A stretch of 35,317 nt of DNA, from the NCBI GenBank assembly GCA_016207465.1, contig JACQPP010000075.1, positions 1 to 35,317 on the forward strand. Reading direction: 5' to 3'. Position numbers and translations under genes: made by a program. This document shows, one piece after another, positions 1-35,317 of this stretch. Origin of the DNA: Methanobacteriota archaeon. Lineage in GTDB: Archaea; Halobacteriota; Syntropharchaeia; JACQPP01. The notes under the pieces were generated by a model. The model saw nothing but the letters and a program-made list of their open reading frames with translations. It searched no databases and had not been told where the DNA came from. The first letter of the stretch is position 1, and every line of letters starts with the position of its first letter.

Positions 1-1
1 G

Positions 2-1807
2 GGGCCGGACTTCCCCACCGCGGGCATCATCCACGGCAAGACCGGCATCCGGGAGGCCTACGAGACCGGCCGCGGGCTCATCAAGGTCCGCGCCAAGGCC
101 GACATCGAGGAGGACAAGCGGGGCCGCAGCCGCATCATCGTCACCGAGATTCCCTACCAGGTGAACAAGACTTCTCTGCTGGAGGCCATCGCGGACCTGG
201 TGCGGGACAAGAAGGTGGAGGGCATCTCGGACCTGCGGGACGAGTCGGACCGGGATGGCATGCGGGTGGTGGTGGAGCTGAAGGCAGACGCGAATGCGGA
301 GATTGTGCTGAACCAGCTCTTCAAGCACACGCAGATGGAGACCACCTTCGGCATCATCAACCTGGCCCTGGTGGGGGGGGAGCCCCGGGTGCTGCCCCTG
401 CGGGACCTCCTGCAGCAGTTCGTGGACCACCGGAGGCAGGTCATCCGCCGGAGGACCCAGTTCCGCCTCGCGAAGGCGGAGAAGCGGGCCCACATCGTGG
501 AGGGGTTGCGCACCGCCATCTCGAAGCTCGACCAGACCATCGCCCTCATCCGGAAGTCCCGGTCGCCGGAGGAGGCCCGGGGGGCCCTCATGGCGAAGAT
601 GGCCCTCTCGGAGGAGCAGGCCAACGCCATCCTGGAGATGCGCCTCTCCCGGCTGACGGGGCTGGAGCGGGAGAAACTGGAGCAGGAATATGAGGAGCTG
701 CGGAAGACCATCGCGCGGCTGAAGAAAATCCTGGCCTCGGAGAAGGAGATTCTGGGCCTCATCCGCGAGGAGTTGCAGGAACTCAAGTCTAAATACGGGG
801 ACGAGCGGCGTACCCGCATCGTGGAGCGCACCGTGGAGCTGGGGGTGGAGGACCTTATCGCCCAGGAGGAGATGGTGGTCTCCATCACCCACGGGGGCTA
901 CATCAAGCGGCTCCCGGTGGACTCCTTCCGGCGGCAGCGGCGCGGGGGCAAGGGCATCGTGGGGATGGAGACCAAGGAGGAGGACTTCGTGCGGGACATC
1001 TTCGTGGCCAACACCCACGACCACCTCCTCTTCTTCTCGAACCTGGGGAAGGCCTACTGGCTGAAGACCTACGAGGTCCCCCAGGCGGGGCGGCACGCCA
1101 AGGGCAAGGCCATCATCAACCTCATCAAGGTCTCCCCGGGGGAGAGGATTACCGCCTCCATCCCGGTCCATGAGTTCGACGACAAGCGCTACCTGTTCTT
1201 CGCCACCCGGCAGGGGACGGTGAAGAAGACCCGCCTCGACGCCTTCAGCAATCCCCGGTCCAGCGGCATCCGGGCCATGGGCCTCCGCGGGGGCGACGAG
1301 CTGGAGGACGTGAAGCTCACCGACGGGAAGCACGAGGTCATCCTCGCCACCCGCCTGGGGCAGGCGGTGCGCTTCCATGAGGAGGAGGTCCGCGACATGG
1401 GGCGGGGGGCCGCCGGGGTCCGGGGCATCCGGGTCTCCCGGGGGGACCGGGTCATCTCCCTGGAGGTGGTGGAGCCGAAGAACGTCCTCCTCGCCATCAC
1501 CGAGAAGGGCTACGGGAAGCGCACGGAGGTGGCGGAGTACCGGAAGACCGCGCGGGGGGGCAAGGGGGTCATCAACGTGAAGGTCACTGACAAGACCGGC
1601 CCCGTGGTCTCCATCCTGAACGTGACCGACGAGGACGAGATTATCCTCATGTCATCGAGGGGGCAGACCATCCGCACCGTCGTCAAGCAAATCAGCCTCC
1701 AGGGGCGGGCCACCCAGGGGGTGCGGGTCATGAATCTGGAGGGGGGAGACCGGGTGGTGGCCGCCGAGAAGGTCATTGAAGAGGGGAACGGGAACGGCGA
1801 GGAGTAG
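2..1807 (+). CDS. gyrA: DNA gyrase subunit A (5'-truncated by window edge)
   Basis: Frame is open from base 2 (GPDFPTAG..AYETGRG); TEIPYQVNK, LRDESDRDG; GyrA-box QRRGGKG and C-terminal pinwheel repeats. Confidence 0.97.
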   Translation, partial: GPDFPTAGIIHGKTGIREAYETGRGLIKVRAKADIEEDKRGRSRIIVTEIPYQVNKTSLLEAIADLVRDKKVEGISDLRDESDRDGMRVVVELKADANAEIVLNQLFKHTQMETTFGIINLALVGGEPRVLPLRDLLQQFVDHRRQVIRRRTQFRLAKAEKRAHIVEGLRTAISKLDQTIALIRKSRSPEEARGALMAKMALSEEQANAILEMRLSRLTGLEREKLEQEYEELRKTIARLKKILASEKEILGLIREELQELKSKYGDERRTRIVERTVELGVEDLIAQEEMVVSITHGGYIKRLPVDSFRRQRRGGKGIVGMETKEEDFVRDIFVANTHDHLLFFSNLGKAYWLKTYEVPQAGRHAKGKAIINLIKVSPGERITASIPVHEFDDKRYLFFATRQGTVKKTRLDAFSNPRSSGIRAMGLRGGDELEDVKLTDGKHEVILATRLGQAVRFHEEEVRDMGRGAAGVRGIRVSRGDRVISLEVVEPKNVLLAITEKGYGKRTEVAEYRKTARGGKGVINVKVTDKTGPVVSILNVTDEDEIILMSSRGQTIRTVVKQISLQGRATQGVRVMNLEGGDRVVAAEKVIEEGNGNGEE

Positions 1808-1826
1808 GATTTCCACAACGCCTTCG

Positions 1827-1904
1827 TATCCGCAGATTTCGCAGATGAACGCAGATTAAAAAACGGGCAAAATAACTTTGTGTAATCTGCGTAATCTGTG
1901 GATA
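1827..1904. repeat. Imperfect inverted repeat built from 9-bp periodic units (cgcagattt / aatctgcgt)
   Basis: tatccgcagatttcgcagatgaacgca pairs with tgtgtaatctgcgtaatctgtggata. It lies between convergent gyrA and USP genes. A half copy is at ~28811-28840. Confidence 0.75.
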
Positions 1905-1929
1905 GGCCAAGGACTTTCAGAATGGAGCA

Positions 1930-2760
1930 CTAATCCGGGACCACCACGACGGGCACCGGGGCGCTGTTGATGAGGTCCTGGGCGGTGCTCTGGTGGACGA
2001 AGCGGAAGGCCTTGTCGTATCTCTGGTGGCCCATGACGAGGAGGTCGTAGGTCTTGGCGAGCTGGGCGAGGTAGGCGGGGAGGGAGTCGCTGCCGTGGGG
2101 GACCTCCACGGCCTCGTAGGTGACGGGGATGTTCTGCTTGCGGCAGAGTTCGGCGAAGCGCTTGAGGCCGTTCTTCTTGAGGGCCACGATGTCGGGGATG
2201 TCGCCGGGGAAGAGGGCGGTGATGAGGTGGACCTCCGTCCCCATCTGGCGGGCGAGGCGGATGGCCACCTGGCCCACCTTGGTCATCTCCTTGCGGAGGG
2301 GGTTGACGGGGACCAGGATTCTCTTCATGGCGACGGAGTCGGAGGGCGGAGGCATGTCCTGGGATTGGGGGACCACCGCGACGGGGATGGTGGCGAGGTT
2401 GATGAGGTCCTGGGCGGTGGACTGGTGGACGAAGCGGTAGATGCGGTCGTATTTGCCGTGGCCCATGAGGATGAGGTCGCAGCCCCGGGCGTGGCGGCAG
2501 ATGCGGGGGGCGAGGGCCTCGTTGCCCCCCTCCACCTCCTCCACCTGGAAGGTGGCCTCGACTCCCTGGCTCCGGCAGAGTTCCTTGAGCCGGTCGAGTC
2601 CCTGGCGGCGGAGGTCCTTGATTTCCCTGACCTCGCTCTGGAAGTTGAGGGCCACCACGCGGAGGGTGGCGTGGAGGCCGCGGGCCCACTCGATGGCAGT
2701 GGCCATGACGCGGTCGCCTCCTTTGATGGGGTCCACGGCCACCCGGATTCTGCGGAACAT
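1930..2760 (-). CDS. Tandem-domain universal stress protein
   Basis: Two USP domains, each starting with RILVxV-like strands and ending DLxxMGH..Y...RFVHQSTAQDLIN...PVxVVP. Confidence 0.88.
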   Translation of the reverse strand: MFRRIRVAVDPIKGGDRVMATAIEWARGLHATLRVVALNFQSEVREIKDLRRQGLDRLKELCRSQGVEATFQVEEVEGGNEALAPRICRHARGCDLILMGHGKYDRIYRFVHQSTAQDLINLATIPVAVVPQSQDMPPPSDSVAMKRILVPVNPLRKEMTKVGQVAIRLARQMGTEVHLITALFPGDIPDIVALKKNGLKRFAELCRKQNIPVTYEAVEVPHGSDSLPAYLAQLAKTYDLLVMGHQRYDKAFRFVHQSTAQDLINSAPVPVVVVPD

Positions 2761-3129
2761 TTATCCGAGTATCTGTTTGATTTTCTCGGCGGCCTTCTCC
2801 ATCTCGACGAGGGCGAGCCCGAGGCCGGCCTCGGGGCGGGCCATGGCGACGAGGAGGGCCTTGGGTCCGGCGCCGGCGGCGATGACCTTGCCCTCTTTGG
2901 ATTCGACGACTACGCGGTCGGGGATTCCTTTCTTGAGTTCGCTGGTGGCGGTCTCGGCGGCGCCGAGCATGGTGGCGCTCATGGCGGCGAAGGTCTCGGC
3001 CCGGATGGAGCCGGTGATGTTGGAGGCCATGAGGAGGCCGTCGCGGGAGACCACGGCGGAGGCCTCGATGTCCCCGACGTTCTTGAGGTCGTTGAGAATC
3101 TTCTCCAGCATCTCTCTGGTGGTGGCCAT
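2761..3129 (-). CDS. Roadblock/LC7 (MglB-like) protein
   Basis: 122 aa; ASAVVSRDGLLMAS, FAAMSATMLGAAE, LGLALVEM are typical roadblock motifs. Confidence 0.92.
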   Translation of the reverse strand: MATTREMLEKILNDLKNVGDIEASAVVSRDGLLMASNITGSIRAETFAAMSATMLGAAETATSELKKGIPDRVVVESKEGKVIAAGAGPKALLVAMARPEAGLGLALVEMEKAAEKIKQILG

Positions 3130-3166
3130 GGGTGTGGTCTCCGCCCCTAAAACGACCTGGGGGGTC

Positions 3167-4336
3167 TTATAGTCCCTCCATGATTCGCTTCAGGAGCATC
3201 TCGAAGGCGTCGGTGACCCCGGTCTTGGAGGTGGCCACCGCGGGGAGGATGGGGATGTCCCGGGGGAGCTTCATGCGGTCCCGGAGGTCGTCGGGCTTCA
3301 TGGCCCCGGAGAGGTCCTGCTTGTTGGCGATGACCACCGTGGGGAGCCCGAAGGTCTTGGTAAGTTCGAGCATGGTCTTGGCGCGGGGGAAGCTGGTGGG
3401 CTGGGTGGAGTCCACCACCAGGAAGACCCCGAGGGCCTCGCCTCCGAGGAGTTTGAGGATGGGGTCGAAGCGCTCCTGGCCGGGGGTGCCGAAGATGTCG
3501 GCGGAGATGCCGCGGTGCTCGATGTGGCCGTGGTCGAGGGCGATGGTGGTCCCCAGGCGGTTGACGGAGACGGCCCGGGTGGAGATGGAGTGGATGAAGG
3601 TGGACTTGCCCGCGTGGTAGGGGCCGGTGACCAGGATTTTGGGGATGAATGCCTTGACGCCCCCCGGCTTGATGACCCGGAAGAGCATGGTGGCATCCTT
3701 GGTCTGGGTCCAGTCCACCTTGGAGACCCCGTAGTATTGGCCGAAGATGACGCGCTCGGCGATGCCCCCCACCTTGACCACCGCGTTGAAGAGCTCGTCC
3801 TTGATGCGGCGGATGGTTTCGTCCGAGTAGGGCCAGGCGGTGAAGTTGCAGATGGACACCGTGTCGTAGAGGACCAGGACCTTGTGGAAGTCCTGGAGGA
3901 GCTGGAGGGTGTCCTCCTCCCCGGCCAGGTCCATGATGTTGGAGAGGGACTCGCAGACCAGGAGCCCCCGGGGGTTCTCCTCCAGGGCCTTCTCCACGGT
4001 CTTGAGGATGCTGGCGGTGTCCTCGGGGTCCTCCACCAGGTAGCGCTCCTCCGAGTCCTGGCCGATTAGGGCGCTGTAGGCGTCCACGATGATGAGGTGG
4101 TCCCGGTGGGAGTTCAGGTCCCAGCCGAGTTCCTCGAAGCGGTCCCGGATGGCGTGGGGCGAGGCCGTGGAGGTCACGTAGATGCCCTTGACCCCCTTCT
4201 CCAGGTTGTGATAGAGGCTCTGCATCCCGAAGACATCCCCCTCCACCCCCGGGTGGATGAGGTAGACCAGGGACTTGCCTGTAGGGATGCCTCCGTCGAG
4301 GTATTCGTCGAGCTTCGGGATTCCGGTTTCAATCAT
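3167..4336 (-). CDS. Fusion of a degenerate RAD55/KaiC-like domain with a small GTPase (MglA/ATP_bind_1-like)
   Basis: N-terminus TGIPKLDEYLDGGIP with a degenerate Walker A (HPGVEGDV). C-terminus has G1 GPYHAGKST, TTIALDHG, G3 GTPGQERF and G4 NKQD. Confidence 0.88.
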   Translation of the reverse strand: MIETGIPKLDEYLDGGIPTGKSLVYLIHPGVEGDVFGMQSLYHNLEKGVKGIYVTSTASPHAIRDRFEELGWDLNSHRDHLIIVDAYSALIGQDSEERYLVEDPEDTASILKTVEKALEENPRGLLVCESLSNIMDLAGEEDTLQLLQDFHKVLVLYDTVSICNFTAWPYSDETIRRIKDELFNAVVKVGGIAERVIFGQYYGVSKVDWTQTKDATMLFRVIKPGGVKAFIPKILVTGPYHAGKSTFIHSISTRAVSVNRLGTTIALDHGHIEHRGISADIFGTPGQERFDPILKLLGGEALGVFLVVDSTQPTSFPRAKTMLELTKTFGLPTVVIANKQDLSGAMKPDDLRDRMKLPRDIPILPAVATSKTGVTDAFEMLLKRIMEGL

Positions 4337-4414
4337 CCAGCAGTCCAGGGCCCCCGGGCCCCCTCCCCCACGATGTTCCTTGTGCTGGTCATACGGTTCC
4401 TGTGCATAAAAAGC

Positions 4415-5140
4415 CTACGGCGGCGCGGGCCTCACATAGGAGTACTTGATGTTGATTTTCGAGCCCTCGACCTCGTACTCGTACCACTTGGTGGGCTTCT
4501 GGGACATCCCCATTGCCCGCAGGAAGCAGCTGTCGTTCTCCACCTTGACCTCCAGCACCCCGTCCAGCAGCTGCTTCAGGGTGTTGATGGTGGCATCGTC
4601 GTGCATCCCCTGCTCCACCACGTAGATGCCCAGGGCATCGGCGGTCTTGATGCGCCCCGTGAACACGTGGAGGAAGCGGAACACCGTCTGGAGGTTCGAG
4701 TACATGAGCATGGTGCTCAGGGAGTAGACGCAGAGCCGCGCCTTGCGCACCTGCTTCTTCATCCAGAAGTCCTCGAAGAAGTTGGTGATGCCCACCGAGA
4801 TGCCCGTCAGGTTCACCGGGCTCGACACCCGCTTGATGTTCTCCGTGTCCCCGATGGCGAGGCCGATGGTCTGGGACATGCAGTCCACGATGCCCAGCCG
4901 CGGCTTGTGGGGCTCTAGGTCCAGCCCGTTGTCCTTGAACCACTTCAGGGCGTCCTCCCCCGACATGCTGGTGGTCACCAGGATTCCCGACTCCCCCTGG
5001 GCCAGCCCCGAGTAGAGGATGTTGTTGGCGATGACCTCCTTCCCGCTCATGGGGGGCCCGATGAGCATGATGTTCGTGCCCCCCTTCACCACCGGCACCA
5101 CCTCCTCCAACCCCGGGATGCCCAGCTTGTAGTCGCTCAT
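4415..5140 (-). CDS. RAD55/KaiC-family RecA-superfamily ATPase
   Basis: Start re-called at MSDYKLGIPGLEE; Walker A-like GPPMSGKE; SSPVNLTGI, SLSTMLMY, LKQLLDGVLE. Confidence 0.88.
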   Translation of the reverse strand: MSDYKLGIPGLEEVVPVVKGGTNIMLIGPPMSGKEVIANNILYSGLAQGESGILVTTSMSGEDALKWFKDNGLDLEPHKPRLGIVDCMSQTIGLAIGDTENIKRVSSPVNLTGISVGITNFFEDFWMKKQVRKARLCVYSLSTMLMYSNLQTVFRFLHVFTGRIKTADALGIYVVEQGMHDDATINTLKQLLDGVLEVKVENDSCFLRAMGMSQKPTKWYEYEVEGSKINIKYSYVRPAPP

Positions 5141-5176
5141 GACGGTGGGTAACAATCGGGGGAGGGTGCTTAAATG

Positions 5177-5240
5177 GTTTTTCCCCCGCTCGCTTCGCTC
5201 GCGGGGGGTGTCTTTTCCCTCGCTCCGCTCGGGAAAAAAC
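5177..5240. repeat. REP-like palindromic intergenic element (cGAGC-GRA-GCGAg family)
   Basis: ttttcccccgc-tcgcttcgctc-gcgggggg and ttttccc-tcgctccgctc-gggaaaa; the same motifs recur at 18484-18526 and 18570-18600. Confidence 0.7.
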
Positions 5241-5255
5241 ACATATGCCTGATTT

Positions 5256-5690
5256 TTACAGGCTCTTCAGATACGCCACGAGGTCGTCCAGCTGCTCCGG
5301 GCTCAACTGGTCCTTGAAGGTCTTCGGCATGACTCCGGGGGGAAACCCGCTGACCACCACTGCATCCGGGCTCACGATGGACTCCCGGATGTAGGCGTCC
5401 CCCTTCGACCCGACTCCCTTCAGCCCCGGTCCCACAATCCGGCTGTCGCCGGTGGCGTGGCACGAGGTGCAGGCGGGGCTGGCCACCTTCTCGAAGATGT
5501 CCTTTCCCCTGGCGGCGTCCCCCCTGGCCGCCGCCGGGGTGGCCGCAGGGGGGGTCTCGGCCCGGGGTGTCGTCTGGCCCAGGGGCTGGGCGAGAGGCGG
5601 CGAGGCGAGAGGCGGAGGGGTGTGGTGGGAACACCCGGCGATGACCACCGCGGCCACCACCACCAGGAGGAGAAGGAGACGCCGGGCCAT
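5256..5690 (-). CDS. Monoheme c-type cytochrome, predicted lipoprotein
   Basis: Start MARRLLLLLVVVAAVVIAGC (lipobox-like), Pro/Ala linker, CTSCH heme motif, GPGLKG, axial Met in GVMP. TATA-like tttatat lies on the minus strand at ~5716-5722. Confidence 0.9.
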   Translation of the reverse strand: MARRLLLLLVVVAAVVIAGCSHHTPPPLASPPLAQPLGQTTPRAETPPAATPAAARGDAARGKDIFEKVASPACTSCHATGDSRIVGPGLKGVGSKGDAYIRESIVSPDAVVVSGFPPGVMPKTFKDQLSPEQLDDLVAYLKSL

Positions 5691-5737
5691 ACGGGGGAGG
5701 TGTCCGGGAGTGGAAATATAAACCTTCCCGGCCATAC

Positions 5738-5967
5738 TGAAGCGAGCGCAGAACGCCCAGGCGTTCACGCCGGGGATGAATGCGCTCGCGATTTCAATCT
5801 TCCGTGCTTGCCTGCTGGGCGCAGCCGCGAGGCGTTGGCCGGCGCCTCGCGGCGAGCACAGCATGAGGACCGAACGCGAAACAACATACAACATAGTCGG
5901 CAATACGCAATGTTCAGTTCGGTCCGAACAGCCAAGACGCCCCGGCCTTCAGGCCGGGGTGATTCAC
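5738..5967 (+). mobile_element. Non-autonomous IS200/IS605-like miniature element (PATE-like)
   Basis: Two similar subterminal hairpins with TTCA loops (cccaggcg-ttca-cgccgggg 5756-5775; ccccggcc-ttca-ggccgggg 5940-5959), ending in TTCAC; no convincing ORF inside. Confidence 0.6.
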
Positions 5968-6395
5968 GGCGGGGTGCCGTTCATCCGGCTGCGGATGGTC
6001 TCCTCGTACTTGCTGGGGCACTTGGCCGCGAGCCGGTCGGCCTCGAAGGTCCCGTCGGGGCCGAGGCGGCCGATGGCCACCACCCCCAGGTCCTCGCGGA
6101 AGATGCCGGGGAGAGGCCCCCGGTGGCTCACGTTCATCTCCCGCAGGCCGTCGGTGAGGCGGAACCGGGCGGTGTCCCCCTCCCTCTGGAGGCTCCCCCG
6201 GACGATGACGGCGGCCACCTGGACCGTCTCGGTGCGGTAGCGGGGCTGGTCCACCACCTCGCTCACATACTTGAAAGGGGAGCCGAAGGTGGTGGCGCTC
6301 AGGCCGATGAGCAGCAGCACCAGCACCAGGAAGACCCCCGCCAGGACGCGGATGCGCCGGTTCCCGGGGGGCAGGGGAGGGGACTCGGAGGCCAT
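5964..6395 (-). CDS. ccmE: Heme chaperone CcmE, CxxxY type
   Basis: N-terminal TM segment, OB-fold motifs (GPLPGIFRED, GTFEAD), AKCPSKY. Its start overlaps the upstream stop (TGATG). Confidence 0.92.
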   Translation of the reverse strand: MASESPPLPPGNRRIRVLAGVFLVLVLLLIGLSATTFGSPFKYVSEVVDQPRYRTETVQVAAVIVRGSLQREGDTARFRLTDGLREMNVSHRGPLPGIFREDLGVVAIGRLGPDGTFEADRLAAKCPSKYEETIRSRMNGTPP

Positions 6396-6535
6396 CACGG
6401 GGACGGTGGCCCCCCGGGGGTCTTGAATCCTCCCCGCCCCCGGAGATGCCACCGGAGCCACAGGAGATACCCCGCCAGGAGCCCCCACAGGATTCCGGCC
6501 GACAGGAGGATGGACTGGCCCACAGTATGGCTCAT
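6395..6535 (-). CDS. ccmD: CcmD-like small membrane protein (46 aa)
   Basis: MSHTVGQSILLSAGILWGLLAGYLLWLRWHLRGRGG..: one TM helix plus a basic tail, between ccmC and ccmE with ATGA and TGATG coupling. Confidence 0.7.
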   Translation of the reverse strand: MSHTVGQSILLSAGILWGLLAGYLLWLRWHLRGRGGFKTPGGPPSP

Positions 6536-7176
6536 CCCCGGCCTCCTGATGCCTGCCATTCCCACCGGAGGGCTGCCATGGAGAACCCCGCGAGGCTGGC
6601 CACCATGAGGACCGCCACCCCCCACATGGGGGGCTCCAGGCCGATGGAGGCGCTGGTGGGATGGAGGGAGAACCCCGCGATGCGGGTGGAGAGGTAGGTC
6701 ATGGGGACCGACACGTAGCCGAAGACCCCCAGCACCGCGCTGAGGCGGGCGCGGGCCTCCGGCTCCTCCACCGCCCGCCGCAGGGTGAGCAGGCCCGCAT
6801 AGACGAACCACATGGAGAGGGTGGAGGTCTCGATGGGGTCCCACGTCCAGTAGAGGTTCTGGTGCTCGTACCAGGTTTCCCGCGCGAACAGGACCCCGGT
6901 GAGCAGGGTGATGGTGCAGAAGAGCAGCCCCAGCCGCGCCGAGCCCTCCGCGACTCCATCCCACCGGAGGCTGCGCGTTCGGAGGTAGAGCAGCCCCGCC
7001 GCCAGGGTGAGGGTGAAGAGCCCGGTGGCGAGGAGGGCGCTGGGGAACTCGAAGAAGAAGATGCGGTAGGCCTCCCCCAGCACCCGCGCTGGGGCCAGCG
7101 CCGCCAGCGCCCCCCAGGTCCCCGCGGCCCCCAGAGCCACGGATGTGAGCAGTAAAATGCTATTCTTCGAGGACAT
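6532..7176 (-). CDS. ccmC: Heme exporter CcmC
   Basis: Multi-TM protein; WWD motif YWTWDPIETS; SLHP; operon context. Confidence 0.88.
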   Translation of the reverse strand: MSSKNSILLLTSVALGAAGTWGALAALAPARVLGEAYRIFFFEFPSALLATGLFTLTLAAGLLYLRTRSLRWDGVAEGSARLGLLFCTITLLTGVLFARETWYEHQNLYWTWDPIETSTLSMWFVYAGLLTLRRAVEEPEARARLSAVLGVFGYVSVPMTYLSTRIAGFSLHPTSASIGLEPPMWGVAVLMVASLAGFSMAALRWEWQASGGRG

Positions 7177-7822
7177 ATTCCGCCGTGAGCCATGCGAGGA
7201 TGGTCATGGTCCCGGTATAGACCAGGAGGAGAAGAACCTCGCGCCCCGCATCTGCCGCGTATCCCTGGAGGACCTTCCGGAGGGCCCCCACGGAGGCGAA
7301 GGCCAGGGGGAGCAGAAGGGGGGCCAGCAGGACCGGGAGGAGCATCTCCCGGGTTCGGGTGTGGAGCAGCAGCGCGGAGAGGGCAGAGGCCGCCACCACC
7401 AGGCCCGCCATCCCCAGGAGGAGGACGCCGAAGGCCAGGAGGGGGTCCCCCGGGTAGGGGTAGCCGAAGAAGACCGCGAAGAGGGGGAAGAGGACCGCCT
7501 CCAGGAGCGTGAGGAGGAGGAGGTTGTGGAGCACCTTGCCCGCCATGATGGCCCCGGGCCCGATGGGGGCCCCCCGGAGCCCCCCCAGGGTCTCGTCCTC
7601 CCGCTCCCGGAGGAAACTCCGGGGGACCCCGAGGAGGGCGGCGAAGACCATCACCAGCCAGAGGAGCCCCGGTCCCGCCTGGGCCGCCGCCGGGGAGAGC
7701 CCCAGGGTGGCGGAGAAGAGGGCCGCGGTGAGGAGCCCGAAGAGTGCCATGAGGTGGAGGGCCTCCCGGGTCCGGAGTTCCACCCGCATCTCCTTTCGGA
7801 GAATCACCAATACTGCATTCAT
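7160..7822 (-). CDS. ccmB: Heme exporter CcmB
   Basis: Start MNAVLVILRKEMRVELRTRE; GLLW, FLREREDETL, LLPVLLAPLLLP; ATGA overlap with ccmA. Confidence 0.9.
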   Translation of the reverse strand: MNAVLVILRKEMRVELRTREALHLMALFGLLTAALFSATLGLSPAAAQAGPGLLWLVMVFAALLGVPRSFLREREDETLGGLRGAPIGPGAIMAGKVLHNLLLLTLLEAVLFPLFAVFFGYPYPGDPLLAFGVLLLGMAGLVVAASALSALLLHTRTREMLLPVLLAPLLLPLAFASVGALRKVLQGYAADAGREVLLLLVYTGTMTILAWLTAEYVLEE

Positions 7823-8454
7823 TCTATCACTCCACCTTCCTCCAGCCGGGCCTGGCGGCGGCAGAGGGAGGCCTCCCCCGGGTCCCCGGTGGTCAGGAGG
7901 ATGGCCCCGGGGAAGCGGGAGAGGAGCCCGCGGAGGAGTTCCTTCCCCTGGACATCCAGGCCGGCTATGGGTTCGTCGAGGAGGAGCACCCCGGGGTCGT
8001 GGAGCAGGGCCCGCGCGAGCCCGAGCCTCTGCCGCATCCCCCGGCTGTAGCCGGAGACCCGCTCCCCCCCGCGGGGCCCGAGGCCCACCGAGTTCAGCAG
8101 TTCGGGGATGCGCATGTGCAGCTCCCGCACCCCGTAGAGGTGGCCATAGAACTCCAGGTTCTCCCGTGCGGTCAGCTCCGGGTAGAGGAAGGGGGCATGG
8201 GTGAGCAGGCCCACCCGGCGACGGGCCCGCGCCGACACCCGCGGGTCCTCTCCCATCACCCGCACGCTCCCCCCGCCGGGGCGGAGGAGGCCACCGCACA
8301 GTTTCACCAGGGTGGTTTTCCCCGAGCCGTTGGCTCCCACCACCGCGAGGGACTCCCCCCGGGCGATGGCGAAGTCCACCCCCTGCAGCACCGGGCGCCC
8401 CCCGTAGGCGCGGGAGAGACCCCAGGCTTCCAGTGCAGGCGGGGAGGAAGACAT
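7819..8454 (-). CDS. ccmA: Heme exporter ATP-binding protein CcmA
   Basis: GANGSGKTT, LYPELTARENL, YSRGMRQR, LLLDEP. Start could alternatively be 8502. Confidence 0.88.
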   Translation of the reverse strand: MSSSPPALEAWGLSRAYGGRPVLQGVDFAIARGESLAVVGANGSGKTTLVKLCGGLLRPGGGSVRVMGEDPRVSARARRRVGLLTHAPFLYPELTARENLEFYGHLYGVRELHMRIPELLNSVGLGPRGGERVSGYSRGMRQRLGLARALLHDPGVLLLDEPIAGLDVQGKELLRGLLSRFPGAILLTTGDPGEASLCRRQARLEEGGVIE

Positions 8455-8500
8455 CGGGGAGTCTATATCTTCCGGGAGAATAAAGGGGGTAGAGTCCCCC

Positions 8501-8845
8501 ATGCCCCCATCCCACTCCGGCCCGATGGCCGGTGGTGAACCGGGCCACCCCCGGGCTCCCCTCCCCGTGAGGCTCTACACCAAGCCCGGCTGTCCCCTCT
8601 GCCTGGAGACCGAGCGGGCCCTCTCCCACTGGGGCCCCCGGATGGGCCTTCAGGTGGAGACCGTGGACATCACCCGGGACCCCGTCCTCCGGGTGAAATA
8701 CGGGCGCTACATCCCGGTGGTGGAGGTCCGCGGCGAGGTGGTCTCCCGCGCAGGCACCCCCGAGGCCCGCCTGGAGCGCAGGCTCGAGGAGATGGCGGGC
8801 ATCCGGGAGCGCAAAATCACCGCCATCTTCTCCGGACGTGGCTGA
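8501..8845 (+). CDS. Glutaredoxin-like protein (DUF836 type)
   Basis: LYTKPGCPLC, VDIT.D..L..KYG..IPVV; exact start uncertain. Confidence 0.8.
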   Translation: MPPSHSGPMAGGEPGHPRAPLPVRLYTKPGCPLCLETERALSHWGPRMGLQVETVDITRDPVLRVKYGRYIPVVEVRGEVVSRAGTPEARLERRLEEMAGIRERKITAIFSGRG

Positions 8846-9857
8846 CCTCCACCTTGTCACCGGCGCCCGCGGGGTCCTGGGCCGCGCGGTGGTCGCGCGG
8901 CTGCTGCGGGGGGGCCTGCGGGTGCGGACCCTCGACCTCTTCCGGTCCTACGAGTTCCCGGCGGAGGTGGAGCAGCGGATTGGAGACGTGCGGGACGCGG
9001 ACGCCGTGGGCCGCGCGGTCCGGGGCGCGCATGTGGTCCACCACCTCGCAGCCCTCCTCCCCCAGAAGCGGGCCCCCCGCCAACTCATGCAGGCCGTCAA
9101 CGTCGGGGGAACCCGAAATGTCCTCGACGCCTGCCTGCGGGAGGGCGTGGGACGGCTGGTCTTCGCCTCCACCATCGAACTCTACGGGGCCCGCCCCGAC
9201 CTGCCGGTGGCCGAGGATGCCACGCCCCTCTTCACGGGGGAGTACAGCCGGAACAAGTGGGAGTGCGAGGGGTTCCTCCGGGAGGCGGCCGAGGACGGGA
9301 AAATCTCCTGCGTGGCTTTCCGGATGCCGATGATTTTCGGCCCCGGCTTCTACCACGAGCGGGCCATGCTCACCCTCTTCGACTGCATCCGCCGGGGGCT
9401 CCCCATCCTCCTCCCCGGCGACCCCCGTGTGCCCTTCACCGGCCTCTGGGTGGACGACGGGGCCGAGGGCTTCCACCGGGCCTCCACCCGCCCCGGCCTC
9501 CGCTGGCTCGCCGCCAACCTCGCCGTGGCCGACGCCCCCCCGGCCCTCCAGCTCATGCGGGACTTCGCCGGGGCGGTGGGCTCCCGCTCCCGGGTCATCC
9601 CGGTCCCCCCCTTGCTGCTTCGCCCCGGCGTCTCCCTCTTCAAGGCCACCGGCCTCCCCGTCCCCGTGACCCGCACCCCCCCGGAACTCCTCGACTTCAT
9701 CTTCACCGGGGGCCACTACGACATCACCCGAGCCCGGAAGCAATTGGGCTGGTCCCCGACGAGGAACTGCCTGGAGATGCTCACCGAGACCTACCGCTGG
9801 TACATCGAGAACCGGAGGGTCCCCCCACGGGAGCGGCGCCTCCACGGGTTGAGGTGA
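8838..9857 (+). CDS. NAD-dependent epimerase/dehydratase (extended SDR, 3-beta-HSD-like)
   Basis: VTGARGVLG, HLAA, VNVGGT, YSRNK (YxxxK), IFGPG. Confidence 0.88.
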   Translation: MADLHLVTGARGVLGRAVVARLLRGGLRVRTLDLFRSYEFPAEVEQRIGDVRDADAVGRAVRGAHVVHHLAALLPQKRAPRQLMQAVNVGGTRNVLDACLREGVGRLVFASTIELYGARPDLPVAEDATPLFTGEYSRNKWECEGFLREAAEDGKISCVAFRMPMIFGPGFYHERAMLTLFDCIRRGLPILLPGDPRVPFTGLWVDDGAEGFHRASTRPGLRWLAANLAVADAPPALQLMRDFAGAVGSRSRVIPVPPLLLRPGVSLFKATGLPVPVTRTPPELLDFIFTGGHYDITRARKQLGWSPTRNCLEMLTETYRWYIENRRVPPRERRLHGLR

Positions 9858-9861
9858 CCCC

Positions 9862-10557
9862 ATGCAAGGCCCTCCAGGGATTGCCATCACCGCCACCGAC
9901 ACCGCAGCGGGCAAAACCACCGTGGCATCGGCCCTGCTCCACCACCTGCGCTCGCGGGGGGTGGACGCTGTGCCCTTCAAGCCGGTGGAGACCGGCTGCC
10001 CCCGCCGGAGGGGACGGCCATACCCGCAAGATGCGGCGCGGCTCCGGCGGGCATCCGGGACCCCGGAGCCTCTCGGGGCCATCTGCCCTTACCCATTCCA
10101 TGCCCCCCTCGCCCCCCTGGAGGCCGCCCGCCGCGAGGGGCGCCCCATCGAGCCCCGGCGCATCCTCCGGGCCTTCCGGGCCCTCGCGGCCCGCCACGAG
10201 TGGGTGGTGGTGGAGACCGCCGGGGGGCTCCGGGTCCCCCTGACCCCCCGCTGCTCCAACCGGGAGCTCCTGCACGACCTGGGGCTCCCCGCCCTGGTGG
10301 TGGTCCCGAACTGGCTGGGAGCCATCAACCACACCCTGCTCACCCTGGATTCCCTCCAGGGGGCCCGAATCCCGGTGGCGGGGGTCATCCTGAACGACCT
10401 CCGGCCCCCGCGGGGGTTGGCGGAGAGGAGCAACCGGCGGGTCCTGGAGGGACTGGGAATCCAGGTCTGCACGTTTCCCCACATTCCCCGGGGACGGCTT
10501 GAGGCAACCTCAAGGAGGGTCCCCTGGAAATCCATTCTGCACCATTGTAAACGATAG
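9862..10557 (+). CDS. bioD: Dethiobiotin synthase
   Basis: TDTAAGKT, FKPVETG, PLAP..AA, VETAGGL.VP, LGAINHTLL. Confidence 0.92.
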   Translation: MQGPPGIAITATDTAAGKTTVASALLHHLRSRGVDAVPFKPVETGCPRRRGRPYPQDAARLRRASGTPEPLGAICPYPFHAPLAPLEAARREGRPIEPRRILRAFRALAARHEWVVVETAGGLRVPLTPRCSNRELLHDLGLPALVVVPNWLGAINHTLLTLDSLQGARIPVAGVILNDLRPPRGLAERSNRRVLEGLGIQVCTFPHIPRGRLEATSRRVPWKSILHHCKR

Positions 10558-10621
10558 CGGTGGACCCCGATTTTGCACAAACCTTATCTACCCCCCTGTC
10601 CCCCTTTACTATGGAGCCATC

Positions 10622-10957
10622 ATGGTCCTGCTCACGGTCACCGACTCGGCAGCCGCCAAAATCCAGAACGTCCTCCAGGGGCTGGGGAAGCCCCAGGGGG
10701 CCCTCCGGGTCTCCGTCGTCGGCGGGGGCTGCTCCGGGCTCTCCTACAAGATGAACGCCGCCGACGGCCCCGCCAAGGGGGACACCCTCGTCGAGGACAA
10801 GGGGGTCCGGGTGGTGCTGGACGCCAAAACCCTCCTCTACATCGCGGGCTCCCAGATTGACTACAAGGAGGGGCTGGGCCTCGACGGCCAGGGCTTCCGG
10901 GTGTCCAACCCCAACGCCAAGACCACCTGCGGCTGCGGAGAATCCTTCTCTGTATAG
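10622..10957 (+). CDS. iscA: A-type Fe-S carrier (HesB/IscA family)
   Basis: GGGCSGLSY, NPNA..TCGCGESF. Confidence 0.92.
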   Translation: MVLLTVTDSAAAKIQNVLQGLGKPQGALRVSVVGGGCSGLSYKMNAADGPAKGDTLVEDKGVRVVLDAKTLLYIAGSQIDYKEGLGLDGQGFRVSNPNAKTTCGCGESFSV

Positions 10958-10965
10958 GCCGGCCC

Positions 10966-11667
10966 ATGACTTCAGCGGCCTGTCCCAAGTGCAATACCCC
11001 GGGTGAGGCCGTCTTCTGCCCCCGGTGCGACACCCTTCTCCCCCCGCGCGAGCTGGACCACTTCACCCTCCTCGGGGCCCCCCGTCGGCCCTGGCTGGAG
11101 GAGGGGCCCCTGAAGGAGGCCTACCACCGGCTCAGCATGAGGCTCCACCCCGACCACGCGAGGGAGCGGAGGGAGGACGCGGTGGTGTGGTCGAGCCATC
11201 TGAACAAGGCCTACGCCACCCTGCGGGACCCCCGGGACCGCCTCCAATACCTGGTCTCCCTGGAGACCGGCTCGAACCCCCTGGGGCCCGGGACGGCCCC
11301 GGTGACCCCAGACATGATGAAACTCTCCCTGGAGGTCCAGAAGTTCTGCCAGGCCTTCGACCCCTGGTCCAGCCGGCCCCCCCGGGCCTCTCCCATGCTG
11401 GCGGCGGGCCGCGCCCTGGAGAAAGCGGAGCATGAGAAGAGGCTCGCCACCCTCCAGGCCGCCGTCGCCGAGCGCCGCCGGAGGGTGATGGAGGAAATCC
11501 GGGCCCTCGACGCCCGGTGGACCACTGGCGAACGGGCCCCCCTGGGCAAGAAACTCGCGGAGCAGGCCTCCTGGCTCTCCTACCTCAACAAGTTCGACTC
11601 GCTGCTGGCCGAGCGGCTCCTCGCCCTCCGCTCCGGGACCCCCATCGCCCCCGAGCCCTTCCATTAA
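10966..11667 (+). CDS. hscB: HscB-type J-domain co-chaperone with N-terminal tetracysteine module
   Basis: CPKC..FCPRC; DHF.LLG; LHPD; LNKAYATLRDP..R.QYL; follows iscA. Confidence 0.85.
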   Translation: MTSAACPKCNTPGEAVFCPRCDTLLPPRELDHFTLLGAPRRPWLEEGPLKEAYHRLSMRLHPDHARERREDAVVWSSHLNKAYATLRDPRDRLQYLVSLETGSNPLGPGTAPVTPDMMKLSLEVQKFCQAFDPWSSRPPRASPMLAAGRALEKAEHEKRLATLQAAVAERRRRVMEEIRALDARWTTGERAPLGKKLAEQASWLSYLNKFDSLLAERLLALRSGTPIAPEPFH

Positions 11668-11815
11668 ATCCCTTTTCTTTCTTTTGCCACGCCCGCCTTC
11701 GGCGGTCTAACGGAGGGCTCGCGTTGTGCTTCGCAAAACGCGAAGCCCTCCTGCAAAAGAAAGAAAAGCGATTTTATTCGGAAAAGAAAGAGAATGGTCG
11801 GATGCGTTCAGAACG
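11666..11815 (+). repeat. Structured ~150-bp repeat, copy 1
   Basis: Matches the reverse complement of 26876-27021; 16-bp outer stem cttttctttcttttgc/gcaaaagaaagaaaag enclosing two hairpins. Confidence 0.9.
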
Positions 11816-11869
11816 GAAGAGAATCCCCGATGAGTTTTTCCCCGAGGGCGAGTGAGTAAGAGAGCCATC

Positions 11870-13651
11870 ATGGCACAAAGAATCCTGGGAATTGACCTGG
11901 GGACCAGCAACTCCAGCGCCGCCGTGCTCCGGCAGGGCAAACCCATCACCATCCCCAGCCGGGAGGGGGCGAGCCCCTCGGGCAAAAATTTTCCGAGCGT
12001 CATCGCCTTCACCCCCGGGGGCCTCCTGGTGGGGCTCTCCGCCCTGCGGCAGGCCGCCGCCAACCCCCAGGGCACCGCCACCGCATTCAAGCGCAAGATG
12101 GGGAGCCCCCACAAGTATGTCTTCCAGGGCAAAGAATATGCCCCGGAGGAACTCTCCTCCATCCTCCTGCGGAAAATCCGGGAGGACGCCGAGACCCACC
12201 TGGGGGAGAAGGTGGGCAAGGCGGTCATCACGGTGCCCGCCTACTTCAACGACTCCCAGAGGCAGGCCACGAAAAAAGCGGGGGAGCTGGCGGGCCTCGA
12301 GGTGGTGCGCATCATCAACGAGCCCACCGCCGCCGCCCTCGCCTACGGCCTCGACAAGAAGGGGAGCCACACGGTCCTCGTCTTCGACCTCGGCGGGGGC
12401 ACCCTCGACGTCACCCTCCTGGAGTTCGGCGCAGGGGTCTTCCAGGTGCGGGCCACCAGCGGCGACACCCAGCTGGGGGGCACCGACATGGACCGGGCCC
12501 TCGTGGACCACCTCGCCGGGGAGTTCCAGAAGAGCGGCGGGGCGGATATCCGCGGGGACCCCCTCGCCATGGCCAAGCTCCGCGAGGCCGCCGAGCAGGC
12601 GAAAATCATCCTCTCCACCGAAACCCGGACCGGGGTCAACATCCCCTTCTTCTCCAGGGACCCCCAGGGGGCCCCCCTGCACCTCAAGGTCCCTCTCACC
12701 CGCGAAGTCATGGAGGGGGTCCTAAGGCCCATCGTGGAGCGCTGCCGGAGGCCCCTCCTCCAGGTCCTCGCCGACGCCAAGATGGACCCCGCCGGAGTGG
12801 AGAGCGTCATCCTCGTCGGCGGACCCACCCGCATGCCCCTCGTGCGCCGCTTCGTCGAGGGAGTCCTCGGCAAGAGGCCCGAGGAGGGCATTGACCCCAT
12901 GGAGGCGGTCGCCCAGGGGGCCGCCATCCAGGGGGCCGTCCTCTCCGGGGAGACTGGGCAGGTCCTCCTCCTCGACGTCACCCCTCTCTCCCTCGGCATC
13001 GAGACCCTCGGGGGCCTCATGAACACCATCATCCCCCGCAACACCACCATCCCCACCAAAGCAGGCGAGCTCTTCACCACCGCCATCAGCGGACAGAAGC
13101 ACATCCTCATCCACGTCCTCCAGGGGGAGCGGGAGATGGTGCGGGACAACTTCTCCCTCGGCCGCTTCATGTTCGAGGTCGAGCCCGCCCCCGCCGGGGC
13201 CCACCGCGTCGGAGTCCAGTTCACCATTGACGAGAACGGCATCCTCCACGTCCTCGCCATGGACACCCGCACCGGAAAGCGCGTGGACCACACCATCCAG
13301 AGCGTGGTCAACATCGAGGAGGAGAAGGTGGAGAAGATGGTCCGAGAGTCCCTCGAGCACGCCATGGAGGACATGAAGGCCCGCCAGACCGCCGAGACCC
13401 GGAACGAGCTCGACCTCATGGTCCGCGCCACCGAGACCGGCCTCGCCGACCTCGAGCCCCGCCTCAGCCCCAGCGAGGGGGAGACCATCCGCGCCAGCCT
13501 CGCCGAGGCCCGCGCCGCCCTCCCCACCGACGACTACACGCGCCTCAAGAACGCCCGCGAGCGCCTCGACAAATCCACCCAGAACCTTGCCCGCCTCATG
13601 ATGGACGAGATACAAAAGAAGACACAGGGGGCCCCCCCGGGGCCCAAATAG
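11870..13651 (+). CDS. Hsp70-family chaperone, HscA-like by context
   Basis: GIDLGTSNS, TVPAYFNDSQRQAT, INEPTAAALAYG, VGGPTRMP, LLDVTPLSLGIET; downstream of iscA-hscB. Confidence 0.9.
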   Translation: MAQRILGIDLGTSNSSAAVLRQGKPITIPSREGASPSGKNFPSVIAFTPGGLLVGLSALRQAAANPQGTATAFKRKMGSPHKYVFQGKEYAPEELSSILLRKIREDAETHLGEKVGKAVITVPAYFNDSQRQATKKAGELAGLEVVRIINEPTAAALAYGLDKKGSHTVLVFDLGGGTLDVTLLEFGAGVFQVRATSGDTQLGGTDMDRALVDHLAGEFQKSGGADIRGDPLAMAKLREAAEQAKIILSTETRTGVNIPFFSRDPQGAPLHLKVPLTREVMEGVLRPIVERCRRPLLQVLADAKMDPAGVESVILVGGPTRMPLVRRFVEGVLGKRPEEGIDPMEAVAQGAAIQGAVLSGETGQVLLLDVTPLSLGIETLGGLMNTIIPRNTTIPTKAGELFTTAISGQKHILIHVLQGEREMVRDNFSLGRFMFEVEPAPAGAHRVGVQFTIDENGILHVLAMDTRTGKRVDHTIQSVVNIEEEKVEKMVRESLEHAMEDMKARQTAETRNELDLMVRATETGLADLEPRLSPSEGETIRASLAEARAALPTDDYTRLKNARERLDKSTQNLARLMMDEIQKKTQGAPPGPK

Positions 13652-13760
13652 GCCCCCCTGCGGGTGACTAACAACCGGAACCGCTATCGGTGAACCTTCT
13701 TGCGCTCGTGACTATTTAATGCCCCGGAGCGGGCTACCCTGAGGTGGTGGGTGATTAGAC

Positions 13761-14435
13761 ATGAAGAGACTATTCCTCGTCCTGCTGGTATTCGGGGGGC
13801 TGGCCCTCGCCTCGACGGCGGCCGCCGACCACGACGGCGCCATCAAGGCGGGCCAGGTCCAAGTGAGCCTGCAACAGGTCCCCCTGGGCGGGGGAGACTG
13901 GGTCTACAACTACGACTTCCACTCCAAGGACATCCGGGCCGACAACGTGGACTGGCCCGTGACCCTCGTCTTCTGGAACAACGCCGAGGTGGACAAGGTG
14001 AAGAACGTCTGGTGCCCCTGGTACGACACCCAGTGCTGGGCCCCCGGGGTCTACGAGTATATGTACCTGAAGGACGGGAGCAGCCCCGCGTGGGACCAGG
14101 ACACCGGGAGGAAGAAGCTCCTCAAGTGGTACGACTGGGACGACACCTGGCACGTGCGCTTCTACGCCCCCTCCTCCACCGACCGGGGCTACAACCTCCA
14201 GATGGGCTACTGGGTCGTTGCCACCACCCACAAGCACATTGACGAACTGGGCGGCGACGCCACCAAGCGCACCGGATACAATGAGGAGACCGAGGGCAAG
14301 GTGGCCAGCGTCTTCAAGGGCAAGGGCTACCAGGTCCAGGAGGACTCCCTCCCCATGGGCAATGCCCAAAATGTGTGGGTGGGACACCACTACCTGGAGT
14401 CCGACGGCCGCGCCACATTGATTAGGATTCCCTGA
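13761..14435 (+). CDS. Secreted hypothetical protein
   Basis: Signal peptide MKRLFLVLLVFGGLALA..A; Trp/Tyr-rich mature domain; host-like codon usage; SD-like ggtgat upstream. Confidence 0.8.
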   Translation: MKRLFLVLLVFGGLALASTAAADHDGAIKAGQVQVSLQQVPLGGGDWVYNYDFHSKDIRADNVDWPVTLVFWNNAEVDKVKNVWCPWYDTQCWAPGVYEYMYLKDGSSPAWDQDTGRKKLLKWYDWDDTWHVRFYAPSSTDRGYNLQMGYWVVATTHKHIDELGGDATKRTGYNEETEGKVASVFKGKGYQVQEDSLPMGNAQNVWVGHHYLESDGRATLIRIP

Positions 14436-14447
14436 AGAGACTCCCGC

Positions 14448-15416
14448 GTGGAGCCATCCATCGCAGGACTTGTCCTGCTACTGCTGGTTGCCCTCGCCGG
14501 CACCGCCCAGGGGCAGGCCCCACTCCTGCCCCCCGACGAGGGCTCCCTCACCCTCCGGGACCTGGGCCACGGCGACGTCGTCCTGGGGCCCGGGGTGGAG
14601 AACCGGACCCTCGAAATCCAACTCCCCGGCAACGCCTCCCAGGGCCCCGGCCTCTGGTACCGCATCCACCTCAACCTCGAAATACGGTTCAATGAGAGCA
14701 TGGTCCGCGAGGCCCCCCGCTCGCTGGCCTACATCAGCGGGAGCCTCAACGGCTGGGCATACGCCTCCGCCAAACTCGACTTCCCCCTCCCCGGGTCCGT
14801 GCGCTGGGACTTCGTCAACGTCACCGGGACCTACCGCGAGACCGCCCCCCTCCCCCGCCTCACCCTGGACCTCTCCAACTACCCCCCCATCCCCGCCGTC
14901 CAGCCCGGAGCCGCCCGCCTGGAGTTCCGCCTGGAGACCCTCGGGGCCCCCGTGGTGGAGGAGGCCCGCATCCTGGCCACCTCCCGCATCGAGACAACCC
15001 CCATCGCCCCCCCGAGGCTCCGCATCTCCCGCGTCGAGGGGCCCCCCGCCGGCCTCCGGGCAGGGGAGGAGTTCACCCTCCGGGTCCACCTCCGCAACCT
15101 CGGAGGCCTCCCCGCCAGGAATACCCGCGTGGACCTCCGCCTCCCCGACGGACTCCGTTTCCTCTCGGGGGCCCAGGAGACCCAGCGGTTCGACTTGGTC
15201 GAGAGGGAGGCCCAGGCCGAATGGAGACTCCGCGCCATCGAGGCCGACCAGGGGGCCCTCCAGGTGCTGGTCCGCTCCGAGAGCAGCGACTCCTCCCCCA
15301 CCCTGGAGGTCCCCATCTCCATCCGCCCCCCCGATGTCCCCCTCCTCCTGGGGGTGGCCCTCGCCGCAGCCATCCTGCTCCTGGTTCTCCTCCGGCGCCT
15401 CCGCGGGCGTGGATAG
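14448..15416 (+). CDS. Exported protein with Ig-like (CARDB/DUF11-like) domain and C-terminal membrane anchor
   Basis: Signal peptide; GEEFTLRVHLRNLGG.PA.N..V.L.LPDGL; C-terminal hydrophobic helix followed by RRLRGRG. Confidence 0.75.
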   Translation: MEPSIAGLVLLLLVALAGTAQGQAPLLPPDEGSLTLRDLGHGDVVLGPGVENRTLEIQLPGNASQGPGLWYRIHLNLEIRFNESMVREAPRSLAYISGSLNGWAYASAKLDFPLPGSVRWDFVNVTGTYRETAPLPRLTLDLSNYPPIPAVQPGAARLEFRLETLGAPVVEEARILATSRIETTPIAPPRLRISRVEGPPAGLRAGEEFTLRVHLRNLGGLPARNTRVDLRLPDGLRFLSGAQETQRFDLVEREAQAEWRLRAIEADQGALQVLVRSESSDSSPTLEVPISIRPPDVPLLLGVALAAAILLLVLLRRLRGRG

Positions 15417-15541
15417 GGGGCCCCCCGGGGCCTGACAGAGACTAACACCCGGAAACCGGCATCGGGAAGCCCCCCGCTGAGAGACACTATTGATACCCCC
15501 GGCCGGAGGAGAGGAGGGCAGTGGTGGTTGGGAGGTAGATT

Positions 15542-16330
15542 ATGAAGCGACTGTTCCTCGTTCTCCTGGTGTTCGGGGGGCTGGCCCTGGCGCCCGCCCA
15601 GGCGGCCGACGGCGACAGCGACGGCCTCGACGATGGCCTGGAGCAGTCCCTCCTCTCCCGCTTCCGCCCCTACATGGTCATGTCCAAGACCGACAAGGAG
15701 CCCGGCCCCGTCTACTTCCAGAAGAACAACCCCAGCCCGGTGGTCACCGGATACGGGGGGCTCTACGGCGTCGTGAACCCCCGGCCCGGCTACGGGTGTC
15801 CCAAGGCCGCCGCGGCCCGCGGGATGTGCGCCCAGGCCCAGGTGAGCGTGGAGATGAAAATCTTCGACGTCTGGGCCAAGGACCACGGCGTACCCCCGGA
15901 GGGCTGGTCCTGGTACACCCCCTGGTGCATCCCCGGCATCACCAGCCACACCTGGGACCCCGAGGGGGGCATCCGAGTCCTCGTCAGCGCCCCCTCTTGG
16001 GACTCCCCGCCCGACCAGTGGCGGGTCTGGAAACTCGGCTACCACCGCCACGGCTTCTTCGAGGCCCGCGACTCGGCCCCCGGCATCGGGGAGAACGATG
16101 GGCAGCACGTCGGCATGTGGATATCCAAGAACAAGCACGGGGCCTACGTGAGCCAGAAGTCCGCCGAGCGCAACCCCGACTCCTGGTTCTGCGACCGCCT
16201 CAAGGACCCCGGCACGCCGAGCCGCGCCTCCATCCCCGAGAACGTGGGCGCCCTCGGAAAGCCCCTCAACGGCAACCTCTGGACCGCCTGGTACGCCGAC
16301 GACGGCAACGAGTTCAACAACCGCCTCTGA
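15542..16330 (+). CDS. Secreted protein with acidic Ca-binding-like repeat; possible NPP1/Vps62-like domain
   Basis: Same 17-aa leader as 13761; DGDSDGLDD; LLSRFRP..., SHTWDPEG, ISKNKHGAY; SD ggaggt. Confidence 0.75.
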   Translation: MKRLFLVLLVFGGLALAPAQAADGDSDGLDDGLEQSLLSRFRPYMVMSKTDKEPGPVYFQKNNPSPVVTGYGGLYGVVNPRPGYGCPKAAAARGMCAQAQVSVEMKIFDVWAKDHGVPPEGWSWYTPWCIPGITSHTWDPEGGIRVLVSAPSWDSPPDQWRVWKLGYHRHGFFEARDSAPGIGENDGQHVGMWISKNKHGAYVSQKSAERNPDSWFCDRLKDPGTPSRASIPENVGALGKPLNGNLWTAWYADDGNEFNNRL

Positions 16331-16331
16331 T

Positions 16332-18485
16332 TCACTCGAATATCCTCTGGAACACCCCGAGGGCCCCCCGGGTGGGAAACCAGGAGACCCGGTCCCCATA
16401 GTCCAGGATATAGCGGTTCTCGGAGAGCAGCCGCCCCGCCTGCATGATACGCAGGTGGATGCGCGGTGGCCGCGGCCCCCGGGTGTCCCACACAAACTTC
16501 ACATCCCCGAGGTCCGCCACGCTGTCGGGCCCCACATCGCACATGAGATGGTGCTTCAGGGGGGTCCCCTCCACCTCCACCTCGACGTTGAGCCTCCCCA
16601 GCGGGCGCCGCAGGTCGTTGATGACCTTCAGCCTCGCCACCACACCCGGGGGATTGGGCCGCAGGGGAAAGATGAGGATGGGGAGAATGGGCTGATACGA
16701 GCGCCGGACCTCCTCCCACGCCATCTTCGGGGTCCCGTCGTGCTCCACGATGGACCACGAGATGCACGGCCACGGCTCGTTGAACATCCAGAGGAGACAC
16801 CCCCCGCATGCGTATTTGCGGGACCGGTAGTGCTCGATGGCGGTCTTCAGGGCCACCGCCTGGGCCCTCTGGGCGGCCCCGGCGAACCCGGCGAGGGAAT
16901 CCACGGGGACAACGGGGCGCAGGGGGCGGATATAACGCTTCATCTTGGGCCAGGAAATCTTGTGGAACCTCCAGAGCCCCTTGTCCGGGGGCCACCCGAG
17001 CCCCATCCTCTGCAGGGTCTCCGGGCGGGGACAGGCCTGGAGGCCGAACTCGCTCGCCATCGCCCCCATGTCCCGCCGGTAGGACTCCACGGGGGCGAAG
17101 AGATGCCAGACGGTCCAGTTGTGGAAGTCCCCCCGCCGGGGACTCGATGGGTGGTAGAACCGGAGGGGGTCGGCCCCGCGGCACGCCCCCTCGATGCGCT
17201 CGAAGAGCCCCCGGTTGCGCCAATGGGAATACTCGTTTCCCCCGCACCACAGAAAGAGAGAGGGGTGGTTGCGGAGGACGCGGGCGATTCCTCCCACCTC
17301 CTGCTCGGCCAGCCGCAGATACGACTCCGAGCGGGGATAGGTCTTGCAGGCGAAGGGGAGGTCCTGCCAGACCAGAATCCCCATCTCATCGCACAAATCA
17401 TAGAACTCCCGCTTCTCCCGCAGGCCGCCCCCCCACACCCGCAGCACATTCATGTTCGCCTCCCGCGCCCGCCCCAGCAGCCTCTCGTAGTCGGGGCGCC
17501 GGAGCCTCCCGAAGAGGGAGTCCGCCGGGACCCAGTTGGCCCCCCGCAGGAACAACCGCTCCCCGTTGAACCGGAACACCCAGGGGTCCCACCCGCGCCA
17601 GGCGCTCGGGTTCGCCTCCCGCGCGGTCTCCACCAGCCCCACCCGGGTCCCCGCCGCATCCGAGCCCGGCACCTGCACCTGCAGATAATAGAGATGGGGT
17701 TCCCCCAGCTCCCACGGGTTCCACCGCCGGGGCTCCTCCACCGGGATGTCCACCACCGCCTGATGACGCCCCATCGGGATGTCCAGGTCCACCGCGCTCT
17801 CCCGGGCCACGCCACCGGCGTCGGTGAGAACCGCCCGGAGCCTCCCCCGCCAGTCCACCGCCGCGTCCAGCTCCACCTGGGCCCGCAGCACCTTCTCCCG
17901 TGGCTCCCAGCGGGCCGCCAGGTCCCGAATCAGGACAGGCCCCGACTCCACCAGCCACACCTCGTCCCACAGCCCCACCGTCACCAGACGCGGGGCGAAG
18001 TCCCACCGGTAGGACATCTGGCACTTCAGCGCATGCCTCCGCTTCTCCGGCGGAGGGTCGAGCCGCACCGCAATGGTGTTCTCCCCCTCCACCGCCGCCG
18101 TCACCTCCACCAGCCACGGTGAGAACATCCCCACATGGGTCCCGTGGGAAAACCCGTTGACCCACAGCGAGGCCCGGTAGTCCACCCCCTGGAATAGCAG
18201 ATGATAGCGGTGGTGCTCCTGGGCCCCCAGAGAGAACCGGTGGCGATACCACCACTCCCGCCGCGGGACCCAGTCGAACCCCCGCGCGTTCTCCCCCACA
18301 TACGGGTCGGGGAGACGCCCCCCCCGCACCAGGTCATCCTGCACATTCCCCGGCACCCGCCCCACCATCGAGGGCCCCTCGTATCCCACCCGGTGGGCCC
18401 CCTCCCTCTCCCCCCGGCCCGGCTCGAACTCGTGGAGACTCCACTCTCCCATCAGCGAGCGCGCCCCCGGACGGTCTAAAACCAT
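16332..18485 (-). CDS. Glycoside hydrolase family 2, beta-mannosidase-like
   Basis: FQGVDY, WDFAP, RGANWVPAD, RVWGGG, VWQD, WCGGNE (acid/base), SEFG (nucleophile). Start is 18485 or 18452. Confidence 0.92.
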   Translation of the reverse strand: MVLDRPGARSLMGEWSLHEFEPGRGEREGAHRVGYEGPSMVGRVPGNVQDDLVRGGRLPDPYVGENARGFDWVPRREWWYRHRFSLGAQEHHRYHLLFQGVDYRASLWVNGFSHGTHVGMFSPWLVEVTAAVEGENTIAVRLDPPPEKRRHALKCQMSYRWDFAPRLVTVGLWDEVWLVESGPVLIRDLAARWEPREKVLRAQVELDAAVDWRGRLRAVLTDAGGVARESAVDLDIPMGRHQAVVDIPVEEPRRWNPWELGEPHLYYLQVQVPGSDAAGTRVGLVETAREANPSAWRGWDPWVFRFNGERLFLRGANWVPADSLFGRLRRPDYERLLGRAREANMNVLRVWGGGLREKREFYDLCDEMGILVWQDLPFACKTYPRSESYLRLAEQEVGGIARVLRNHPSLFLWCGGNEYSHWRNRGLFERIEGACRGADPLRFYHPSSPRRGDFHNWTVWHLFAPVESYRRDMGAMASEFGLQACPRPETLQRMGLGWPPDKGLWRFHKISWPKMKRYIRPLRPVVPVDSLAGFAGAAQRAQAVALKTAIEHYRSRKYACGGCLLWMFNEPWPCISWSIVEHDGTPKMAWEEVRRSYQPILPILIFPLRPNPPGVVARLKVINDLRRPLGRLNVEVEVEGTPLKHHLMCDVGPDSVADLGDVKFVWDTRGPRPPRIHLRIMQAGRLLSENRYILDYGDRVSWFPTRGALGVFQRIFE

Positions 18486-18600
18486 GTTTTTTCCCTGCTC
18501 GCCTCTGGCTCGCAGGGAAAAAACATAAAGAATCGTATCGGGTCCCCGCCAGCCCCATGCGACTCTTTTTGCTTTTCCCGAGCGAAGCGAGGGAAAAGCA
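18484..18600. repeat. Two REP-like palindromes in a divergent promoter region
   Basis: atgttttttccctgc..gcagggaaaaaacat (15-bp stem) and tgcttttccc-gagcgaagcga-gggaaaagca. Confidence 0.75.
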
Positions 18601-18602
18601 CC

Positions 18603-19522
<920 letters not shown>

Positions 19523-19526
<4 letters not shown>

Positions 19527-20377
19527 ATCCGCGGATTCGTTCCGTCCTCCAGCAACCAGCCCCGGAGGCGAGGCGCACCATGAGCATCCCGCTTCGCCCA
19601 TGGCTCCGCGCCGTCGCCGGATTCGCCTACCGCGACCTCCAGGTGGTCCGCCGCAACTTCTTCGCCTTCTTCGAGATGTTCTTCTGGCCCCTCTTCGGAC
19701 TCGCCAGCGTCGGATTCCTCTCCACCTACCTCCAGGCGGGGACCCCCGAGGCCGCCACCATCCTCACCGGGGCCATCGCCCTCTCCGTGCTCCAGGTCTC
19801 CCAGATTGACACCGCCTACATCCTCCTCTTCGACGCCTGGGGCAAGAGCCTCAAGCACACCTTCCTCGCCCCCGTCCCCGACGGGACCTTCGTCGCCGGG
19901 GCCTGGCTCGTCGGCACCCTCCGCGGCCTCGTCGTCTTCACCGTCCTCCACACCATCAGCCTCACCGCCTTCGGATTCAACGTCCTCCAGGCCGGTCCCC
20001 TCCCCGTGGCCCTCTTCCTCTTCGGCATCTTCCTCACCGCCGCCCTCGTCGGAATGCTCGTCTGCGCCCTCCTCCTCACCTTCGGCCTCAAAGCAGAAGC
20101 CGCCGCCTGGTCCATCTCCATGCTCCTCCTCTTCTTCTCCGGATTCTACTACCCCGCCACCATCCTCCCCCCGCCCCTCTACCAGTTCAGCCGCCTCCTC
20201 CCCACCTCCCACCTCCTCGAATACCTCCGCGGACAATTCACCGGGGGAGCCGGCCTCGAACAGGTGGCAATCGCCTACGCGCTCACCGGAATCTACCTCG
20301 TCTTGGGGCTGCTGGGGCTGAGGTGGACCATACGGAGGGCGAAGAGGACCGGGTTGCTGTTGAGGCTGTCGGAGTAG
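19523..20377 (+). CDS. ABC-2 type exporter permease
   Basis: ATGA overlap with the ATPase plus an aggagg SD; six hydrophobic segments; SGFYYP...LP. Alternative start at 19580. Confidence 0.88.
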
Positions 20378-20473
20378 TCAGCGCTTCTCCTCTTTTTTCT
20401 TAAACCCCAACGCCAGGCTGTTGATACAGTACCTCATCCCCGTCGGCTCCAGCCCATCGTCGAACACGCGGCC
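20378..20473 (-). pseudogene. Duplicated 3' fragment of msrB (31 codons + stop)
   Basis: Translates [31 protein letters not shown], versus msr[32 protein letters not shown]. Confidence 0.88.
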
Positions 20474-20518
20474 CCGCGGCCACCATCTTTATATTCGAGA
20501 GTGATAGAGTTGGTTCCA

Positions 20519-20746
20519 ATGAAGGCTCTGATTCGCGTATCCAAGGAAGGCAAGTACTTCGTCGCCGTGGACCTTGTCACCCATGTGGCCGACCAGGGAA
20601 AAACGAAGAGAGAGGCCATCTCTCGGCTGAAGAGAGGGTTGGAGAGTCACTACCAAGTCCTCATGGAGATGGCCCGCAAAGACCGCAGGGCCTCCGTTCT
20701 CGAACTCGACATCCCCCATGCCGAAACTCCCGGTCCTGTCGGCTAA
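20519..20746 (+). CDS. hicB: HicB-family antitoxin
   Basis: EGKYFVA, VADQGKTKREAI..LK..LE.H; directly upstream of a HicA-like gene; TATA tttata at ~20488. Confidence 0.82.
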   Translation: MKALIRVSKEGKYFVAVDLVTHVADQGKTKREAISRLKRGLESHYQVLMEMARKDRRASVLELDIPHAETPGPVG

Positions 20747-20939
20747 GGCCGTCATCAAGGCCCTCCATCGCGCGGGTTTCCGGCAGGTGCGGCAGACCGG
20801 GAGCCACATCCACCTGTGGCACGATGAACGGAAACTGCTGGTCACGGTCCCGTATCACCCGGAGCTGGCAAAGGGGACCTTGCTGTCGATTTTGAGACAG
20901 GCGCGGATGGAACGAGAGGAGTTCCTGAAACTTCTGTGA
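20718..20939 (+). CDS. hicA: HicA-family toxin
   Basis: MPKLPVLS..VIKAL..GF..VRQTGSH, VTVPYH.EL.KGTL.SILRQA. Confidence 0.93.
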   Translation: MPKLPVLSAKAVIKALHRAGFRQVRQTGSHIHLWHDERKLLVTVPYHPELAKGTLLSILRQARMEREEFLKLL

Positions 20940-21014
20940 CTGTGGGAGAACCCCGACACAGGGGGACGTGAATAGAAGGGCATAGCCGACTCTTTCAGAA
21001 TTATTTCGATTCGG

Positions 21015-21425
21015 CTACGTTTTCCCCTCTCTTTTCTTGAACCCCAGCGCCAGGCTGTTGATGCAGTACCGGAGTCCGGTCGGCTCCGGTCCGTCATCAA
21101 ACACGTGTCCCAGGTGTCCCCCGCACTTCTTGCACATGACCTCCACCCTCCGCATCCCGAATGTGGAGTCGTCCTCCTCCCGGATGCAGGTCTCATCGGC
21201 GGGCTTGTAGAAGGAGGGCCATCCGGTGCCGGATTCAAATTTGGTGTCGCTGGTGAAGAGGTCGGCTCCGCACCCGGCGCAGATGTATGTGCCCGGGTCC
21301 TTGTTGGCGAGCCATTTTCCGGTCCACGGGCGCTCGGTGCCCTTCTCGCGGAGGACGTGGTACTGGGCCGGGGCGAGTTTTTTGCGCCACTCGTCGTCCT
21401 GGGGGTCTTTGCGCTTCAGGAGCAT
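21015..21425 (-). CDS. msrB: Peptide methionine-R-sulfoxide reductase
   Basis: [42 protein letters not shown]. Confidence 0.96.
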
Positions 21426-23413
21426 GGGGTGGGCATGTGGACGCCGCCCTCTGGCCTCTTTCTGCCGGTGATTCTCCTGGCGGTCTTCTTTCCCTGGTGG
21501 GCGGCGACCTCGATGAGTCCGGCGGCGATGAGCCGCAGGAGGGCGCGGCGGCGGCCGGGGCCCCGGTTGCTCTTGAGCATCTTGCGGGCAATCTGGTATT
21601 GGGTGTATCCCTTCTGGAGGTCGTCCACGTCGAGGGTGAAGTGGAGGGTGGCGTCGTTCTCGACCCCCTTGGTGGTCTTGATGTATTCGACCTCTTTCTT
21701 GTTGGTTTTGAGGATGAGGCTCATGACGGGCTCCCCCTGGTGGCGGGTGGTGACCTGGATTTTCTGTTCGCCGAGGATTTTGAGGAAGCGGCGCATCTCG
21801 ACGACGTCGTTGAGTTTGACCCGGCGGGTGTATTCCTCGGTGCGGGGGGTGGTGTAGCCGTCGAGGGCGATGAGGGCGTGGCGGATGAGGCGGTCTTTCT
21901 GGAGGCGGTCGCCCACGGTGCTGGCGAAGTGGACGCCGAAGACCTGGTTGGAGATGAAGCGGACGAGGCTCTGCTTGCGGCCGGTTTTTATCATGCGGAC
22001 GCGCTCCTGCTCGATGTAGGTGTCCATGCCCCAGAAGCGGGCCATGTTGAAGGTGGCGAGCTCCTCGATGCGCTCGGAGGTGAGGCCGTCCACCTTGAAG
22101 GTGCTGTGCATCTCGTCGAATTTCTCCCAGTCGGTCTCGAAGATGCGGCCTTGGGCGTGGAGTTCGTTCCAGAACTCGGTGCCCGGGTAGGGGGTGGCGA
22201 TGCCGTAGGCGGTCCCCTGGAGGCCGATGGACTTGGCGTAGTCGGGGAAGGTCTTGATTTGCTCCTCGGTCTGCCCGGGGAGGCCGATGACGAAGGTTCC
22301 CCCGCTGGCGCCTCCCCAGCGGTTGATGTTGCCGGCGGCGATGTGGTGGTACTCGGTGGTCTTCATCCCCTTCTTGGTGTTCTTGAGTTCCTCGGGGTTG
22401 GTGGTCTCGATGCCCATCTCGTATCCGCAGATGCCGGCGCGTATCATCTTGCGGACCAGGTCGGGGTATTTGGCAATCATGTCGGCGCGGGCGTGGCCCC
22501 CGAACTCGATGTCGTAGTCGCGCTCCAGGAGGAGGTCCACAATCTGCTCCATGATTTTGGGGTTGCCCACGAGGTTGGGGTCCACGATGAAGGTGCAGAG
22601 AGGCCGCCCCCGGTGGTAGGCCACCATCTCGTCCACCTCCCGGATGATGTTCTGGGGACTGCGGAACCTCTGTCGGGCCTCGCTCATCATGGGCTCGCAG
22701 CAGAAGGTGCATTTGGCCCAGCAGCCCCGGGAGAAGGTGATGATGTCCCGGCCCCGGTCGGGGTCCCAGTAGATGGAGTACTTGTAGCGGCGGAGGTGGC
22801 GGGCGGGGAAGGGGATGGAGTCCAGGTCCTTGATGAAGGGGCGGTCAGGGTTGTGGGATATTCTCCACTCCTTCCCGTTGCCGTTTCCGTTCCCATGGCC
22901 GTTGCCGTTCCCGTGGCCGTTGCCGTTGCCGTTTCCCGGGAGCAGGTTCAGGTCCCCCTTGGGAATTTTCCCGCTGGTCCACTCGAGGTAGGAGAGTCCG
23001 AGGATGTCCTTCTTCTCCCGGCCCTGGACAATCTCCTTGAAGGTCTCCTCCCCCTCCCGGCGGACCAGCATGTCGGCGTAGGGGAAGAGCCGCTCGAGGA
23101 AGGAGGTGGCGTGGTATCCGCCGACCACCGAGGGGACGCCGTAGTCGCGGATTTGGCCCAGCATCTCGAGGCCCCGGTAGTGCTCCCCGGCGCTGTGGAT
23201 GGCCACACCCACGATGTCGGGCTTGAAGGAGCGGAGGATGCGGTCGAAGGACTTCTTCTCCTTGGCCATGTCAATGACCGCCACCTCGTCCACGTGGGGC
23301 TCGATGTAGGAGGCGATGTATTCCAGCCCCAGGGGAATCACATCAATGGCCATCCCGAGCCCGTGGTTCGTGGTGGGGGCTGCAAGCAGTACGCGGCGGT
23401 AGGGGTCGCCCAT
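21416..23413 (-). CDS. Cobalamin-binding radical SAM enzyme (class B methylase-like) with C-terminal extension
   Basis: [32 protein letters not shown] (CxxxCxxC), GLPGQT, TPYPGT. Confidence 0.92.
22874..22936 (-). repeat. In-frame (Gly-Asn/His)n coding repeat
   Basis: 6-bp periodic ccgttg/ccgttc/ccatgg units encode [21 protein letters not shown]. Confidence 0.85.
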
Positions 23414-23534
23414 GGGTCAATTTTCCACCGGAAGGTGTGGGAAGTGGCCGTGGCTACTACTTATAGTTTCCTCACATGGCTGTCATTTCCCTTAGAAAGC
23501 GGGTTTCTTTTAGAAATCCTTTAAATCCTGGGCG

Positions 23535-24029
23535 ATGCAGTATGGGGTGATGGTTCGCGCCGCCGAGGCGGTCCCTGCCGTCGAGCCGACGGGTGGGGTA
23601 GTGATGGACGCCGAGCTCCGCCGGAAGTTCGAGGACCTCCTCCGCTCCTCCGAGGCTTTCTTCAAGGAAGTCCAGGGGCTCATCTCCAAGGGGCGCAGCC
23701 TCGACCTCCGGAAGGAGGCCCGGGTGAACAGCGAGATTGCCCGCCAGGTGACCTCCAAGTGGAGCGTGGAAATCATCTTCCTCCTCTACATGGGGGGCCC
23801 CATGGGCTTCGAGGAGCTCCGCCGCACCCTGGGGCGCATATCCTCCCGGACCCTCTCCCAGAGGCTCCAGACCCTGGAGCGCCTCGGCTACCTCGAGCGC
23901 AAGCTCTTCATGGCCCGCCCCATCCGGGTCCGCTACTCCCTCACCGAAAAGGGGCGCTCGGTGGCCACCGTGGGCTCTGGGCTGTTCCTCTACCTGCGGT
24001 ATGTGGAGGGGCACCTGGGGGGCCGGTAG
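23535..24029 (+). CDS. HxlR-family winged-HTH transcriptional regulator
   Basis: KWS..I..L..G..GFEEL, IS.RTLSQRL..LE..G, P.RV.YSLTEKG. Start may be 23604. Confidence 0.88.
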   Translation: MQYGVMVRAAEAVPAVEPTGGVVMDAELRRKFEDLLRSSEAFFKEVQGLISKGRSLDLRKEARVNSEIARQVTSKWSVEIIFLLYMGGPMGFEELRRTLGRISSRTLSQRLQTLERLGYLERKLFMARPIRVRYSLTEKGRSVATVGSGLFLYLRYVEGHLGGR

Positions 24030-24086
24030 CCGGGCGACAACAACGGTTATTACCCGGCTCCCCCAACGAGGGGAGACGGAGCCCTC

Positions 24087-25268
24087 ATGAAATACATCGT
24101 CATCCTCGGCGACGGCATGGGCGACTACCCCCAGCCCTCCCTCGGCGGGAAGACCCCCCTGCAGGCCGCGAATACCCCCAACATGGACCTCCTCGCGCGG
24201 GAGGGGCGGTGCGGTTTGGCCCGCACGACCCCGGCGGGGATGGAGCCGGGGAGCGACGTGGCGAACCTCTCCATACTGGGATACAATCCGGCGGAGGTCT
24301 ACACGGGGCGGGCCCCCCTGGAGGCGGCAGCCCAGGGTATCCAATTGGGGCCCCAGGATGTGGCCTACCGGTGCAATCTGGTGACCATCGAGAACGGGGT
24401 GATGAAGGACTACAGTGCGGGTCACATCACCAGCGGGGAGGGGGCCCCCCTCATGCAGGCGGTGGGAGCGAAGCTCGGGGCCCCGGGCATCGAGTTCCAC
24501 CCCGGAGTGTCGTATCGGAACCTCTTGGTTCAGAGGCCGGGGAAGGTGGTGGACTGCACCCCTCCCCACAACATCTCGGGGAAGCCCATCGAGGGCCGCC
24601 TGCCCCCGGATGCGCACCTCAAGAAACTCATGCTCGACTCCCCCCCTATCCTGGCCGACCACCCGGTGAACCAGAAGCGGCGGAAAGCGGGGAAGAACCC
24701 GGCGACGATGATATGGTTCTGGGGCGGGGGCACCCGGCCCCGGCTGGAGTCCTTCCAGGAGAAGTATGGGGTGCGGGGCTCCGTCATCACCGCCGTGGAC
24801 CTCCTCCGGGGCATCGGGGTCTACGCGGGGTTCACCGTCGTGCGGGTCCCCGGGGCCACCGGCTACCTCGACACCAACTTCGAGGGCAAGGCCGAGCATG
24901 CCATCCAGACCCTGCGGGACCACGACTTCCTCTTCCTCCACGTGGAGGCCGTGGACGAGGCGGGCCACGAGGGGGACCTCGACCACAAGCTCCAGGCCCT
25001 CGAGATGCTGGACAAGCGCACCATCGGCCGCCTCCTCGACCTCCTCCCCGACCTCGGCGAGCCCGTGCGCATCCTCCTCACCACCGACCACTACACCCCC
25101 ATCGCCCGCAAGGCCCACACCCCCGAGCCTGTCCCCTTTGCCCTCTGGGGCGCCGGCGTCGAGCGCGATGGAGTCAAGACCTTCGACGAGGCCAGCGTCA
25201 AGCAGGGCGGCCTGGGGCTCGTGGAGGCGACGCGGCTCATGGACCTGCTCATCCGGGGCGGCGCGTGA
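24087..25268 (+). CDS. apgM: Cofactor-independent phosphoglycerate mutase (archaeal type)
   Basis: ILGDGMGD, GKTPL..A.TPNMD, PGSDVAN, YTGRAPLEAA, HVEAVDEAGH, DHYTP. Confidence 0.92.
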   Translation: MKYIVILGDGMGDYPQPSLGGKTPLQAANTPNMDLLAREGRCGLARTTPAGMEPGSDVANLSILGYNPAEVYTGRAPLEAAAQGIQLGPQDVAYRCNLVTIENGVMKDYSAGHITSGEGAPLMQAVGAKLGAPGIEFHPGVSYRNLLVQRPGKVVDCTPPHNISGKPIEGRLPPDAHLKKLMLDSPPILADHPVNQKRRKAGKNPATMIWFWGGGTRPRLESFQEKYGVRGSVITAVDLLRGIGVYAGFTVVRVPGATGYLDTNFEGKAEHAIQTLRDHDFLFLHVEAVDEAGHEGDLDHKLQALEMLDKRTIGRLLDLLPDLGEPVRILLTTDHYTPIARKAHTPEPVPFALWGAGVERDGVKTFDEASVKQGGLGLVEATRLMDLLIRGGA

Positions 25269-25279
25269 GGCGCGGCAAT

Positions 25280-25885
25280 TCAGAGTTTCAGTGTCCGCCG
25301 TATCTCCATCTCCACGTCCCACGCCACTTTGTCAAGGTCCCGGTTGGCGTCCACCACCACGAACCTCCAGGGCTCCGCCAGGGCCAGCTTGCGGTAGTTC
25401 AGCTGGACCACCCGGAGGAAGACCTCCCTCTCGAACTTGGTCTTCCGGCGTCCCTCCATCCGGGAGATGGCCTCCCTGGGGTCCACCACCAGCAGGAGGG
25501 TCTGCTGGGGGGCGATGGTGATGGGCCGGTGGAGCTCCTGGAGCCACTGGAGGGGCTCGGAGACGATGTCCCGGAGGGTCACCGACTGGTAGGCGTAGCG
25601 GCTGTCGCTGTAGCGGTCGGAGATGACCGGCCGGCCTTTCTCCAGAGCGGGCCGGAGGGTGAGGGCCACATGCTCCGCGTGGTCCGCCACGAAGAGGAGC
25701 GCCTCCGCGAGGGGGTCAATCCTGTGGCCCCGAGCCAGCCCCGCCCGCACCAGCCGCCCCAGGGGGCCCCCGGTGGGCTCCTTGGTGAACACCACCCGGC
25801 GGGGGAGATTGTGGCGCAGGCGCCGGAGGATGGTGGACTTCCCCGAGCCATCAATGCCCTCCAGGGTAATCAGGGGAGCGGGCAT
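25280..25885 (-). CDS. tmk: Thymidylate kinase
   Basis: ITLEGIDGSGKST, TKEP, LLF.AD..EH, SDRY..S..AYQ. Confidence 0.93.
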   Translation of the reverse strand: MPAPLITLEGIDGSGKSTILRRLRHNLPRRVVFTKEPTGGPLGRLVRAGLARGHRIDPLAEALLFVADHAEHVALTLRPALEKGRPVISDRYSDSRYAYQSVTLRDIVSEPLQWLQELHRPITIAPQQTLLLVVDPREAISRMEGRRKTKFEREVFLRVVQLNYRKLALAEPWRFVVVDANRDLDKVAWDVEMEIRRTLKL

Positions 25886-25925
25886 GGTGTAACGCTCTCT
25901 GCGCTTCGGGAAAAAGCATTTTGCC

Positions 25926-26864
25926 TTACATTCCCGCGAACTTCCGCAGGGCATCCTCGCAGGTGTATCGGGGCTCCCAGCCGAGTTCCCGCCGGGCCTT
26001 CGCGCTGCTGACCACGATGCCGTATTTGCAGTATCCGAGCCACCCCGGGTGGACCCCGGAGAGCCGGAGCCTCCAGAGGAGCCGGTTGAACCCCGCCACG
26101 AGGGGGTAGGGGACCCGGATGCTCTTCTTCTCCAGGATGGGACCGATGCGGCTCCACCGGACCGGGGGCTCGGCGGCGATGTTGAAGGCTCCCCCAGGGC
26201 TCCGCCGGAGGGCCAGGTGGAAGGCCCCGGCCACATCCTCGTCCCACGTGAACTGCACCTCCGGGTCATACCCCATGAACACCGGGCTGCGCCGGAGGGT
26301 GAGGAGACGGCCGAAGGGATTGTTGATGGTCGGCCCCACGAAGAGGCTGGGCCGCAGCAGGGTCACCTTCACCCCCGGGTTCGCCTCGCGGAACCGGACG
26401 ATATGCTCCTCCACCCGGGCCTTGGTCTCGCTGTAATAGAACCCCCGGTTGGGCCGCAGGGCACACTCCTCGGTGATGAGCCGGGGGTTGTCGGGCCAGT
26501 TCCCGTAGGCCGCGATAGAACTCGCGTGGACAATGTGGCCCACCCCTGCCCGGGCCGCGCACTCGAACACATTGACAGAGCCCCCGACATTGATGTGGTG
26601 GATGGCCCGGTCATTCTGCATCCGGATGGCCCCGGGGGCCCGCGCCACCACGAAGGCCAGATGGACCACTGCATCACACCCTCGCAGGGACCCCTCGATG
26701 GCCGGCTCCCGCACATCCCCCGCGATGAACCGCAGTTTCGGGTGCTCCCCCCGGGGCGGCTGGAGGTCAATGCCCACCACCTCCTCCACCCCCGGGTCCC
26801 CCTCCAGTAGCCGCAGCAGGATGCCACCCAGATACCCCGAGACCCCCGTGACCGCCACCCTCAT
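25926..26864 (-). CDS. NAD-dependent epimerase/dehydratase (extended SDR)
   Basis: VTGVSGYLG, HLAF, INVGGS, SSIAAYG, YSETK. Confidence 0.9.
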   Translation of the reverse strand: MRVAVTGVSGYLGGILLRLLEGDPGVEEVVGIDLQPPRGEHPKLRFIAGDVREPAIEGSLRGCDAVVHLAFVVARAPGAIRMQNDRAIHHINVGGSVNVFECAARAGVGHIVHASSIAAYGNWPDNPRLITEECALRPNRGFYYSETKARVEEHIVRFREANPGVKVTLLRPSLFVGPTINNPFGRLLTLRRSPVFMGYDPEVQFTWDEDVAGAFHLALRRSPGGAFNIAAEPPVRWSRIGPILEKKSIRVPYPLVAGFNRLLWRLRLSGVHPGWLGYCKYGIVVSSAKARRELGWEPRYTCEDALRKFAGM

Positions 26865-26875
26865 GCTATCACCAT

Positions 26876-27021
26876 CGTTCTGAACGCATCAAGCCATTTT
26901 CTTTCTTTTCCGAATGAAATCGCTTTTCTTTCTTTTGCAGCAGCCGCCGACCCCTGTGGGTCGGCGGCTGCGTTAGCCCGGCCTGCAGGGCCGGGCGTGG
27001 CAAAAGAAAGAAAAGGGATTT
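26876..27021 (-). repeat. Structured ~146-bp repeat, copy 2
   Basis: Reverse complement matches 11666-11815 in flanks and linkers; inner hairpins differ in sequence but remain paired. Confidence 0.9.
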
Positions 27022-27250
27022 GAGCCTGGCGCGTAACTCCGGGGTTCATCGCTGGCCTTCGGCCTTCTTCCCGCCGGTAACCCTCGCGCCAGGCCTGTGC
27101 CGCTCCGGGGTATTTCCGCACTCATTGTCTGCCATGTGGCATCTTGTGCGAAGACCGTTCCGGGCGGCTGTGGCCCCCATCTTGCATCCGGGTTTGGTCA
27201 CAGCGGGGCTTGGCCCCGGCTCCCCCCGGTCCTCAATGGGGGCAATGAGA
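27022..27250 (-). ncRNA. Candidate structured non-coding RNA or long 5' leader, family unknown
   Basis: Dense nested stems; minus-strand TATAAATA at 27267-27274 just upstream; followed by a U-tract. Strand is not certain. Confidence 0.55.
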
Positions 27251-27282
27251 TAATACGAGGGCCCCCTATTTATACTCCGCCA

Positions 27283-27942
27283 ATGACCCGGCCTCCGGTG
27301 GAACGCCGTGAATTCGACTACGGCGGGCTCCGCCTGGTCCTCTACGACGGGGTCTACGTCCCCAGCGACGACACGATGCTGCTGGCGGAGACCCTCCGCG
27401 TCCCTCCGGGAGCCCGAGTTCTGGACATGTGCACCGGCTCCGGCCTCCTCGGACTCCTCGCCGCCCGCCGTGGGGCCCGCCGGGTGGTGCTGGCGGACGA
27501 CGACCCCCTCGCCCTCCGGTGCGCCAGTGAGAACGCCGAGAGGAACGGCCTCAAGAACGCGGAGGTGGTGCGGAGCGACCTCTTCCAGAAGGTCCAGGGC
27601 CGGTTCGACCTCATCCTCTTCAATCCCCCATACCTCCCCCAGGAGAACAGCGAGGACCTCTACCTCTACGACGAGAAGTTCGAGAAATGGCGCAACATCG
27701 GAATCCACGCCTGGGACGGAGGCCCCGACGGAAGACGGCTGATAGACCGCTTCCTCCGGGAATACCCCCCCCACCTCGCCCCCGGGGGACGCATCCACAT
27801 GATAGGCTCCAGCCTCAGCGACTACGAGAAGACACGACGCATACTCAAGGCCCAGGGGATGGAGGTCAAGATACTGGGACGGCAGAGGTTCTTCTTCGAG
27901 GAGATTGTGGCGATGGGGGCGCGGCGGGGGAGAGGACGGTAG
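27283..27942 (+). CDS. HemK2/MTQ2-type protein N5-glutamine methyltransferase
   Basis: VYVPSDDTMLL, VLDMCTGSG, SDLF, FDLILFNPPY, GGPDGR..IDRFL, FFEE. Confidence 0.9.
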   Translation: MTRPPVERREFDYGGLRLVLYDGVYVPSDDTMLLAETLRVPPGARVLDMCTGSGLLGLLAARRGARRVVLADDDPLALRCASENAERNGLKNAEVVRSDLFQKVQGRFDLILFNPPYLPQENSEDLYLYDEKFEKWRNIGIHAWDGGPDGRRLIDRFLREYPPHLAPGGRIHMIGSSLSDYEKTRRILKAQGMEVKILGRQRFFFEEIVAMGARRGRGR

Positions 27943-28105
27943 AATTCTTGCGATTTAGCACAAGGTTTATAACGCCGGACAGCGCATGTAAGCCAAGCAT
28001 TGCGCAAACGAGTTTTGCCATTGGTGTTCTCCACGCGCGGAGACCGCCATCTGTCAAGCCCTTTTTCGGAGTGCATGATGAACCCACGAGAACCCGAGAT
28101 TCCCC

Positions 28106-28438
28106 ATGACGACCCTCACATTGGCCCATGGCCACGCACCGCTGTCCCCATCTCCTGCGCCCCTGCGGGGTCGCCCCATGTGCGAGTTCTGCGGCCGAAC
28201 CGGTGGGGTCCGCCGCTACCATCTCCGCGAGGGCACCCGTATCCCCGATTTTTCACTCGTCCATCCTCTGCGCCTCTGCAGAGGGTGCCACCCGGATGTG
28301 GGGGCCCACATCCGGGAGAGCCAGGGGCTTTACAGCCTCCGGGTGGACCGGCGGAGGCTTTGGAGGCGTCGGCTCCCCTCCGGCCTTCCCCGTGGGGTCG
28401 CGGGGGAAGTGCCGCGGCCTCTGGCGGCGGTCCCATGA
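28106..28438 (+). CDS. Small zinc-binding protein, degenerate HNH-like
   Basis: CEFCG..YH...LCRGCH; start is 28106 or 28178; ATGA-coupled to the next ORF. Confidence 0.5.
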   Translation: MTTLTLAHGHAPLSPSPAPLRGRPMCEFCGRTGGVRRYHLREGTRIPDFSLVHPLRLCRGCHPDVGAHIRESQGLYSLRVDRRRLWRRRLPSGLPRGVAGEVPRPLAAVP

Positions 28439-28578
28439 GGTGCACCTCCTGCGGGGGCCTCCTCCTGGTGCCTCGCGGCCACCGGGGCGCCGTGTCCTGC
28501 ACGTGCACCGGATGTCAGTTCACCATCCTCCGCACCGTGGAAGGCTTGATGCCGGGGTTCGGGTGGATTCCCCTATGA
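28435..28578 (+). CDS. 47-aa zinc-ribbon microprotein
   Basis: MRCTSCGG..CTCTGCQF; ATGA overlaps at both ends. Confidence 0.55.
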   Translation: MRCTSCGGLLLVPRGHRGAVSCTCTGCQFTILRTVEGLMPGFGWIPL

Positions 28579-28808
28579 GTTTCACCTACGGGTCCTCCCG
28601 CTCCCAGGTCTACTGCCGCTGCGGGTTCTCCTGTAGCAGCACCCACATCCTGTGGAAGCACATCGGGCGGTGGGAGTCCGAAGGCGCGGGAAAGCACGTG
28701 CGGGTCACCGGTCCCGGGGGAAGCCCCGTGGAGCGCGGCCCCGGGCGCGCGGCAAATCGAGTGAGATCAGGTCCTTTACCCGGCGAAAGGACATTCAGCG
28801 GGGATTAG
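28575..28808 (+). CDS. 77-aa C2H2-like zinc-finger microprotein
   Basis: YCRC-x12-H with LxxH (ILWKH), and a later His; ATGA overlap. Confidence 0.5.
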   Translation: MSFTYGSSRSQVYCRCGFSCSSTHILWKHIGRWESEGAGKHVRVTGPGGSPVERGPGRAANRVRSGPLPGERTFSGD

Positions 28809-30102
28809 AGAATCTATATCCTCTGCGTAATCTGCGGATTTCTTGTCCGCCTGTCAGGAATCGCCCCGACCCCGGCCGTGCCAGGACCTCCCCCTCTCGC
28901 ACCGCAATCTCCCCCCGCCGGACCACCACCTGCGGGAAGACCCCGGGGCGTCCCTCGTAGGGGCTCCACCCGCATTTGGAGTGGAGCCGCGACCCGCGGA
29001 TGGTTGTTCTCCGGTGCATATCATAGATAACGAGGTCACCATCGAGCCCCGGCCGCAGTTCGCCTTTGGGGAGCCCGAGGAGCCGGGCGGGCCTGCGGCA
29101 GGCCGCGTCCACCAGCACCCGGAGGGGGAGGCGGCCCCGGTGCACCTCCTCCAGCATCAGGGGAACCATCGTTTCGACCCCGGGGACCCCCGGCGGGGGC
29201 TCCCGGCTGCGCTTCTCGGCGGGTGTGTGGGGGGCGTGGTCGGAGGCGAGGATGGGGATGCGGCCCCGGCAGAAGAGTTCCCAGAGGGCCCGGCGGGTCT
29301 CCTCGCGGCGGATGGGGGGGTGGGTGTGGCCCCGGGGGCCCAGGCGGGCCACGTCGCGGGTGGAGAGGAGAAGGTGGTGGGGGGCGGCCTCCAGGGTGGT
29401 CCCGAGCCCTCGCGCCAGATGGACCCCGCGGGGGGTGGAGGTATGGGCCACATGGAGCCGGAGCCCTTGGGGCACGCAGATGGACTCGAGGGCACGGGCC
29501 TCGCACTCCTCCGGGCGCCTCTCCCCGTGGGTGGGCTCCGCGGAGTGGCAGGCGATGCACCCCGGGTCCTCGGCGTGGAGGATGGCAAGGGCCCCCAGGC
29601 GCCGGAGGGCCCGGAGCCCCCGCTGGAGCGCCCCGGGCTCCATCTCGTACATGAATATCTCTCCGAAGGCCATGGCCCCCGCGCGGTGGAGGGCGGAGAG
29701 GCCCCGGAGGTTGTCCCCGGTGTATCCCCCGGCGAGGGCGTAGTCCACCCGGGAGCCCCGGCCCGCGGCCTCCTGTTTCCGGCGGAACGAGGCGGAGGTG
29801 GTGACGGGGGGCCGGGTGTTGGGCATCTCCAAAATGGAGGTGACGCCTCCAGCGAGGGCGGCGGCGGAGCCGGCGGCCCAGGTCTCCTTGTGCTTCTGCC
29901 CGAGGTCGCGGAAGTGGACATGGAGGTCCACCGCCCCCGGCAGGACCAAGCGGTCCCGGGCGCCGAGGCGGGGGACGCCGGGGGCCCGCAGATTGCGCCC
30001 CACGAGCTCGATTTTCCCACCCCGGATGAGGATGTCGGAGTCGCGGAGCCCCCCGGCGGTCCAGACCCGTCCTCCTCGAACCAGCAGGTCCCTGTCCCCC
30101 AT
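28795..30102 (-). CDS. pyrC: Dihydroorotase (amidohydrolase family)
   Basis: PGAVDLHVHFRD, AALAGGVT, MPNTRP, HAED, PHHL, SDHAPH, SKCGWSPYEG. Confidence 0.88.
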   Translation of the reverse strand: MGDRDLLVRGGRVWTAGGLRDSDILIRGGKIELVGRNLRAPGVPRLGARDRLVLPGAVDLHVHFRDLGQKHKETWAAGSAAALAGGVTSILEMPNTRPPVTTSASFRRKQEAAGRGSRVDYALAGGYTGDNLRGLSALHRAGAMAFGEIFMYEMEPGALQRGLRALRRLGALAILHAEDPGCIACHSAEPTHGERRPEECEARALESICVPQGLRLHVAHTSTPRGVHLARGLGTTLEAAPHHLLLSTRDVARLGPRGHTHPPIRREETRRALWELFCRGRIPILASDHAPHTPAEKRSREPPPGVPGVETMVPLMLEEVHRGRLPLRVLVDAACRRPARLLGLPKGELRPGLDGDLVIYDMHRRTTIRGSRLHSKCGWSPYEGRPGVFPQVVVRRGEIAVREGEVLARPGSGRFLTGGQEIRRLRRGYRFSNPR

Positions 30103-30103
30103 G

Positions 30104-30715
30104 CTAGCAGGTTCCTCCCGCCTTCAGGAACACCTCGCGCACGTCGAGCCGGGGCCCCGGCTGGGAGAACACCCGCCCCTCGAAGACCGAGACCCGGGTC
30201 CCCTCTGCCAGCCAGGCATCCGGGGGGAGCCCGGCCTTCATGCAGGTCTGGCAGAGGAACTCCTCCGCGTCCCACCCCTGCTCCACCGGAACCTGGGGAA
30301 GCAGGAGGCCCCCGCGGGGGCCACGGCGCACCAGGAGGCCGTGGCGTCCCACCTCGACCCTCTTCGGGTAGTCCCGCGGGGCCCCCTCCAGGGCCACCGG
30401 CGGGGAGAGAACGGTCACCTCCACCTCCAGGTCCTCCAGTTCTCCAGGGGAGAGGGGGGGAAACCGGGGGTCCTCCCGCGCGGCCCCGCGGGCCGCCTCT
30501 CCCAGCGCCCGGGCCAGCGCCATGCGGGGCTCCGGGATTCCGATGCACCCCCGCAGGAGGCCGCTCCGCTTCAATGTGACGAAGACCCCCGCGGGACGGC
30601 CATAAATCCCATCGGTCCCCTCCAGCCCCTCAGGGAGCCTCTGGCCCCGGGCCGCGGCCTCCACCGCCCCCCGGGCCCATTGGACCGCCCGGCTCCCCTG
30701 CTCCAAGGTCAGCAT
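30104..30715 (-). CDS. AMMECR1 domain protein (AmmeMemoRadiSam protein A-like)
   Basis: GVFVTL, LRGCIG, DPRFPP, GRHGL, GLLLPQV, KAGL. Confidence 0.93.
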   Translation of the reverse strand: MLTLEQGSRAVQWARGAVEAAARGQRLPEGLEGTDGIYGRPAGVFVTLKRSGLLRGCIGIPEPRMALARALGEAARGAAREDPRFPPLSPGELEDLEVEVTVLSPPVALEGAPRDYPKRVEVGRHGLLVRRGPRGGLLLPQVPVEQGWDAEEFLCQTCMKAGLPPDAWLAEGTRVSVFEGRVFSQPGPRLDVREVFLKAGGTC

Positions 30716-30744
30716 ATCTCCACCTTAGGGTGGAGACACTACGG

Positions 30745-30751
30745 TTTAATA
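30745..30751 (+). promoter_or_regulatory. TATA box of rnpB
   Basis: tttaata ~23 nt upstream of the P1 5' strand. Confidence 0.65.
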
Positions 30752-30773
30752 CCTTGGGGCCCCCAGTCTCCCC

Positions 30774-31172
30774 GGGGAGAGTGGAAGGGCCGCCGCCGGT
30801 CCCGCCCGCAAGGGCAGGGCCGAGGAAAGTCCCCCCACCACCCACATCGGGTTCGCCCGGTGTGGAAAAGGCGGGCCCCGAGATGGGGCGCGGTGAGAAC
30901 CGCGGCTCTGGCACAGAAACGATACGGTCCCCCTTGTGGGCGATGACACCGCAAGGTTGAGGTCGAGGGAGGGCCGGTGAAACGGCGAAACCCCGCCGGT
31001 GCAAGTCGCTCCGACGACGCCCAGACCAATGCGGCCAGGCCCGAACCCTCCGCCCCCGCCGCCGCGTGCGGCAGGGACCCGGCGCAAGCCGGGGGAGAAC
31101 CGGAGACCCCTGAACCTTAAACGGGGACGGGGTGAGGGCCGAACAGAAGGGGGCTTACTCTCCACACTCCCC
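30774..31172 (+). ncRNA. rnpB: Archaeal RNase P RNA
   Basis: GAGGAAAGTCCCCCCACC (CR-I), ACAGAAAC, GGTGAAACGGC, GGTGCAAG, AACAGAAGGGGGCTTA (CR-V); P1 ggggagagtgga/tccacactcccc. Confidence 0.96.
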
Positions 31173-31225
31173 AACAATAGATTTAAGACCGAACGGTATC
31201 GGTTGACTCTATTGGGGGCATAGAA

Positions 31226-32611
31226 ATGGGCCGAAAAAATGGGGAGGTATATAAACCCTGGGGGGACACCGAGCCCAAAATACTCCAACTCCTCGACGAC
31301 AATACCCTACCCCCCGAGACCCGCTCTCACCTCGCCCACCACTCCAACTCGTTGAAGGACAAGGGCTGCGTCTACAGCCACCGCCACAAGGAAATCTACC
31401 GCGCCCACCGCTTCCTCACCTGGTGGAAGAAGACCAAGACACCCACCCTCGACGACGTGAACCGATTCCTCGGCGGACTCCGCTCCCAAGGCCACAAGGA
31501 GAAGGACATCGCCCACTTCGCCGGCTCCATCAAGCGCTACTACACCCGCGCCAACAAGGGCATCCCCCCCGAGGCCCTCCGGCTCCTCTCCACCACCCCG
31601 CGCGAGAAGCGCAAGAACCGCCCCCACTGGACCCAGGAGGACGTCGAGAAGATGATCACCGCGGCCGACCACCCCCAGAACCGCGCCATCATCATGGCCC
31701 ACATCGAATCCGGGGCCCGGCCCGAAGAATTCCTCAAGCTCTCCATCGGCGACTTCACCTTCGCCCCCGACCACAGCCACGCCAAGGTCAACCTGCCCAC
31801 CGGAAAAACCGGCCAATACACCCAGACCTGGGTCCGCACCATCCCCTACCTTCTCCTCTGGTTCCGCCACCACCCCGGCCCCAAGAAACCCGACGGCACC
31901 CTCGACCCCGCTGCCCCTCTCTGGGTAAGCCGGACTCCGCGTGCCCGGGGACAGCGGCTGAGCTACTCTGGCCTCTACCACATCCTCCAAGACGTAGGGA
32001 AGGCCGCGGGCATCCCCCCGGAGAAGCGCAACCCTTACTCGGCCCGCCGTGGAAACGCCACCTGGCTCCTCTCCCAAGGATGGACCAAAGAGAAGGTCAA
32101 CATGTGGCAGGGCCGCCTCCCCGGCTCCCGCCTCATCGACATCTACTCCCAAGATTTTGACCTCTCCCAGGAGATGCTCCGAATGACCGGGCTCCTGACC
32201 GGCAACGAAGAAAAAGACAAACCCGACCGCCTCCGGCCCATTAAATGCGAATGGTGCGGCCACATGAACGAGGCCGTCCCACCCCCCAAAGTCTGCCAAT
32301 GCGGAAAGCCCCTCAGCATCGAAGCCGCCCAAGAGTTCGAGGAGAAGAGCCAGGCCAGAATCAAGAAACTGGAGGACCAAGTCGCAGAATACCAGCATCT
32401 TAACCTCACCGTGCTGAAGGGCATGGAGGAGCTAAAGTCGATGTTCCTGAAAGACGCTATCGAGGCCCGCGCTTTCGAACTGCTTCAGGAGCAAATGGTG
32501 GAGGGAAAACTCGATCCCCTCGCTTTCAAACTGGTTATGGCGCAGGTGATGGAGGGAAAACTCGTTCAGAAAGCGGAAGCCAAAGCCGTTCCTGCGGTTA
32601 AAGGCTCGTGA
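31226..32611 (+). CDS. Tyrosine recombinase/integrase with C-terminal zinc ribbon and coiled coil
   Basis: ESGARPEE (R), GKTG (K), PYSARR (HxxR variant), QGR, IY (catalytic Y); CEWC..CQC. Confidence 0.88.
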   Translation: MGRKNGEVYKPWGDTEPKILQLLDDNTLPPETRSHLAHHSNSLKDKGCVYSHRHKEIYRAHRFLTWWKKTKTPTLDDVNRFLGGLRSQGHKEKDIAHFAGSIKRYYTRANKGIPPEALRLLSTTPREKRKNRPHWTQEDVEKMITAADHPQNRAIIMAHIESGARPEEFLKLSIGDFTFAPDHSHAKVNLPTGKTGQYTQTWVRTIPYLLLWFRHHPGPKKPDGTLDPAAPLWVSRTPRARGQRLSYSGLYHILQDVGKAAGIPPEKRNPYSARRGNATWLLSQGWTKEKVNMWQGRLPGSRLIDIYSQDFDLSQEMLRMTGLLTGNEEKDKPDRLRPIKCEWCGHMNEAVPPPKVCQCGKPLSIEAAQEFEEKSQARIKKLEDQVAEYQHLNLTVLKGMEELKSMFLKDAIEARAFELLQEQMVEGKLDPLAFKLVMAQVMEGKLVQKAEAKAVPAVKGS

Positions 32612-32967
32612 CGATGACTATGGTCTTCGTCGTAGAAGTCCGGGGAATCCCGCCCTACAAACAGGCTCCGGCAGACGTATCCGAGAGGAGAAACCAACAA
32701 GAGAGGAAGGCCATCCTAAAACATCAGTCCGAGGAGGCTCTCCGGGGAATCGGGGCCAAGTTCGATAAAGACGAGAGGCTGGGAATATGGGTATCCTACC
32801 GGAGAAAAAAGGGTAGAGCAGATGCCGCCAACATCATTGGCGGCATCGCAGACACCCTTCAGGGTCTGGTCTACTCCAACGACCACCAGCTCCGGCAGAT
32901 CCACTACGAGGAACAACCTGGTGAGGTGGATGGTTATACCGTCAAGGTTTCTGTCCTTGATGGGTAG
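32608..32967 (+). CDS. RusA-like protein (divergent)
   Basis: VRGIPP; DAANII..IADTLQGLVYSNDHQL resembles the RusA DxDN..K..D.L.G..Y.DD.Q motif; GTGA overlap with the integrase. Confidence 0.6.
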   Translation: MTMTMVFVVEVRGIPPYKQAPADVSERRNQQERKAILKHQSEEALRGIGAKFDKDERLGIWVSYRRKKGRADAANIIGGIADTLQGLVYSNDHQLRQIHYEEQPGEVDGYTVKVSVLDG

Positions 32968-33057
32968 GCTGCTGCTTCTACGGTACGGACCCGGTTACAA
33001 CCGTGTTCAACGCCCTCAAGAGGCTTCGCAGAACCCGGCTCCCTGCGATAATGCCAC

Positions 33058-33393
33058 CTACTCCATCTTGCGCTGCCCCACTTCTATCTTTTCCTTTAGG
33101 ATTCTTGTTATTCCTTCCGGAGTCAATTCAACTTCTTCTCTTTCGATCAGAAGCCTTACCGGTTTCTCCTTGAGCTTACTCCATAGCCAATTACCCAATA
33201 TACTGGCTGCCACACCTGAGCCAAAAGATAGAGTGAAATAGAAGATCTCTGGTGCGCCATCCGCATCCATCGCAAATGAGCGATTATATTCGATAGATGC
33301 GTCATCCCCAATCTTCTGAGCTCTATCAGTCCCAAACAATTCTGAGAAGACGCTTGAGTCCATCGTCTCGATAGTTCCCTGAATGCGAGTCAT
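33058..33393 (-). CDS. Hypothetical protein with Gly/Ala-rich hydrophobic segment
   Basis: 111 aa; SD gaggtagg; FTLSFGSGVAASILGNWLWSKLK; low-GC codon usage. Confidence 0.7.
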   Translation of the reverse strand: MTRIQGTIETMDSSVFSELFGTDRAQKIGDDASIEYNRSFAMDADGAPEIFYFTLSFGSGVAASILGNWLWSKLKEKPVRLLIEREEVELTPEGITRILKEKIEVGQRKME

Positions 33394-33490
33394 CCTACCT
33401 CATACACAGTACCTGCCCGGCATTAGGATTTCGATAGGGGGGTGAAAGTGTTTGGTACGTAGTGACGCCCGCCTGCGGCGTCGAACTACA

Positions 33491-34567
33491 TCACTGGTTG
33501 AGCCAAGTGTTCCCGCTGCGGGCTCGTAGCCAGCCAGACAGGACAAGGGCGACCAGGCTTATGCGGTAGGGGTCGTTTTCCGTGGAGACATCAAAATATC
33601 GTAGAAGCCACCTCACGCCCTTGTTTCTGTATCTGAGGAGCCTCCGGTCGGGTCTCGTCCCCATGGAAGCCTCGAAAAGGGCGAGAAGGGCCCAGCAGGT
33701 GTCGACGAGAGCGGGGCGGGCACCGGCCGTAGGACCCCAGGCCATGTGAGAACGGTCGAAAGCGTCCAGTACATGGTCGACGCAGGCGGCCGCCATACTC
33801 TCCCGCTGTGCGGCAGAGAGAACAATCGCGGCCTCGCCCATGTAGCGAATTCGCGGAGCCTCGCCGATGTCCTCCGGAAATCCTCCGAAAAGACGGTATT
33901 GCTCCTCCAGCCATCGCAATGCCCGCCCGATACCTCCGGGATAGGGCCCTTGTTGCTCGACAATCCGGTCGTCGATGCTCCTCGACTCGCCGGAACACAC
34001 CCAGGTCTCACCCGCATCCACCCCAGGGGCCAGCAGACTTCGAAGAACGTAGAGCGTCTTTTGAATGGGATTTTCGATCCCCCACTGGCCGGTTTCCTTC
34101 TGGATATTTTTCAGATGCCGGAGAGCGTCCTCTAGGACTCCCTCTTGGTCCTGCGGCTTCAGATGGTCCTGGAAGACACCACAGCTTAGGACCACATCCG
34201 CGGAGTCCATGATGATGGGCCACGTTCCCGACCTCCGGAACTCCCTCCATCTTCCGGTCACGAAATCCAACGCTCGTCCGATGATTCGCGCCTCGGGATT
34301 CGATGCTCGCCGGATGGCCAGCAGACTCCAGGCGGTGTCGCGGAGCGTAGGATCCCGGTAGCCCCACCCTCCACGGCCATCGAGCGGGATTTGGAGCCGA
34401 ACCAGTCGCTCTACGCAGGCGCTGAAGACGCCCAAGACCTGCGATTCCCGAAGAGGCAAAACGATACTGTTCAGCTCGTTCACGAATCGGCGGGGGCCGA
34501 ACCAGAGGAGGAATGCCTCGAACAAGGCCAGAAGACCGACCAGTACCCCCATCTCCTCCAGCACCAT
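33491..34567 (-). CDS. Prenyltransferase/squalene-cyclase repeat (alpha/alpha barrel) protein with N-terminal TM
   Basis: Repeated QW-like motifs (LQ..DG.GGWG, IQKETGQWG, EQ...GGFP) each followed by DTxxxLxAL-type helices. Confidence 0.65.
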   Translation of the reverse strand: MVLEEMGVLVGLLALFEAFLLWFGPRRFVNELNSIVLPLRESQVLGVFSACVERLVRLQIPLDGRGGWGYRDPTLRDTAWSLLAIRRASNPEARIIGRALDFVTGRWREFRRSGTWPIIMDSADVVLSCGVFQDHLKPQDQEGVLEDALRHLKNIQKETGQWGIENPIQKTLYVLRSLLAPGVDAGETWVCSGESRSIDDRIVEQQGPYPGGIGRALRWLEEQYRLFGGFPEDIGEAPRIRYMGEAAIVLSAAQRESMAAACVDHVLDAFDRSHMAWGPTAGARPALVDTCWALLALFEASMGTRPDRRLLRYRNKGVRWLLRYFDVSTENDPYRISLVALVLSGWLRARSGNTWLNQ

Positions 34568-34675
34568 CAGGGCCTCCGATTACTCCCCTTTCGGCTTAAA
34601 AGCACTGTTGCCTCACGTGTAGCATAATCTTGTTCCCTCAATGTGCAAAAAGACTCTTTCGTTCCCCATAGTCAC

Positions 34676-34708
34676 TGAACTACGCACCCCCTAAAGGGGG
34701 TGGGGCCT
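34676..34708 (-). mobile_element. IS200/IS605-like end remnant
   Basis: Minus strand reads gcccca-ccccc-ttta-ggggg-tgcg-tagttca, a subterminal hairpin followed by the terminal TTCA. Confidence 0.5.
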
Positions 34709-34923
34709 GGAGCCCGGGGAGGCTCCCCTTGACTCCCTTCTACATCGCGTAAGTCCCCAGTCGTGTCTGCCGCGTGCGACACCTCCCCGCCACGGATTTC
34801 GAGTTCTACCTACCGCCTGCCTCTTGGACTTCTCCAACTGCTCCTCCGCTCAATTCAGCTCCCCGCAAATATGGAAAAGGAATATTGTCCTCCTGCTGGC
34901 GGAACCCCCATTCGGAGGTATCT

Positions 34924-35317
34924 ATGGACTTCACTACCGCAATCCAACAATTCCTTTATTGCAGGAGGGTCGACCGGAACCTATCCGAGAAGACCCTGAA
35001 GGCGTACAACTCGGATCTATCGAGCCTTCAGGAGTTTCTGGGTCAAAGAAGTGTGGAGGAGGTCGGAATCCACGATTTGAGGGGTTACATCGCCCGTCAA
35101 GGGACACGCTGTCTAAAGGACACGACAATTCGCAGGAGGATTGCCAGTATCAAAGCCTTCTTTGCGTATCTGGAAGAGGAGGAGACCATATCTTTCTCCC
35201 CCGCCCGAAAACTCCGCTACCAATTCAAGGTGACCCGCCGACTGCCACGGGTCCTGTCCCGGAACGAGATTCGCAGGCTTCTCACAACCGCCTCGCGGAT
35301 GGCACACGGCGTTGGGA
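34924..35317 (+). CDS. XerC/D-like tyrosine recombinase, N-terminal part (runs off window; absent from ORF track)
   Basis: SD ggaggt; MDFTTAIQQFL..RNLSEKTLKAYNSDL..TIRRRIASIKAFFAYL..SPA..LPRVLS..EI.RLL. Confidence 0.88.
   Translation, partial: MDFTTAIQQFLYCRRVDRNLSEKTLKAYNSDLSSLQEFLGQRSVEEVGIHDLRGYIARQGTRCLKDTTIRRRIASIKAFFAYLEEEETISFSPARKLRYQFKVTRRLPRVLSRNEIRRLLTTASRMAHGVG

Follow-up and report, generated by a model that had tools for sequence, protein, structure and literature searches.

A dispersed modular non-coding element at gene boundaries of an uncultured groundwater archaeon: a candidate terminator-promoter cassette

Bacteria are well known to harbour dispersed repeats with regulatory signals, among them the REP/BIME, Correia, SPRITE and BoxC elements. 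To our knowledge, repeats of this kind have hardly been described in archaea, where the grammar of terminators and promoters is still under study, and no archaeal repeat with a terminator or promoter role was found within the full-text literature searched. In Correia elements the target duplication is TA, the promoters are of the sigma-70 type and an IHF site is present, and archaeal MITEs derive from known IS families and have matching ends and target duplications.

Several described systems share traits with the element reported here. In PMC10969869, bacterial terminator-like repeats of the SPRITE type are dispersed, intergenic and non-coding, mimic the host terminator and contain modular units that nest; the Correia element of Neisseria (NEMIS) has about 100-150 bp, long inverted-repeat arms and many gene-adjacent copies, with outward promoters and a hairpin that is processed or terminating; and the MITEs of Sulfolobus, Halobacterium and Haloquadratum are small non-autonomous repeats with inverted-repeat arms. 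REP/BIME and REPIN-RAYT sequences are mosaics of extragenic palindromes with conserved linkers, often located at 3' ends and between convergent genes, which leave no target duplication and persist for long. The BoxC/PIT/TMECO sequences, according to PMC4666352, combine a pyrimidine block (Y), a complementary purine block (R) and a second R on one strand, and are multicopy, intergenic and patchily distributed over related genomes. Putative mobile promoters (PMC3575422) are highly similar upstream regions found before unrelated genes of one genome.

The window, which is the whole analysed stretch of 35,317 nucleotides, comes from the MAG of an uncultured groundwater archaeon (1.5 Mb, 68% GC, 74% complete, 155 contigs). 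An earlier note on this DNA had described two copies of an element with common flanks and linkers, and both were recovered, copy 1 at 11666-11815 on the plus strand and copy 2 at 26876-27021 on the minus strand. When co-oriented they share the motifs AAATCCC-TTTTCTTTCTTTT-GCCACG, CTAACG and CTGC-AAAAGAAAGAAAA-GCGATTTnATTCGG-AAAAGAAAGARAA-N6-GATGCGTTCAGAACG, and the 16-mer CTTTTCTTTCTTTTGC occurs five times in the window at up to 2 mismatches and never in shuffles. Copy 1 (all parts on the plus strand) starts with AAATCCC and the pyrimidine tract Y (T4CT3CT4; 11666..11685), proposed both as a terminator of the oligo-T type and as the 5' arm of the closing stem. This is followed by hairpin 1 (GCCCGCC-TTC-GGCGGTC, 11691..11707), variable in sequence from copy to copy, and by the 40-nt hairpin 2 (11712..11751), whose apical part is common to 9 copies and whose basal pairs covary. 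The tract R1 (A4GA3GA4, 11755..11767) is the complement of Y and constitutes an oligo-T tract when read on the minus strand. The linker GCGATTTTATTCGG (11768..11781) pairs through its GCGATTT with AAATC(C)C, and its CGG together with the next AAAA resembles a BRE, as judged against the canonical cGAAA-TATA promoters of the tRNA genes of the same genome. The tract R2 (AAAAGAAAGAGAA, 11782..11794) is a mirror copy of R1 and a candidate for a triplex third strand and/or a TATA-like box. The right end (11795..11815) consists of N6 and GATGCGTTCAGAACG (the P core, which includes the palindrome CGTTCAGAACG), and is proposed as the region between TATA and transcription start.

In copy 2 the corresponding parts on the minus strand are AAATCCC (27021-27015), Y (27014-27002), hairpin 1 (26996-26976), hairpin 2 (26971-26940), R1 (26936-26924), linker (26923-26910), R2 (26909-26897) and P core (26890-26876). 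The hairpins had been described as unlike in sequence yet paired, and the purine tracts as mirror images; both hairpins do differ between the copies and the mirror relation stands, with the corrections that hairpin 1 of copy 1 contains one C.U mismatch and that R2 of copy 1 is one change away from R1. Either strand of both copies folds into a 22-bp closing stem with two hairpins (z = -5.8 to -8.4; equal stability in 0/200 shuffles), and a C.C mismatch within the closing stem is present in 14/14 aligned copies.

For each window copy, the left end coincides exactly with the 3' end of an upstream gene on the same strand. Copy 1 lies behind a DnaJ-domain protein gene (10966..11667, plus strand; Pfam DnaJ, E 1.1e-08) with 268 open codons, whose TAA stop (11665-11667), at -1, overlaps the first two bases of the element. 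The ATG (11870) of an Hsp70/DnaK gene (11870..13651, plus strand; Pfam HSP70, E 5.9e-185) is found 54 nt past copy 1. Upstream of copy 2 is an H/ACA guide sRNA-like gene (27016..27287, minus strand), which matched the HgcG/Pab40 model full-length in cmscan (49.2 bits, E 1.5e-12, below the gathering score of 77). This gene extends at its 3' end into the AAATCCC of copy 2, and a TATAAATA box is located about 23 nt ahead of its 5' end. The ATG (26864, minus strand) of an NAD-dependent epimerase/SDR gene (25926..26864, minus strand; Pfam Epimerase, E 1.9e-26) is 11 nt beyond the P core of copy 2. Both copies are, as had been claimed, sense-oriented upstream of a gene.

The element belongs to a family that comprises 27 multi-tract clusters and, by a covariance model run across the genome, 30 loci, together with shorter derivatives. 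Its parts follow the order AAATCCC, T4CT3CT4, variable GC hairpins, complementary A tract, 14-nt linker, mirrored A tract and, often, GATGYGTTCAGAACG; P cores number 22 in this genome and are at chance level in 20 relatives. Covariation was strong, with 98.7% of the alignment cells paired versus 87.4% in shuffles (0/500 reach the observed value) and 18/34 pairs doubly changed versus 7.4 in shuffles (0/500), and slid-alignment controls gave 49-59% pairing. In the two arms of 22 nt, AAATC(C)CTTTTCTTTCTTTTGC and GCAAAAGAAAGAAAAG(C)GATTT, pairing was 99.7% across 14 copies. Covariation with GCGATT[T/C] is also seen at the first position of the element, an A or G that forms the second base of TAA/TGA. 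Terminal inverted repeats are present, as in MITEs, and the third tract and the P core fall outside the arms. At gathering thresholds, Rfam matched only RNase P in the whole window and left the element unmatched; permissive scans of both copies, one type B locus and three short-form loci yielded only sub-threshold matches of the miRNA hairpin type.

The placement and orientation of the copies relative to genes are non-random, on gene calls that are crude (an ORF plus codon-score heuristic). The stop codon of a coding sequence is at position -1 in 12/30 loci, the left end overlapping the stop, and T4CT3CT4 (T5-T6 in subfamilies) begins 5 nt past the stop codon in 12/30. In sequence terms, a host terminator signal is located at gene 3' ends, as in repeats of the SPRITE type. 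A tRNA 5' end on the opposite strand lies within -3 to +3 nt of the element in 6/30 loci, and one of the 30 abuts a tRNA 3' end. Seventeen genes have a stop followed directly by a ATCCCTTTT-like sequence; TAA accounts for 11 of these 17 stops and for 249/1173 stops genome-wide. Gene starts are found 0-54 nt after the right end of the element, and the genes behind P cores encode DnaK, epimerase, S9, SIS, Memo and phosphoesterase. Divergent genes flank one locus (L038) and several copies in relatives. A heat-shock operator role for the palindrome CGTTCAGAACG was dropped because the 22 P cores precede genes of mixed function. The conserved ends, the variable paired middle and the position directly after ORFs suggested integron attC sites, a reading also dropped, as the copies are at housekeeping genes, tRNAs and operon junctions, not in cassette arrays, and contain no RYYYAAC/GTTRRRY cores. 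Readings of GATGCGTTCAGA and TCAAATCC as a C/D box or a tRNA remnant were discarded for want of a K-turn partner and of an acceptor arm.

A short form of about 50 nt, TAAACCC-T4CT4-5-loop-A5GA4-GCGTTTWCGG-A4GA5, was found in 43/78 other genomes of the class, amounting to roughly 170 copies, with 0 matches for a reversed-pattern control. Among 23 fetched short-form copies, 9-10 have a co-oriented ORF that stops 0-10 nt from the left end, and many have convergent ORF stops within 60 nt of the right end. At orthologous sites the element is conserved and the adjoining non-coding flank has diverged. In four orthologous copies the reverse-complemented linker reads CCGAAAACGC (or CCGAGAACGC, CCGTAAACGC) and is followed by the T tract, which is at about -30 to -21, the ATG of the divergent gene being placed directly after GGGTTTA. 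No match to this genome's R-linker-R pattern was obtained in 400 other genomes of the phylum. The exact 20-mer left end of the element gave 26 single matches in unrelated genomes, most of them of low GC, and none of these had the architecture; scans of viral contigs revealed no element. In this genome the family has multiplied and grown: its tracts are longer than those of the short form, GC-rich hairpin units are inserted within the loop and at times also within the tracts, and a right-hand module, GATGYGTTCAGAACG, has been added.

The earlier suggestion of a new MITE/REP-like family is supported by copy number, covariation, placement, the conserved mirror tract and one filled versus empty site, and neither a known-family match nor a lack of covariation, random orientation or loss of the mirror tract, named in advance as arguments against it, was encountered. 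One copy splits the rpl13/rps9 junction in this genome. In 4/4 relatives in which S9 was found the two genes overlap or are 2 nt apart and the site is empty, so that, in this species-level comparison, the copy was inserted. The dnaK site was not clean as a second empty site, since two relatives (G001 and G002) have TFB, not the DnaJ-domain gene, upstream of dnaK, and a site at the SIS gene was set aside for its ambiguous synteny. The base-exact left end, the promoter-like right end, the operon-junction insertion and the class-wide short form had escaped the earlier note.

We propose, with moderate confidence, that the family is a dispersed modular non-coding boundary element serving as a portable terminator-promoter cassette of an archaeal class. 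It is plausibly best likened to a REP/BIME- or SPRITE/Correia-like element equipped with putative oligo-T terminators on both strands and a BRE/TATA-like promoter. Its core is formed by a T-rich tract, by the A-rich tract complementary to it and, after a short linker, by a second A-rich tract in mirrored order. The T tract placed on a stop codon or on a tRNA/sRNA 3' end would end transcription of the upstream gene, since oligo-T (5-6 T residues according to PMC2253867) makes archaeal RNA polymerase stop, and both A tracts, being T tracts on the other strand, would stop opposing transcription. The BRE-like CGG/CGAAAA beside the A/T tract would start transcription, rightwards in the long type A copies, with a start expected a few nt after GAACG, and leftwards, toward the AAATCCC end, in short-form copies and in those of type B, which are linked to tRNAs. 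Canonical tRNA promoters of this genome consist of cGAAA plus TTTATxx at about -37 to -31, and the T tract of type B copies is at this canonical TATA position. Such a cassette could sit in an operon junction without silencing the downstream gene.

Several observations weigh against parts of this proposal. The T4CT3CT4 tract of type A has no run of five T. The purine-only AAAGAAAGAAAA may be a poor TBP site because the TA steps seen in this genome's canonical boxes (TATAAATA, GGTTTAATACC) are missing from it. A canonical BRE/TATA just upstream of the element in four type B copies would make those four elements pre-tRNA leader, not promoter. The contexts are heterogeneous and include divergent gene pairs, and E. 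coli PIT/BoxC, of similar Y-R-R design, showed neither promoter nor terminator activity according to PMC4666352. Function alone is insufficient to explain the base-exact placement at stop codons.

A rather unlikely alternative is a MITE/REPIN-like repeat of purely selfish nature, mobile or spread by gene conversion, with no target-site duplication and no host function, the boundary copies surviving since other insertions were purged; the in-frame TAA at its tip would limit harm to the upstream ORF, and the hairpins would stay perfect through intrastrand template switching at the DNA level, not through selection. A selfish origin is favoured by the insertion at the rpl13/rps9 junction, by the patchy distribution (present here, in 0/2 other genomes of its own family and in 42/66 genomes of family f4), by near-identical G000-type copies on two metagenome contigs of 41% and 49% GC, by extra hairpin units nested inside loops and tracts of some copies, by the equal folding of both strands and by the many copies at contig ends, which are expected of assembly-breaking repeats. 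Other results speak against it. No target-site duplication was found: the best direct repeat in the 70-nt flanks exceeded the shuffle null in 1/31 copies only, and this one (C121) is a 35-nt duplicated gene start. No Y1 transposase (PF01797) or TnpB was matched in this genome (74% complete, 155 contigs), no inverted left-end pairs 0.5-5 kb apart were seen in the match lists of this 74%-complete MAG, and none of the Y1 genes listed in three relatives (G027, G031, G355) adjoins a listed element. Across the class, element and Y1 occur together in 30 genomes, whereas 13 have the element without Y1, 12 have Y1 without the element and 23 lack both, kin not being independent; the resulting association (odds ratio about 4) was rejected as confounded by kinship, and genus g5 has elements in 9/16 genomes and Y1 in 2/16. 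Of ten groundwater DNA runs from 3 studies, 4 had their contigs compared with window positions 10000-29999; these were short pieces, none bridging either copy or giving a clean joint over an element, and no insertion polymorphism within the population was seen. One low-depth record joins 11696 to 11783 and is not distinguishable from another repeat copy. The core was kept across genera at orthologous sites while the neighbouring spacer diverged, which suggests constraint, and the conserved mirror symmetry has no role in known transposition. For the terminator-promoter element that we favour, the element would likewise spread without leaving a target-site duplication, and its hairpin pairing would be kept by selection or by intrastrand template copying.

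It is quite unlikely that the element is instead a structured RNA, transcribed as 3'UTR, leader or small RNA, with a three-way junction selected at the RNA level for mRNA 3'-end stabilisation, cleavage by a processing enzyme or sequestration of the U tract, as the earlier note had it; this last idea is not needed for explaining the anatomy of the element. The compensatory covariation in all four helices, the very negative folding z-scores and the position inside transcription units right behind stop codons are what an RNA would show, but the strands fold equally, with a G.U versus A.C count (3 vs 1) that is uninformative on strand; most of the structure would never be transcribed if the T tract terminates; the hairpin sequences are swapped wholesale and extra hairpins appear elsewhere, unlike a conserved RNA fold; and no Rfam family matched. 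A triplex (H-DNA or intrastrand) in which the Y-R-R mirror design is the selected feature, forming under supercoiling or in single strands as a polymerase barrier or a hotspot of recombination and instability, like BoxC/PIT/TMECO, appears very unlikely. The triplex compatibility stated in the earlier note is correct for the tracts, and the mirror relation extends to all four sequence subfamilies: in 37/47 copies the fit between R1 and R2 is better in mirror than in direct orientation, in 9 it is equal and in 1 worse. The mirror relation spans 14-16 positions here and 10-12 in relatives and holds in every subfamily, and subfamily A' has A6 runs on both sides of the linker and a T6 tract. The blocks (Y, complementary R, and a third block antiparallel or parallel) are those of a triplex motif and, by the ITxF definition of PMC4666352, fall into intrastrand triplex class II when the sense strand is read and into class IV for the opposite strand; in that paper scrambled genomes gave no stems longer than 11. 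In TMECO triplex formation was shown in vitro (Holder et al. 2015, PMC4666352). Against this, the mirror excess is just 1-4 nt per copy because the core tracts are themselves mirror-symmetric, and traces to few independent events because the copies are kin. The first loop has 1-4 nt in short forms and 8-75 nt in this genome, and the second 7-8 nt (10 counting the flanking G and GG) or 11-14 nt (14-16 likewise); overall, loops of 4-75 nt and 10-16 nt far exceed the 1-6 nt of the ITxF search in the same source. A-rich purine-motif triplexes are weak, and the mirrored G's by the linker can be explained otherwise, one pairing with CCC and the other belonging to the BRE-like CGG.

There is a slim chance that the Y-R-mirrored-R design is selected for a triple helix in gene-boundary control of an archaeal class. 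On the tRNA-sense strand of six tRNA genes the order is T tract, linker, T tract, loop, A tract, GGGATTT and tRNA. In the boldest form, the type B RNA read in tRNA sense, with two U tracts and one A tract, may fold into a U.A-U / C+.G-C helix of 10-14 triples that may end 7-10 nt ahead of the tRNA. If true, cleavage by RNase P would produce an upstream RNA whose 3' end is protected by the triplex, and the arrangement would be an archaeal equivalent of the ENE-type MALAT1-mascRNA design. A canonical BRE/TATA upstream in 4/6 of these genes suggests that the first T tract may be untranscribed. In a milder form, a DNA triplex at the element may block polymerases and insulate neighbouring transcription units.

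The element differs in several respects from the systems considered above. The SPRITE-type repeats are bacterial and have a hairpin plus U tail, whereas this element has archaeal oligo-T on both strands and adds a promoter-like module, a third mirrored tract and base-exact placement at stop codons and tRNA ends. Unlike Correia elements, it showed no target duplication, its promoter likeness is to archaeal BRE/TATA and it has the third tract; unlike archaeal MITEs, neither a partner IS nor a duplication was found for it, and it is placed at gene ends. In contrast to REPIN-RAYT, no Y1/RAYT match was found in the genome and the conserved core consists of A/T-rich tracts, not of a GC palindrome. 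TMECO sequences are bacterial and G/C-rich, with 9-nt blocks and 3-6-nt loops (PMC4666352), whereas this element is archaeal, with A/T-rich blocks of 10-16 nt and long variable loops holding extra hairpins. Putative mobile promoters form a statistical similarity class without defined structure, and this element fuses a promoter-like module to a terminator-like hairpin unit.

Repeats of this type break MAG assemblies and may be mistaken for structured RNAs in annotation. With dozens of naturally occurring copies of a single compact module, some of them carrying hairpin inserts and others not, and with a short form spread over many genera, the family constitutes a test set for the stop and start signals of archaeal RNA polymerase, for the tolerance of operons to insertions and for whether long mirror-repeat triplex motifs have a function.

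The structured element that the earlier note had described as two copies was confirmed, with small corrections only, at 11666-11815 on the plus strand (copy 1) and at 26876-27021 on the minus strand (copy 2). Read in the same orientation, both copies start with AAATCCC, the T-rich tract TTTTCTTTCTTTT (Y), GCCACG, hairpin 1, CTAACG, hairpin 2 and CTGC, and continue with the complementary A tract AAAAGAAAGAAAA (R1), GCGATTTnATTCGG, the mirrored A tract AAAAGAAAGARAA (R2), six bases and GATGCGTTCAGAACG. Hairpins 1 and 2 are indeed unlike in sequence between the two copies with their pairing kept, with two details to be corrected in copy 1, whose hairpin 1 holds one C.U mismatch and whose R2 carries one change. 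All copies share a C.C mismatch in their closing stem. The 16-mer of the tract gave five matches in the window at ≤2 mismatches and none in shuffles, and folding yielded a 22-bp closing stem plus two hairpins on both strands of both copies (z from -5.8 to -8.4).

The genome assembly (155 contigs, 1.50 Mb, 67.7% GC, 74% complete), in which the window is contig C40, contains the 13-nt tract (≤1 mismatch allowed) in 43 clusters, of which 27 comprise two or three tracts. A covariance model trained on 14 long copies gave 42 matches in this genome, corresponding to 30 loci and 12 reverse-strand echoes; these copy numbers are lower bounds because the genome is incomplete and its contigs are broken by repeats, and the copies are kin, the counts overstating their independence. 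Four forms are distinguished. Type A copies (about 125-160 nt) resemble those of the window, subfamily A' is marked by T6CT3CT3 tracts, and in type B copies (about 70 nt) the loop is short and the linker reads GGTCTCTGGACACCCC. The reduced forms include one whose loop has shrunk to 8 nt (C121:10231) and one reading Y-CGG-R-P (C141:2968), and additional GC hairpins are located within the Y tract (C119) or interrupt R2 (C52b, C76).

The right-hand core GAYGYGTTCAGAAYG (P core) occurs 22 times in the genome, five of them preceded by another GC hairpin without the Y/R unit. In 20 relatives this core was at chance level, with 0-5 matches per genome, all with one mismatch, compared to 0-2 in the control. 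The stand-alone P cores are located at C38:3167, C56:3190, C76:205, C119:690 and C128:5095, each preceded both by a GGCGGCTCCCGGTGGACCCGCC-type hairpin and by GGGAAAGAAA, and these sequences suggest that the promoter-like P module may also travel alone. Another repeated hairpin, of the type GTGAATCACCCCGGCCTGAAGGCCGGGGTGATTCAC, is found at C38:~3100, C84:~900 and C137:~2000, where it adjoins P cores and a tRNA-Leu 3' end, and is probably a second small repeat family.

In the alignment of the 14 copies RNAalifold predicted 34 pairs, and double changes were seen in 18; of the eight double changes in the closing stem, however, five are due to one row (C28) in which the tract is register-shifted. 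The proposed structure was paired in 98.7% of the cells, compared to 87.4% in shuffles, and the 18 double-change pairs compare with 7.4, neither value being reached by any of 500 shuffles; slid controls were 49-59% paired. Independent cases are pairs 1-117 (A-U in 11 copies, G-C in 3), 4-114 (U-A in 13, C-G in 1) and 22-96 (C-G in 10, U-A in 4), and most pairs of hairpins 1 and 2 covary. Through pair 1-117, the linker changes together with the second base of the preceding stop codon (TAA or TGA). The base left of AAATCCC and the base right of GCGATTT were compared by eye in 21 copies (type A and the metagenome contigs L037 and L038; for instance, 11665 with 11775 and 27022 with 26916), being T/T in 8, C/C in 7, T/A in 5 and C/G in 1, with no other combination. 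In the short form found in relatives, all 23 copies have A or T as the right flank base, and a single C/A combination departs from this rule; the regularity might reflect a 1-2-nt duplication or a stem extension.

With the crude ORF and codon-score caller used outside the window, the stop codon of a long, high-GC3 ORF was located at position -1 in 12 of the 30 loci, so that this codon consists of one flanking T and the first two bases of the element. A tRNA 5' end on the opposite strand lies within -3 to +3 nt of the element in six loci and a tRNA 3' end is abutted in one, the remaining 11, copy 2 among them, having another context; C140 and C119 are likely stop-codon cases masked by the contig end or the start of the model. 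Copy 2 adjoins the 3' end of an H/ACA guide sRNA-like gene with three hairpins (27016-27287, minus strand), which matched Rfam HgcG/Pab40 with 49.2 bits and an E value of 1.5e-12, below the gathering score of 77, and which is preceded at about 23 nt by a TATAAATA box; HgcE is a second weak match overlapping this gene. A stop codon followed by a ATCCCTTTT-like sequence was found in 17 genes genome-wide, some with solo left ends, and TAA accounts for 11 of these 17 stops, compared to 249 of 1173 overall. From reading their sequences by eye, the genes before solo left ends are presumably those of MCM, topoisomerase I and GyrB. The P core is followed 0-54 nt downstream by believable starts of genes for DnaK, an epimerase, S9, a SIS protein, Memo and a phosphoesterase, and such mixed functions make a common regulon unlikely. 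A tRNA-Gly(CCC) gene adjoins the element in three different organisms (L089 of relative G028, L037, and C82 of this genome). It lies 40 nt ahead of a short form in the first, immediately before a copy of the type of this genome in the second and immediately after a type B copy in the third.

In contig C146 a type A copy separates rpl13 from rps9, the rpl13 stop coinciding with the first bases of the element and the rps9 ATG lying 6 nt past the P core. Both genes overlap or are 2 nt apart, without the element, in a member of the same family, G001 (72% GC), and in three further genomes of the class, G003, G004 and G005 (43-47% GC); S9 was not found in G002 with the query used. Empty sites, suggested as a check in the earlier note, are thus seen in other species, and the element was inserted at this junction. 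Target-site duplications, also suggested there, were not regular, only one of 31 flank pairs exceeding the shuffle null, and neither a Y1 transposase nor TnpB was found in this incomplete (74%) genome. At C121:10194-10346, the first 12 codons of the downstream gene recur as a 35-nt direct repeat flanking the hairpin-less copy, with three differences, all at third codon positions, and this is the only long flanking repeat in the 31 copies. Upstream of dnaK, loci L052 (G001) and L053 (G002) of the two family relatives carry TFB instead of the DnaJ-domain gene, and the G001 spacer at this place holds CGGGAAAATAGAGAAAACTGAAAGGGTTCAAGG, loosely similar to R2 plus the P module.

Neither the 20-mer of the left end nor this genome's R-linker-R pattern was found in 40 relatives or in 400 genomes of the phylum. 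Two metagenome contigs (49% and 41% GC) share this left end and R-GCGATTTTATTCGG-R and differ in the interior, one copy following a tRNA-Gly(CCC) 3' end between convergent genes and the other located upstream of a gene that we take, from its N-terminal sequence, to be cbiM-like. A few kb from the element, the 41% GC contig (L038, 1-1650) presumably encodes a DNA methyltransferase-like and a restriction-enzyme-like protein, as judged from a look at the sequence. The covariance model gave matches of about 50 nt in 13 of the 40 relatives, and this short form reads TAAACCC-TTTTCTTTT-loop-AAAAAGAAAA-GCGTTT[A/T]CGG-AAAAGAAAAA. Among 78 further genomes of the class, 43 have its middle pattern; they belong to families f4 (42/66) and f5 (1/1) and none to f1, f2, f3 or f6, with 1-13 hits per genome and none for the reversed-pattern control. 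This element family predates the present genome and extends beyond it. The short form covaries likewise (TGAACCC with GCGTTC, TCAACCC with GCGTTG) and also takes a hairpin insert of about 40 nt in its loop, which at one orthologous site is plain in G026 and carries the insert in G028. Four orthologous copies from two genera have a conserved element and a diverged adjacent spacer. Among 23 fetched copies, a co-oriented ORF stop lies 0-10 nt from the left end in 9-10, and a convergent ORF stop ≤60 nt from the right end in many. At C275:3711-3813 of G301, known from pattern hits alone, three middle-module hits stand in tandem with a 39-nt period, and the short-form unit can apparently also form a small array.

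Judging from its sequence and position, the element is most likely a terminator-promoter unit. Oligo-T is the termination signal of archaeal RNA polymerase. Runs of 5-6 T have been described as efficient terminators (PMC2253867). The Y tract would act directly behind the upstream gene and two further T tracts on the other strand, an arrangement that makes a candidate bidirectional terminator, and the latter two fit the frequent position between convergent genes in relatives. Canonical promoters of tRNA, H/ACA and RNase P genes read here cGAAA(A) and then TTTATxx, TATAAATA or TTTAATA, with boxes about 23 nt before the RNA start; the archaeal RNase P RNA at 30777-31169 (plus strand, 104.7 bits, above threshold) has GGTTTAATACC 24 nt before its start. 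Read leftwards, the linker of the short form is CCGAAAACGC in two of the four orthologous copies and CCGAGAACGC and CCGTAAACGC in the others, followed by the T tract, and in all four the ATG of the divergent gene comes directly after GGGTTTA, which places the T tract at about -30 to -21. In type B the T tract occupies the position of the TATA box in other tRNA genes of the genome. Read rightwards, type A has TTCGGAAAA-GAAAGAAAA, resembling CGAAAAGG-TATTAAA, and stand-alone P modules (GGGAAA-GAAAWT) are near the canonical GGGAAA-CTTTATGA. By the same spacing, transcription from type A would start 2-4 nt after GAACG, which fits several genes whose start codons lie another 0-12 nt downstream. As a whole, the element would close one transcription unit and open the following one, and this would explain its tolerance inside rpl13/rps9. 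Against this terminator-promoter reading stand the purine-only box without TA steps, the canonical promoter located just upstream in four type B copies and the E. coli PIT elements, which have a similar layout and lack promoter or terminator activity (PMC4666352).

The triplex compatibility pointed out in the earlier note holds for both the order of the tracts and their mirror relation. The order Y, R, R on the sense strand corresponds to class II, and Y, Y, R on the other strand to class IV, of Holder et al. (PMC4666352), who state that class IV triplexes can form in RNA too and that the purine motif cannot. In 37 of 47 copies the agreement between R1 and R2 is better when they are compared as mirror images than as direct repeats; the two comparisons tie in 9 copies and the mirror match is the poorer one in 1. 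The mirror relation is found in the short form (A5GA4G and GGA4GA5), type A, type B (A5GA3GA4 and A4GA3GA5) and A' (A3GA3GA6 and A6GA3GA3, with Y = T6CT3CT3). Proteins are not known to read mirror symmetry, so its conservation really hints at a third-strand interaction. The mirror excess is, however, only 1-4 nt per copy, the independent events are few and the loops are long, and the triplex is considered a sequence-compatible candidate only.

No Rfam family matched the element, a check that the earlier note had proposed. Its closest known counterparts are bacterial and include the terminator-like SPRITE repeats, Correia elements with long arms and outward promoters, the modular mosaics BOX and BIME (PMC10969869) and the Y-R-R triplex repeats BoxC/PIT/TMECO (PMC4666352), 'mobile promoters' being a further near class. 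The element differs from a classical MITE in that no regular target duplication was found and probably in lacking a partner element, from REPINs in that no linked RAYT was found, and from the ITxF triplex definition in loop length. Archaeal MITEs are known and tabulated in PMC10969869, and no archaeal repeat with terminator plus promoter modules, gene-end placement or a mirror tract was found among the papers that searches of one library brought up. The element matters because it is conserved across the class and is directly testable.

Follow-up and report, generated by a model that had tools for sequence, protein, structure and literature searches.

Introduction

In Pyrococcus, HgcG/Pab40 is a guide sRNA of the box H/ACA type that carries three H/ACA motifs, and its counterparts are Pf7 in P. 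furiosus, Pho40, and Afu4 in A. fulgidus (Muller et al. 2008, PMC2377435). In the descriptor given by Muller et al., an H/ACA motif has a lower stem (7 bp or more), then an internal loop (the pocket) and an upper stem, and an ANA trinucleotide follows. In the P. abyssi experiments of the same source, guides were active only if the ANA was 14–15 nt from the target and the upper stem had 5–6 bp.

The targets of this family lie in 23S rRNA. Motif 1 of Pab40 guides the site Pab 2588, and Pab 2678, the equivalent of E. coli 2586, follows 90 nt downstream of it (PMC2377435). Motif 2 of Pf7 and Afu4 and a haloarchaeal homologue have been assigned to the equivalent of H. marismortui 2621, that is, E. 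coli 2586 (PMC2377435, PMC2584109). Motif 3 of Pab40 and Afu4 makes the helix-69 pseudouridine, with Pab 2016 corresponding to H. marismortui 1956 and to E. coli 1915 (PMC2377435, PMC2584109). The haloarchaeal hairpins HP1/HP2 (Grosjean et al. 2008, PMC2584109) show that the family evolves by loss or separation of hairpins.

Here, we explored a candidate RNA in a window of 35,317 nucleotides, by which we mean the whole stretch of DNA that was analysed. The candidate sits in a 418-nt gap between two genes. On one side is a NAD-dependent epimerase (SDR) gene at 25926-26864 on the minus strand, followed by a thymidylate kinase gene; on the other side, a HemK-like gene (methyltransferase-small-domain) starts on the plus strand, its ATG being at 27283. 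The genome of the window is a 1.50-Mb assembly of 155 contigs, which is 73.7% complete and has a G+C content of 67.7%. We conclude, with a probability of roughly 90%, that the RNA at about 27246-27002 on the minus strand is an archaeal box H/ACA guide sRNA of about 230–245 nt, an orthologue of HgcG/Pab40, Pf7 and Afu4 that guides three 23S sites.

Results and Discussion

Match to a Known RNA Family

The original prediction had described a novel RNA and had suggested cmscan against Rfam as a check. The check was the right one. In E-value mode, it returned RF00064 (HgcG/Pab40) at 27016-27287 on the minus strand, covering model positions 1-276 of 276, with a score of 49.2 bits. The E-value is 1.9e-12 when 551 nt are searched and 1.2e-10 for the whole window. 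This was the sole strong match in the genome of the window. The alignment spans the upstream TATA, the three lower stems, the K-turn motifs of GAUGA type and the ACA boxes, and the upstream UAUAAA of the Rfam model itself aligns at the TATA box TATAAATA.

The curated gathering threshold of RF00064 is 77 bits, and the score found here does not reach it. At gathering thresholds, a scan of the whole window found RNase P alone, and the H/ACA match needs the E-value mode. We read the sub-threshold score as that of a remote orthologue which is beyond the range of the seed sequences; these we take to come from Thermococcales. The claim of novelty had to be given up, since the original prediction itself had named a hit to a known family as a result that would overturn it, and the match covers the full model even though it stays under the gathering score.

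The RNase P RNA, of the archaeal type, lies at 30777-31169 on the plus strand (104.7 bits, gathering score 84); its length of 393 nt, compared with a model of 288 positions, implies insertions. ARAGORN detected no tRNA in the window. A scan for promoters and terminators of bacterial type gave nothing, as is expected for an archaeon. Among public sequencing runs, 12 DNA runs hold the stretch wholly or partly, and no RNA run is among them.

Fold, Strand and Anatomy

The minus strand of 27005-27245 folds with a minimum free energy (MFE) of −117 kcal/mol (z = −4.15), and 0 of 200 shuffled sequences fold equally well. For the plus strand, the z-score is −1.29 and 21 of the 200 shuffles fold equally well. 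Together with the RF00064 match, this difference makes the minus strand clearly the RNA strand, which the original prediction had left unresolved. The MFE structure of the minus strand consists of exactly three consecutive hairpins. In this fold and in the Rfam alignment, three units show the elements of the H/ACA descriptor, with lower stems of 8, 9 (one mismatch) and 10–11 bp and with the boxes ACA, ACA and AAA. The features are as follows, with the evidence for the hairpins in brackets.

27267-27274 (read 27274-27267), minus: TATA box TATAAATA, centred about 27 nt upstream of where hairpin 1 begins
27169-27243, minus: H/ACA hairpin 1 (Rfam alignment, MFE fold, covariation, target scan)
27243-27236 with 27180-27173, minus: hairpin 1 lower stem, GCCCCCAU/AUGGGGGC
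27235-27230 and 27187-27181, minus: hairpin 1 pocket strands, UGAGGA and AUGCAAG
27229-27225 with 27192-27188, minus: hairpin 1 upper stem, CCGGG/CCCGG, plus GG/CC across an AAA bulge
27222-27221 opposite 27202-27198, minus: hairpin 1 K-turn-like element, GA opposite UGU-GA (motif only)
27171-27169, minus: hairpin 1 ACA box
27096-27168, minus: H/ACA hairpin 2, with a large pocket (Rfam alignment, MFE fold, covariation, target pairing)
27168-27160 with 27108-27099, minus: hairpin 2 lower stem, GCCGCCCGG/CCGGAGCGGC, with one mismatch or bulge
27159-27151, minus: hairpin 2 5' guide, AACGGUCUU
27150-27146 with 27121-27117, minus: hairpin 2 upper stem, CGCAC/GUGCG
27125-27122, minus: hairpin 2 K-turn-like element, AAU-GA (motif only)
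27116-27107, minus: hairpin 2 3' guide region (the long 3' pocket strand), GAAAUACCCC
27098-27096, minus: hairpin 2 ACA box
27019-27095, minus: H/ACA hairpin 3 (Rfam alignment, MFE fold, target scan)
27095-27085 with 27033-27023, minus: hairpin 3 lower stem, GGCCUGGCGCG/CGCGCCAGGCU
27084-27078, minus: hairpin 3 5' guide, AGGGUUA (plus G27085)
27077-27071 with 27044-27039, minus: hairpin 3 upper stem, CCGG(C)GG/CCCCGG
27053-27045, minus: hairpin 3 K-turn-like element, AGC-GA-UGAA, in GCGAUGAA (motif only)
27038-27034, minus: hairpin 3 3' guide, AGUUA (plus C27033)
27021-27019, minus: hairpin 3 3' box AAA, with UC before it
27002-27018, minus: UCCC and then UUUUCUUUCUUUU, the likely transcription stop of the sRNA

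The pairings listed in the original prediction were all recovered as complementarities, and the three-hairpin fold gives several of them a different meaning. The stem 27024-27033/27085-27094 (10/10) is the lower stem of hairpin 3, and the three small palindromes at 27205-27217, 27054-27064 and 27130-27141 are hairpin tips. What had been called a competing 8-bp helix, 27173-27180/27236-27243 (8/8), is the lower stem of hairpin 1, and the supposed pseudoknot of gtgcg with cgcac, 27146-27150/27117-27121 (5/5), is the ordinary upper stem of hairpin 2. The long-range pairing 27121-27127/27243-27249 (7/7) and the pairing 27168-27175/27196-27203 (7/8) lie outside both the MFE fold and the family structure.

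The three putative K-turns were assigned by a pattern which we take to be the standard one. They fit it, as motifs only, with GA/UGU-GA in hairpin 1, AA/AAU-GA in hairpin 2 and AA/AGC-GA in hairpin 3; two of the three would carry A and not G at one sheared position. The motif (G/A)AUGA is kept in the homologues.

The ends of the RNA are marked on both sides. AT-rich boxes are found in the homologues at a distance similar to that of TATAAATA, and transcription is predicted to start at about 27243-27247, about 25 nt downstream of this box. After hairpin 3, the minus strand carries the U-tract CCCTTTTCTTTCTTTTG (also written CCCUUUUCUUUCUUUUG) at 27017-27001. The earlier view of a separate structured RNA gene, which has a TATA box of its own and would end in a U-tract terminator, is supported.

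The TATA box of the sRNA is only 9 nt from the ATG of the HemK-like gene on the opposite strand. The plus strand carries a second AT-rich box, GATAATAC, at about 27248-27255; it falls within the 5' flank of the sRNA and precedes that ATG by about 28 nt. This arrangement of boxes within 27246-27285 suggests interleaved divergent promoters and a leaderless HemK-like mRNA.

Predicted Targets in 23S rRNA

We sought 16S and 23S genes in the assembly of the window and found none there; the targets were therefore read on the 23S of other genomes. The 16S and 23S sequences were those of two other species of the same family (G001 and G002), with G007 in addition. They were scanned for bipartite pairing around an unpaired U-N, and the numbering is that of G001 aligned to E. 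coli K-12 rrlH. A top match below is the pairing that scored highest over all the 16S and 23S sequences of related genomes.

Hairpin 1: G001 23S U2579, cuugc-UA-ccucgaug, 5+8 pairs, E. coli 2496, top match
Hairpin 2: G001 23S U2668, gggu-UU-agaccgu, 4+7 pairs, E. coli 2585 (the next U, U2669, is 2586), not the top match
Hairpin 3: G001 23S U2000, guaac-UA-uaacccuc, 5+8 pairs, all 13 Watson-Crick, E. coli 1915, top match

The predicted target of hairpin 1 is thus the 23S U equivalent to E. coli 2496 in the peptidyl-transferase ring, and that of hairpin 3 is U1915 in the loop of helix 69. For hairpin 2, the probable target is either U2585 or U2586 (E. coli numbering).

With shuffled guide strings, a pairing score as high as the one observed came up in 8 of 60 trials for hairpin 1, 30 of 60 for hairpin 2 and 14 of 60 for hairpin 3. 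Pairing scores alone therefore prove nothing, and we did not use them as evidence. The case for the targets rests instead on their coincidence with the published sites of the family, on the co-variation of guide and target, and on the geometry.

As to the first, position 2579 of the G001 23S sits 90 nt upstream of 2669, and this spacing is identical to that of Pab 2588 and 2678 (Muller et al.); the equivalence with Pab 2588 rests on the spacing and not on a direct alignment with P. abyssi rRNA. As to the second, the 23S of family f1 reads CCUCGA and its guide GAGG (G001 and G002, each with its own rRNA), and four genomes of family f4 read CUUCGA and GAAG. In full, the G001 and G002 23S have ...GCUUGC-UA-CCUCGAUG and their own guides ...CGAGG-A, compared with ...GUUUGC-UA-CUUCGAUG and ...CGAAG-A in the four f4 genomes. 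As read from these sequences, a C-to-U change in the target is matched by a G-to-A change in the guide between families f1 and f4. A second matched change would concern the 3' guide, which reads GCAAG in the window and GCAAAC in f4; it holds only on the condition that the 23S of the window's genome is the same as that of G001, and the guide of G001 itself is without this second pair.

Hairpin 2 is the weakest of the three. In the window, its ACGGUCU is paired as far as A2587, with U2585 as the favoured unpaired U, while U2586 is indicated by the f4 guides (AACC plus ACGGUC) and by the literature. Pairing in this region is poorer still in G001 and G002, with 4+5 pairs in G001 against 4+7 in the window.

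The way in which the RNA would work follows the known H/ACA particle, in which L7Ae sits on the K-turn of each hairpin and Cbf5-Nop10(-Gar1) on the lower stem and ANA box. Transcription would begin about 25 nt downstream of TATAAATA and stop in the U-tract, and the product would fold into the three consecutive hairpins, each followed by its box (ACA, ACA, AAA). By analogy, L7Ae and Cbf5-Nop10(-Gar1) may bind each hairpin in the same places. The two pocket strands would then pair with the rRNA on either side of the unpaired U-N, and Cbf5 would isomerise the U to pseudouridine. The reading makes testable predictions, namely three pseudouridines at the peptidyl-transferase centre and in helix 69.

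Conservation and Covariation

Among 41 relatives, RF00064 gave full-length, sub-threshold matches in 13, the genome of the window included. Thirteen sequences went into a covariance model of hairpin 1, which detected the RNA in 66 of the 79 genomes of the class, nearly always as one copy per genome. By family, the matches were 3/3 in f1 (which includes the window), 4/4 in f2, 59/66 in f4, 0/3 in f3, 0/1 in f5 and 0/2 in f6. Three hairpins are present in f1 (the window, G001 and G002) and in f2, and f4 has hairpins 1 and 2 only.

The covariation of the stems was counted on alignments fitted to the model (A4 and A5; 38 sequences, 34 of them distinct), since MAFFT alignments (A1–A3) put some upper stems out of register. 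For hairpin 1, 9 of 14 pairs vary on both sides, and 90.5% of the cells are paired, against 42–64% for slid pairings; for hairpin 2, 6 of 12 pairs vary on both sides, and 97.5% of the cells are paired, against 25–47%. In both cases, 0 of 500 shuffles reached the observed value. Because the alignments were fitted to the structure and the sequences are related, these numbers are supportive and not a formal proof. Hairpin 3 is seen in seven sequences, in which the lower stems differ and the pairing is retained.

The loci of family f4 (L006, L007, L009-L015 and L078-L107) are without the helix-69 hairpin, in contrast to L001, L004, L005 and L008. The loop of helix 69 in 23S reads GUAACUCUGACCCUC in f4 and GUAACUAUAACCCUC in f1. 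In the 66 f4 genomes, we sought a stand-alone helix-69 guide with the strict pattern GAGGGTCA N25-55 GTTAC N8-12 ACA, which gave 2 matches compared with 10 for a reversed control; this is weak negative evidence about a separate f4 guide.

Variation is also found within f1. In G002 (locus L118, G002:C16:26640-27060, minus strand), hairpin 2 is followed by UGCAGAG and not by ACA; the closest ANA, AGA, comes 3 nt later. An apical insertion of about 60 nt is present in hairpin 3 of the same genome. Judging from these sequences, variation of box and apex seems to be common in the genomes of family f1.

Box Geometry and Protein Partners

The distance from the first target-paired nucleotide of the 3' guide to the box is 14, 13 and 16 nt for hairpins 1, 2 and 3, although the counting convention behind the published 14–15 nt may differ. 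Measured from the upper stem, the box is 16, 18 and 17 nt away. The upper stems have 5 bp (plus 2 across the bulge), 5 bp, and 6 bp with a bulge, respectively.

It could be argued that the RNA is a decaying or partly disabled H/ACA copy, in which hairpin 3 has no ANA in the canonical position, hairpin 2 is a weak match, and fewer than three modifications are guided. The 3' box region reads UCAAA, and its AAA lies 16 nt from the first paired guide nucleotide. After the extra UC, the box is AAA, while G001 and G002 have AUA at 14 nt; in relatives, AUA or ACA comes one to two positions before this, at a place where UCA/CAA is found in the window. Hairpin 2 in f1 pairs only 4+7 (window) or 4+5 (G001) around 2585/2586, and Cbf5 was not seen in the assembly.

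Against this reading, the relatives of f2 also show 16 nt in the hairpin 3 register of the window, and ANA variants such as AUA occur in relatives. The CAAAUCCCUUUUC of the window aligns with the CAUAUCCCUUUUC of G002 through the downstream UCCCUUUUC that they share, which places AAA on the AUA of G002, and by this alignment AAA is probably the homologous box of hairpin 3. The search for Cbf5 gave only weak PUA-domain matches in an assembly that is just 74% complete, whereas Cbf5 is present in five of five relatives tested. All stems are intact, the fold is strong, and the gene is kept as a single copy in 66 of the 79 genomes of the class. We therefore regard decay as improbable and keep to a working H/ACA guide.

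Nop10 (72.5 bits) and the L7Ae family (89.4 bits) were detected in the genome of the window, both above their cut-offs. The Pfam model of Gar1 gave nothing in three of three f1 genomes. In G001 (C8:37014-37901) and G002 (C22:17629-18516), the open frames that contain the Cbf5 match (model positions 27-322) are 648 and 655 aa long, about twice the 341–346 aa found in families f2 and f4; these long frames could be a fusion or include an upstream open frame.

Alternative Readings of the Locus

The RNA lies upstream of the epimerase and thymidylate kinase genes on the same strand, and it had been proposed as a switchable leader, that is, a cis-acting leader or riboswitch for these genes. This is very unlikely. 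The U-tract and a 150-nt repeat cassette stand between the RNA and the start of the epimerase. Of 37 other loci that carry the RNA, none has the epimerase next to it, and just one (G001) has the HemK-like methyltransferase as a neighbour, there on the other side. Moreover, the family that the RNA matches is one of trans-acting guides.

A protein-sequestering RNA that uses CCCGGA/GGA repeats, by analogy to CsrB, can be dismissed almost entirely: the four copies of CCCGGA reported on the minus strand are indeed within 27005-27245 (4 in 241 nt, where the rate over the window, 1.36 per kb per strand, would give about 0.3), but they stand at stem-pocket junctions of GC-rich helices and not in loops, none of the 12 homologues examined contains the motif, and CsrA is a bacterial protein.

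A Dispersed Repeat Cassette at the 3' End

The repeat cassette starts at the 3' end of the sRNA. Copies in the window lie at 26897-27021 and 11668-11767, and about 25–30 further loci are found in the genome (for example, G000 C8:3640-3740, C52:2890-3055 and C77:2610-2755). The UCCC-UUUUCUUUCUUUU at 27002-27018 is the conserved end of the cassette, which reaches to about 26897.

The copies have a T-tract, variable GC hairpins and two A-tracts in a fixed layout. In order, a cassette has (A/G)AATCCC-TTTTCTTTCTTTT, then variable GC-rich hairpins joined by GCTAACG, and then AAAAGAAAGAAAA, GCGATTTCATTCGG, AAAAGAAAGAAAA and finally ..GATGCGTTCAGA. The hairpin stems vary between copies with the pairing retained. 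Short forms without hairpins exist, as does a second subfamily with the spacer GGTCTCTGGACACCCC. The cassette is specific to the genome of the window, where 62 copies of the 13-mer TTTTCTTTCTTTT (either strand) are present, compared with 0–1 in each of five relatives.

The position of the copies was also recorded. Nine of the 22 ATCCC-T13 ends stand directly after in-frame stop codons of long ORFs, and six of the 22 abut tRNA genes, five of these at the tRNA 5' end and on the other strand. At six other junctions of cassette and GC-rich non-coding sequence, an Rfam scan in E-value mode found a partial tRNA only. From its sequence, the cassette looks like a terminator or a terminator-promoter module, possibly mobile.

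These observations can be joined to those on the sRNA in one tentative reading, which we consider rather unlikely as a whole. In it, the cassette end AAATCCC-TTTTCTTTCTTTT would have taken over the 3' end of the sRNA and would now supply both the displaced ANA box (AAA, at 16 nt) and the terminator of hairpin 3, the A-tracts would be the promoter of the next gene, and the one-nucleotide change in the hairpin 2 guide might shift the modification from U2586 to U2585, which is universally conserved. If this is true, a repeated and possibly mobile terminator-promoter module became a functional part of an H/ACA guide RNA.

Comparison with Known Systems

The RNA of the window agrees with HgcG/Pab40, Pf7 and Afu4 in its three hairpin-ANA units, which follow in identical order. 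As in the Pab40 family, the pocket of motif 1 has one unpaired nucleotide on each side at the top and then GAGG... and GCxA..., motif 2 has a large pocket, and the predicted 23S target sites are the equivalents of Pab 2588, Pab 2678 and Pab 2016. It differs in its score (49.2 bits compared with the threshold of 77) and in its host, which is of a different, uncultured lineage of high G+C content. Its 3' box is AAA at 16 nt, and not ACA at 14–15 nt, and its hairpin 2 guide prefers the U2585 register by one extra U-A pair.

Hairpin 3 and the U-tract also gave a weak full-length match to HgcE/Pab105 (RF00060; 29.3 bits, E = 2.5e-4). This likeness reflects generic H/ACA features, namely the K-turn GAUGA, the lower stem, the AAA box and the U-rich tail. 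The score is well under the cut-off of 50, and the guides and the predicted target are those of Pab40 motif 3.

The result removes a false lead to a novel RNA class and annotates a gene that standard Rfam thresholds miss. It also extends the three-hairpin guide of Pab40, Pf7 and Afu4 to an uncultured archaeal class, in which it is nearly universal (66/79) and modular. A specialist in archaeal RNA modification would find none of this surprising; the neighbouring repeat cassette is more unusual.

Grosjean et al. (2008, PMC2584109) have described the haloarchaeal HP1/HP2 as homologues of Pf7 stems II and III, and as predicted guides for the E. coli-equivalent positions 2586 and 1915/1917. Haloarchaea are without a homologue of stem I and have a long spacer between the hairpins, whereas the RNA of the window has all three hairpins directly adjacent to each other. 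Within the class of the window, it is stem III that was lost, by f4, unlike the loss of stem I in haloarchaea.
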